Assembly (NCBI GenBank): GCA_950097015.1
Contig: CATNEN010000038.1
Location: 8,432,001-8,496,000, forward strand
Source: Macrostomum hystrix
Lineage: Eukaryota; Animalia; Platyhelminthes
Reading direction: 5' to 3'
Length of the DNA: 64,000 nucleotides
This document shows, one piece after another, positions 1 to 64,000 of the stretch (position 1 is its first letter; every line of letters starts with the position of its first letter). The notes beneath the pieces are model-generated. The model searched no databases. It was not told the DNA's origin and saw only the letters and a list, made by a program, of their open reading frames with translations. A program made the position numbers and the translations under genes.

Positions 1-619
1 AGCATTCTCGCAGCCAATAGTGGCCAACCTTCCTACCCACTCATAGCTATTTTTTTTCAATCAGTCTCAGCGTGTCCAGTGCGCCCCAGAGGCATTAGCA
101 GTGCGGACAGAAATCCATTCCGGCGATGCATTTGATTGACACTGCCGGGGAGTCCTGACCCCCGTCCCACAACTGCTGGCATGGGCGGGGTCGCAACTGG
201 ATTTTAAGGGGAAATAAAAGGGGATTTCGGGGCCAAATAAAACGCATCTCGATTCCCCACCCCAGACACACACACAGGTGAGTAGTGAGTGAGCTAGACC
301 TCATTGGGATAATGGCACGTGTGCTGGCTGGAATGCAGGGCATTGGCCCACACTTAGCCTAGGAAATAATAGGGCTTTGGATGGGATATGAAGCCGGAAT
401 GAGGATCAAGAGAGAATACGGACAGGTCTCGGATCCCATCATGATTGATTGGAATGTGTGAACACTGCAGCGGTCGGATCCCAAACAGGGTCCGAATCTC
501 ACCTATAGTTTTAGCTTGCTGACGGCAAAAGTGTGAGCTCGAAAAGGGGACTATTGAAATAGGAGCTTTTAGTAGCTACAGAAAACGCATAAAAAGTACT
601 AGAGCTATTGCAACAATTT

Positions 620-1790
620 TGCAAGGATTCTAGCTGCGATTCCTCTGACGATTCTAAACTAACCGAAGCTCTTGCTAGGATTCTAGCTGCGATTCCTCTG
701 ACGATTCTAAACTAACCGAAGCTCTTGCTAGGATTCTAGCTGCGATGTACAATTCTGAACTAGCTCAAGTTCTTGCTAGGATTCTAGCTGCGATTCCTCG
801 TACGATTCTAAACTAGCTCAAGCTCTTGCTAGGATTCTAGCTGCGATTCCTCGTACGATTCTAAACTAGCTCAAGCTCTTGCTAGGATTCTAGCTGCGAT
901 TCCTCGTACGATTCTAAACTAGCTCAAGCTCTTGCTAGGATTCTAGCTGCGATTCCTGGTACGATTCTAAACTAGCTCAAGCTCTTGCTAGGATTCTAGC
1001 TGCGATTCCTGGTACGATTCTAAACTAGCTCAAGCTCTTGCTATGATTCTAGCTGCGATTCCTGGTACGATTCTAAACTAACCGAAGCTCTTGCTAGGAT
1101 TCTAGCTGCGATTCCTCTGACGATTCTAAACTAACCGAAGCTCTTGCTAGGATTCTAGCTGCGATTCCTCGTACGATTCTAAACTAGCTCAAGCTCTTGC
1201 TAGGATTCTAGCTGCGATTCCTCGTACGATTCTAAACTAGCTCAAGCTCTTGCTAGGATTCTAGCTGCGATTCCTGGTACGATTCTAAACTAGCTCAAGC
1301 TCTTGCTAGGATTCTAGCTGCGATTCCTGGTACGATTCTAAACTAGCTCAAGCTGTTGCTAGGATTCTAGCTGCGATTCCTGGTACGATTCTAAACTAGC
1401 TCAAGCTCTTGCTAGGATTCTAGCTGCGATTCCTGGTATGATTCTGAACTAGCTCAAGCTCTTGCTAGGATTCTAGCTGCGATTCCTCGTACGATTCTAA
1501 ACTAGCTCAAGCTCATGCTAGGATTCTAGCTGCGGTATCTGGTACGATTCTGAACTAGCTCAAGCTCTTGCTAGGATTCTAGCTGCGATTCTTGGTACGA
1601 TTCTAAACTAGCTCAAGCTCTTGCTAGGATTCTAGCTGCGATTCCTCGTACGATTCTATCTATCGTAGACTTTATTGTCTATAGTAGTTGTGGCTCTTAG
1701 TACGATTCTAGCTGCGATTCCTGGTACGATTCTGAACTAGCTCAAGCTCTTGCTAGGATTCTAGCTGCGATTCCTGCTACGATTCTATAG
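620..1790. repeat. 53-bp tandem repeat, about 21 copies
   Basis: Unit ctaggattctagctgcgattcctcgtacgattctaaactagctcaagctcttg. Confidence 0.95.
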
Positions 1791-2619
1791 TAGCTGTTCA
1801 TACAATTATAGTAGCTGTTACTTGTGCGACAAATTTAGCTGGGGTTTTAACTAATAACTAGTCGTACTAATAAATGTGCTACTCACAGCAGTAGCGACAG
1901 TAGCGCTATACGGACATGCAAATCAGGAAAGCCACTTGGAACAAAAACGGAAACTTTTTTTTTCAAATTTCCTGCGTTCGTCAAGCCATTTCAGCATGGC
2001 AATTGAAAGCCAAACAATGCTTAATTAAGCTGCTAAACTGACTGCTGCGATTGCACGGGTCAAATCTGTTTAAGATGCGCATTCTACACGTTTATTAGCT
2101 AATGAAATAGGTAAGCAACTGTTTACAGTAGCACGCAGTGATTGTCTAGTGATCTGCGCTAATGTGCCGCTTCTAAAAGCCCGCAAAGTCGAACCTGATG
2201 CCGAAAATGAAAAATCTGACACACACAGCGGCAATTAACTGTTACAAAACAGGCCTTGTCATTGGGATTAGGTGTGTACATAGGCGTGTAAATACTGGGG
2301 CTGCGGGAAAATGAGGACAAGTATTGTATCTCTTAGCTCTTCATTATTAAAAAATAGATCTCTAGGACATCAGAAGCGGGACAAACATCTGTCAAGCCTG
2401 CAGCCTCGATAAAAATTATTGACAAAAACGGACAGTAAGTATTTAAAAAATGGGGTCGTAACGGCAAAACAATGAAATCATGACAGCTCAGACAGGCAAA
2501 GAAGCACACAAAACTAACTGCTCAAATTAAACAGCTGAGTATAGAGCGGAGCGAGAAGTACAGTAAGAGTATGCTGGCTTCTTCCAGAGTATGATCTTAG
2601 AGTAGTGGCTGCTTAACCC

Positions 2620-5153
2620 CAGGATCTGGGAGAAGTGACAGCTCAATCTGAGGATCTGGGAGAAGTGACAGCTCAATCTGAGGATCTGGGAGAAGTGACA
2701 GCTCAATCTGAGGATCTGGGAGAAGTGACAGCTCAATCTGAGGATCTGGGAGAAGTGACTGCTCAATCTGAGGATCTGGGAGAAGTGACAGCTCAATCTG
2801 AGGATCTGGGAGAAGTGACTGCTCAATCTGAGGATCTGGGAGAAGTGACTGCTCAATCTGAGGATCTGGGAGAAGTGACTGCTCAATCTGAGGATCTGGG
2901 AGAAGTGACTGCTCAATCTGAGGATCTGGGAGAAGTGACTGCTCAATCTGAGGATCTGGGAGAAGTGACTGCTCAATCTGAGGATCTGGGAGAAGTGACT
3001 GCTCAATCTGAGGATCTGGGAGAAGTGACTGCTCAATCTGAGGATCTGGGAGAAGTGACTGCTCAATCTGAGGATCTGGGAGAAGTGACTGCTCAATCTG
3101 AGGATCTGGGAGAAGTGACAGCTCAATCTGAGGATCTGGGAGAAGTGACAGCTCAATCTGAGGATCTGGGAGAAGTGACAGCTCAATCTGAGGATCTGGG
3201 AGAAGTGACAGCTCAATCTGAGGATCTGGGAGAAGTGACAGCTCAATCTGAGGATCTGGGAGAAGTGACTGCTCAATCTGAGGATCTGGGAGAAGTGACT
3301 GCTCAATCTGAGGATCTGGGAGAAGTGACAGCTCAATCTGAGGATCTGGGAGAAGTGACAGCTCAATCTGATGATATGGGAGAAGTGACTGCTCAATCTG
3401 AGGATCTGGGAGAAGTGACAGCTCAATCTGAGGATCTGGGAGAAGTGACTGCTCAATCTGAGGATCTGGGAGAAGTGACAGCTCAATCTGAGGATCTGGG
3501 AGAAGTGACAGCTCAATCTGAGGATCTGGGAGAAGTGACTGCTCAATCTGAGGATCTGGGAGAAGTGACAGCTCAATCTGAGGATCTGGGAGAAGTGACA
3601 GCTCAATCTGAGGATCTGGGAGAAGGACTGCTCAATTTGAGGATCTGGGAGAAGTGACAGCTCAATCTGAGGATATGGGAGAAGTGACTGCTCAATCTGA
3701 GGATCTGGGAGAAGTGACTGCTCAATCTGAGGATATGGGAGAAGTGACTGCTCAATCTGAGGATCTGGGAGAAGTGACAGCTCAATCTGAGGATCTGGGA
3801 GAAGTGACTGCTCAATCTGAGGATCTGGGAGAAGTGACTGCTCAATCTGAGGATCTGGGAGAAGTGACTGCTCAATCTGAGGATATGGGAGAAGTGACTG
3901 CTCAATCTGAGGATCTGGGAGAAGTGACAGCTCAATCTGAGGATCTGGGAGAAGTGACTGCTCAATCTGAGGATCTGGGAGAAGTGACTGCTCAATCTGA
4001 GGATCTGGGAGAAGTGACAGCTCAATCTGAGGATCTGGGAGAAGTGACTGCTCAATCTGAGGATCTGGGAGAAGTGACAGCTCAATCTGAGGATCTGGGA
4101 GAAGTGACTGCTCAATCTGAGGATCTGGGAGAAGTGACTGCTCAATCTGAGGATCTGGGAGAAGTGACTGCTCAATCTGAGGATCTGGGAGAAGTGACTG
4201 CTCAATCTGAGGATCTGGGAGAAGTGACTGCTCAATCTGAGGATCTGGGAGAAGTGACTGCTCAATCTGAGGATCTGGGAGAAGTGACTGCTCAATCTGA
4301 GGATCTGGGTGAAGTGACTGCTCAATCTGAGGATCTGGGAGAAGTGACTGCTCAATCTGAGGATCTTGGAGAAGTGACTGCTCAATCTGAGGATCTGGGA
4401 GAAGTGACAGCTCAATCTGAGGATCTGGGAGAAGTGACTGCTCAATCTGAGGATCTGGGAGAAGTGAGCTCAATCTGAGGATCTGGGAGAAGTGACAGCT
4501 CAATCTGAAGATCTGGGAGAAGTGACTGCTCAATCTGAGGATCTTGGAGAAGTGACTGCTCAATCTGAGGATCTGGGAGAAGTGACTGCTCAATCTGAGG
4601 ATCTGGGAGAAGTGACTGCTCAATCTGAGGATCTGGGAGAAGTGACTGCTCAATCTGAGGATCTGGGAGAAGTGACTGCTCAATCTGAGGATCTGGGAGA
4701 AGGACTGCTCAATCTGAGGATCTGGGAGAAGTGACTGCTCAATCTGAGGATCTGGGAGAAGTGACAGCTCAATCTGAGGATCTGGGAGAAGTGACAGCTC
4801 AATCTGAGGATCTGGGAGAAGTGACAGCTCAATCTGAGGATATGGGAGAAGTGACTGCTCAATCTGAGGATATGGGAGAAGTGACTGCTCAATCTGAGGA
4901 TCTGGGAGAAGTGACAGCTCAATCTGAGGATCTGGGAGAAGTGACAGCTCAATCTGAGGATCTGGGAGAAGTGACAGCTCAATCTGAGGATATGGGAGAA
5001 GTGACTGCTCAATCTGAGGATATGGGAGAAGTGACTGCTCAATCTGAGGATCTGGGAGAAGTGACTGCTCAATTTGAGGATCTTGGAGAAGTGACTGCTC
5101 AATCTGAGGATCTGGGAGAAGTGACTGCTCAATTTGAGGATCTGGGAGAAGTC
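2620..5153. repeat. 30-bp tandem repeat, about 84 copies
   Basis: Unit gctcaatctgaggatctgggagaagtgac(t/a). Confidence 0.97.
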
Positions 5154-6202
5154 ATTAATTTCCAAGGGCAACAGCGAAGAGGATGCAGTGTTGCAGCAAT
5201 GCAAAGCTCAAAAATCGGTTTGCTAAAAAACTTCCTATCAAATCAGTAAAAATCAAAACACTTGTTTTAAAATAATTTTCCGCAAATTGTTTTGAAAAAA
5301 TTCTTACAATAAAGAAAATTTGATTTTCAATAAACGCTGAGTAGAATGAAATATAAAAGACAAAAAATATGAGCCTTATAAAATATTCACGCACGCAAGC
5401 AAAGCTATAAAACTGACCAGAATCAGGCAAAAGTAGAACAACTGTACAAATATAATTTATATTCAAGTTGGAAATCAACTCTTGAAACTGTTCTATACAA
5501 TTGAGGCTGCACTAAAATAATTTAGGGCATAAACTGTGACAAGCTTATTGAGATAAATAGACCAGAAATCTGTGCCAGCAAAAAGCATTTCTCTAGAAGC
5601 ACGATATTGATTGTTAAGTACAGGCATTGTGAGCGAGTATGAAGACTGGCTCAGTCTCCAGGAGCCTGCGGTATAGCTGGCATCAGTGATCTTCGCTGCT
5701 GCTGGCAATCGACTGGCGCTGAAATATGCATTTCGCGAATCAGTTTGGAAATAATGAAATGCACGAAAATGCTTATATTGCTACTGAGTAAGAAGAAAGT
5801 GAGTAGTGTAGTGCGCTTATTTCCTTCTCTTTTTGCGAGAGATGCTTTTATTACTTTAGATTATTGACAATAAAAAGCCGTTTTCAACAGTTAATTTGAA
5901 ATTAATTTGTCTCACACCTGTGCTAAATTAGATTGTTATTTTCGTAAGTAAATAGTAAGCAGTTTGTTCAATCAAGTTATGACGATGCAGTGTCAAACAA
6001 GATGCAGTCGCTAATTACCTTGATTTGGCTGAAAAAAAATAGGAAAACAATTAATTGAAGGCACGTGAAATATTATTGCGAAAAACATAGCAATGTAGAC
6101 AGACTAGAACAGATTGATGAACTTAAGGAAACACACAGCCACTGCTACATACATAGACTTAAAAATGGCACAATTATAGAAGCCCTGTCACAGTGTGGGT
6201 TT

Positions 6203-6605
6203 ATCTGGGATGAGAAAAATGAGGATCTGGGATGAGAAAAATGAGGATCTGGGATAAGATAAATGAGGATCTGGGATGAGAAAAATGAGTATCTGGGATG
6301 AGAAAAATGAGGATCTGGGATGAGATAAACGAGGATCTGGGATGAGAAAAATGAGGATCTGGGATGAGATTAATAAGGATCTGGGATGAGAAAAATGAGG
6401 ATCTGGGATGAGATAAATGAGGATCTGGGATGAGAAAAATGAGGATCTGGGATGAGAAAAATGAGGATCTGGGATGAGATAATTGAGGATTTGGGATGGG
6501 ATTTTCGAGGATCTGGGATGATATTTGTGAGGATTTGGGATGGGATTTTCGAGGATCTGGGATGATATTTGTGAGAATTTGGGATTAGATAGATGAGGAT
6601 CCAGA
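6203..6605. repeat. About 21-22-bp minisatellite
   Basis: Unit gaggatctgggatgagaaaaat. Confidence 0.9.
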
Positions 6606-6767
6606 TTTAGGCTTACAAGCAAAAAGTATTTGCAATTGAATAAAAGGCTTGCTTAGTAAAAGACAAACAAAAATAAAATATACTAAAAAAGTGCATAATA
6701 TGTGAAAACTACAAAAAAACTAAATAAATTGAATGAGGAGAAAACAAAGACACACAAAGGTACAAAC

Positions 6768-9700
6768 CTGGCAGACAAGGCGCAGCTCTCTCAGGTGTTC
6801 GATCTCTTCCCCTGGGTCGATGCTGGTGCTGCTCTCGCGACGCGGACCGTCGCCCGTTGCGCTGAGCGGCCTCGTCGAGTCGTGCTCAACGTCAACCAGC
6901 AGCAGCCGCTCGGGCGGGCAGCCGTCGCAGACGGTGAGTTGAATTTCGGACACGGAGGCCGCAGCCGTACCGCTAACAGCCGGACTGATAAGGCTGCGAA
7001 GTACAGAGACAGCCTCCTCCCGAGAGACGCCAATCAAATTGCGACCGTTTGCGTCAAGCAAGCGCATTCCTGTGGGTCGAGTAAAAACGTCAGATTAGTC
7101 TGTCTTTAATTATTAGACTGTCTCTAATAAATTTGAGGAAACACTTTAGGACTTCAGGACTTTTGGTCCTCTCGGTCGGAAGTCAGAGCACTAAACAGCA
7201 GGACCACAAGCTCTAAACACAGCTATTTTTAGAAACAGACGACTGTAATGCCGCATGACATCAGCAGCTAATTTTAGAAACAGAAAACTGCAAAACCGCA
7301 TGACGTCAGTAGCTATTTTTAGAAATAGAAAACAGTTATACAACATGACGTCAGTAGCTATTTTTAGAAACAAAAATTCGATGCCGCATGACGTCATTAG
7401 CTATATTAAGAAATCTTAGGCTGCTATCTGTTTATAAGAAACAACAAAACCCACAGCTATTTAACAGTAGGACTACCAAGCCATTTTGCCACCCATTTTT
7501 ATACCAAGGGGGGGGATTTCCCCCCCTGACAATTTTTTTGCTGCACCCGAACGGAACAATGCAAGCACACGAAACTCAAGAACACGGGCCAAATTTTTGT
7601 TGCGCATCTTCTGAAACAAGAAACAAGTCGCCAGCTCTTCAGACCGTCGAGATATTCAATGTTCCTGGCCGAAGGTCCGATTTTTCCGATGAGAGCTAGT
7701 GTATTTCATACACCCCTATACACGAATTTGCGGCCTTTCCAGACCTTTAAACTTTATCAGCATGTCACCCGAGTGTGCCTGCATCATCTCCGACTTCGGC
7801 GGTCACCGACCTTTATCTAGACGGAGCTGCTGTTATAGGGGTGTATGAAATACACTAGCTCTTATGGGAAAAATCGGACCTTCGGCCAGAAACATTGAAT
7901 ATCTCGACGGTCTGAAGAGCTGGCGACTTGTACAGTACAATACAGTGGACCGATTGTGCGAATACTAACCCGGTTTTAGCTGGCCGTCGGCGTGAAACAA
8001 TCCGCCAGGCGACACGCGGGCCACAAAGATGCCCTCGTCGGTTGGATCGTCCAGATTGGCTCGGGGCGAGCCAGCCCCGCCGCACACGGCTACGCCCAGC
8101 CGAAGTCGGGCGGTTTTTTGGCCAGAATTTGGCGGGGTTCCAGCAGCCGCCGTTGTCAGAGGGATGCGTAGGCAGCGAAGGCCAGCAGGCGGAGCCTCGT
8201 GACGCACTCGCAGCCGGACAACGGTTGCCGGATTCGATGACGAGCGCATCGCCGCGATGGCCTCGCGATGCGTAGCTTTGGCCAGGCTGCGACCGTTGGC
8301 GCTTAGCAGCCGATCGCCAACCCGGAGGCCGGCGGCTTCGGCCGGCATGCCGGCGGTCAGGCGGCTGACGTACAGGCCAACGCCGAACGGATGAGCGGGC
8401 CGGTCGCAGCTGCCGCAGATGGAGAGGCCCAGGCGACCCGCCGAATCCGGGTGAAGTTCGATGCGAGCCTCGTCTGGACCCAGCGGCACGGACGAATCGT
8501 CGTCTTCAGCGTCCTCTGCTTGCTCCTCGGCGGGTGGTGCCGCGTTGGCGGATACTGCGGCAGGTACAGAGTCGGCGTGTGCTGGAGACTCCGAATTTCT
8601 TGTTATTGCTTGCGCTATGGCAATCTCAGGCTCCACTAGTTTCGCAGTAGTCAGTTTTTGCGGTTGCTAGATTAGGGATTAGGGAAGAGATTTAGGAATA
8701 TTAGCCAGGGTTGTCTGTAAAGATCATGAAATTATCTGGGCACGTTTAAGTACAGTGTACAAAGCAAAATATAATGTAAATTGACCATGAACAAGCTGAA
8801 TGTACATTGCTTATGTACAATGGAGAATGTACATTGCTTATGTACAATGGAGAATGTACATTGCTTATGTACACAGGGGAATGTACATTGCTTATGTACA
8901 CTGGAGAATGTACATTGCTTATGTACACAGGGGAATGTACATAGCGAACGCGCAAAGTATGCGCATTGCGCACTCTTCCCATTTCAAGAATAAAATATCA
9001 AATGTTGTCAGACTTTTCAATACCACAACTTAGCCCTCGTATTTCTTACCTGACTTATCCACAGGGCTTCTTCAGCATCTCCATGTTCGCCTTCAACGCC
9101 ACCGTTTTCCTCGTCTTCATTGTGACTAGTTTTATTAACGCAGCTTGCTCGTGTAGCGTCGTGCAGTCTCTCTAAGCTGCCCTTGCGGCGAGGCAGCTGT
9201 GGACTCTGGTGAAGGCAAATTTGCACGATTGGGTAAGCTGCATTTAGCCAGCCAATTAAATTCATTTTAGGTACGCGATTTTATTTAGAATTGATTCCAT
9301 AAATAGTTGTCTGCCGGGAATTCCAAGACGGGAATAATCTAGAAAAATCTAAATATACATTTTTTATAAACCAGAATCAAGTTATAGTTACTTAAACATA
9401 AAAGTTAAAATGCAATCTATAAAAAACTTATACAGTTGACTACGATTTCTGCTCATGCAAAGTTATTTTTAAAAATTATATTGTCCACATTTTCTAAACA
9501 ATAAATGTAAAAATTACCGTGAATTAAAATAACTACTAAAAATTTCAGCGAGTAAACAGTAAGCAACGAAGTGTAAACAAGAAGAGAAAAATGGTGACAT
9601 TTTTTCGTGACCTTGTCACACAGCTAACCTGTCAATGAGCCAATCAGCTTAGAGGACTCTGCGAATGTGTAGCAGGAACAGCTACATCAGTGCTGCGGCT

Positions 9701-12700
9701 ACAGTGACGTTGCTTCTCCCCTCTCCACCCTCTAAGCTTTCTCCCCTCTCCACCCTCTAAGCTTTCTCCCCTCTCCACCCTCTCTACTTTCTCCCCTCTC
9801 CACCCTCTCTACTTTCTCCCCTCTCCACCCTCTCTACTTTCTCCCCTCTCCACCCTCTCTACTTTCTCCCCTCTCCACCCTCTCTACTTTCTCCCCTCTC
9901 CACCCTCTCTACTTTCTCCCCTCTCCACCCTCTCTACTTTCTCCCCTCTCCACCCTCTCTACTTTCTCCCCTCTCCACCCTCTCTACTTTCTCCCCTCTC
10001 CACTTCCTCTACTCTCTCCCCTCTCTACTTTCTCCCCTCTCCACCCTCTCTACTTTCTCCCCTCTCCAACTTCCTCTACTTTCACCCCTCTCCACCCTCT
10101 CTACTTTCTCCCCTCTCCACTTCCTCTACTCTCTCCCCTCTCTACTTTCTCCCCTCTCCACCCTCTCTACTTTCTCCCCTCTCCAACTTCCTCTACTTTC
10201 ACCCCTCTCCAACCTCTCTACTTTCTCCCCTCTCCACCCCCTCTCCAACTTCCTCTACTTTCTCCCCTCTCCAACTTCCTATACTTTCTCCCCTCTCCAC
10301 CCTCTCTAATTTCTCCTCTCCACCCTCTCTACTTTTTCCCCTCTCCACCCTCTCTACTTTCTCCCCTCTCCAACTTCCTCTACTTTCACCCCTCTCCAAC
10401 CTCTCTATTTTCTCCCCTCTCCACCCCCTCTCCAACTTCCTCTACTTTCTCCCCTCTCCAACTTCCTATACTTTCTCCCCTCTCCACCCTCTCTAATTTC
10501 TCCTCTCCACCCTCTCTACTTTTTCCCCTCTCCACCCTCTCTACTTTCTCCCCTCTCCAACTTCCTCTACTTTCACCCCTCTCCAACCTCTCTATTTTCT
10601 CCCCTCTCCACCCCCTCTCCAACTTCCTCTACTTTCTCCCCTCTCCAACTTCCTATACTTTCTCCCCTCTCCACCCTCTCTAATTTCTCCTCTCTCCACC
10701 CTCACTACTTTTTCCCCTCTCCACCCTCTCTACTTTCTCCTCTCTCCCCCCTTTAAAATCTGTCCTCTTTGTTAGAGCTAGATATTTCACCCATTTGACT
10801 TCCGAATCTCAACTTAAAAGTCCCTTATACTCGTACCAGAAGATTTCATGGGCACACAAAAAACTGTGTGAAATCAAGTCCGCAACGCGAACAGAAAATA
10901 TGGGAAAAATAAAATAAAATAAAAATCCTGCGCGCGTAGAAACGCGAGCGAAAAACTGAAGCGGGACTCAGAACTTATGATAGTACGACTGCTCACCTCA
11001 TCCTGCTTATCTTCTTCCGTTCTCTCCCCGTCGGTCTCGATCTCCTCGTCTTCATCCTGATCTTCGTCTTCGCACGGCTCACCGACGCCCGGAGCCGCCT
11101 CGGACATCGCGCGCCGCCGCTCCACCTCTAGCTCGAGTCGCTGACCTGCTGACTTCATCGCCTCAACAGCCTCGGCGTGGCTGGCGGTTGCCAGGGAGAC
11201 GCCGCAGACGCTTAGCAACCGGTCGCCGGGGCGCAGGCCAGCTGCGAATGCCGGGAGGCCCTCTACAACCTGGACAGGTGGATCGCATGGGATTGTCTTG
11301 ATTTATTTGAAACTTAGGAATCCATTGGGATCTTAGGTATTAATTGGGATCTTAGGGATTGATTGGGATCTTAGGGATTGATTGGGATCTTAGGGATTGA
11401 TTGGGATCTTAGGGATTGATTGGGAGGGATATTAGGGATTCATGGGAATATAAAGGATTCATATGAATATTTGGGATTCATAGGGATCTATCAGAATCTT
11501 TCAAATGTATTTTGATATTGGAAATTTTTCGAAATCATAAATTAGTTTGTATCCTAATAAAATTAGAAAAATCATGCTCGTATATAGCGTAGAAGTCGAA
11601 TAGATTTTATGAGAATCTTAAGATGCCGTCAAATCTAGCAGGCGAAAAAGCCCGAATTGACAAATCAAAAAGTTTCTGACACAGCCTCACCTTGCTGAGA
11701 AAGATTCCATTGTCGTCTGGCAGCCAGGGCAGAGAACCGACCCCACCGGCTATGCTCAAACCCAGCTGAGCCCCGGCCTGCCGCTCCAGCACAACTATCA
11801 GTCGTTGCTTAGTAACCGTTGCTAGGGTCGCCCCATCAGAATCGAAGCCTCCAGCTCCGCTGGCGGCGCCAGACTCCGAGGCCGGCCGCTTGCCGCCGCC
11901 GTACTTCTGCAGGAGCTGGGCTGCGTAGGCCGAGTCCTGCTGGCTGCGGCTGATCTTGGCGTTCTTGTTGTAGTGCGGAGTGTCGCGCCTCTTCCAGCCA
12001 CTGCTCTTGGCCTCGTTGTCCTCCAGCTCGCCGGCGAAGCCCACGTGGCGCAGGGCCACGCTGCCTGCGGCGTGATCAGCCTGCGATGACGGACAATGAT
12101 AATCAATGATTACCATGATTATATACTATTCCAGCTCAGATAAGAGGGCTGAGTGGCGGACAGACCCAAGTTAAGATTATCCCTAAACGTTTGATAGTAA
12201 TCCCTACACGTTTGATAATCCCTACACGTTTGACAATCCCTACACGTTTGATAATCCCTACACGTTTGACAATCCCTACACGTTTGATAATCCCTACACG
12301 TTTGACAATCCCTACACGTTTGATAATCCCTACACGTTTGATAATCCCTATACGTTTGATAATAATCCCTACACGTTTGATAATCCCTACACGTTTGATA
12401 ATCCCTACACGTTTGATAATCCCTACACGTTTGATAATCCCTACACGTTCGATAATCCCTACACGTTTGATAATCCCTACACGTTTGATAATCCCTACAC
12501 GTTTGATAATCCCTACACGTTCGATAATCCCTACACGTTTGATAATCCCTACACGTTTGATAATCCCTACACGTTCGATAATCCCTACACGTTTGATAAT
12601 CCTAAATCCCAAAATATTAGATAATCCTAAATCCCAATACTATTTATAAAATTCTAAATCCCAAAACATTAGATAACCATAAATCCCAAGACATTAGAAA

Positions 12701-15700
12701 ATCCTAAATCCCTAGTAGAATCCTAAAATTCTAGCCAATCTTAATTATTCATAGGGTGAAGAAAACTTAACCCTTGGTAATACTAATGGGTCACAACCTA
12801 AAAATTATCCGCTCTTTTATATTAAAAATCCTTCCTAGCCTAACTGAAGCCTAAAAAATACGCTTTCATGTACTTAATAAACTAAAAAGCATGTCAAAAC
12901 TAAATAAACAGTTACTATTCTCAGGGCAAAGAATTTCACAAACGTTGCACACAGATTATGGCCAATCAGCCTAGATTTGATTGACAGGTTCAGACTGGCA
13001 TACTGACTAGAATGCTAAAATAAACTTCACTGGCCTTATCTAGGCTGGCTTATTATCAGACAGGCCAACAAACAATAACAAGAGCAGCTCACTCCAATGT
13101 CCTCCTGTCCAATTGTACTGCTGCGCTCCTTGTCCATCGAATTGAATCGAATCAGGGGCACCGAGTGATGCGACTGGTGCGGGTGAGGATGATGCGTCTG
13201 TGGCGGCTGCTGCAGCTGCTGCTGATGCCACACAGACGCCTGGACTGTCGTAGAAACCGCTGGAGATCGCAGAACTGACTGGGAAATCCCCACGGGCACT
13301 GAAATTGGTTAGAATTATATTTTTTGAGAATGCTGTTTAAACTCAAACTCATGTTATTGATTGCAATCCTATAATTAGAAACGATAGTTCTGGAAATATG
13401 GACAACATTTCTACGATTAATTATACTTCTTCTGGAATTAGGGATACTATTCTTGGGATAGGAGATAAGATTTTTTGGTCTGGGGATAAGATTTATAGGA
13501 TTGGGGATAAGATTTGTTGGATTGGAGATAATATTTGTTGGATTGAGGATAAGATTTGAGGTTTGGGGATAATATTCGTTGGATTGGGGATAAGATTTGT
13601 AGGATTGGGGATAAGATTTGTAGGATTGGGGATAAGATTTGTAGGATTGGGGATAAGATTCGTTGGATTGGGGATAAGATTTGTAGGATTGGGGATAAGA
13701 TTTGAGGTATGGGGATAAGATTCGTTGGATTGGGGATAAGATTTGTAGGAATGGGGATAAGATTCCTGAAATTGGGAACAGGATTTCTGGATGGGGTCAA
13801 AATTTCTAGGATAGGGGGATAAGCTTCCTGAAATCAGGGGCTGTTATTCCTGGAATTTAGGAGAATAATTAGTCAATAATGGACCCTGCTCCTAAGCACT
13901 CACCTGAGGACTCTCTGGCGAGCCGATTCTGCCGGCCAATGCCGACGGTGATTTCGGGATCGCTCGGCGCCGGGGAGACCCGCCTAGGGGAGAACGTCAG
14001 CTCCTTGGCGTGTCCTCCAGGCGCGTGGGGAATCACAGGGCCATCGACAAGGCGCTTGGCGTATTTTAACACGCCGCGTTGCTTAGCAACAGCGCAGGCG
14101 CCGCCACCGCTGGCGGAGGCCGCAGAGGCTGACGAGGCCTAGATAATGAGATGGAAAACAGAACTGACACTGTACTCTGTTCTATGTTGTAAAATAATGA
14201 TCCTCACGTGGAAAGGCTGATCTCTATCATGATCCTCATATGGGAAGACTGACCTCTATCATGATCCTCATATGGGAAGACTGACCTCTATCATGATCCT
14301 CATATGGGAAGACTGGCCTCTATCATGATCCTCATATGGGAAGACTGACCTCTATCATGATCCTCATATGGAAAGACTGACTTCTATCATGATCCTCATA
14401 TGGGAAGACTGGCCTCTATCATGATTCCCATGTAGGAAGACTGGCCTCTATCATGATCCCCATATGGGAAGTCTGACCTCTATCATGATCCTCAGGTGTG
14501 GAGACTGAGTAAAGTTAATCGTCGGAGAAATCTTCAAAAAGCTACTCACCTGTGAATCCAGATGGTGCAGATGCTGCTGCTGCTGCTGAGGTGAGATTAA
14601 TTCAGAAGCGATTGTGTCGGCAGCGGGAAGAACGGAATTGGACGGGGCATTGTTGGCACTCTCGCAGTCGGGATCGGGCGCCTGCGGCTGCGGCAGCAGG
14701 TAGCAGGTGAGATCAGTGCCGCTGGCTTGACTGTCAACAGTCTGCAGCGTCATCAGCGGCCTAGTCTGCTGTTCGGACAGCCACAATGCCGTTAGTCGGC
14801 ACGACGCTAAAGAGGCCGGCAGTGCCTTCAGCTGGTTACCGACAAGGTCGAGTACGCGCAGGTCTTTGAGAAGGCCAATGTCCGCTGGCAGCGAGGTGAG
14901 GCGATTGTCGCGAATGCTCAGGATGTGCAGGTTGTGCAGGCTACACAGCTGAAGGGATGCAAAAATATGGATGAACGGATTAGGGACGGAATGATTAAAA
15001 TAGTGAATGGTTCAGAGACTGATGGATTAACATAGTGAATGGATTAAATTCTAATGGATCAACAGAATGAATCTATCAAGGACGGAACGATTAACAAATA
15101 AATGGATTAGGGACCAAAGGATTAACAGAATGAAATGAATTTAAGGCAATAGGATTAACAGAAGGAACGGATTAGGGACTGAAATATTTAAAGAAGGAAT
15201 AGATTACGGACGAAAGGATTACCGAAATGAATGAATTAGGGACTGAAAGATCAACAGAATAAATGGATTTAATAATCATGGATCAACAGAATTAATGGAT
15301 TTAATAATCATGGATCAACAGAATTAATGGATTTAATACTCATGGATCAACAGAATTAATGGATTTAATACTCATGGATTAATAGAATGGATGGATTTAA
15401 TACTCATGGATTAACAGAATTAATGGATTTAATACTCATGGATTAACAGAATTAATGGATTTAATACTCATGGATCAACAGAATTAATGTATTTAATAAT
15501 CATGGATCAACAGAATTAATGGATTTAATACTCACGGATTAATAGAATGGATGGATTTAATACTCATGGATTAACAGAATTAATGGATTTAATACTCATG
15601 GATTAACAGAATTAATGGATTTAATACTCATGGATTAACAGAATTAATGGATTTAATACTCATGGATTAACAGAATGGGTGGATTAGGGACTAAAGAGTT

Positions 15701-18700
15701 ATGATTGAAATTACCTGTTTAGGTAGCTGAGCAATTCTATTCCGATCCAGGTTGCAGTGGATCAGTTTTTTCCAGGACTCAATGGCAGCGGGCAGTGACT
15801 GCAAATTATTTTTTTCAGAAATTTTACGTAGTTTGATTAAACACGTGATAAAAAATATTTAATAACATTAGAAAAAGCAGTGCAGTTAGCTCACCTCAAG
15901 CCTATTTTCCGCTAGATAGACATCGCTTAGTTCAACCAGTCTAAAATTTTTATGCAAAAAAACTACCAGTGTCGAGTTAACAAGCGAGCAGTCAACATGT
16001 TATTGCCAGTGTAAGAAGTTAATCAGTAGCTTAATTGACATGTGCCAATTAACAGGTAATTTGACATGTGCCAATCTACAGATAAATTGACATTTGCCTA
16101 ACTACAGGTTGACATGTGATAATTACTTCTGGTTAATTGACATATATTAATCGACAGGTAGCTTTACGAGTGAAAAATGACACGTAAATTGATATGCGCC
16201 GATTCATGGGAAAATCGACGTATCAATCGACAGATCGATCGGCATAGTAAATAAATGGTAAATCGGTGTGTCGATTGACAGGTAAATCGGTGTGTCGATT
16301 GACAGGTAAATCGGTGGGTCGATTGACAGGTAAATCGGTGGGTCGATTGACAGGTAAATCGGTGGGTCGATTGACAGGTAAATCGGTGTGTCGATTGACA
16401 GGTAAATCGATGTGTCGATTGACAGGTAAATCGGTGGGTCGATTGACAGGTAAATCGGTGCGTCGATTGACAGGTAAATCGGTGTGTCGATTGACAGGTA
16501 AATCGGTGTGTTGATTGACAGGTGAATCGGTGTTTTGATTGACAGGTAAATCGGTGTGTCGATCATCTGGTAAATTGACATCCTTCAAAAAGAGCTTTGC
16601 AAAAAACAACTAGTTTAGTATTAAACAGCACTAACCCGCCAATCTCGCTTGGCATGCTGTCTAAACAGTTCTGCTCCAGGCGCAGAATGTTGAGCCTGTT
16701 GAGTTGGCCAATGCTGGCTGGCAGTTGCTCGATGCAGTTTGACTTCAACGACAGATCAGTGAGGTTTGATAGGCTGCCCAGATTCTCTGGCAGCTGCGGG
16801 TGTGGCGGCGGGAGGCAGCAACGAATTTATTAGTGATAATACTAGAGATCCATCACGTGGCTACTGAGACGCTATGCTCCACTTCAGGTGGCTGTCACAC
16901 AATCCCCTGATCCTTCAGGTGGCTACTGAAACACAATCCCCTGATCCTTCAGGTGGCTACTGAGACACAATCCCCTGATCCTTCAGGTGGCTACTGAAAC
17001 ACAATCCCCTGATCCTTCAGGTGGCTACTGAGACACTATCCCCTGATCCTTCAGGTGGCTACTGAGACACAATCCCTTGAACCTTCAGGTGGCTGCCACA
17101 CTATCCCCTGATCCTTCAGGTGGCTACTGAGACACTATCCCCTGATCCTTCAGGTGGCTACTGAGACACAATCCCTTGAACCTTCAGGTGGCTGCCACAC
17201 TATCCCCTGATCCTTCAGGTGGCTACTGAGACACAATCCCTTGAACCTTCAGGTGGCTGCCACACTATCCCCTGATCCTTCAGGTGGCTACTGAGACACA
17301 ATCCCTTGAACCTTCAGGTGGCTGCCACACTATCCCCTGATCCTTCAGGTGGCTACTGAGACACAATCCCTTGAACCTTCAGGTGGCTGCCACACTATCC
17401 CCTGATCCTTCAGGTGGCTACTGAGACACAATCCCTTGAACCTTCAGGTGGCTGCCACACTATCCCCTGATTCTTCAGGTTGCCGTTACACAATCCTCTG
17501 AACCTTCAGGTGGTTACTAAGACACTGTCCCCTGATACTTCAGGTGGCTACTCAGACACAATCCCCTGAACCTTCAGGTGGCTACTGAGACACAATCCCT
17601 TGAACCTTCAGGTGGCTGCCACACTATCCCCTGATTCTTCAGGTTGCCGTTACACAATCCTCTGAACCTTCAGGTGGTTACTAAGACACTGTCCCCTGAT
17701 ACTTCAGGTGGCTACTCAGACACAATCCCCTGAACCTTCAGGTGGCTACTGAGACACTATCCCCTGAACCTTCAGGTGGCTGCCACACTATGCCCTGATT
17801 CTTCAGGTTGCCGTTACACAATCCTCTGAACCTTCAGATGGTTACTAAGACACTGTCCCCTGATACTTCAGGTGGCTACTCAGACACAATCCCATGATCC
17901 TTCAGGTGGCTACTGAGACACTAACCCTGAACCTTCAGGGGGCTGTCACACTATCCCCTGATACTTCAGTTGCCTGTCACACTATCCCCTGATTTTTCAG
18001 GTTGCCGCTACACAATCCGCTGAACCTTCAGCTGGCTACTAAGACACTGTCCCCTGATACTTCAGGTGGCTACTCAGACACAATCCCATGATCCTTCAGG
18101 TGGCTACTGAGACACTAACCCTGAACCATCAGGGGGCTGTCACACTATCCCCTGATTTTTCAGGTTGCCGTTACACAATCCCCTGAACCTTCAGCTGGCT
18201 ACTAAGACACTGTCCCTTGATACTTCAGGTGGCCACAACATTTCACAGTCAATCAAAGCCTCACCTTTTTCAGCTGATTATCTGAAGCGTCAAGCTGTTG
18301 CAATTTTCGCAGATTTCCGAAATTGTCCGGCAGCTCCTCAAGGTGGTTGCAGTCGAAGAACAGCTCCTGCAGCGACAACAGTGAGCAGATAGCGACGGGC
18401 AGCTTGTCGAACTCATTGCTTCCCAGGTCGAGCATCTCCAAGCGCTGCAGGTTGCCCAGGGTGCTTGGCAGCTGCTCGAGGATATTGTCGCGCAGTTCAA
18501 GACGGCGAAGATTCGCTAGGCTGCCATGTGAAAGGCCGATTTGTAGTTATTTTTTAACTATATAAATACACACTTTGAAAGCGACTACAGCAGCATGCAG
18601 CAATTGTAAAATATAGGAGAAATGGGAGAAATGAATTAGAAGAGTTTACAAACGGGTGAGAAATGGGTGAAAATAGGGTGAGGAGAAATGGATGAAAGAG

Positions 18701-20614
18701 GAAGAACTGGGAGAAAAGAGAGATTTTTTTAATGGGAAAAATTCGGTCAGAAACCATAGAGAAAGACAAGTCGATGAGAATGGAAAGAATCGTGCCGGAA
18801 GTAAGTAACGGAAGAGAAAGAGGATAAACGGGTGACATTGTGAAAAAATGGGCGGTAATAAAAATAATTTCGTAAAAAAGGGGAGGAATTTGTGAAAATG
18901 GGGATAAATGGGAGAATGGGGATAAACGGGTGAGACTGGGGATAAATGGGTGAGAATGGGGATAAATGGTTCAGAACGAAATAAATGGGTGAGAATGGGG
19001 ATAAACGGGTGAGAATGGGAATAAATGGGTGAGAATGGGGATAAACGAGTGAGAATGGGGATAAACGGGTGAGACTGGGGATAAATGGGAAGAAACGGGT
19101 GAGATTGGGTGAGAAAGGGGAGAAACATGAGACAAAAGGGAGAAACAGGTGAGACATGGCTATGATAGGAGAGAAGCGCATGGAAAATAAAAAAGACGGA
19201 GCTCAAATGTACTCACTTGCCAATTCCACTGGGCAGTTCGGCCAGGCCTGTGTCATTCAGATTAAGATTAACGAGTGTCTTCAACTGGAACAGGCCGTTT
19301 GGTAGACTGAAAAATAGATTTTGGCAATATCTGGATTTATTGTAAAAAGAATTCGACGGTAATCAAGGCATAAACAGATACTTAAAATAATTGCTCACCC
19401 TCTGAGAGGATTGCTGCACAAGTCGATTGAAACCAATTCTGCGCAGAATTTTATGTTCTCGCTGATCTCCGAAATATCTGAATAATTCAATTTGGCATAA
19501 TAACAAAATAAAAAAATGCAATCATATTAGGCCTACAATGCTGCAGTTAGATTAAAAAACGGAGTATACTTCAACAATTATTAACTAACCATTCCTACTG
19601 ATGTCCAAGTCTTGCAGCTTAACCAGGTTGCCAATTCCATCGGGCACTTTAGTTATCAGATTGTCACTTAGTGCTAGCCGGCGCAGATTTGGCAATAGGA
19701 AGAGTTTCTACAGGTGTGAGTGAGTTTCAAGCAAGTAATTTTGTATTATAATTAAGTTATTTTTGAAGGAATACAGGATGTCATAATCATCGCTTTTTAT
19801 TGTAAACTTGTAAAGCCAATTCAGGAATATAAATTGTATAACAATCAAAAGAACAATTGATGTAACCATTAACTGCTCAGGGCTGTATACACAAACTGAA
19901 AGCACAAAATGTAGGCTAACTGTAAAAATATTTCTTGTAAATTAATCTAAAAATAGAGTATTTCATAACTTAGCTTTTCATTACTGAATTTTAAATTCTT
20001 TAAATTAAAGTGGCTTTCTAAGATTGTAGCCTATTTCCATCTATAAAGTCTTAAACAAAGATTTGGTGTTATGGGCCTAATTCAAAACAGAGCAGAAAAA
20101 GACCATTTATCATAGGCCTAATTAAACCATATATAGCTATCATAATGCTATCCAGACATATAATATAATGCTATCAGAGGAGATATAGCTATGTATTAAT
20201 AATACAATATCACTAGATAACAGATGGCATATTATCTTGAGAAATATTTTGCTAATTAAAGCAAACTGAAAATACATTTGAATATAATAATAATTTGAAA
20301 TTAGGCCTACTTTAAATATTTATCATAATGATTTTTGGTAATTTCTTTGTTATTTTGAAGAGGCCAATTTAGCTAGTCTTAGCTAGAATTAGACACAACT
20401 ATACTTAAGGTTTACTAAATGTTAAAAAATTGTCTCAGCAGATTAATTTTCCTACCTTGGGGAGCTCAGTGATCTGGTTTGAATCCAGAACACATTCTTC
20501 TATTGTTTCTGAACTTTTAAACACCTCTTTTGGAACAGAGTGTAAGCTACAATGACTTTTGTCAACACTCTGTTCATCAGACCGACAGCTGCGAAAAGGG
20601 AAACAAGAAAACAT
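6768..20614 (-). CDS. scrib: Scribble-family LAP protein (LRR + LAPSD + 3 PDZ), at least 16 coding exons, 3' end unresolved
   Basis: Exons (minus): 20456-20614, 19590-19707, 19399-19477, 19217-19306, 18265-18520, 16636-16793, 15895-15940, 15715-15798, 14550-14948, 13904-14138, 13093-13298, 11691-12080, 10997-11269, 9050-9205, 7970-8666, 6768-7069. All are GT-AG and phase-consistent (3648 nt, 1216 codons). N-terminus MFSCFPFRSCRSDEQSVDKSHCSLHSVPKEVF matches Scribble. Also present: LRRs (LEMLDLGSNEF), LAPSD (LWLSEQQ...LTCYLLPQ), the RRDTPH motif, and PDZ domains (LGLSIAGG, LGLSICG, DPTDEGIFV). Confidence 0.93.
7623..7931. mobile_element. MITE-like element with about 98-bp terminal inverted repeats, in a scribble intron
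   Basis: 7623-7720 (acaagtcgccagctcttcag...cacccctata) is a near-perfect reverse complement of 7834-7931, with a 113-bp spacer. Confidence 0.8.
8797..8943. repeat. 27-bp partly palindromic minisatellite
   Basis: Unit aatgtacattgcttatgtacaatggag. Confidence 0.85.
9713..10752. repeat. CT-rich 25-bp minisatellite
   Basis: Unit ctctctactttctcccctctccacc. Confidence 0.92.
12178..12605. repeat. 18-bp minisatellite
   Basis: Unit cgtttgataatccctaca. Confidence 0.92.
13470..13770. repeat. 21-bp minisatellite
   Basis: Unit ggattggggataagatttgta. Confidence 0.85.
14198..14495. repeat. 32-bp minisatellite
   Basis: Unit ctctatcatgatcctcatatgggaagactgac. Confidence 0.9.
15250..15685. repeat. 32-bp minisatellite
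   Basis: Unit atggatttaatactcatggattaacagaatta. Confidence 0.9.
16257..16575. repeat. 24-bp minisatellite
   Basis: Unit aaatcggtgtgtcgattgacaggt. Confidence 0.9.
16857..18235. repeat. 32/34-bp minisatellite with alternating and higher-order variants
   Basis: Units ccttcaggtggctactgagacacaatcccctgat and ccttcaggtggctgccacactatcccctgat. Confidence 0.92.
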
Positions 20615-22689
20615 TCCTTATACTTGCAGGTGACTAGCACATGTAACACAAACAGCTGTTGCAAGATGGATTTATAATCATCGATGATTGAGTTTCAGCA
20701 GCTTAAGAGCTACTATTGACCTTTGGCTTTAGGCTTATTTTTTAATCAAGTATGTCTACAAACTATAGCCATAGGCCCACAGATGATATTCCAGCAATTG
20801 TTTTAGACAATAAATATAGAGCTTTTAATTTGCACGAAACAAAAGCTGAGCATATTAATTAGGATATTAAGGCATTGCTTCCTTTTAATATTTTATCAAG
20901 GTCCGCTTTAGCGACCGACGACAGCCGACTGGTAAGATACAGTCTAATCAAGTGGATACGCGAGTTTTTTTATTCAATGAAAAAACATCAGATTAAAAAT
21001 TTATTTTATATAACAAACAACAGAATCGGGCTTAAGGAACAAAATTGTCAAGTCAGAAAGTAAGAAACTAAACTAGTTGAAGCTAAAAGCTTAGGCCAAC
21101 TCTCCTTTTGGCATACAGATTTCTCTTGACATTCTACGGTAGTTCTTGGAAACTTAAGACAAGAAAACAATTTTCTTATATTTATAGGAGCGTAAAATTC
21201 TATGTCGTCAAATGCGTAGATGCTTTAAAGAACTAAACAATTTGTGAAATATTTGATCTCTAATTTTAATGTCTCAAAAGTTTTGTTTCTTTTATTTACT
21301 ATCTTAGAACTTTGATTTAGTAACCTACTTTACGATTTCTAAAAGCTCTTGTACCCGATAGGTTGAGACCTTTAGAACATCTTAACGGACCAGATTCACT
21401 GTTCATCCTAACGAGACTGAAAAACCAGATAAACCTACCGGACGGTACCAGACAGTGTAGTGTCGGCATGTTTATTTTATAATGCGTATATTTCTACTAA
21501 GTAACTTATTCGCGCACGTCAACATTAGCGTTTACCGGCAGGGTCGACCTGGCAGAAGAACAAGCGGCGCGGCCGGCACCCAGGCTTTGATGAGGGCTGG
21601 GGCGGGTGTTTGACTATATAACTGACTATTGCGTTGTCATTTTGTTCCTGTATCTTTCGCGTCGCGTCGTGTTCGTGTCGTTCTGGCACAATGCCCTCAT
21701 CAGAGTTTCGTTGCAATCGTTCTTTTCCGCGTTGTTACGCATCCTATAGTAAATATAGATACCGGGACAGGTAAACCGGTCCAACTAGCTAGTCGAACAA
21801 AACCCCACACTCAATCCCCGTCAGTAAGTAGCTTGCGCTGAGCTCGGCACGTCTGGCCAACTGCTAACGGAGTGTTAGACAGGGATTGGCAAGCACGGAA
21901 GTACTCTCCATATCGCCGACAGTCATCGTTGGGACGCCGTCGAATTGACATTAGGTGTGGCACGATAGAACTATCGTTGTGCCATAGTGCGGAAGTGCTT
22001 GCTGGTGGTTTTAGACTAGGGACTTTGGATCAGGTTTCGTGTTATTTGTCTTGTTTTGTTAGGGACTATCTGTTTTGTCTAGGAGTTAATTGTGTTAATT
22101 GTCGTGTTATTTCCGTGAGTTCTTGTTATTGTCCAGAGCATTATCGAGTAGCTAGAGTTCGTGTTGTTCTTGCGTTGAGGTTATCGAGATTTTGTTAGTA
22201 AATTACCAGTGCGAATTGTGAATATTAAATTGAATTAAGTACAGTACCTGGCTGGGGACGGAAAGAGCGCTGCCAGGGGAACTAATCATTCATAGCTTTC
22301 TCTTATTAACGAATTAACACTTAAAATATCAGCTGTTTAAGCTTGGACTTTTGAATCGTCTTGTCTTCGTTATTTTCGAGTTACGGCAATAGAATCTCTC
22401 GCAAAGAGTAGGGCACCCGACCTGATCATTTAGGAATCTCAACGCAAAGAGAGACCTAAGTCAAAATATCACAACAGTACCTCTCCGGTCAGGTAGGTTT
22501 GGAATATGCTAGAACTTGCACAAATTTAGAAGCACCGGTAAAAAATACACTTTGGGTCACTTTGGTACTTTTGAAATTAGAAAATTTTAATGAATTTAAG
22601 TTAAAAAGTTAAAATGATACAGGTAAAGCTAAAAAATTTACGCGACTCACAGCAGCAGAGCAATAACAGCTTAATAATAATAATAATTG

Positions 22690-23038
22690 CAGGAGGGCTG
22701 CGGGCAATGGCACATCATTTAGTGACACTATAGACCCGCAGCCAGCGAAGAGGCAATTCACTGACTTTGCCCATTTCGCTGACTCCTGAGCACACACTCA
22801 CACAGATACTTTACGCAGGCACACACTTACACATCTGCCCTGACTTTCTCATCGTCAGGCTGTGTACATTTCACTGTGCCTTGGAGGTTGGCCCTCAAGG
22901 ACGTAAATTGCACGACAAGCCCCCAAAGCCTTCTCTCCGCGGCTGCGCCCCAAATAAATGTGGCCTCGCCGTGGAATCGAACTTAGGGACCTCGGTGCGA
23001 GAGGCAAACGCATTAACCGCTCTGCCACCGACCCCCGC
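22690..23038 (-). mobile_element. tRNA-derived SINE, family A
   Basis: The minus strand begins GGGGGTCGGTGGCAGAGCGGTT (A box) ... GTTCGATTCC (B box). The body is shared with copies at 57735-57965 and 59226-59478. Confidence 0.8.
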
Positions 23039-23334
23039 AATAACAGCTTTTGGCTCCGTTGGGTGATGAGGGACGGAAGATCAGAGCTGGTCAACAAGGC
23101 GATCGTTCTTTTAAAGCCCCTCATTATTTTATAAAGACCTTCCCAAACAGCCTCACATTTTTCCTGCTCTACTGACAGTGAAGTGGGCGCGGGGAGCGCC
23201 TTTCAACAGTTAATGCCTTTGTCATAGATTTTTCTACCGCACTACTGAAATATTTTTCCTACGTAAAAAGCAAATCCTTAATCTAGAAATGCGCTGTCGA
23301 ACCCGGTCATGAATGCATAATCTCAGAGAGAATC

Positions 23335-24240
23335 TCTGGGAGAATGGGAGAGTATGTGAGGAGTAGGAGAATCGGAGAGTATGTGAAGAGTGGGAGAATG
23401 GGAGAGTATGTGAGGAGTGGGAGAATGGGAGAGTGTGGGAGAATGGGAGAGTCTGTGGGGAGTGGGAGAATGGGAGAGTATGTGAGGAGTGGGAGAATGG
23501 GAGAGTGTGGGAGAATGGGAGAGTCTGTGAGGAGTGGGAGAATGGGAGAGTGTGGGAGAATGGGAGAGTCTGTGAGGAGTGGGAGAATGGGAGAGTCTGT
23601 GAGGAGTGGGAGAATGGGAGAGTATGTGAGGAGTGGGAGAATCGGAGAGTATGTGAAGAGTGGGAGAATGGGAGAGTATGTGAGGAGTGGGAGAATGGGA
23701 GAGTGTGGGAGATGGGAGAGTCTGCGAGGAGTGGGAGAATGGGAGAGTCTGTGAGGAGTGGGAGAATGGGAGAGTCTGTGAGGAGTGGGAGAATGGGAGA
23801 GTATGTGAAGAGTAGGAGAATCGGAGAGTATGTGAGGAGTGGGAGAATGGGAGAGTATGTGAGGAGTGGGAGAATGGGAGAGTATGTGAGGAGTGGGAGA
23901 ATCGGAGAGTATGTGAAGAGTGGGAGAATGGGAGAGTATGTGAGGAGTGGGAGAATGGGAGAGTGTGGAAGAATGGGAGAGTCTGTGAGGAGTGGGAGAA
24001 TCGGAGAGTATGTGAGGAGTGGGAGAATCGGAGAGTATGTGAAGAGTGGGAGAATCTGAGTCTGGGAGGAGTGGGAGAATGGGAGAGTATGTGAGGAGTG
24101 GGAGAATCGGAGAGTCTGGGAGGAGTGGGAGAATCGGAGAGTCTGGGAGGAGTGGGAGAATGGGAGAGTATGTGAAGAGTGGGAGAATCGGAGAGTATGT
24201 GAAGAGTGGGAGAATCGGAGAGTCTGGGAGGAGTGGGAGA
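23335..24240. repeat. GA-rich about 27-bp minisatellite
   Basis: Unit gggagaatgggagagtatgtgaggagt. Confidence 0.92.
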
Positions 24241-25075
24241 TTTAAAAGTTACACGAGTATGGCTAACTGCTGATAAGCAGTCTATAGCAGGCATCGCAGT
24301 TTTGAGTTAGTCCTCAGTCGACAATGAACTATTTATATATTTTTCAAACCTAAACATGTAGGCCCTAATCGTGACGATAATAATATTTCTGAAAGCAATA
24401 GCTTTCCTTGTTGCCTCTGAGTCGACTTTTAATCGAGTCGCCCATTAAATAAATTAATTGTCGAAAGAAGGTAAATTATGAAATAAAATTAAAGTAAATA
24501 AATAATTTACTCTGTCAAATTTACTTATTATGATCAATTGTGTTTGCATTTACATTTCATATACTTAAGTAGTGGATTATTTTTCAACAGTCAAAAGTTT
24601 TTGTTTTAAATTTGGAGGCAGATTATAGTAAGATCCATATTAATCAAGACTTTAAAGCCGGAAAAGCAAAGTGTAGTTAAAATAATCTCGCAGAAATTAA
24701 ATAAGGCGCCAAAATATACACGTAGTCAGTCGAGTAACGGACTAACTGAAAGCCTGCTGAAAGAAACTAAAATAATTGGAACTTTGTTAAAAAATAGCAA
24801 CAAACTAACGAAGATTTAAAATCAACGAGGGTAGCAATATTTTAGAATAGTGACAATCTGGGTAAATAAAGGTATAAACAACACGAGTCGGAATATATAG
24901 ATCAACATCGAGGATGAATATAGGATTAATTGACGACACGATGATTCCTGAATAAAATAACAGGCGTGGAAAAACTATTGCAATAGTGTTTATGTCCGTG
25001 AAGTTTTTACATTAAGTCTTAATATTTTGTTTTGATCGACACTACTGCAAGTAGAAATATTTGCTAATGTTTCCT

Positions 25076-26164
25076 TTAATTCGATTTCGGCTCTTCAGCG
25101 TCAGCAGCAGCGCGAGCACGGGCATCAACTTCAGCGGCGAGTTTGGCGCCGTCAAGCAGGGCTTCGATTCGTCGACCGATCTCCCTGAAGTTGAAAGGCA
25201 CATTGCGCTGGGTGTTATTGTACGGGTTCATCATCGGCTTGCCGTCCAGACGCTGACTCAGCTCTGAGCAACGATCCACGTAGCGCTGGTAGTTTTTGAC
25301 GAAGTGCGATGAGGCACGCTGTCGCATCCGGGGCGGCAGAGGCGACCGGGCTGGGTCGAGCTGATCGCATACGGCCACCCGCAGGGTCTGATAGGCCAGA
25401 AAGTCGCTGTACAGTTGCTTGAATTCTGGCACAATGCTCTCATCAAAGCCAGGCTCATTGTCCCAGGGCATCTCGTTGAGGCGGAACTGCAGCGAGTGGA
25501 GCACATTGGCCAGGGTGTAATCCGGCTGCCAAGAAATCCCCTGCCAGGTGCCCAAAAGGCTTAGGCAGACGCAGCCGTTCTCATAGAAGTTCGGGTTGAA
25601 TCGAACGGTGCCTCGGCCTGTTGTGAGCAGTGCTACTCGCGGAGGGCTGCACAATTTTAAGACAAACAAGCTTATATTAGCTCTCAGTTGTGAAGTAAAT
25701 TAATAAATTGAATCATTCAATATATAAATAACTCTAAATTGCTGTGCATGGCATATAAATTACTACCCATTTTAATGAATTTCAGTTTTTTGGACATACC
25801 TGTTGGGAAATTCTGGCGGCACGCGAACAGTGAAATGAAAAAAGCCACCCTCATAGGGTGTATTATGCTGGCCGCATATCAGAAAGTCCAGCCGTGAGCA
25901 GTCCTCATCATTAGCAAATATATAAGCACCAGGTTGCTCATCGGAGATAAGACTGCGAGTATCTGACAGAACCCGAGCTAAACAGCCTGGCCTGTAGCTG
26001 TTTGCTTGAAACTCCAGGCAATCTGGGTGCCAGATGGCTGGTAGATTGACAATGGCAGCTGGCATCATGGCTAGCAAAAATTGTTGAAATTGCTCCTGAC
26101 TCGTAGGAATCAGAATGTCATTTTCTTCACTAATAGGGACATCTTCATTAATGCCTTCTGCCAT
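25076..26164 (-). CDS. UBE2Z: Ubiquitin-conjugating enzyme E2 Z-like (2 exons, about 311 aa)
   Basis: Exons 25800-26164 and 25076-25646, phase-2 GT-AG intron. Motifs TPYEGGFFHF, PPRV..LTTGRGTVRFNPNFYENGCVCLSLLGTW (catalytic Cys) and NEPGFD are characteristic of UBE2Z/USE1. Confidence 0.88.
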
Positions 26165-28839
26165 TTTTTATGAAGTTAAAAGTGGAGCTGCAATTTTTCG
26201 CTATTGTTTACGTAAATTCACATCACTTAAAATATATAATATAGCTCGATAATATACATCTAGAAAACAGGCTGAAACAAAAATTTGAGTGCATATTCAT
26301 ACACTAAATAAATTTGTATATTTTATATATCTATTCATATATTACATGAGTACATTAGTAAAAAATATAATATAGATTGCATTGTTTTCATAGTAAATTT
26401 CAATTGAAATTTAAATCACAGTATTGTAGATAATATTTAGTGGTATGGGATTCAGGCAACAATTAGTGATCTTGTGTCTGTCAACTCAAAACTGGATATA
26501 ATCACAAACAACAAACAAATCGATTATGACCCTTAATTAACTTTTGTTTTTTAAAGAGAAACATGAGATAAAATAGGCGAGTAATTTAAGTAAGTTGCTA
26601 AGGTTTTTCACTGTATATATTTCAAAATGAACTGCAAAGATACTACAATAATTTTATTTATTTATTGCTAGTGTATACCTTTTTCAGTGTTAACTACAAG
26701 ATCGCTAGTTTTAGACAAGGACCAAAGTTGAATAACTGTAGTACAGCTGGTTTTTTAGTTATCGAAATGTTAAACAGATAAAACCAAATGTGCTCGTGAT
26801 CTAAATCGATGTTTTAAAGCAAAGTGTATACAACAATATATTCAAAATGAAAAAGAAAATTTTCGCTTCTGTCAGGATTAACAAACTTTCTGTGGTTAAG
26901 TAGATTTTTAGATATTATTACCAAAATTAAAAAATATGTAGTAAATAAATACTTTTAGTGATGGACATTTAAGCATTATTATTTATTAGAAAATAAGTCC
27001 TGACGAGAGTGGCATTTTAAATTGTCTTTTGAGTCTACATTGTTTTAAAAATGATGTTACAGATCAGATTAGGCCTATGTCAAATTTAATCGGGCGCCTA
27101 TTGTACTCATATGCAGTAGTCTTCTAAATTTATATTTATATCCTGTATATATATTATAGTTACTATCGCACTATTATATCTTCATATCCCACCTATTCTA
27201 AATCTCTAAACTCTGAAGTCTGTCAGTGTCTGTCTGTTCATATTTACGTCGTTCCGCAGACTGAATGCCTAAACGAAAATTTATTGCGTTTTTCTAAACA
27301 TTCCTAATGTTTTTTGCATGAGAATTTAAGAACTCTGCTATTCTGCTGCAATTTTGAAGGGCTTAAATATTCGATGCTATAAATGCGAGGTCAAATAAGG
27401 TTCAATTCTTGACAATGTGAATGTCAATTCCACATTCCAGTACTGATTGCATTATGAATTCTAGCAAGATAGCTAGGCTTAACCTGTATTAATAATTGAA
27501 TACTATTTCTATCGACTAAAAATGTGCAGTGTGCATGGTGGTAAGTACAAAGAAGGTGAAAAAATTATCCATGCAGTGGTTTGTGTTTGTGTGTATTTTT
27601 TATAGGCAGTGCTTAGGCCCATTAATGCAGTCGTGTGCAAATAATGCCAACTTTATCCCCATAGATCCATATCAATTATGCTCACCTTATCTACATGGCA
27701 GTTTGCTAGAATAGGCCATCACATTGTACATATAGGCCAGCAGGTAGGCAGTTGATGGCAGGGTTTAACCCAGGCAGCTTCAGACCCTGGGAGAATAGAC
27801 TCAATCCCAGAGGTGACATCAGAGCACATGGTCATTAGGGCTAGGCCAACTTCCCCAGAAGTAATAGGGCCAATTTTCAAATAGGCCCTAGTGATGATTT
27901 TTAGGGCAAAATAAGTTATCAGAAAGAGTAAAGCATTAGGTTTAGGCCTCTAGGATGCACTTATGAATCCCACTACAATATTACTTGGTTTTAAACCTAG
28001 AGAACTAGGTTTAGGGTAGTTTTTTGCCACCCTTTATATCATTACATTAGGTGTCTCTTTTGTCAATCAACTTAGCTAACTTCAACTAAGATATATTTTA
28101 AATCATTGTTTTAAGTTGAAATTCCATATAGATGATGTAGTATATAACAGAGAACTGTTATCAAATGGATAACCAATGCTCTACTTACCAACTGTCTAGC
28201 AAATAATATACCAATAAAATTGTTTAGGTGACATTGATGTAGAAGTGTGTAGGTGCCACTGAGCTGTGAATGGTTGCCCTGCCAATTATTCTAGACCACC
28301 CCTTGAATATAAAGGCTAATAGTAACCATCTGTTTGCTTTAGGCCCCCCTAATAAAAAACGTAAAAATTAAATGAGAAATGAAAAGTAGGTTTAGAAAAA
28401 GCTAAATTACCTGAACAAAGTGCTATACATTGTGTGAAACCTTATAAAATCTATAACTGCTAGAAAAATCTATATGAAAGAAAGTGCTCTATTTAATGTA
28501 TGCACCTACATTTAAGATTCTAGTTTGAAATTTGAGCACTACTGCAGTTCAAACTGGCACCCATGCAGGTAGCTATTTCCTAAAATATCTTTAGATCAAT
28601 ATTGCATAGATGAAAAAGACTTAATCTTATCATCAAATCACCTCTAATGAACTCAGATAATTACATCCAATAAATAAGCTGCCATCAAAATAGTTTTTTC
28701 TTGATGCTTGCAAATCTCCAAGTTGTGTTTTAACAATATCTTTTTTCCTGGCTTGTATATCCAAAATACCGCAAACGTGCTAACTTTATTGCAGACAGAA
28801 TTTTTGCCTTGATCAGCACTCAGCTCATTGGCAGAAATC

Positions 28840-29968
28840 ATGGCAACTGCCGGAGATCCCTTCAACGAGTTCGTGTCTAAGCTGGCTGGCTCCATTGTGG
28901 TGCACCCGCTGACCTTCTCACGCATCCTCATCCAGCTAGGCTGGGAGCCGGAACCGCCCAGGCTGGGCCTCAATCTCTTCAGACGCCAGAAGTTTTTCTA
29001 TCCCAATATGTTCAAACACGTTGGCTGCGTTCGCGACGAGGTCGGCGGCATGATTCCGCTTTGGAGCACCGGCCTGCTAGCCAAGCTGGCCAGTCAGGTA
29101 GTCAGGGAGCTAGCCCTACGCGGCGTTGAGAAGGCCTGCGGCGGCGTCGGCGCCGGCAACGAGAAGAACTGGGAGCTGAAGGCTGTCAGCGTCAAGCAGC
29201 TGGCGGAGCGCTGCTGCTACTCCAGCGTTGGCCGGTCCGTGGCAGTGTTCGTTTCCTACCCACTGCACGCTGTCATGGTCCGCCAGATGGCCGCCGCCGT
29301 TTGTCACGACGCTGTCTACCGGGGCAACATTCTGTCCGTGATTCGCGAGATCTTCAAAGAGGAAGGCATTCAGGGCTTCTTCCGCGGCGTCACAGTTGCC
29401 ATCATTGGCGACCTGCTGGCCCTCTGGGGTATTTCCTTCATTGCCTACGCCTTCAACGAGCTGGTCTTTTCGGACCGAGCGCCACCCGATGTCAAGCAGG
29501 TGAGTGGCTCCGTACCCACCCTGCCTACACCACCCTACTCTACAGGCTTGTCCTGAAAGTCCTTAATTCATTGAAGGCCAGGGCCCCGTGCTATAGAACT
29601 TATAGCTAGGACCAGGGAGCTAGGAGCCTCCTAGCTAAATAATGTGTCCGTGCCGACAGATCCCTTATTTTAAATCGCATTACCATAATTATGTTCAATC
29701 AGATTAGTACGAATCCGCTTCCCAATTCGTCCAGGTGAGCCCGATGCTAGCATCATTCCTGGTGTCGTCCTTTACCTATCGCTACGGCGTGGTGTCCACC
29801 AACCTGTGCATCCGGGGCAGCTCCGGCCTGACCCTTTCTGTGCCCTACTCGAGCAGCGCCGAGTGCTGGCAGGCTCTGAAGTTGGCGGGTGGCCTGTCCC
29901 GCGGCGACAGCATGTTCTTCCGCATCGCTCCGCCCGGAGCAGCCGCCGTCAACGCCAGACGGCGTTGA
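28840..29968 (+). CDS. MTCH2: Mitochondrial carrier homolog (MTCH1/2-like), 2 exons, about 297 aa
   Basis: Exons 28840-29499 and 29735-29968. Motifs HPLTFSRILIQLGWEP, YPLHAVMVRQMA, IFKEEGIQGFFRG and LSRGDSMFFR are typical of MTCH. Confidence 0.88.
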
Positions 29969-30561
29969 GAAAAGTGACCGACAAATAACAATAGGAAAAC
30001 AATTTCTCTAGGAATTCTGCATAACTCGACAATATATATTTGCTTTAGTGCGCAGATGAATTTTTATCTTGATAATTTAATGTTTGTTAATCAATTAAAA
30101 CATTGATTAACTAATCAGGTTATTCAAGGCGATTAGCACCAAATTCTACGAGCCATAGGTTAGTATCTCGTAGTTATATTGGCATAGTTTTTATATTCTA
30201 GGCACTAGTTTACACGTAAAAATGTTTGACTAAAATATTATGTTTTATTATTCAAATAAATATAGTCAAGTAGAAGACTAATCCAATTGTTTACGGCTAA
30301 CGTACCACTTGACTGATTAAGGAAGTTCTCCTAAACGTAAGGCTCTGAACACTCGTGCTATTTATAGAACTCCTTGGATTAATTATAGCTGCTCGATGCT
30401 AACTCAATAAATGGTGTTCTTTTTGTCTGAGGAAGGCTTGGACATAGACTAATTCAAAGTCCACCTAACTTATGTGATGATAAGTGTATTCTTGAATTGG
30501 CAGTGGTGAACCGTCATATTCGAAATCGGCTTGTCATCCCGACGATAGCGCGCCAGTTGCC

Positions 30562-32057
30562 ATGGCAACCACTACAACGCAGCAGGAGAAAAGTGGCCTA
30601 CGCGGCGGGATAAACTATAATAAGTACAACAAATATCAACGCACAGTTGAGGTACAGGTGTTTCCGCAGAATCTGCGAGCCACTTGGGACGATACCGGTT
30701 GCCTTGTTTGCATGCTAATTACACTGGTGGCAGCTGTGTCTGTTTTCACTGTTTCCTTGTTCTACCTTCAGAAATTATTTGCTAATGAAGCGGAGATCAA
30801 CGCCTCGGAAACATTGGCACTGTTAGCTGAGACCAACTTTACCATCATCGCCATTTTCTGTGGCGGTATCATTCTAGGCTTCATTTTCATGTGCCTGTGC
30901 GGTATCAACACTCAGGTGAGCTCATGCTGGGGGAACTGCCGGTTATCCAGGCAATATTTAGGGAACTGCCGGTTATCCAGGCAATATTTAGGGAACTGCC
31001 GGTTATCCAGGCAATATTTAGGGAACTGCCGGTTATCCAGGCAATATTTAGGGAACTGCCGGTTATCCAGGCAATCTAAGGGAACTGCCGGTTATACAGG
31101 CAATATTTAGGGAACTGCCGGTTATCCAGGCAATATTTAGGGAACTGCCGGTTATCCAGGCAATCTTTAGGCAACTGCCGATTATCCAGGCAATATTTAG
31201 GGAACTGCCGGTTATCCAGGCAATATTTAGGGAACTGCCGGTTATCCAGGCAATCTTTAGGGAACTGCCGGAACTATCCAGACAATATTTAGGGAACTGC
31301 CGGAACTATCCAGACAATATTTAGGGAACTGCCGGTTATCCAGGCAATCTTTAGGGAACTGCCGGTTATCCAGGCAATATTTAGGGAAATGCCGGTTATC
31401 CAGGCAATATTTAGGGAAATGCCGGTTATCCAGGCAATATAAGGGAAATGCCGGTTATCCAGGCAATATTTAGGGAAATGCCGGTTATCCAGGCAATATT
31501 TAGGGAACTGCCGGTTATCCAGGCAATCTTTAGGCAACTGCCGATTATCCAGGCAATATTTAGGGAACTGCCGGTTATCCAGGCAATATTTAGGGAACTG
31601 CCGGTTATCCAGGCAATCTTTAGGGAACTGCTGGTTGTCCATGCAATCTTCAGGGAACTGCCGGTTGTCCATGCAATATTTAGGGAATCAGCCCCGTGGG
31701 CTCTAAAGAGGATAAACCACACTCGTGGGTCTATATCCCGCACTCGCAACGCTCCCGACCATTTAGTTGATGGCTGCCAGGAAGCGGCAGTTCGGGTCGC
31801 TGCGCAAGAACCGCATCCTGCTGTCCCTGATGCGCGGCCCTGACGCCTGGGACGAGCCATTGTTTCAGCGCCGGCTGCGCCAGCGAGATAAACGGCTTAA
31901 GCGGGTGCAGAAGACTGTTGTTGCGCGGCTAGAGGACTGGCTCGCCCTCCGAGAAGCCAGGGTCAAGCACCTCCAGGGAATGCGCGAGCGGATGATAAAG
32001 GAGCGCCTGAAAAGGGAGATGGAGTTAGACAAGGACGAGGGCTGCGTGATACTTTAA
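30562..32057 (+). CDS. Uncharacterised two-TM protein with basic coiled-coil tail and C-terminal CaaX (CVIL), about 214 aa
   Basis: Exon 30562-30915 ends CAG|GTGAG and exon 31767-32057 begins after TTTAG, in frame. The intron holds a 30-bp minisatellite. Two hydrophobic segments lie in exon 1. Confidence 0.7.
30930..31688. repeat. 30-bp intronic minisatellite
   Basis: Unit gggaactgccggttatccaggcaatattta. Confidence 0.95.
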
Positions 32058-32557
32058 GCCCTCGCATCTTACAAGTACTTCCAAACCAATAGCTGCGAGT
32101 TATTTCAAAAGTCGCTGAGCAATGTATATGAAGTATAATGTACCGTCCGGTATTGACAATAGGGCACGCAGCGGCGTCTGACAATCACGGACAGTATCAT
32201 TTACAATAACGAAATCCACGGTTTGCGACTACATGTATTTATTTTAATATAGAAAATATACAGAAATTAATTAGCCAGGTGTATAGCTTATTTACAGCTC
32301 TTATGCAGTTCATAAGCTCTGGAGACAGAGTACATGATCCGTGGACTGAGAGAAGCCCGAGTACACACGGTACACACCACCTCAATGTTTATCGAATTCT
32401 AATGTTAAGTATACTAGCTGGCGCATAATGGACGTAAATGTCTCAATGACAACTGACAAGCTACTTGCTCTACAATGAGATTCGAGTATCATATCTCCTG
32501 GTCAGAAATCCGAAGCTCTGGGATGAGACCTCTTAGAATTCGCACCTGGTAGAGTAT

Positions 32558-35500
32558 TGAGACTTGGATCTCACCTGAATTTAAACAATTGAGACTGGAA
32601 TCTCACCTGAATTTAAACAATTGAGACTGGAATCTCACCTGAATTTAAACAATTGAGACTCGAGTCTCAACTGAATTTAAACAATTGAGACTAGAATCTC
32701 ACCTGAATTTAAACAATTGAGACTGGAATCTCACCTGAATTTAAACAATTGAGACTCGAGTCTCACCTGAATTTAAGCAATTGAGACTCCAGTCTCACCT
32801 GAATTTAAACAATTGAGACTGGAATCTCACCTGAATTTAAGCAATTGAGACTCGAGTCTCACCTGAATTTAAGCAATTGAGACTCGAGTCTCACCTGAAT
32901 TTAAGCAATTGAGACTGGAATCTCACCTGAATTTAAACAATTGAGACTAGAATCTCACCTGAATTTAAACAATTGAGACTAGAATCTCACCTGAATTTAA
33001 ACAATTGAGACTAGAATCTCACCTGAATTTAAACAATTGAGACTAGAATCTCACCTGAATTTAAACAATTGAGACTGGAATCTCACCTGAATTTAAACAA
33101 TTGAGACTCGAGTCTCACCTGAATTTAAGCAATTGAGACTCCAGTCTCACCTGAATTTAAACAATTGAGACTGGAATCTCACCTGAATTTAAGCAATTGA
33201 GACTAGAATCTCACCTGAATTTAAGCAATTGAGACTCGAGTCTCACCTGAATTTAAGCAATTGAGACTCGAGTCTCACCTGAATTTAAGCAATTGAGACT
33301 GGAATCTCACCTGAATTTAAACAATTGAGACTAGAATCTCACCTGAATTTAAACAATTGAGACTAGAATCTCACCTGAATTTAAACAATTGAGACTAGAA
33401 TCTCACCTGAATTTAAACAATTGAGACTAGAATCTCACCTGAATTTAAACAATTGAGACTCGAGTCTCACTTGAATTTAAGCAATTGAGACTGGACTCTC
33501 ACCTGAATTTAAACAATTGAGACTCGAGTCTCACCTGAATTTAAACAATTGAGACTGGAATCTCACCTGAATTTAAACAATTGAGACTCGAGTCTCACCT
33601 GAATTTAAGCAATTGAGACTGGAATCTCACCTGACTTTAAACAATTGAGACTCGAGTCTCACCTGAATTTAAACAATTGAGACTCCAGTCTCACCTGAAT
33701 TTAAACAATTGAGACTGGAATCTCACCTGACTTTAAACAATTGAGACTAGAATCTCACCTGAATTTAAGCAATTGAGACTGGAATCTCACCTGACTTTAA
33801 ACAATTGAGACTAGAATCTCACCTGAATTTAAACAATTGAGACTCGAGTTTCAACTGAATTTAAACAATTGAGACTAGAACCTCACCTGAATTTAAACAA
33901 TTGAGACTCGAGTCTCACCTGAATTTAAGCAATTGAGACTGGAATCTCACCTGACTTTAAACAATTGAGACTAGAATCTCACCTGAATTTAAACAATTGA
34001 GACTCGAGTCTCAACTGAATTTAAACAATTGAGACTAGAACCTCACCTGAATTTAAACAATTGAGACTCGAGTCTCACCTGAATTTAAACAATTGAGACT
34101 CGAGTCTCACCTGAATTTAAAGAATTGAGACTCCAGTCTCACCTGAATTTAAGCAATTGAGACTGGAGTGGAATCTCACCTGAATTTAAACAATTGAGAC
34201 TAGAATCTCACCTGAATTTAAACAATTGAGACTAGAATCTCACCTGAATTTAAACAATTGAGACTAGAATCTCACCTGAATTTAAACAATTGAGACTAGA
34301 ATCTCACCTGAATTTAAACAATTGAGACTAGAATCTCACCTGAATTTAAACAATTGAGACTCGAGTCTCACTTGAATTTAAGCAATTGAGACTGGACTCT
34401 CACCTGAATTTAAACAATTGAGACTCGAGTCTCACCTGAATTTAAACAATTGAGACTGGAATCTCACCTGAATTTAAACAATTGAGACTCGAGTCTCACC
34501 TGAATTTAAGCAATTGAGACTGGAATCTCACCTGACTTTAAACAATTGAGACTCGAGTCTCACCTGAATTTAAACAATTGAGACTCCAGTCTCACCTGAA
34601 TTTAAACAATTGAGACTGGAATCTCACCTGACTTTAAACAATTGAGACTAGAATCTCACCTGAATTTAAGCAATTGAGACTGGAATCTCACCTGACTTTA
34701 AACAATTGAGACTAGAATCTCACCTGAATTTAAACAATTGAGACTCGAGTTTCAACTGAATTTAAACAATTGAGACTAGAACCTCACCTGAATTTAAACA
34801 ATTGAGACTCGAGTCTCACCTGAATTTAAGCAATTGAGACTGGAATCTCACCTGACTTTAAACAATTGAGACTAGAATCTCACCTGAATTTAAACAATTG
34901 AGACTCGAGTCTCAACTGAATTTAAACAATTGAGACTAGAACCTCACCTGAATTTAAACAATTGAGACTCGAGTCTCACCTGAATTTAAACAATTGAGAC
35001 TCGAGTCTCACCTGAATTTAAAGAATTGAGACTCCAGTCTCACCTGAATTTAAGCAATTGAGACTGGAGTGGAATCTCACCTGAATTTAAACAATTGAGA
35101 CTAGAATCTCACCTGAATTTAAACAATTGAGACTAGAATCTCACCTGAATTTAAACAATTGAGACTGGAATCTCATCTGAATTTAAACAATTGAGACTAG
35201 AATCTCACCTGAATTTAAACAATTGAGACTGGAATCTCATCTGAATTTAAACAATTGAGACTAGAATCTCACCTGAATTTAAACAATTGAGACTGGAATC
35301 TCACCTGAATTTAAGCAATTGAGACTGGAATCTCACCTGAATTTAAACAATTGAGACTGGAATCTCACCTGAATTTAAACAATTGAGACTAGAATCTCAC
35401 CTGAATTTAAACAATTGAGACTCGAGTCTCACCTGAATTTAAACAATTGAGACTGGAATCTCACCTGAATTTAAACAATTGAGACTGGAATCTCACCTGA

Positions 35501-38500
35501 ATTTAAACAATTGAGACTGGAATCTCACCTGAATTTAAACAATTGAGACTCGAGTCTCACCTGAATTTAAACAATTGAGACTGGAATCTCACCTGAATTT
35601 AAACAATTGAGACTGGAATCTTACCTGAATTTAAACAATTGAGACTGGAATCTCACCTGAATTTAAACAATTGAGACTGGAATCTCACCTGAATTTAAAC
35701 AATTGAGACTCGAGTCTCACCTGACTTTAAACAATTGAGACTGGAATCTCACCTGAATTTAAACAATTGAGACTCGAGTCTCACCTGAATTTAAACAATT
35801 GAGACTGGAATCTCACCTGAATTTAAACAATTGAGACTCCAGTCTCACCTGAATTTAAGCAATTGAGACTGGAATCTCACCTGAATTTAAACAATTGAGA
35901 CTCGAGTCTCACCTGAATTTAAGCAATTGAGACTCCAGTCTCACCTGAATTTAAACAATTGAGACTCGAGTCTCACCTGAATTTAAACAATTGAGACTAG
36001 AACCTCACCTGAATTTAAGCAATTGAGACTCGAGTCTCACCTGAATTTAAGCAATTGAGACTGGAGTGGAATCTCACCTGAATTTAAACAATTGAGACTA
36101 GAATCTCACCTGAATTTAAACAATTGAGACTAGAATCTCACCTGAATTTAAACAATTGAGACTGGAATCTCACCTGAATTTAAACAATTGAGACTAGAAT
36201 CTCACCTGAATTTAAACAATTGAGACTAGAATCTCACCTGAATTTAAACAATTGAGACTCGAGTCTCACCTGAATTTAAACAATTGAGACTAGAACCTCA
36301 CCTGAATTTAAACAATTGAGACTCGAGTCTCACCTGAATTTAAGCAATTGAGACTGGAATCTCACCTGACTTTAAACAATTGAGACTGGAATCTCACCTG
36401 AATTTAAACAATTGAGACTGGAATCTCACCTGAATTTAAACAATTGAGACTAGAATCTCACCTGAATTTAAACAATTGAGACTCGAGTCTCACCTGAATT
36501 TAAGCAATTGAGACTGGACTCTCACCTGAATTTAAACAATTGAGACTCGAGTCTCACCTGAATTTAAACAATTGAGACTGGAATCTCACCTGAATTTAAA
36601 CAATTGAGACTCGAGTCTCACCTGAATTTAAGCAATTGAGACTGGAATCTCACCTGACTTTAAACAATTGAGACTGGAATCTCACCTGAATTTAAACAAT
36701 TGAGACTCGAGTCTCACCTGAATTTAAGCAATTGAGACTCGAATCTCACCTGACTTTAAACAATTGAGACTCGAGTCTCACCTGAATTTAAACAATTGAG
36801 ACTCCAGTCTCACCTGAAATTAAGCAATTGAGACTGGAATCTCACCTGACTTTAAACAATTGAGACTAGAATCTTACCTGAATTTAAACAATTGAGACTC
36901 GAGTCTCAACTGAATTTAAACAATTGAGACTAGAACCTCACCTGAATTTAAACAATTGAGACTCGAGTCTCACCTGAATTTAAGCAATTGAGACTGGAAT
37001 CTCACCTGACTTTAAACAATTGAGACTCGAGTCTCACCTCAATTTAAAGAATTGAGACTCCAGTCTCACCTGAATTTAAGCAATTGAGACTGGAGTGGAA
37101 TCTCACCTGAATTTAAACAATTGAGACTAGAATCTCACCTGAATTTAAACAATTGAGACTAGAATCTCACCTGAATTTAAACAATTGAGACTGGAATCTC
37201 ACCTGAATTTAAACAATTGAGACTAGAATCTCACCTGAATTTAAACAATTGAGACTGGAATCTCACCTGAATTTAAGCAATTGAGACTGGAATCTCACCT
37301 GAATTTAAACAATTGAGACTGGAATCTCACCTGAATTTAAACAATTGAGACTGGAATCTCACCTGAATTTAAACAATTGAGACTCGAGTCTCACCTGAAT
37401 TTAAACAATTGAGACTGGAATCTCACCTGAATTTAAACAATTGAGACTGGAATCTCACCTGAATTTAAACAATTGAGACTGGAATCTCACCTGAATTTAA
37501 ACAATTGAGACTCGAGTCTCACCTGAATTTAAACAATTGAGACTGGAATCTCACCTGAATTTAAACAATTGAGACTGGAATCTTACCTGAATTTAAACAA
37601 TTGAGACTGGAATCTCACCTGAATTTAAACAATTGAGACTGGAATCTCACCTGAATTTAAACAATTGAGACTAGAATCTCACCTGAATTTAAACAATTGA
37701 GACTAGAATCTCACCTGAATTTAAACAATTGAGACTCGAGTCTCACCTGAATTTAAACAATTGAGACTAGAATCTCACCTGAATTTAAACAATTGAGACT
37801 CGAGTCTTACCTGAATTTAAACAATTGAGACTCCAGTCTCACCTGAATTTAAGCAATTGAGACTCCAGTCTCACCTGAATTTAAGCAATTGAGACTCCAG
37901 TCTCACCTGAATTTAAGCAATTGAGACTCCAGTCTCACCTGAATTTAAACAATTGAGACTCCAGTCTCACCTGAATTTAAGCAATTGAGACTGGAATCTC
38001 ACCTGACTTTAAACAATTGAGACTCGAGTCTCACCTGAATTTAAAGAATTGAGACTCCAGTCTCACCTGAATTTAAGCAATTGAGACTGGAATCTCACCT
38101 GACTTTAAACAATTGAGACTCGAGTCTCACCTGAATTTAAACAATTGAGACTGGAATCTCACCTGACTTTAAACAATTGAGACTCGAGTCTCACCTGAAT
38201 TTAAAGAATTAATTGAGACTCCAGTCTCACCTGAATTTAAGCAATTGAGACTGGAGTGGAATCTCACCTGAATTTAAACAGTTGAGACTGGAATCTCACC
38301 TGAATTTAAACAATTGAGACTGGAATCTCACCTGAATTTAAACAATTGAGACTGGAATCTCACCTGAATTTAAACAATTGAGACTGGAATCTCACCTGAA
38401 TTTAAACAATTGAGACTAGAATCTCACCTGAATTTAAACAATTGAGACTGGAATCTCACCTGAATTTAAACAATTGAGACTGGAATCTCACCTGAATTTA

Positions 38501-39040
38501 AACAATTGAGACTGGAAACTCACCTGAATTTAAACAATTAAGACTGGAATCTCACCTGAATTTAAACAATTGAGACTGGAATCTCACCTGAATTTAAACA
38601 ATTGAGACTGGAATCTCACCTGAATTTAAACAATTGAGACTGGAAACTCACCTGAATTTAAACAATTAAGACTGGAATCTCACCTGAATTTATACAATTA
38701 AGACTGGAATCTCACCTGAATTTAAACAATTGAGACTGGAATCTCACCTGAATTTTAACAGTTAAGACTGGAATCTCACCTGAATTTAAACAATTGAGAC
38801 TGGAATCTCACATGAATTTAAACAATTGAGACTGGAATCTCACCTGAATTTATACAATTAAGACTGGAATCTCACCTGAATTTAAACAATTGAGACTGGA
38901 ATCTCACCTGAATTTTAACAGTTAAGACTGGAATCTCACCTGAATTTAAACAATTGAGACTGGAATCTCACATGAATTTAAACAATTGAGACTGGAATCT
39001 CACATGAATTTGAACAATTGAGACTGGAATCTCACCAGAA
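32558..39040. repeat. 32-bp satellite array, about 6.5 kb and about 200 copies
   Basis: Unit gagact(g/c/a)ga(a/g)tctcacctgaatttaaacaatt. Confidence 0.98.
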
Positions 39041-39719
39041 TCTACATGTAGATTATGAAGACACGAATCTCGTCTTAAACACTTTATACTGATGGCAAAA
39101 AATTAAGTCCTTAAAAAACAAAAAGTGTTGATAGTCTGCTGCTGCTGCTCACTAAATAAGTGAGCGCCGTCGCAGACATGAAAATTTATCTTCAGTAGAA
39201 AAAAATGTAACTTAGGCACACTAGTATAGCTTTTTGCATTTTAGTTTCTCAAAACTAAATACTCGTATTTTTACTAAGAGTAGTACAGACGTGTAGAGTA
39301 TAGATGTCGCTTATCTTTCAGAAAAAAATAGAATAAATATAGTAAGAAACTACCATAGACTACTTAAGACAATAAAATGTACGCTTTTACAGACAGTTAT
39401 GGATTAAAATATCTCAAGCTGAAGTCCTTGTCAACACTTGCTGCTATCAGACAGAAGAAAGTTCTAAAAAATAGGATCAAAAAGCTACAGAGCACATAGT
39501 TTACTTACTCTGTAAAACTTAAAAGCAATTTGAGATTTGAGATTCGCAAACAAACCCGCCATAAAAATTCTAAAAAATTCTACACTTACGAGCATTCTTT
39601 GTCATAATGAAGAAGGATAACTATATTGATTCTGTGCAGGCACTCCTGCTTTGCTTTGATTGGCCAAGAAAATACGGCTGCTAATGCCTGATTGGTCGAC
39701 AGTGAAAAGCCTGCACAAT

Positions 39720-39872
39720 CCTATGATTGGGCGGCAGAGAAGTGCCTAGAACTCCCTCATTGGTCGGCAGCGAATAGCCAGCAAACCCTATGATTGGTTG
39801 GCAGCGAATAGCCAGCAAACCTATGATTGGTCGGCAGCGAATAGCCAGCAAACCCTATGATTGGTTGGCAGA
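39720..39872. repeat. About 33-bp repeat containing ATTGG (reverse CCAAT), downstream of the IMPDH stop
   Basis: Unit ctatgattggtcggcagcgaatagccagcaaac. Confidence 0.7.
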
Positions 39873-40007
39873 AGAATGACTGATCTAAAACGAAATGATC
39901 TACAACCTCTAAATGGCCTTACAAAAAGCTTTAAAAAAATAAAAAGCTAAAGCAAGCATCAAGCGTAAAAATAACGCATTCAGCCGGCCAGGACACTGAA
40001 TCCCAGT

Positions 40008-43000
40008 TCAGAACAGGCGCTTCTCGTAGGAGTGCAAGCTGTGCACGCCGCCCTCCACTTGCGAGCTGGCCGTGCGCCGCTCGAACTTTAGCTGGCCGCT
40101 GTACATCCTGGATCGCATCTCAGCTAGAGACTTGGCCCCAATGTCCTGGCAGGCGTGCTGTAGCCCGGCAATTAGGTATGGCACCAGCCGAAGAACTGAG
40201 CCTTTGTCCACAATGTTCCCGGAGACACCCTGCGCTACGCGCACTCGATCAGGCTCGTAGTAGTATCTGCCGCAAATGACAGAAGCGTGACTGCCATAGC
40301 TCTTCTCCTTCCTTAACTTTCCCATTGTTCATTTTTTCTGAGAATTCCAAATAGATCTTCCCTCATCCGCCTCTTCAACCCATCATTATCACCTTCAGTC
40401 CTACTCCTCCTCTTCCACTTCGTTTCTAGTCCCCTCATATTCACCTTTAGTCCCCATTCCACCTTTTTTCTCTTCGTTCATACTCCTTTTATTCCAATTC
40501 CCATGTTTCTCCCTTTCATTCCTAATCCCTATCTTTCCCTTTATCCCCTTTCCCCTCCTTTTCTCTTCTCTTCAATCCTGCTCCCCCTGATCTTCCCCTT
40601 CAATCCTGCTCCCCCTGATCTTCCCCTTCAATCCTACTCCCCCTGACCTTCCCCCTTCAATCCTACCCCCCTGATCTTCCCCTTCAATCCTGTTCCCCTG
40701 ATCTTCCCCTTCAATCCTGCTCCCCCTGATCTTCCCCTTCAATCCTACTCCCCCTGATCTTCCCCTTCAATCCTACTCCCCCTGATCTTCCCCTTCAATC
40801 CTACTCCCCGTCCCTCCTCTCACCTCTGCTGCCCAGCGGAGGTCATCAGGACGCTAGAGGCGCCGGCGCCGCCAACTGCGCCAGCACTGAGACCGCCGGA
40901 ACCTCCGCCAGCGCCGCCACCGCCCCTGGTCTCCATAGCGTCCAGGCTGCCCATGCCGCGGTACTTTTTCAGTCGAACTCCGTCGGCGAAGAAGTACTCG
41001 CCGGGAGCCTCGCTGCTGCCAGCAAGCATGGAGCCCATCATGACGGTGGAGGCGCCAAGCGCGAGGGCTTTGGTCACGTGACCCACAGACTGGATGCCGC
41101 CATCGGCGATGACGGGCACGCTGAATCGCCTGGCGTATTCAGCCACCTGCATTGAGCAGCGAATGAGAACAAACAGTTAAATATGGATAAGACCCACTAG
41201 ATGATCAGATGGTTAATGACATACCTGATGTTCAGAGAGCTAATGACCTACCTGAAGTTCAGAGAGCTAATTACTAATAAAATCTGTTACAAAATCACCT
41301 TATAGACAGCCGTTGCCTGCGGTCGGCCGACTGCCATGACCTCCTGGGTGATGCAGATGCTGCCGGAGCCCATGCCGACACGAAGGGCGTCAACTCCTGC
41401 GTCGATGAGATTCTTGGCCTGGGCGGCCGTCACCACGTTGCCGCCGACAACCTGCAGGCCGGGGTGTGCGGACTTCAGGCGGTGGATCATGTCTATCTGG
41501 TAGATGCTGTTGCCCTGGGAGCTGTCCTGTGGACATGGAAAGTTCGAGGGATAAACATATATACTTGTATTAGTACAGATCATAAACGTATACTAGAGAG
41601 TCTAAGATTGCAAAGTTTAATTTGCGAAGGCTCTGAATTTATTTTGAACCTTGACGTCACATTAGACAATGACGTCATCTTAGACGATAAGACAATCTTG
41701 GGCTGACGTCATTTAAGAGAATGACGTCATCGAGGGAGGTAATTTAAAATCAACAGGGCCCCTTAAAACTTATAGACTTTATAGCTTAATAGACAGCAGA
41801 ACTAGAAAGTGTGTTAGTTATGGCTTGCAATTTTGATTAATTAAGAATGAAATAAGCGTCAGGATACGAGAAAGATAGCATAGAAATTTTATTACTACAG
41901 AAGTTAAAGAAAGACACACAAGCTAGTTTTATGCACAGAATAGTGTCAAGTGTTCAAACAAAAAAATGCAAACTAAATTTTTGAAGGTGTATTATTTTGC
42001 CACAAATTAATTAAAGCTGTATAATTATTTATCGATTTTGACTAATGGCTAATGATTAATTTACCTATACGATCAAGTGGGCCATTAACATGTCTAGTTT
42101 TTAGGAGGGTTATAAATTAACACCTCTAATCGTCAGGCGGGTTTCTAACACCTATGATCATCGAGAAGGCTATTAAACCCTAATTACGAGGTAAGCGACT
42201 TAAACCCTCTGATTATCAGGTAGGCCATTAAACCCTCTGATCTTTAAATATGTTAATTAATTTATCAGGTAAATAGGTTAACATTTCAATTTCTGAATAA
42301 AATAATATTGCCTTATACCCGGAGTTGTTAATGTTATATTAAAAAATTTTAATCGCAGATTAAGATTAAGACCCAGATTAAGACGAATCGAAGATTTCAT
42401 ACTGGAAGCAAATAACCCGAATCGGTAGGTTTATACGCAGACACCCAATGTGATTGGCACATATTGAGTATCAGTCACAGATTGACTATTCTAATCTTAC
42501 CAAAACGATCAGGTCGGGCCCAACAGCCATGAGACTGCTGAGCCTGGCCAAGTCGTCATTGTGCGTGCCAATGGCCGCCCCAACAAGCAGCTGATTCCTG
42601 CGGCGGTGAAATTGCCAAATGCCGAACACGCTACTTAAATAAATAGATTCAGATAAGGCTCAGATAAGATTCTACTTACTACCTACTGATAAGCTAGTCA
42701 GTAGTCATGTGAGAATGTTAATCTACATTTTAAGCATTGGTTAACATTAATAACTTACTAAACAGCTATTAGCTCCAATTGAGCAAGCAAACAAGCAAAC
42801 ACAATTTCACATGCCAATGTAACCAAAAACAAACGCAACAGTTGTAAAATGAACACCCCAATGGGACAGGCGAGTCAGGAGGGTGGTGGCAAAGTGGTTA
42901 AAGAGTTCATGAGCTTGAATCTGCGGTGAATAGGTCATCTATTTAGGGCGCAGCCGCGGAGGAGACAAGGCTCGACTGTTTGCGCAAATCATGCCGATCC

Positions 43001-45982
43001 CCCAAATAGGCACACCCCTGGGCACAATGGGTCCTCACCAGGTAATGTACCTGGTGAAGCTCAGTCACAGCAATCAGAACTTTTATTATTATGAAGGGAG
43101 GAGACTTTAATGTGGCAGCTAACCAGAACGATAACATCAGGCTGAGCATCGGCAGTGGTGAGCAGACGGAGTCTATCAAACGCGCTGCCGTGGGTGCTGA
43201 CCGCCGCTCCAACTAATAGGCGACTCCTGGCGCAGTTTTTATTATTTTGATTGGCATTGATTCATATGTAGTTTTGCTATTGATTGCAATAGTAAGCCGA
43301 TCTGATTTACTTCTAACAATACCTTGATAAGCTAAGAGAAAATAATTCGACAACATAGAGCTGCTGGCAATTTATTCGCTGGACTATCACATACAGTTTT
43401 ACAAAAAACTAGATACAGCGCACTTTTTCTACAAAATAAAAACGGATTTAAGAACACATATAACGCATGTTTTACTGCTAATTTATTCAGCCATAACTAT
43501 AACAACAATCACATATTTTCGTGAACACACACAAGAGATTTGTAATTAAAAATAGTACTTTTTGAGCAAATAGCCTACTTATAGTACTCGTAACACCACG
43601 CAGCCAGTTCCACTTCATAAAATATTCTAGTGTTGATTACACTTTCTTTCACTCACTTGTCATCCTTGCTAGACAGCGGATATTCTCGATTTTTCTTTAA
43701 ATCTGTGCGCGCAATCAGAGCCACCAGGTTGTCGTCAGCGTCAACAATTGGCAGCTTGCCTGCGCCAAAGCAATAAGTAGAATTCGGATTACAAAAACAG
43801 CAATATTTAACTAAAAACTACTAAATGACATGTACTGTTTGCACCTTTCTTGCTCTTCTGTAGTACATCGTGCGCCTGGCTCAGGGTCACCCCGGCCTGT
43901 GCCGTGATCAGGTCGGCTCGCGGTGTCATGACCTCGGCTACGGAACGTCCGTGCTCCGACTCTGGCAAAAAGTCGAAGTCGCGAAATGTCACCAGGCCGA
44001 CGAGGCGACCCCCGATGCGGCCGGTGTCTGTGATGGGAATACCGGAGAAACCGTGCTTGGATTTAGCCCCGACAACGTCGGCCACCGTGCTGTCCGGCCT
44101 GAGGACAAACGGGTCCACGATGAAGCCCTGCTTGTAGCGCTTCACCTGCAGGCCAATAGACTAGAAGGTATAGCACTGCTTCGTGACTGGGTGGAACTGC
44201 AACCTCGAAATATCTGATTGGGTGGAGCTGCGACCTCACGGGGTCTGATTGGGTGGAGCTGCGACCTCACGGGGTTTGATTGGTGGAGCTGCAACCTTAA
44301 CATCTGATTGGGTGGAGCTGCGACCTCACGGGGTCTGATTGGGTGGAGCTGCGACCTCACGGGGTTTGATTGGTGGAGCTGCAACCTTAACATCTGATTG
44401 GGTGGAGCTGCGACCTCACGGGGTCTGATTGGGTGGAGCTGCGACCTCACGGGGTTTGATTGGTGGAGCTGCAACCTTAACATCTGATTGGGTGTAGCTG
44501 CAACCTCACGGGGTTTGATTGGGTGGCGCTGCAACCTCAACATCTGATTGGGTGGAGCTGCAACCTTACGGGGCTTGATTGGGTGGCGCTGCAACCTCAA
44601 CATCTGATTGGGTGTAGCTGCGACCTCAGGAGCTAATTAGCCATTCAATCTTATTGTAAATGCTGACTGACCTTGCGAATCTCATTAGCCTGGTACTCTG
44701 GCGTACAGTTGTGGTGCACAACGCCAATGCCCCCAGATAGAGCCAGTGCAATTGCCATGTTGCTCTCAGTCACGGTGTCCATTGGAGAAGACACAAATGG
44801 CGTCTTCATGCTAAGCAACTTGGTCAATGGGGATGTCAAGTCCACAATACCAGCAGGAAAGTCAATGAAGCCAGGCAGGATGATGAGGTCGCTATGATGA
44901 ATTAGGGAACAATTTAACAGAAAATGTATTTTTTCTTGATTTCTATCATGTGATGCCTTATAAGGAATATTTATCACTGTATTGAGATAGAGTTATAATA
45001 TAATAGCCATTACCTTTTGATCTAGTGCTAATAGAATTGAGATTAATGTAAATTAAGTAGGTTAATTTTGGGCAGACAACTTATATATTTTAAAAAGCTT
45101 TTTAAACTAAAAGCTTACAAAAGCAATAGCTGCTTGTTCTGATTTAACTAGCTATCACATAAGAGGCAACCTCTAATGTCCATTTAAGATGATTAGGTTT
45201 CAATGTTTAGCAAATTTAATCAAGCTAAAGTCTAGACTAACTAACTGGTAGGCCTAGCTATTTATTCATCTGTTCAAGGCCATTCAATTTCATAATAAAA
45301 TGTAATGAATGCATTATTTGATATGTATGCATCTGTAACTAGACACATACACTTGCTATTAGCATGTAATCATGAATGTATATACAAGGAAAACACTGAC
45401 TTCAGAAGTATAGGCCTACTAGGTCTTGGCCTAGCGAATGCTAAAAACACATAAGCTGTTGCATTTTTTAACTGAAATTCTGTAGCCATTGTAGCTAGTT
45501 AGGTAATTATTTAACATTTTGAAATAAAAAGTGAAAATATAATTTTTTAGTTTTCAAGCAATATGCTATACATACTTATTTTAGTCTGTATGTGTTGAGA
45601 CAGAATATTAGAGAATAGGCCTATGTAGGGGCGGATGGGGGGTTGAGGGGCTAAAGCCCCAGATTTTTTCCTCCTGATTGGAGCCTCCATTAATGTACCA
45701 TCTCAAGGCGCCAACTCATAGCAGCGCGCAAGTCCCCTTAGCTGTTTTTGGTTTTGGCGTCCTTACCCAATTATATGGCTCTTTAATCCGAAAGAAAAAG
45801 ATCCACCACTGAGAATATGTAACGACATTATTGTTTCTTCAAAGTTGTAAGAATTTAACTTACTTGTAAGTCAATCCATCGCCGTTGTTAAACAACTCTC
45901 TGCCTGAAATTCCATCATCCGGAACATAGCCAACTGATGATATTAGTCTTTCTGCTTTATTTGGCTCGAATGCTGATGACAT
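40008..45982 (-). CDS. IMPDH: Inosine-5'-monophosphate dehydrogenase (8 exons, about 549 aa)
   Basis: Exons (minus): 45864-45982, 44672-44891, 43845-44145, 43657-43759, 42501-42597, 41299-41526, 40824-41146, 40008-40266, all phase-consistent. Motifs: [19 protein letters not shown] pair, DSSQGNS, catalytic [19 protein letters not shown]-terminal HSYEKRLF. Confidence 0.97.
40570..40810. repeat. About 28-bp CT-rich minisatellite in IMPDH intron 7
   Basis: Unit cttcaatcctactccccctgatcttccc. Confidence 0.88.
42876..43230 (+). mobile_element. Diverged SINE related to family A, in IMPDH intron 4
   Basis: GGTGGCAAAGTGGTTAA head, and catctatttagggcgcagccgcggaggagacaaggct matches family A catttatttggggcgcagccgcggagagaaggct. 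The 3' boundary is approximate. Confidence 0.55.
44213..44630. repeat. About 30-bp minisatellite with trimeric higher-order unit, IMPDH intron 2
   Basis: Unit ctgattgggtggagctgcgacctcacgggg and variants. Confidence 0.88.
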
Positions 45983-48463
45983 TTATCAACAAATATCAAG
46001 CAAATCTACACAAAACCTAACACAGATTACAAGAAGCACTAAAAAAACAAAACCCTTGACAGTAAGAGAAGCGTTTCTAAGAAATCTGTCGACTTTAAAT
46101 TAGTGCTGGCTAAGAGCATAATTTTAAGCAAGGTGCAAAGCTTAAGTATAAAAAAGCGCATGTTTTAGGTAAAAAGTGTATAATTCTTAATACAAATTAA
46201 CCACGTCCACAATGACCGGTGCCGGAAGGACCTACAATTTTTGCGAGTAGTTAGTAGTTAAAATTCACAACAAGTTCTTAAAATATTACTAATTTGATTA
46301 TTAGGCTCTACGAAGTATTATAAATTATTACTTATGATTTTTCTATTTTTTCACTTGAATGACATGACAATTAACGAGCTACAAATAATAATAACTATCA
46401 AGTGATTAGGCCCATATCAGTTATTATTGAATTTACTGCCAATAAGATTTGGTGATTTTTTTATCTAGGGCTAGGCTCTAGAGTCTAGCTAAATAGGTAC
46501 TAAGCCTGTGACAAGGATTGCTATTTTAGCTAGGCTATGCCTATTATGATATGCAACTCGTAGCATTTTTAATTTACATAATAACAAGTGCTCTGACTAT
46601 GCAGGCTTCTGGGAACACTTTAGGGCCTATCATCTCCTAGGCCTAGTCAGATTTGACATCCCTGTGATTTGATTTAAAAAAGGTTATGGTTTTCTAAAGT
46701 CTAAATAAGAGCCTATTATTCATCAATCTAAAAACTCGGAGTATTATTTGAGTTGAGATATGTTTCTTTTTTTAGTAATTCTCTAGTAGGCCCTATTTTG
46801 CTTGCTTAGGCTCTAGTTTCAAATTAATTTAATTAGTTGTAGTAATAGTATATTCAACATCTTTCTTCCATTTTGTATAGAAAATTTGTGATTAACAAAT
46901 TATAAAATTAACACAAATCTCTATTTTTGAAAACTATTCACAAGTCTTTTGAAGTTTCTTTTGTATTACAAATGGCAACAAAAAACAAAATTTTGTGTTC
47001 CCTCCTTAAAATGCTGTCTATATTAGGCCTATATATGCTCTTCAAGAAACACAAATTTGAACAAATATGGTTTACTTTACTGTAGTGCAGAAAATACTCT
47101 GTGGTAATTAAAACAAACTATTTTAGTATTGGTGTCAATTAACATATTTTTTTTAAAGACAATAGGCCTAGCAGCACTGTAAATTATTTATTTTGCTGTA
47201 TCCGAAACATTAAATTTATATATTTTCTTTTTAGTAGTTTATTAATAATAAAAAATAATAATTAGCAACTATATCTTTTGATTTATTTGTTTTACATTGA
47301 TAAAATTTTGTATTTATTTTACTTGATTAATTTATTGATTGATTGATTGATTTGATTGATCCATAAACTGGCTATAGTCTGTTACTTTACTCTAATGACA
47401 AAATAATATACTTATCAATCATTGATGTTATCAATCTAATTGAAAATCTTTATGGCTACTCATGGCTACTACACCTAAGCTAAAAAAGGTCAGAATCAGT
47501 AAGTGTGATAATGATCGATGTGAATAGAAGCAGACAATGTTGGAAATTACAAAATATGATATGAGTAAGGACCAATAAACAAAGCTACATGTATTTATAA
47601 CTGTATGCTTACATACATACATGTGCAACCTCCCAAATCTTAGCTGGCCGTGCAACTTAGTTTTTGCTCTATTTGCAACTTAGTTTGCTCTCATTTGCTC
47701 TATTTTTCTCTCCCTTTTTTCATCTTCTTCACGCCTTCCTGTTTTGTCCCTTGGTCCCCCCTTTGATTTTTTTGCGCTTGGTTGATTGGTTTTTGCGACT
47801 TACCTTGCTTGGCCCTCGTTTCACCCGCCAGTTTGGACGGGTTGGCCAGGTGTTGCGCATGTATGCTTACATAAAAAAGTTTCATTGCTAAAGTGTAAAA
47901 AAACAAAAGGGTGGTACAAAAAGATCCAATAGTTACTATTTTTCATTTTATGCAATTTTGTTACTTTTTAATATGCCTAACACTGGGTCTATGGCTTTAA
48001 GCAGCAAAAAGAAAAAATTGGCATGGGCATAGATTTTTTATAATGTTTAGGATTTTTTGTCTCATTTTTATACTATTTGTATAACTATGAGATTTTTTGT
48101 ACCCATTAGTTGTAAACTCTCAGTTGCCCTTTTGACTGTCACCTTTATTTTTTTTGTATTTGACATCTGCAAAATACTTAATTAGCCTTAGTAGCTGATG
48201 GTAGTAACATTTATGCCACAAAGTGAACTAAAGTAAAATATCAAGCCACTAATAGATTGTCTTAGATTCGAACTCCAGACCTTCCTATGAGTGTGAGTGG
48301 GAAGCTATTGTTGGTCACAACATTACTAGCTTTTGAAATTCTATGTAATGTACTTAATATACTGTTGTCTATGCTTCAAATGTGTTATATCATTTTCTCA
48401 TCTTAAATTAACAGATAATCAATAAAAAATTGCAGTCACACTCAATTGCAAAAGGCTTAAAGG

Positions 48464-49054
48464 ATGTCAAGTGTACTTGGACTGCTCTGTCTCTGTTCTG
48501 TGCTTAGCTGGTGTACCAGCCCATGCCTGGCTGAAATTTGCCAGCCAGGCGAATATTTTAATGCACTCAGCAGGCTTTGTGACAATTGTCCTTCCGCATG
48601 CCTAACACCATCAGATAGCAGCAGTGCTGGCTGCAAGGAAATCTGGTCTAAGGGCTTCTGCAATCCAGTCCCTGCTGGGATCAGCATTAACACTACAAGT
48701 GTGCCTTTAGTGACTTCAACCAACTCACTAAACTATAGTCCAGACCCAGATACAGGAAAAGCCGAAGGGATAGACAATTTTTTTGTTTTTCTCATCATAG
48801 TAGTTGTTTTTTCAGTGATTGCTATCACACTTGCTTGTATTTGCCTGTTTGTAAAGCGATTCAAAGCTAGTTCAAAGCCCGATAAGCAAATTGACGGTGC
48901 TGAACACGACAATGAAGACACCAGAGACCCACTCGCATCAGCAGGGCCGGCGGGCGAGGAGACAACTTTCAAATCGTTCGGACCTATTGTCTCTAGTGGT
49001 GTGCAACCTACAACTGTTCCTAAATTACCTGATTGTGATAATCATGAAGTCTGA
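48464..49054 (+). CDS. Single-CRD TNF-receptor-like type I membrane protein, paralog 1 (196 aa)
   Basis: Signal peptide; CQPGEYFNALSRLCDNCPSAC-x10-C-x8-C; Ser/Thr stalk; TM FFVFLIIVVVFSVIAITLACICLFV followed by KRFK; no death domain. Confidence 0.8.
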   Translation: MSSVLGLLCLCSVLSWCTSPCLAEICQPGEYFNALSRLCDNCPSACLTPSDSSSAGCKEIWSKGFCNPVPAGISINTTSVPLVTSTNSLNYSPDPDTGKAEGIDNFFVFLIIVVVFSVIAITLACICLFVKRFKASSKPDKQIDGAEHDNEDTRDPLASAGPAGEETTFKSFGPIVSSGVQPTTVPKLPDCDNHEV

Positions 49055-49911
49055 AGCACCGAGGAAGTCTGAATTCAGCTTACACGTTAAAAAGTAAATT
49101 TTCAATAATTGCAATAATATTGAAGTGTGACATTTGTATATAAAAATATATAAATGAACCAATGGTTTTTTATTTGTAAAAAGTTAATTTTCAATAATTG
49201 CAATAATATTGAAGTGTGACATTTGTATATAAAAATATATAAATGAACCAATGGTTTTTTATTTGTAAAAAGTTGCAGTGCCCGATTTTTAATTCATTCA
49301 GTTAACTTAAACCAATTTCACTTAATAAGATATAGAATTCTTCTTCCTCCAACTCCTCCATTCTCCAATCACTCCTGACCTGATCTTATCACTACCTATC
49401 TGTCACTCTAATCAGTGCTACTGTCTAGTGGTCTGTCACTTATCACTCCTGGGACCAATTTTACGAAGCACTTACCACTGGTACATATTAGCTAACAAGT
49501 AGTATTGATCTATCTCAATTTTACAAAGCACAGTTATTTTACCACTCATCAACCATCAATGAGTACAGACAATTTTGTGTAGCATAGTTGCTAAATCCAA
49601 AACTCAACAATAGTAAACTTGCTTAAGTATTTCTCTCAGGAACAGAAGTTTCTGATATTTAGATAGCATGGCTAAAGCGCGAATTATACTTTATTTATAA
49701 GCTGGCCTACAGGGAGAACTTTTTTATCTAGCTTACTCTCAACACCCACAGAAATGCAAAGGAAAGATAAAATTTAGCGTCTATGGGCAAGCTTCCATAT
49801 ATGTGTTTGATAAAGTTCTTTCCATTCATAAAATTTTACGAAGTGGCTGTTTAGTTACAATCGACTTGACTGTTTTTATCAGGTACCGTAGAATCGAAGA
49901 AATCAAGACAG

Positions 49912-50522
49912 ATTCACTCCAATTCACCCCAATCACTCCGGATCTTCACCCCAATCACTCCGGATCTTCACCCCAATCACTCCGGATCTTCACTCTAATC
50001 ACTCCTGATCTTCACTCTAATCACTCCTGATCTTCACTCTAATCACTCCTGATCTTCACTCTAATCACTCCTGATCTTCACTCTAATCACTCCGGAACTT
50101 CACTCTAATCACTCCTGATCTTCACTCTAATCACTCCTGATCTTCACCCCAATCACTCCGGATCTTCACTCTAAATCACTCCTGATCTTCACTCTAATCA
50201 CTCCGGATCTTCACTCTAATCACTCCTGATCTTCACTCTAATCACTCCTGATCTTCACTCTAATCACTCCGGATCTTCACTCTAATCACTCCTGATCTTC
50301 ACTCTAATCACTCCGGATTTTCACTCTAATAACTCTTGATCTTCACTCCAATCACTCTTAATCTTCACTCCAATCACTCTTGATCTTCACTCCAATCACT
50401 CTTAATCTTCACTCCAATCACTCTTAATCTTCACTCCAATCACTCTTGATCTTCACTCCAATCACTCTTAATCTTCACTCCAATCACTCTTGATCTTCAC
50501 TCCAATCACTCCTGCTCTTCAC
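49912..50522. repeat. 22-bp minisatellite directly upstream of receptor paralog 2
   Basis: Unit tcactcctgatcttcactctaa. Confidence 0.92.
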
Positions 50523-50557
50523 TTTGATGTAAATTAACGCACAAACCAATTTCAGTC

Positions 50558-51298
50558 ATGCACTGGCTGCCAGTCGCAGCTGTTTTGCTTGTCACAGCAG
50601 CGGTATCTGCGGCGGCGCGGCTTAGCTGTAAGCCGGATGAATACCTGAATTCATTGTCCCGAGTTTGCGACCTGTGTCCACCGGACTGCTTAAAAGCTGG
50701 ACCTGTTGATCCGTTTAAGTGCAATGAGGTGCGATCTTTAGGCTACTGCCATGTCTTAGTTACCACTCCTACGTTTGTCTCAACGGTTTCTATCACTGAC
50801 GGCAGCACTCGAGCAGGAGGCGCCGTTTCAGTTAGTTCAAATCTGGTTGAACAGATTATCGTTTTCAGTTTGATGTTTGGCCTTGTATGCGCTTGCATTG
50901 TGGCTATTGTTGTTTTCCGTCTGCGAGACCGCAGATTAGCAGCTAATCGACGGCAGGCGGTTAATACTGAGTTTGCTGCAAACAAAGACTCCATTCCGCT
51001 CATGGAGCCGGAGCGTCGGCCTCCTCGCGATCATACAGCTGATGCCGACATTTCAAACGATTCTCCAGACCATGCGCCTGGTGTACCTGATCTTCAATCG
51101 CCAGACGATAAATGCCCCGATGCTGGTCCGTCAGTTGTCGGCACGCCTGTGGTCGATGACGCCACTACTGACAAGCCAGGGCCGTCTGGTTTGCAGTCTC
51201 CGGATACGGTGGAAACGGAGCAACGTTCCGATGTTTTCTCGCGAATGAAAGTTGGTCTAGGCGGACCTCCCGATGCAAAACAAACTGCGGATGCATAA
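50558..51298 (+). CDS. Single-CRD TNF-receptor-like type I membrane protein, paralog 2 (246 aa)
   Basis: Signal peptide; CKPDEYLNSLSRVCDLCPPDC-x10-C-x8-C; TM IIVFSLMFGLVCACIVAIVVF followed by RLRDRR; acidic, Pro-rich tail. Confidence 0.8.
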   Translation: MHWLPVAAVLLVTAAVSAAARLSCKPDEYLNSLSRVCDLCPPDCLKAGPVDPFKCNEVRSLGYCHVLVTTPTFVSTVSITDGSTRAGGAVSVSSNLVEQIIVFSLMFGLVCACIVAIVVFRLRDRRLAANRRQAVNTEFAANKDSIPLMEPERRPPRDHTADADISNDSPDHAPGVPDLQSPDDKCPDAGPSVVGTPVVDDATTDKPGPSGLQSPDTVETEQRSDVFSRMKVGLGGPPDAKQTADA

Positions 51299-52271
51299 AT
51301 GCTTGTTTAGCCAAAAAAGAAGTCATCTCAATAAGTGCACGTGTAGATTTGACGGCACCAGACCACGCCAATCAACAGCTATTCTTTTCGTTTTTTATAA
51401 TTGATTTAAATATTGTGCCAATTTTAAATAAGTCTTATGACTCGCTCATTGCTCACACTGATGCCGTTAGCATTACTAAAGCCAGACGGCAGTCTCACCC
51501 AGACGCTGTTGCCGCTTGACGCGTACAGGCGGCCACTGATCGATTTGGGATCCGGTGATGCCGGTGTCCACAGCGCTGTCCTCCTCCGGAGAGTCCAGGA
51601 GGTGGAGGGTCGCTCGCCCGGTGACCCTTAGGTAATGGACGAGCTGGCAGATGTTCTCAGGCCTGAAAACGTCGGAGAGATCCGGGTTTGGGCCGAGATA
51701 GGAGTAGCAACGCTGATCATCAAGGCGGTCATGGGCTTGAATGAGTGAAGGACTATTGCGGCTCGCGCGCCTTCGACAGCACCATCGATAGCCCAACTGA
51801 GGGATTCTAAACGACATCCTGAGTCCTCCAAGACACTTAAAGTATGTTATTATTATTATTATTAATTAGTGCTTAAGAGAACTGCGTTGATAGCTACTAA
51901 CTGTGAGCTGATAACTAGTAACTGTACGCTATTAAAAAATAACTGTAAGCTAATAACTAGTGAGTAGTGAGCATTGTACGAGTACTAGCTATTAACTTCA
52001 TTTCGGCTTGAACTGTATTTTTTCCGCCTACTTCGTGCTCTGATTCATTTTGTCACTCTGTTTAAAGCTTGTTATTACTACTATGTTTTACTACAATCGA
52101 TAAGTTCAACCCCTTACGTACAATTTGTGCATATTGTAAATTTTTTTGTGATTGTTGCCATATCCTTTGTTTTCATTTTTTATAACATTTTTGATGCAAT
52201 CGTAATAAAATTTATAAAGCAGATCTTTCTTAGTTGAAAGAACTGCTTTTTAACGAAAGTAAAAAGTTGTC

Positions 52272-53593
52272 CCGGTGCTTATGTCTTGCACCGCGAAGCT
52301 TTTCAACCGACTGCTTCTCGATCGCCTGCAGTCGGTGCTGGACCCGTACCTCCGTTACGAGCAGAACGGGTTCCGGCCACAGCGCGGTACAGTAACCCAG
52401 ATCCTCGCACTCCGCCGTGTCATCGAGGAGGCGCGCATCCGCCAGTCAACGCTGATCGTCGTGTTTGTCGACTTCCGCAAGGCGTTTGACTCGGTGTCGA
52501 GGGCCGCGCTTCCACTAGTCCTTCGTGCCTACCGGGTCCCAGAGCAGCTAGTCGCCGCTGTCATGTCGCTGTATCGCGACACGCGCGCTGCTGTTGTTAC
52601 GGCGGACGGCCTGTCCGACCTGTTTGCCACCTCGTCAGGAGTGCTGCAGGGCGACACGCTGGCCCCGTTCCTCTTCGTGCTTCTCCTGGACTGGGTGCTT
52701 CGGACTGCGCTCCCCTCGGCTGAAGACGGCTTCCTGCTACGCAGACGCATCGGTCGCCGCCACGATGAGAAGCGCCTCAGTGTGCTTGGCTACGCCGACG
52801 ACCTCGCCCTCCTGTCCTCGACTGTCGAAGGTGCCCAGCGCCAGATTGACAGGTTGGCTGAGGTGGCATCAAGCGTCGGCCTAGTGATCAACACGCTTAA
52901 GACCGAGGTGCTGACCGTGCCGGCCGACATCCCAGCGGACCTGACGTGCCGCGGCGCAGACGGGCAGATCATCTCGCTCGCACGCTGCCAGCGCTTCACT
53001 TACCTCGGCGGTCTGGTGCCCAACGTGGAAGACGACATCCGGCGGCGCAGAGGACTCGCATGGGCGGCCTACCGTTCGATCCGGGCCGTCCTCCAGTCCA
53101 CAGCGCTGCCTGACCGCCAGAGGGCTCGGCTGTGGCAGGCGGTGATCGAGACCGTCCTGCTGTACAACGCCGAGTCGTGGACGCTGACGGCTACGCTGGA
53201 GCGGCAGCTGGACTCGGCGCACTCGGGGCTGCTCCGTGCGGCCTTTCAAGCTGACGAGAGCGTCGGGACGGAGGCTCTGTACGAGAGAGCTCAGCTGCAA
53301 CGCCCGTCCACCATCCTGCGCCAGCGACGACTTCGACTAGCGGGCCACGTCATTCGGGCCGAAAGCTACTGCCGCCAGCCCGCCCAGGACGTCCTTCTGC
53401 TCACCCTGCAGGGCCCGTTCAGGCGCGGCCAGGCTCGGACCCGCCGCTACGTCGACTGCCTGCTGAGCGACGCCAGGGCGCCCGACACTGCCTCCGGCGC
53501 GGACCATGTTCGCGCGCTGGCTCTGCGGCGCATCATTTGACGCCGCCCCCCTGACGTTTGGGGCTTGCGTATTTTGTTGTTGTTGTTGTTGTT
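52272..53593 (+). mobile_element. 5'-truncated non-LTR retrotransposon (RTE-like LINE) with (TTG)n tail and 13-bp TSD
   Basis: ORF 52275-53540 contains RT motifs QNGFRP, FVDFRKAFDSV, GVLQGDTLAPFLF, YADD, FTYLG and LLYNAESW. There is a short 3' UTR and a TTG tail. GTAAAAAGTTGTC occurs at 52259-52271 and again at 53594-53606. Confidence 0.93.
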
Positions 53594-53851
53594 GTAAAAA
53601 GTTGTCTTGTGTTTTGCTGCTCTTCCCTGTCCCATGTTATTATATTGTTTTGTAAGATTGCTTATTCAGAATATTCATGCTTTTCTTTCAACAAGAATTA
53701 AGTTAGCCAAATCGACTACACAAATTGAAAATATAACATAAGCATACAAAAAGCAAATGCTTTAACCGCCAAATTCCATTTTGTTTCAAATGTGGCCAGT
53801 TCCTTTCCAACAGTCCACTGAGTAGTTGGTTTGCCATTAAACCACGGTCTG

Positions 53852-55280
53852 CCACTCTCATTAGTCAGCCATCCCCTTCCCCACTCTCATTAGTCAGCCA
53901 TCCCCTTCCCCACTCTCATTAGTCAGTCATCCCCTTCCCCCACTCTCATTAGTCAGCCATCCCCTTCCCCACTCTCATTAGTCAGCCATCCCCTTCCCCA
54001 CTCTCATTAGTCAGCCATCCCCTTCCCCACTCTCATTAGTCAGTTATCCCCTTCCCCACTCTCATTAGTCAGCCATCCCCTTCCCCACTCTCATTAGTCA
54101 GCCGTCCACTTCCCCACTCTCATTAGTCAGCCATCCCCTTCCCCACTCTCATTAGTCAGCCATCCCCTTCCCCACTCTCATTAGTCAGCCATCCCCTTCC
54201 CCACTCTCATTAGTCAGCCGTCCACTTCCCCACTCTCATTAGTCAGCCATCCCCTTCCCCACTCTCATTAGTCAGCCATCCCCTTCCCCACTCTCATTAG
54301 TCAGCCGTCCACTTCCCCACTCTCATTAGTCAGCCATCCCCTTCCCCACTCTCATTAGTCAGCCATCCCCTTCCCCACTCTCATTAGTCAGCCATCCCCT
54401 TCCCCACTCTCATTAGTCAGCCATCCCCTTCCCCACTCTCATTAGTCAGCCATCCCCTTCCCCACTCTCATTAGTCAGCCATCCCCTTCCCCACTCTCAT
54501 TAGTCAGCCATCCCCTTCCCCACTCTCATTAGTCAGCCATCCCCTTCCCCACTCTCATTAGTCAGCCGTCCACTTCCCCACTCTCATTAGTCAGCCATCC
54601 CCTTCCCCACTCTCATTAGTCAGCCATCCCCTTCCCCACTCTCATTAGTCAGCCATCCCCTTCCCCACTCTCATTAGTCAGCCATCCCCTTCCCCACTCT
54701 CATTAGTCAGCCGTCCACTTCCCCACTCTCATTAGTCAGCCATCCCCTTCCCCACTCTCATTAGTCAGCCATCCCCTTCCCCACTCTCATTAGTCAGTTA
54801 TCCCCTTCCCCACTCTCATTAGTCAGCCATCCCCTTCCCCACTCTCATTAGTCAGTTATCCCCTTCCCCACTCTCATTAGTCAGCCATCCCCTTCCCCAC
54901 TCTCATTAGTCAGCCATCCCCTTCCCCACTCTCATTAGTCAGTTATCCCCTTCCCCACTCTCATTAGTCAGCCATCCCCTTCCCCACTCTCATTAGTCAG
55001 CCATCCCCTTCCCCACTCTCATTAGTCAGCCGTCCACTTCCCCACTCTCATTAGTCAGCCATCCCCTTCCCCACTCTCATTAGTCAGCCATCCCCTTCCC
55101 CACTCTCATTAGTCAGCCATCCCCTCCCCCACTCTCATTAGTCAGCCATCCCCTTCCCCACTCTCATTAGTCAGCCATCCCCTTCCCCGCTCTCATTAGT
55201 CAGCCATCCCCTTCCCCACTCTCATTAGTCAGCCATCCCCTCCCCCACTCTCATTAGTCAGCCATGCCCTCCCCCACTCT
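53852..55280. repeat. 29-bp minisatellite upstream of receptor paralog 3
   Basis: Unit ccactctcattagtcagccatccccttcc, about 49 copies. Confidence 0.95.
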
Positions 55281-55396
55281 GATTGGTTAGTCGCGCTATT
55301 TCTCACTCTTATTGATCAGTTAGCACCCCTTTCTGTTACTCTAATTGGTCTGCTGGCACCGTCTTCTATTTCAGCACAGCCGAAGCAGATCTCGCG

Positions 55397-56080
55397 ATGT
55401 CTCGACATCTGCTTATTATTCCTGCCACGCTGTGCCTTGTAGGTTTGCTGAGCTGCAGCTTGAGACGGGTCGCCTGTATGAGCCCTCCGGTTTCGACGAT
55501 CACAAAGCAGTACTCGCCAACCTGCCCAGCTGGCGAATATCTGAATAAGAACAGTCGAGTGTGCGACTATTGCCCGGCTGCCTGCTTGAATCCCTCCAGC
55601 AGTGCCGATTCATCGCAATGCCAGCTGATTTGGTCGGCTGGCGACTGCCTGCAGCCAACCAGTTCGCCTAGTACCGCTACGGCAGCTGACCGACCAGTCA
55701 CAGATTCGGCGGCTCAACCGACATTCGAGCCCAGGCCCAACAAGATTCGCAGTGAAATCCTTGGCGCAGTGTTGCTTTTTGTGGCTTCCGCTGTCGCCAT
55801 TGCCGGCTGGCTGATTTACAACAAGCTGTGGAAGTCGCGTTCTGCTGGCCGTCGGAGTCGTTCCTCAAATGTTGGATTATCAGAGACCAGGCAAATGGTC
55901 TTCGCTGCGCCTCCCGACAATAGACAAGACAGCGCCGACGAAGCGGCTGCTAAGTTCAACAGTGGGGCTCCGAGCAGTCCAAATGCACATGAAAGCTCGT
56001 CAGCTGGCGATGGTCAGGTTGATCATTTATTAAGGGGGAACCGAGGAGGCAGGTGTGTCGCCGAAGGTGTCAACAACTAA
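55397..56080 (+). CDS. Single-CRD TNF-receptor-like type I membrane protein, paralog 3 (227 aa)
   Basis: Signal peptide; CPAGEYLNKNSRVCDYCPAAC-x11-C-x8-C; TM ILGAVLLFVASAVAIAGWLIY followed by basic residues. Confidence 0.8.
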   Translation: MSRHLLIIPATLCLVGLLSCSLRRVACMSPPVSTITKQYSPTCPAGEYLNKNSRVCDYCPAACLNPSSSADSSQCQLIWSAGDCLQPTSSPSTATAADRPVTDSAAQPTFEPRPNKIRSEILGAVLLFVASAVAIAGWLIYNKLWKSRSAGRRSRSSNVGLSETRQMVFAAPPDNRQDSADEAAAKFNSGAPSSPNAHESSSAGDGQVDHLLRGNRGGRCVAEGVNN

Positions 56081-56349
56081 ATCGGCATGTCATTCTATGT
56101 TATTAGTCCTTTCACTTTTCTTTTTTTGTCCTTACCTGTGCAACTCAACAAAATATATTTAATTATTGCTTTATTAATAAATCTAATGACTCACTCCTAG
56201 CTCACAATCAGCATTTATTTTAACAGCTAGTAACCATTGGCTATCATCTTAAAGTTTTAGCTAACAGCTAATAACTAGTTACTGAGCTAGTAAACTAGCA
56301 ACTATGGGCTAGTAACTAGTAACAACTAGTGATGATTTGCTATTATACC

Positions 56350-56606
56350 ATGATTGTTGCCATGTACATTGTTTTGTGATTGTTGCCATGTACATTGTTT
56401 TGTGATTGTTGCCATGTACATTGTTTTGTGATTGTTGCCATGTACATTGTTTTGTGATTGTTGCCATGTACATTGTTTTGTGATTGTTGCCATGTACATT
56501 GTTTTGTGATTGTTGCCATGTACATTGTTTTGTGATTGTTGCCATGTACATTGTTTTGTGATTGTTGCCATGTACATTGTTTTGTGATTGTTGCCATGTA
56601 CATTGT
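56350..56606. repeat. 26-bp minisatellite
   Basis: Unit tgattgttgccatgtacattgttttg. Confidence 0.92.
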
Positions 56607-57370
56607 CTACACAATTTAGTTTTCATTATTGCTTATTTAGAATATAGTTGATTTTATTTTATGAAAAAAGTTATGAAAAGCAAAGTTTTCCATTTCAAAG
56701 CTTTTAACAATCTCTTACAATTTGCTCAGTAATCCAAGCATGCCAAATTATATTTTGAATTATTATTAAAGACTGTAACAATAGTTAATTGTTGATTTTT
56801 GTATTTTAGTATCGCATAATGTTACTTTTTGTACGCCTTTTGTTTTATGAGATTTTATTGAATTCCAAATATTTATCCAGCAATGATCAAATCGCCTTTA
56901 TCCTAATACTAGCCAAGAGTTTTCAATTAGCGAGATACATTGGTTCAAATGCAGAATCTCGTGTTTCTAATTAACAATGCGATCTAGTTGTCATTCTCGA
57001 TTTTGATTGCTTTTGGCTGCAACAATCCTGGGGTGGGTGGGTTTTGAAGCGCTGGATGGATTCGTGTTGTTTGACTTTGACCTTTGCTATGCTAGTGTCC
57101 AACGTGTGTGAGGTAGGCGACCTTGTGCTATACGGTGAAGCTTTCGAAAATGCCAGTCGGAATTGACGGCACGGGCTATGCTTCTGGGGGGGGACTGCAT
57201 GTGGCCAGCTGTTGTACATACAGCTAGCGGGCCACGCGCAAGCAGCGTGCCCTAGCTGGGCTTTATCTATTCTGGCTCATTCTGCCAACAGTATAAAACT
57301 GCTAATAAGTACTTGTAAGTCTAGTTATTAACTGAAATCCAGCATTTCAAAACTCAATTATTTAAGCACA

Positions 57371-58630
57371 ATGGCCAGCGCCATGCAGTGCATCGGATCT
57401 AGCAAACTGTGCTATTGCAGCAGCAAAATACTCACCGGACAGTTGGCTTTCAAAGTTAACTTATTAGCTTCGAATTGTTACAAACGGACTTTGAATTTAG
57501 GTAATTTCTTACACTATTTTTGGCCTTGAACACCGACGTATCGCTTCACAGCACTGTCGCAGCTTTTGCCCGGCGCATCTAAAGACTGCGTACGGCTGTT
57601 CAGTCCATGGACTGGGGGGACGACACACTCACTTGGTGAACTGAAGCATGGCGGAGTTAAGCATCTTGCTAATGGACACAAATTATTCCAGTGGAGTCAA
57701 GAAACAAACATCCGACCTTTAAGTCGTGAGCCAGCGAGGAGGAGGCAATTCTGCCCATTCACACAGGTGTGATCGTGAACATCTGCCCTGACTTTCTCAT
57801 CTTCGGGCAGTGTACAGTGCTGTACACTCACTGTGCTTTGGATGTTGGCCCTCATGGCTTACATTTTATGACAAGCCCCCAAGCCATCTCTCCGCGGCAC
57901 CGCTCCAAATGAATGTGGCCTCACTACGGAATCGAGCTCAGGGACCTTGGTGCGGTAGCCTTGCACCTACAAAAAATTTTGAGAAAAATTTAGACGGTTT
58001 TAATTCCATTCATGCATTATGAGCTCACTTTGTGCACAATGGGTATACAATAAACTGCCAGGTGCTCAAAGGAACAGGAACAACAATAACAACAACGACA
58101 ACAATAACAGCAAGGATGGCGATTTTAACAAAGCTGATAGCAGCAGCAGCAGCAGCAGCAGCGAGCACCTGGGCGCCAGTCCGGCCCTGGTTGCCGAGTC
58201 GCTGGCCTCGGCACGTCGAGTTCTGAGCGGAGCGTACTCCCGCCGGACTCTGATCGACCGCAGGAGCGGGCGCCAGTACTCGGCGCACGACTACCAGCTG
58301 GCTCCCAGCTGCTGCATCTACGGCTGCCAGAAGTGGCACAGCTTCACGGCTGTCTGCACCGGCGGTAATTGCATTGTTGAACTGCTGGCAAAGGAGTTCC
58401 AGCCACCCGGCTCTGGCCAGTCGGTGCTGCTGACTCCCGGACGGTCGGTCAATATCCCGGCTGGCCGGCCCTACTACCTGCGCGGCCAAGGCTTCGGACA
58501 GGCGCGCCTGTTGATTGTGTCCGTGCCACCACTGCTAGATGAGGAGCTGCAGGACTCCGATGGCAGCTTCCCGAGGCCGCCGATGCCGCAGTCGCCTCAG
58601 TGGCAGCAGCCACCGCCGGCTAATAACTAG
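57371..58630 (+). CDS. Cupin-fold-like protein (2 exons)
   Basis: Exon 57371-57500 (MASAMQC..., ends TTAG|GTAAT) splices in phase 1 to 58062-58630 (CCAG|GTGCTC). The C-terminal LTPGRSVNIPAGRPYYLRGQGFGQARLLIVSVPP resembles cupin motif 2. Confidence 0.6.
57570..57965 (-). mobile_element. Composite of SINE family B (57570-57730) and family A (57730-57965) fragments
   Basis: 57570-57730 aligns by eye to 60020-60225. 57730-57965 aligns to 22740-23000. Confidence 0.7.
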
Positions 58631-59225
58631 CAAAGCACTGCCGACTGTTTTCAGGTTCATTTTCATATTTTTGTCTATGCTCAATACCCGAATTCTTTTA
58701 CCTAGTGTCCTAGGCAGTCCTGAAACTTCTCGGGCTGTTCTGATTTAAGTTTTTGATTTTTATTACCTTTGACATTGTGCAATATAATCTTTATATTCTT
58801 TAGATTAGCCCCACACACTACTTAATGACAGTAGAGCTAGCAATCATCTGCTATGTTTTATTTTTTGTTTATTAATTTGTTTGTTTATTTATTTATTTGT
58901 TTATGTTTATTTGTTTATTTATTTGTTTGTTTATTTTATTTATTTGCTTATGTTTATTAGTTTTTTTGTTTTACTGGCTTCTAGTTGCAAACAATAACTT
59001 ATTTGAGTCTGAAAAATCTTATTAAACTTCAGAAGAGCTTCATGCTTCTTATGGAAAGTTCGGGGTTCGAATCTCAGCTTTTTGTGTCCTTGAGTGTTCA
59101 AAGCTATAATTTATTTCGAAAGTGTACATGCACAAGGTCGTATGTGCTTGGGAAGGATAAAATCCTTCAAGCAAAACGAAATCAGGGAAAATGATTGAAC
59201 ACATGTAACGTTTTAGAGTCTTCAG

Positions 59226-59478
59226 GTAGGCTGCAGGCACTGCCACATCATTTGGTGACATTAGACCCGCAGCCGGCGAGGAGGCAATTCTGCCCATTCC
59301 ACTGACTCCTGAGCACACAAGCTCACAGGAGTGTGTACGACTAGCAGTGTAGACTCTCACTGTGCCTTGGAGTTTGGCCCTTGTGGGTGTAAATTTCACG
59401 GCCCAAATGAATGTGGCCTCTACGTGGAATCGAGCTCAGGGACCTTGGTGCGAGTGCAAACGCTCTGCCACCCACCCC
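59226..59478 (-). mobile_element. tRNA-derived SINE, family A (internally deleted copy)
   Basis: Shares gacccgcagcc..gaggcaattc, ctgactcctgagcacac and aatgtggcctc..ggaatcgagctcagggacc with 22690-23038. Confidence 0.75.
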
Positions 59479-59778
59479 CTTACTGTTTTACCATAGACTA
59501 TAAAGTGGTAAGCTTTTAACCTTATAGTTAGTGATAGTGAAGCTAATTGTTAGGTTGTTAGCTTGTTCGCTGTAATAAAAATGTGTCTGAGACTCTTATT
59601 TAATTAAATGCCTCAGAGTTCCCACGGACAAGTCTTTGTAGAAATATCGAACTGATGCGGCTAAGCATCTTCTCATCGAATGAGTATAGGCGAGAAATCT
59701 CGAAGTTCAAACAACTGCAGGAGCCAGAAGGTCGCTTCTTGCTGCTTTGGCGGTTGACGCATGAAAAAACTCAGTTTG

Positions 59779-60799
59779 TCAGTTGTATCCGCGCCACGCG
59801 AAGCTATTGACCACGCCCATGCTGCAGTACTGCGAGTCCCGCTGGGTTCGATTGGCGTCAGCCACTCGGTCCTGATTGTAGCGGCTCAGCCTGTCGATCT
59901 GTGAGAAATGTGGAGTGTTTGCGAGGCGATGATTGTTTATGCCAATCTTCGACATTTAAAGCTTGCTTGATTGACTAAACCTTTGCTAGCGTGTGGAAAA
60001 TAATGACTAATATTATATCTGAAGGCGCATCTGAAGGCTGCGTACGGCTGTTCAGTCCATGGACTGGGGGGACGCCACACCCACCTTCAATTACCCCAGC
60101 TAATGCTGGTACCCATTTAACAGCTGGGTGAACTGAAGCAATGCACAGTTAAGTGTCTTGCTAAAGGACACTAATTGTTCCAGTGGAGTCGGGAATCGAA
60201 CCCCCGACCTTCAAGTCGTGAGTCCGACGCTCTAACCACAAGGCTACAACCTCCACAAGGCTGCAACCTGTCATTGTAAAAAACCGGATCATTTACCAGG
60301 TAATACCAGAGTACCATTTATCAGGTAAACGTCTGATATTTTAATAAGTAAACAGTACAAAGTCATAGAGGCTGTCGTTTATTAGCTATAGATTGATAAC
60401 GGACTGTTAACTATGCAAAGGGCAGATTATATACTAGGTAAATTACTGTCGACTAGCAAGTAAAAAAAATGGAAATTCATTTGCTAGCACGTGATGCATT
60501 TTTTGGATCGTGTCACTCACAAGCCGTTGCCTCTCGGCCATAGACAACCGTTTCTGCTGATAGTCCCGCCTCTGCCAGGAGTTGCTGGGCTGCCGCTGAA
60601 GCGGCACCACGTAGAGCCGCTGCACCGACTGCTGAATCTCGTAGGCTGTTAGCCGCTGATGGCCTAGACCGAAATTCGGCAGCAGAATGGTGCCCCAGGG
60701 CTGTTTCTCGGTGTCGGTTCGAACTCCGGACCGCACGCTGAGAGCCGACCTGGCCCTCTGCCGCTGTAGATGTCCGCTGCTCAATGCGCTGGCTGACAT
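59779..60799 (-). CDS. Small uncharacterised basic protein (2 exons, about 132 aa)
   Basis: Exon 60521-60799 (donor GTGAGT) and exon 59779-59898 (acceptor TCTCACAG) join in phase 0 and end ...MGVVNSFAWRGYN*. There is an in-frame stop upstream of the ATG. Confidence 0.6.
60018..60253 (-). mobile_element. tRNA-derived SINE, family B
   Basis: Minus strand has a tRNA-like head (GGAGGTTGTAGCCTTGTGGTTAGAGCG...GGTTCGATTCCCGACTCCA), then the body GTGTCCTTTAGCAAGACACTTAAC...CACCCAGCTGTTAAATGGGTACC, then a short tandem tail. Confidence 0.8.
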
Positions 60800-61369
60800 T
60801 TCTGCTTAGCTGATTGCTGGATCGTCCTGAGTCTAGTTTGAGTCCACTGCAGCTTCCAGTCTCTAGCCTATAAGGCACTGCCCCTGAGTCCTGGAATGCG
60901 ATCTCTATACAATGCAGCTCATTTCACGACAGGAAGCGACAACAATGCTTCCCAGGATCTCCAAATTCAGATTGCGGCTGACGGCAGTTCCGGGTCGCTA
61001 TGACAACCCAGGGACGCCAAGAAGGTGCCAACCCTAAACCTGGCATTGAGTTCATGCTATTGTGATGAGCTGCACTCTGAATTAAATAGCCAAAGTCTGA
61101 GTTCATTTCATTAAACTGCTGTTAGAAGCAAAGCATGGCTAAATGAATGTCCGACTTGTCACTGTTTAAATATCTAGAAGAACAGCAGAAAATCACGAGT
61201 GCACGTTGTCAGTATTCTTTTACCTGTTTCTTGAATATATATAGAAAACTATTTTGTCGGCGGATGTAAAAGTCCAAATGATTTAGTCGTCGGTTGGGTT
61301 AATAATCGGTGGGGTTAAAAAAGCAATTTGAAACTCATGCAGGTTAAAAGCTGAATTTTAAAGTAGCTT

Positions 61370-61857
61370 GGAATTAACAGTCAGTGGGCCTTAACAGTCC
61401 ATGGAATTAACAATCGGTGGGATTTAACAGTCCATGGAATTAACAATCGGTGGGATTTAACAGTCCATGGAATTAACAATCGGTGGGATTTAACAGTCCA
61501 TGGAATTAACAGTCGGTGGGATTTACCAGTCAGTGGGATTTGACTGTCCATGGAATTAACAGTCGGTGGGATTTAACAGTCGGTGGGATTTAACAATCGG
61601 TGGGATTTACCAGTCAGTGGGATTTGACTGTCCATGGAATTAACAGTCGGTGGGATTTCACAGTCGGTGGGATTTCACAGTCGGTGGGATTTCACAGTCG
61701 GTGGGATTTAACAGTCGGTGGGATTTAACAGTCCATGGAATTAAAAGTCGGTGAGATTTACCAGTCAGTGGGATTTGACTGTCCATGGAATTAACAGTCG
61801 GTGGGATTTCACAGTCGGTGGGATTTAACATTCCATGGAATTAGCAATCGTGGGATT
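61370..61857. repeat. 17-bp-based minisatellite
   Basis: Units taacagtcggtgggatt and taacagtccatggaat. Confidence 0.88.
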
Positions 61858-62006
61858 CAAAACTCAAAATTCAAAACGGATTTACTGGAATAAAAAGCGC
61901 TTTATGATGATTATCTGTCCCGACCGTCACTTTTCAATTTTACACAATCTACGGCCACGATAAAGTTAATCCCACTATCCCGGGCCGCTGCTCTGGTACT
62001 TGTATT

Positions 62007-63053
62007 TCAGTGGCAGTTCCAAGGCCAGCTAAGGGCGGCCGCCATCAGCTGGCCGGCCTTCTGTCGAAGCCTCTGCCTCGCGACAATCTGGATGTAGAAT
62101 CCCACCGAGCAGTCCACGGACAGCAGGAACACGCCCAGGTAGTAGAGAACCAGCTGGGCTAGCAGCGACTCGTGCTGGCGGCGGAGCTCCCAGACGAAGC
62201 GGCCCAACTGGCAGACGGCGAACGCCGCCGTCACGGGAATCAGTACCCGCAGGCCGCCCAGGGTGGACGCGGCTCCTGAGGGTGCTCTCCGGAAGTGAAA
62301 CACCCGAGTGGATCCCGGTGGCCGGAAGCTTTCCAGCCGACGAGTCACAGTGACGGCCAGCATGGCGTTGGCAGTCAGGCAGACGACTATCGGCAGCGCA
62401 ACGAGCAGGACGCTCTGCAGCAGAGTGTTTAGGCGAAAATCGAAGTCGGTGAAGTCGAAATAGAGTCGCAGCCGGCAGGCTGTGCGGCTGCCCGCTGACT
62501 GGACCATCAGCTCGGCCTTGGAGATCAGAGCGATTCTGGTCGCGGCTGCCACGGGTAAGAGCAGCAGCAGGGCGCAGGCAGCCCATGGCAGCAGACGGCA
62601 GCCGACGCTGAGCTTCTCTGAGCACTGCGCCAGGCACCAAAGACGGTTCAGCACCGCGCAGCTGGTCAGGCAGAGGCGAGTCGAATCGAGGGCCATCTGC
62701 ACCATCGACAGCGGCGTGTGGACGTGCGCGATGTAAACCATCCAGGAGCTCGGCAAGCCAGTGGCGTAAGCAGCCAGGTGCATCCAGCAGTCGTTGGTGT
62801 GCAGCGCCAGGGTGACGGCGTCAACCCAGGCCAAGGTGCGCATGATGCGCCAGAACAGCAGCTTTTCGCTGCGCAGCAGGCTGACCAGAAGCATATTCCC
62901 GGCTGCGCCAACCAAGAATAGCGCGAGCTGGAGCAGGCACAGACTCGCCATCAGGTAGTCGACGGTCGATGCCGACATGGCCTCGGAGAAGCCGCCGCCG
63001 TCGCCGCCGCCGGTGCAGTTTCCGAGGGCCACGTGGATCCACACTAGGGGCAT
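62007..63053 (-). CDS. Divergent intronless class A (rhodopsin-like) orphan GPCR
   Basis: 348 aa with about seven hydrophobic segments. TM1 GN, TM2 LAWVD, TM3 end NRL (DRY-like), TM5 LP, TM6 FAVCQLG, TM7 DCSVGFYIQ. Confidence 0.75.
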   Translation of the reverse strand: MPLVWIHVALGNCTGGGDGGGFSEAMSASTVDYLMASLCLLQLALFLVGAAGNMLLVSLLRSEKLLFWRIMRTLAWVDAVTLALHTNDCWMHLAAYATGLPSSWMVYIAHVHTPLSMVQMALDSTRLCLTSCAVLNRLWCLAQCSEKLSVGCRLLPWAACALLLLLPVAAATRIALISKAELMVQSAGSRTACRLRLYFDFTDFDFRLNTLLQSVLLVALPIVVCLTANAMLAVTVTRRLESFRPPGSTRVFHFRRAPSGAASTLGGLRVLIPVTAAFAVCQLGRFVWELRRQHESLLAQLVLYYLGVFLLSVDCSVGFYIQIVARQRLRQKAGQLMAAALSWPWNCH

Positions 63054-63589
63054 AGCTTGGTCTTGGAGTCTAGCCTATCCCAACCGCTAAGGGGATGTAG
63101 AGTTAAGCTCTGGGGGTGATTTTATGATACCTGATCTCTTATCTCGAAAGCCACTTTCTGGGCAAAGTTAACAGAGCTTTGCAACCGTTTATCTTCCCGG
63201 CACTGCTCTAATGATTGCCCAGGGCCTTAGCTATTAATAGCGACTCGGGGTGTTAAAATGGGAAACGCAAACACAGGCCACTTAATTTGCTTAGGTCGTT
63301 ATCAACAGCTGGTTAATTGTAGCACAATAATATAATATGTGACAGCACAAAAATATGTCGTCACGCTTGCATCCCAACTAACCACGAGCTAAGACCGAAT
63401 GTCACAGCTGATAGAACTAAATCGATGAGTAACCAAGCAACGACGAACAAATAAACAAAAGAGGAATAAGCGAACCCACAAACAGCGAAAGAGTGAACAA
63501 ACCAAGAAACGAAAAAATGAACTAACGACCAAATAATCAACGGAAAAACGATAGAACAAATAAATCAATACACGATACAACTAGCGAAA

Positions 63590-64000
63590 TAAAGAACGAG
63601 TGAACAAACTAACCAATGAATGAAAGGGCGAGTGAACTAAGGAACCAATGAATGAAAGGGCGAGTGAACTAAGGAACCAATGAATGAAAGAACGAGTGAA
63701 CTAAGGAACCAATGAATGAAAGAACGAGTGAACTAAGGAATCAATGAATGAAAGAACGAGTGAACTAAGGAACCAATGAATGAAAGAACGAGTGAACTAA
63801 GGAACCAATGAATGAAAGAACGAGTGAACTAAGGAATCAATGAATGAAAGAACGAGTGAACTAAGGAACCAATGAATGAAAGAACGAGTGAACTAAGGAA
63901 TCAATGAATGAAAGAACGAGTGAACTAAGGAACCAATGAATGAAAGAACGAGTGAACTAAGGAACCAATGAATGAAAGAACGAGTGAACTAAGGAATCAA
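63590..64000. repeat. 32-bp minisatellite running off the window
   Basis: Unit aatgaatgaaagaacgagtgaactaaggaacc. Confidence 0.92.

What the first reader, a model, noticed from the sequence alone, without database searches (positions are those of the whole stretch)
48464..56080. Tandem cluster of three BCMA/TACI/Fn14-like single-CRD TNF receptors in an invertebrate
Seen: three co-oriented intronless ORFs (48464, 50558, 55397). Each has a signal peptide, one 6-Cys module C-x3-EY[FL]N-x2-SR[LV]CD-x-CP-x2-C-x10/11-C-x8-C, a Ser/Thr stalk, one TM and an unrelated disordered tail. Known: the BCMA CRD reads [21 protein letters not shown]..C..C, with the same C-x3-EY-x8-C-x2-C-x3-C spacing, and its DxL motif binds BAFF/APRIL. 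Fn14 and Drosophila Grindelwald are type-I single-CRD receptors without a death domain. Inference: this is a lineage-specific, probably unannotated family of small TNFR-like receptors. The ectodomain is conserved while the signalling tails have diverged, making it a candidate TNF/JNK module for immunity, wound response or regeneration.
Basis: partly seen in the sequence, partly recalled or inferred. Interest (0 to 1): 0.85.

Follow-up and report, generated by a model that had tools for sequence, protein, structure and literature searches.

The report
Flatworm BCMA-like mini TNF receptors
Three neighbouring single-exon genes in a Macrostomum-type flatworm encode small membrane receptors whose only folded outer part most resembles the one-module TNF receptors BCMA, TACI and Grindelwald; they belong to a family of at least nine that could supply receptors for this worm's several TNF-like ligands.

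Summary
Three co-oriented uninterrupted ORFs (196, 246 and 227 aa) each encode a signal peptide, one 6-Cys module, a Ser/Thr-rich stalk, one TM helix and a divergent tail.

**Family size.** The genome holds at least nine members: three here, three more about 19.5 Mb away on the same contig, and three singletons. Five orthogroups are shared with Macrostomum lignano at about 30% identity.

**Evidence for a BCMA/TACI-type TNF-receptor module (three independent lines):**
- A 13-sequence profile puts human BCMA first among 177,635 PDB sequences (E = 0.0028), with all six Cys aligned.
- An AlphaFold model scanned against 48,161 PDB representatives gives only two chains with Z ≥ 2: BCMA and Grindelwald.
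- Language-model neighbours are TACI, BCMA, Grindelwald, Fn14 and BAFF-R clusters.

**Caveats.**
- Every score is weak in absolute terms.
- Pfam's BCMA, TACI, Fn14 and TNFR_c6 models all miss the family.
- The hairpin half matches ephrin-receptor-like repeats equally well.
- Expression, ligand binding and signalling were not tested.

**Prior knowledge.** Two M. lignano orthologs are already auto-named "TNFR-Cys domain-containing", and a preprint tallies many TNFR-like genes in that species. This scan also found similar genes on other DNA of the same genome (s1-319815, s1-300538, s1-846834). I class this as a new member of a known kind.

The parts
48464..49054 (+). Gene W1: 196-aa type I membrane protein (leader 1-23, Cys module 26-66, stalk, TM 108-130, 66-aa tail carrying VPKLP near the C-terminus)
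   Evidence: ORF; domain layout; reciprocal best hit to M. lignano P0014/P0022
48539..48661 (+). W1 Cys module (residues 26-66), BCMA/TACI-type spacing
   Evidence: AF2 model mef25c50f8819 at pLDDT 73 with a hairpin plus helices; atlas neighbours TACI-CRD2 0.91 and BCMA 0.88
48785..48853 (+). W1 transmembrane segment (residues 108-130)
   Evidence: hydropathy 3.2 over 19 residues, followed by KRFK
50558..51298 (+). Gene W2: 246-aa type I membrane protein (leader 1-20, Cys module 24-64, TM 100-120, 126-aa acidic, Pro-rich tail)
   Evidence: ortholog of M. lignano P0008 (BLASTP E = 1.6e-28; tree support 82/65)
50627..50749 (+). W2 Cys module (residues 24-64)
50855..50917 (+). W2 transmembrane segment (residues 100-120)
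55397..56080 (+). Gene W3: 227-aa type I membrane protein (leader, Cys module 43-84, TM 121-141, 86-aa tail)
   Evidence: closest relative is W1
55523..55648 (+). W3 Cys module (residues 43-84)
55757..55819 (+). W3 transmembrane segment (residues 121-141)
52275..53540 (+). Reverse-transcriptase ORF without an ATG start, taken as a retroelement fragment inserted between W2 and W3. It lies inside the cluster but is not part of the family
   Evidence: RVT_1 E = 4.2e-27
53852..55284 (.). Tandem array of a 29-bp unit, 49 copies, between the retroelement and W3. Together with the RT ORF it accounts for the wider W2-W3 spacing

Best explanation
W1, W2 and W3 are three members of a family of at least nine small type I membrane receptors in macrostomid flatworms. 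Their only folded extracellular part is a single TNF-receptor-superfamily cysteine-rich domain of the BCMA/TACI type. It consists of a beta-hairpin (C1-C2) that carries an invariant Tyr and usually Asn-x-Leu where BCMA has Asp-x-Leu, followed by a helix-loop-helix held by C3-C6.

Shown here: the gene and domain layout, family size, conservation with M. lignano, and the sequence, predicted-structure and language-model resemblance to BCMA, TACI and Grindelwald.

Inferred, not shown:
- The hairpin tip docks in the groove between two subunits of one of the worm's trimeric TNF-like ligands.
- Ligand trimers cluster three receptors.
- The short, disordered tails have no death domain and recruit adaptors such as the expanded TRAF set to drive JNK-type signalling, with the divergent tails giving different outputs.
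For: Sequence:
- The 13-sequence profile ranks BCMA first among 177,635 PDB sequences. E improves from 0.18 with 8 modules to 0.0028.
- All six Cys align to BCMA C8, C21, C24, C28, C37 and C41, and the eYfnsl consensus sits on BCMA's EYFDSL.
- With the module-only profile, every PDB hit up to E = 10 is ELAPOR1, BCMA or EDAR.

Structure:
- Two AF2 models (pLDDT 73) show a hairpin plus helix-loop-helix.
- Foldseek ranks 1-10 for the second model are all BCMA.
- An unfiltered scan of 48,161 PDB representatives gives only two chains with Z >= 2: BCMA (Z 2.7, 35/35 residues, 2.7 A) and Grindelwald (Z 2.3, 39/48 residues).

Language model:
- The nearest clusters are TACI-CRD2, BCMA, a molluscan TNFR-Cys cluster, Grindelwald, Fn14, BAFF-R and Wengen.
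- UniProt auto-names two M. lignano orthologs 'TNFR-Cys domain-containing protein'.

Real genes:
- Nine paralogs keep the same architecture.
- Five orthogroups are shared with M. lignano.
- Six Cys, one Tyr and one Pro are invariant in 15 sequences.
- The module is more conserved than the stalk or tail.
- The W2 and W1 orthologs carry consecutive accessions on one 117-kb M. lignano contig.

Pathway context:
- A TNF-domain exon passes the Pfam cut-off and there are at least 18 TRAF MATH matches in the genome.
- TNF ligands are published for M. lignano (PMC7519573).
- The hairpin tip is the main ligand contact in BCMA, TACI, Fn14 and Grnd (PMC8024323).
Against: - No single score is strong: best E = 0.0028, best Z = 2.7, Foldseek E >= 0.37.
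- Pfam TNFR_c6 reaches only E = 0.26, in one of eight members.
- The BCMA-Tall_bind, TACI-CRD2 and stn_TNFRSF12A models run over the whole genome do not land on any family locus.
- The hairpin half aligns to an ephrin-receptor-like repeat at 79% hhalign probability, but to this genome's canonical TNFR at only 3%.
- C5-C6 spacing is 6-8 residues against 3 in BCMA, and the DxL Asp is usually Asn.
- TRAF-type motifs in the tails are sparse and no better than chance.
- Expression, ligand binding and signalling are all untested.
Confidence: 0.6

Rival explanations
1. The module is a solitary ephrin-receptor-like (GCC2/GCC3, ELAPOR-type) cysteine hairpin with a lineage-specific helical cap. The proteins would then be surface molecules that bind something other than TNF ligands, for example adhesion, self/non-self or gamete recognition partners. 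This would fit their fast evolution.
For: - hhalign gives 78.7% probability for module residues 3-24 against an Ephrin_rec_like repeat protein.
- ELAPOR1 is the top PDB hit of the module-only profile, at E = 0.1.
- Several significant hits of the exhaustive profile search are Ephrin_rec_like/TNFR_ELAPOR1 repeat proteins.
- Orthologs are only about 30% identical.
Against: - Those matches cover only the first 22 residues and leave C4-C6 unmatched.
- Ephrin-receptor-like repeats occur in tandem arrays in large proteins, whereas these proteins have a single module.
- All whole-domain matches by sequence, structure and language model are single-CRD TNF receptors.
- From my own knowledge, both families belong to one Cys-repeat superfamily, so this rival concerns the ligand rather than the fold.
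Confidence: 0.2
2. They do bind TNF-like ligands but act mainly as non-signalling decoys or modulators, by ligand sinks, shedding of the ectodomain or competition with the death-domain NGFR-like TNFR. The variable tails would then carry no conserved signalling function.
For: - The tails have no domain and diverge almost completely between paralogs.
- Some tails are only 28-31 residues long, in L007 and P0009.
- No convincing TRAF motif was found.
Against: - Short islands in the tails are conserved between orthologs: SIPL[LM]..PE, KVTS.P..P and a terminal S[RK]Q.LV.
- A [ST][VA]PK[IL]P motif recurs in three orthogroups.
- From my own knowledge, BCMA, Fn14 and Grnd signal through similarly short tails without a death domain.
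Confidence: 0.12
3. The ORFs are not functional genes. They would be chance ORFs, pseudogenes or cargo carried by a transposable element.
For: - A reverse-transcriptase fragment and satellite arrays lie within the cluster.
- None of the proteins is present verbatim in a collection of about 15 billion proteins.
- Expression could not be checked.
Against: - Nine intact ORFs of 177-276 aa share an identical architecture.
- Orthologs exist in M. lignano with the structural residues invariant and the module most conserved.
- The motif count is 3 against 0.0 expected.
- A conserved neighbouring pair exists in M. lignano.
- The RT ORF is separate from the three genes and lies between them.
Confidence: 0.03

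Closest known systems
BCMA (TNFRSF17) and TACI CRD2 (TNFRSF13B), vertebrate BAFF/APRIL receptors
   Same: - Type I protein with a single functional CRD, a short stalk, one TM and a short tail without a death domain.
- Six Cys with identical spacing through the first four plus the Tyr (C-x4-Y-x7-C-x2-C-x3-C).
- A hairpin followed by a helix-loop-helix.
- BCMA is the best PDB sequence hit (E = 0.0028) and the best structural hit (Z 2.7 over the whole domain).
- The nearest atlas clusters are TACI-CRD2 and BCMA.
   Different: - The C4-C5 loop is 8-25 residues and C5-C6 is 6-8 residues, against 8 and 3 in BCMA.
- The Asp of the DxL ligand-binding motif is usually Asn.
- The Pro after C3 is invariant here, giving C-P.
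- Pfam's BCMA and TACI models do not detect the family.
- No BAFF/APRIL ortholog was shown in the worm.
- The resemblance is in kind; orthology was not demonstrated.
Grindelwald (Drosophila TNFR for Eiger; PDB 6zsy)
   Same: - An invertebrate single-CRD type I TNFR without a death domain.
- A hairpin plus two helices, with the hairpin tip binding between two TNF subunits (PMC8024323).
- The second and only other structural hit in the unfiltered PDB scan (Z 2.3, 39/48 residues).
- The atlas 'protein grindelwald' cluster scores 0.92.
   Different: - Grnd has eight Cys in X2+C2 modules (PMC8024323), against six here.
- Sequence identity in the structural alignment is 15%.
- No sequence-level match was found.
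Fn14 (TNFRSF12A) and BAFF-R (TNFRSF13C)
   Same: Both are minimal single-CRD TNFRs with short TRAF-binding tails. They appear in the Foldseek lists (2eqp, 2hfg, 1osx and 8zuj) and among the atlas neighbours.
   Different: - Matches are partial, covering only the 17-33-residue hairpin.
- BAFF-R has four Cys.
- The Fn14 Pfam model gives nothing at the family loci.
Ephrin-receptor-like / ELAPOR1 TNFR-like repeats (PF07699, PF23091)
   Same: The hairpin consensus C-P-x-G-x-Y-x7-C-x2-C-P is shared.
   Different: - These are tandem repeats in large proteins.
- They have no equivalent of C4-C6 or the helical half.
- The matches cover only 22 residues.
Published flatworm TNFRs: the NGFR-like SmTNFR family (PMC7519573) and the 'Wgn/Grnd homolog' tallies for M. 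lignano (bioRxiv 10.1101/2024.07.27.603686)
   Same: They come from the same phylum and the same presumed pathway. The preprint counts 16 Wgn-like and 1 Grnd-like proteins in M. lignano, and some of these may be orthologs of this family.
   Different: - The NGFR-like receptor has four CRDs and a death domain, and PMC7519573 reports one such receptor per species.
- This family has one CRD and no death domain.
- It is not described as a family in either paper, and the accessions could not be cross-checked.

Membership tests
TNF receptor superfamily (fold level) | Cysteine-rich domain built of TNFR-type modules (a hairpin A1-type module plus a second disulfide-stapled module) | tested here: met
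   - Profile to BCMA at E = 0.0028 with six of six Cys aligned.
- BCMA and Grindelwald are the only chains with Z >= 2 among 48,161.
- Atlas neighbours are all small TNFRs.
- Scores are weak in absolute terms.
TNF receptor superfamily (fold level) | Match to Pfam TNFR_c6 (PF00020) above the gathering score | tested here: not met
   The best result is E = 0.26, in one of eight members. The preprint 10.1101/2024.07.27.603686 states that this model also misses Grindelwald.
TNF receptor superfamily (function) | Binds a trimeric TNF-homology-domain ligand | not testable with these tools
   The ligand domains in this genome are split over exons. A co-fold would need a joined model, which was left out.
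BCMA/TACI subfamily (A1-D2 single CRD) | Cys spacing C-x4-Y-x7-C-x2-C-x3-C-x8-C-x3-C with pairing 1-2, 3-5, 4-6 | tested here: inconclusive
   The first four Cys and the Tyr match exactly, while the last two loops are longer. Disulfide pairing could not be read because no model coordinates are available.
BCMA/TACI subfamily (A1-D2 single CRD) | DxL motif at the hairpin tip | tested here: not met
   The aligned positions read N-x-L in most members and D-x-F in L007 and P0009. W3 has N-x-N and L006 has N-x-G. The Leu or another hydrophobic residue is usually kept, but the Asp is usually not.
BCMA/TACI subfamily (A1-D2 single CRD) | Detected by Pfam BCMA-Tall_bind (PF09257) or TACI-CRD2 (PF09305) | tested here: not met
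   There is no hit in hmmscan at E <= 10. Whole-genome scans with both models miss all family loci.
Grindelwald family | Eight Cys in an X2 hairpin plus a C2 helix-loop-helix (PMC8024323) | tested here: not met
   Only six Cys are conserved. The overall shape is similar (Z 2.3).
Fn14 (stn_TNFRSF12A) | Pfam PF12191 match | tested here: not met
   The whole-genome scan gives only noise, away from the family loci.
Ephrin_rec_like / GCC2_GCC3 repeats | Tandem repeats of about 48 residues, each with a CxxCPxG(T/S) continuation | tested here: not met
   There is one module per protein, and CP-x2-C replaces CPxGT. Only 22 residues align, and there is no Pfam hit.
Single-CRD TNFR architecture (BCMA, TACI-short, BAFF-R, Fn14, Grnd) | Leader or type I/III topology, one CRD, a short stalk, one TM and a short tail without a death domain | tested here: met
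   See, with no Pfam domain in the tails.

The most novel reading that the evidence does not exclude
The six-Cys A1-D2 module thought to be peculiar to the vertebrate BAFF/APRIL receptors is an ancient bilaterian receptor type. It would survive in macrostomid flatworms, and by the atlas hits in molluscs, as expanded, tandemly duplicating families. These families would be the missing cognate receptors for the flatworms' multiple TNF ligands, overturning the published view of one TNFR per platyhelminth.
Probability: 0.3. Interest if true: 0.65.

Novelty: new member of a known kind. Interest (0 to 1): 0.45.

Why it matters
A published survey (PMC7519573) reports a single NGFR-like TNF receptor per flatworm, yet up to ten TNF ligands in M. 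lignano. That leaves many ligands with only one known receptor. A family of at least nine BCMA/Grindelwald-like one-module receptors, conserved between two macrostomid species and still duplicating in tandem, is a concrete candidate for the missing receptors.

Macrostomum is a transgenic, RNAi-amenable regeneration model, so ligand-receptor pairing and the role of TNF signalling in wound response, immunity or stem-cell control could be tested directly. The family also bears on whether the BCMA/TACI-type module predates vertebrates.

The finding is tempered in three ways. All similarity scores are weak. Automated resources already flag some orthologs as TNFR-Cys. A preprint has already counted many TNFR-like genes in M. 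lignano.

Tried and rejected
**Searches that found nothing useful**
- Whole-protein profile of the three ORFs against PDB sequences: only TM-segment noise.
- The search for homologous proteins with W3: nothing. With the 13-sequence alignment it was swamped by low-complexity words and returned only P0009.
- First AF2 model in the unfiltered VIA scan: no Z >= 2.
- Pfam BCMA, TACI and Fn14 models run over the genome: no hit at the family loci.
- Top multi-repeat hits of the exhaustive profile search (CBM_14 peritrophin arrays, treble-clef zinc-finger repeats): rejected as summed Cys-repeat noise.
- L028 is an ELAPOR-like multi-repeat gene and not a family member.
- TRAF2 and TRAF6 consensus motifs in the tails are sparse and not conserved, so I do not claim them.
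- dN/dS was not attempted, because paralogs and orthologs are only about 30% identical and synonymous sites would be saturated.
- Exact-sequence look-up of eight members: none is in the collection.

**Steps that could not be run**
- Co-fold with a TNF ligand: not run. Every TNF-domain match in this genome is an exon-sized piece.


Full report
**1. Observation**

I call them W1, W2 and W3.

Aligned, they share a hydrophobic N-terminal leader and one six-Cys module, then a stalk with 37-44% Ser/Thr/Pro. A single hydrophobic segment of 19-23 residues follows, then a basic cluster and a tail with no recognisable domain.

The family regex occurs three times in the window's six-frame translation and 0.0 times in 200 shuffles.

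The wider gap between W2 and W3 holds a reverse-transcriptase ORF without an ATG start (RVT_1, E = 4e-27), which I take to be a retroelement fragment. It also holds a tandem array of 49 copies of a 29-bp unit.

**2. Family and taxon**

A profile of the three ORFs run over the whole 220-Mb, 42-contig assembly finds five more members. Three form a second cluster about 19.5 Mb away on the same contig (L008, L005, L004). The other two are singletons on contigs C1 (L006) and C37 (L007).

A module-only profile adds a divergent ninth member on C24 (L027). All nine are uninterrupted ORFs of 177-276 aa with the same layout.

An exhaustive HMM search of 1.84 billion representative proteins finds single-module, full-length relatives only in Macrostomum lignano. 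These are P0004, P0008, P0009, P0013/14 and P0017; the same look-up listed two further cluster members, P0021 and P0022. The window therefore comes from a macrostomid flatworm.

Orthology and conservation:
- Reciprocal best hits and a maximum-likelihood tree give five shared orthogroups at only about 30% identity. They are W1-P0014/22, W2-P0008, L004-P0004, L005-P0017 and L007-P0009.
- The W2 and W1 orthologs carry consecutive accessions on the same 117-kb M. lignano contig, so the tandem pair looks conserved.
- Across 15 sequences the only invariant residues are the six Cys, one Tyr and one Pro.
- Between orthologs the module is the best-conserved part: 43-58% identity, against 27-39% for the stalk and about 30% for the tail.

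This is the pattern of real, fast-evolving genes whose fold is under constraint. None of eight members tested is present verbatim in a collection of about 15 billion proteins, so for this species they are unannotated.

**3. What the module is**

Pfam gives nothing above threshold. The best result is TNFR_c6 at E = 0.26 in one of eight members. Three independent lines nevertheless converge on the smallest TNF receptors.

*(a) Sequence.*
- The 8-module profile against 177,635 distinct PDB sequences returns only ELAPOR1 (E = 0.1), ten BCMA constructs (E = 0.18-1.2) and EDAR (E = 0.34).
- Deepening the profile to 13 sequences brings BCMA to first place at E = 0.0028, with two further BCMA constructs at 0.023 and 0.056.
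- All six profile Cys align with BCMA C8, C21, C24, C28, C37 and C41. The eYfnsl consensus lies on BCMA's EYFDSL hairpin, and gaps fall only in the last two loops.

*(b) Predicted structure.*
- Two AlphaFold models (W1 module and L005 module, pLDDT 73) show a beta-hairpin followed by a helix-loop-helix.
- Foldseek E-values are all 0.37 or higher, but ranks 1-10 for the L005 model are all BCMA.
- In the unfiltered VIA-align scan of 48,161 PDB representatives, only two chains reach Z >= 2. They are BCMA (Z 2.7, 35 of 35 residues, 2.7 A) and Grindelwald (Z 2.3, 39 of 48 residues, 3.3 A).
- These Z values are low because the domain has about 40 residues. The specificity of the result is what carries weight.

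*(c) Language-model features.*
- For the W1 module the nearest named clusters are TACI-CRD2 (0.91) and two BCMA clusters (0.88, 0.87).
- For full-length L005 they are a molluscan TNFR-Cys cluster (0.94), Grindelwald (0.92) and a molluscan cluster with TACI/BCMA Pfam hits (0.92). TACI, Fn14, BAFF-R, BCMA and Wengen follow.

UniProt's automatic rules already name two of the M. lignano orthologs "TNFR-Cys domain-containing protein".

**4. Counter-evidence**

- The curated vertebrate models BCMA-Tall_bind, TACI-CRD2 and stn_TNFRSF12A, run over the whole genome, do not land on any family locus.
- The first 22 residues (C-P-x-G-x-Y-x7-C-x2-C-P) align to an ephrin-receptor-like repeat at 79% hhalign probability. 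They align to this genome's own canonical multi-CRD TNFR at only 3%.
- Several significant hits of the exhaustive search are Ephrin_rec_like/TNFR_ELAPOR1 repeat proteins.

The hairpin half is therefore generic to the wider TNFR/ephrin-receptor-like Cys-repeat group. Only the second half (C4-C6) and the single-module architecture point specifically to BCMA/TACI.

There are also differences from BCMA. The C5-C6 spacing is 6-8 residues rather than 3. The Asp of the DxL motif, the main ligand contact in BCMA, TACI and Fn14 according to PMC8024323, is usually Asn. L007 and P0009 have D-x-F at that position.

I therefore file the family under the TNF-receptor superfamily as working like BCMA, TACI and Grindelwald. 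I do not file it as a member of the vertebrate BCMA or TACI families.

**5. Mechanism**

*Shown:* architecture, topology signals and fold resemblance.

*Inferred:*
- The hairpin tip inserts between two subunits of a trimeric TNF-like ligand, as in BCMA-APRIL and Grnd-Eiger (PMC8024323).
- Trimeric ligands cluster the receptors.
- The short tails, which have no death domain, recruit adaptors.

*Context:*
- The genome has a TNF-domain exon over the Pfam cut-off and a canonical multi-CRD TNFR.
- It has at least 18 TRAF MATH matches.
- M. lignano has published TNF ligands (PMC7519573).
- Earlier unverified notes of this scan report TNF-ligand clusters elsewhere in this genome (s1-306111, s1-408122).

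*Tails:* There are no convincing TRAF motifs. Short islands do survive between orthologs: SIPL[LM]..PE in W2/P0008, KVTS.P..P in L004/P0004 and a terminal S[RK]Q.LV in L007/P0009. A [ST][VA]PK[IL]P motif near the C-terminus recurs in W1, L004 and P0017. These are candidates only.

**6. Not done**

- A co-fold of a module with a TNF ligand was not run. All TNF-domain matches here are exon-sized.

**7. Known or new**

Single-CRD TNF receptors are a known kind (BCMA, TACI, BAFF-R, Fn14, Grindelwald). For flatworms, PMC7519573 reports one NGFR-like TNFR per species. A preprint (10.1101/2024.07.27.603686) tallies 6 Eiger, 16 Wgn-like and 1 Grnd-like proteins in M. lignano, without describing this family.

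This scan has also noted similar genes elsewhere in the same genome:
- a six-gene "minimal TNFR-like" cluster on another contig (s1-319815), which my profile does not detect and which therefore seems to be a different family;
- single-gene notes whose lengths equal the L007 and L006 ORFs (s1-300538, s1-846834).

What is added here:
- the definition of a nine-member six-Cys family in two clusters and three singletons;
- its conservation with M. lignano;
- the demonstration that its whole-domain match is BCMA-type.

**Verdict:** a new member of a known kind, of moderate interest.

Noticed in passing
window 52275-53540 and 53852-55284: A reverse-transcriptase ORF without an ATG start (RVT_1, E = 4e-27), followed by 49 copies of a 29-bp tandem repeat, lies between W2 and W3. 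It looks like a retroelement fragment inserted into the cluster.
   Followed up: partly
window 49923-50523, 56351-56606, 49088-49274: Satellite arrays flank the genes. A 22-bp unit repeated 27 times ends 35 bp before the W2 start codon. A perfect 26-bp unit repeated 9.8 times lies 270 bp after the W3 stop. An 89-bp unit repeated 2.1 times lies in the W1 3' flank. They might promote unequal crossing-over in the cluster.
   Followed up: no
window 40008-44977, minus strand: Exons of an IMP dehydrogenase gene lie here (Pfam IMPDH E up to 4e-30, plus a CBS exon). A 31/90-bp tandem repeat at 44184-44628 lies between two of the exons and creates a spurious 153-aa repeat ORF.
   Followed up: partly
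window 62007-63053, minus strand: A 348-aa ORF with several hydrophobic segments and no Pfam match at E <= 0.001. It may be an orphan multi-pass membrane protein or GPCR-like gene.
   Followed up: no
window 58019-58630, plus strand: A 203-aa ORF co-oriented with the cluster, with Asn and Ser runs, no Pfam match and no Cys module. Its significance is unknown.
   Followed up: no
window 28828-29553 (+), 25079-25669 (-), 7968-8636 (-): Exon-sized ORFs match a mitochondrial carrier (E = 9e-14), a ubiquitin-conjugating enzyme (E = 1e-8) and a PDZ domain (E = 2e-20). These are ordinary host genes upstream of the cluster.
   Followed up: partly
L008, L005, L004 = G000:C38:27998325-28002637: A second three-gene cluster of the same family lies about 19.5 Mb away on the same contig, in mixed orientation (+, -, -). 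The L005 tail carries four copies of a 13-residue TTVPEAATAGSET repeat.
   Followed up: partly
L010 = G000:C31:2352237-2352347 (ORF L010:1132-1851, minus strand): A canonical multi-CRD TNFR_c6 gene fragment (31.3 bits, over the cut-off). It is probably the NGFR-like flatworm TNFR described in PMC7519573.
   Followed up: no
L028 = G000:C38:27917698-27917781: An ELAPOR-like/ephrin-receptor-like multi-repeat ORF lies about 80 kb from the second cluster. It shares only the hairpin consensus with the family.
   Followed up: partly
G000, at least 18 places, e.g. C39:5935961 and C39:5946216: The TRAF MATH domain complement is expanded, with some copies in tandem about 10 kb apart on C39 and several on C38 at 4.72-4.78 Mb.
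   Followed up: no
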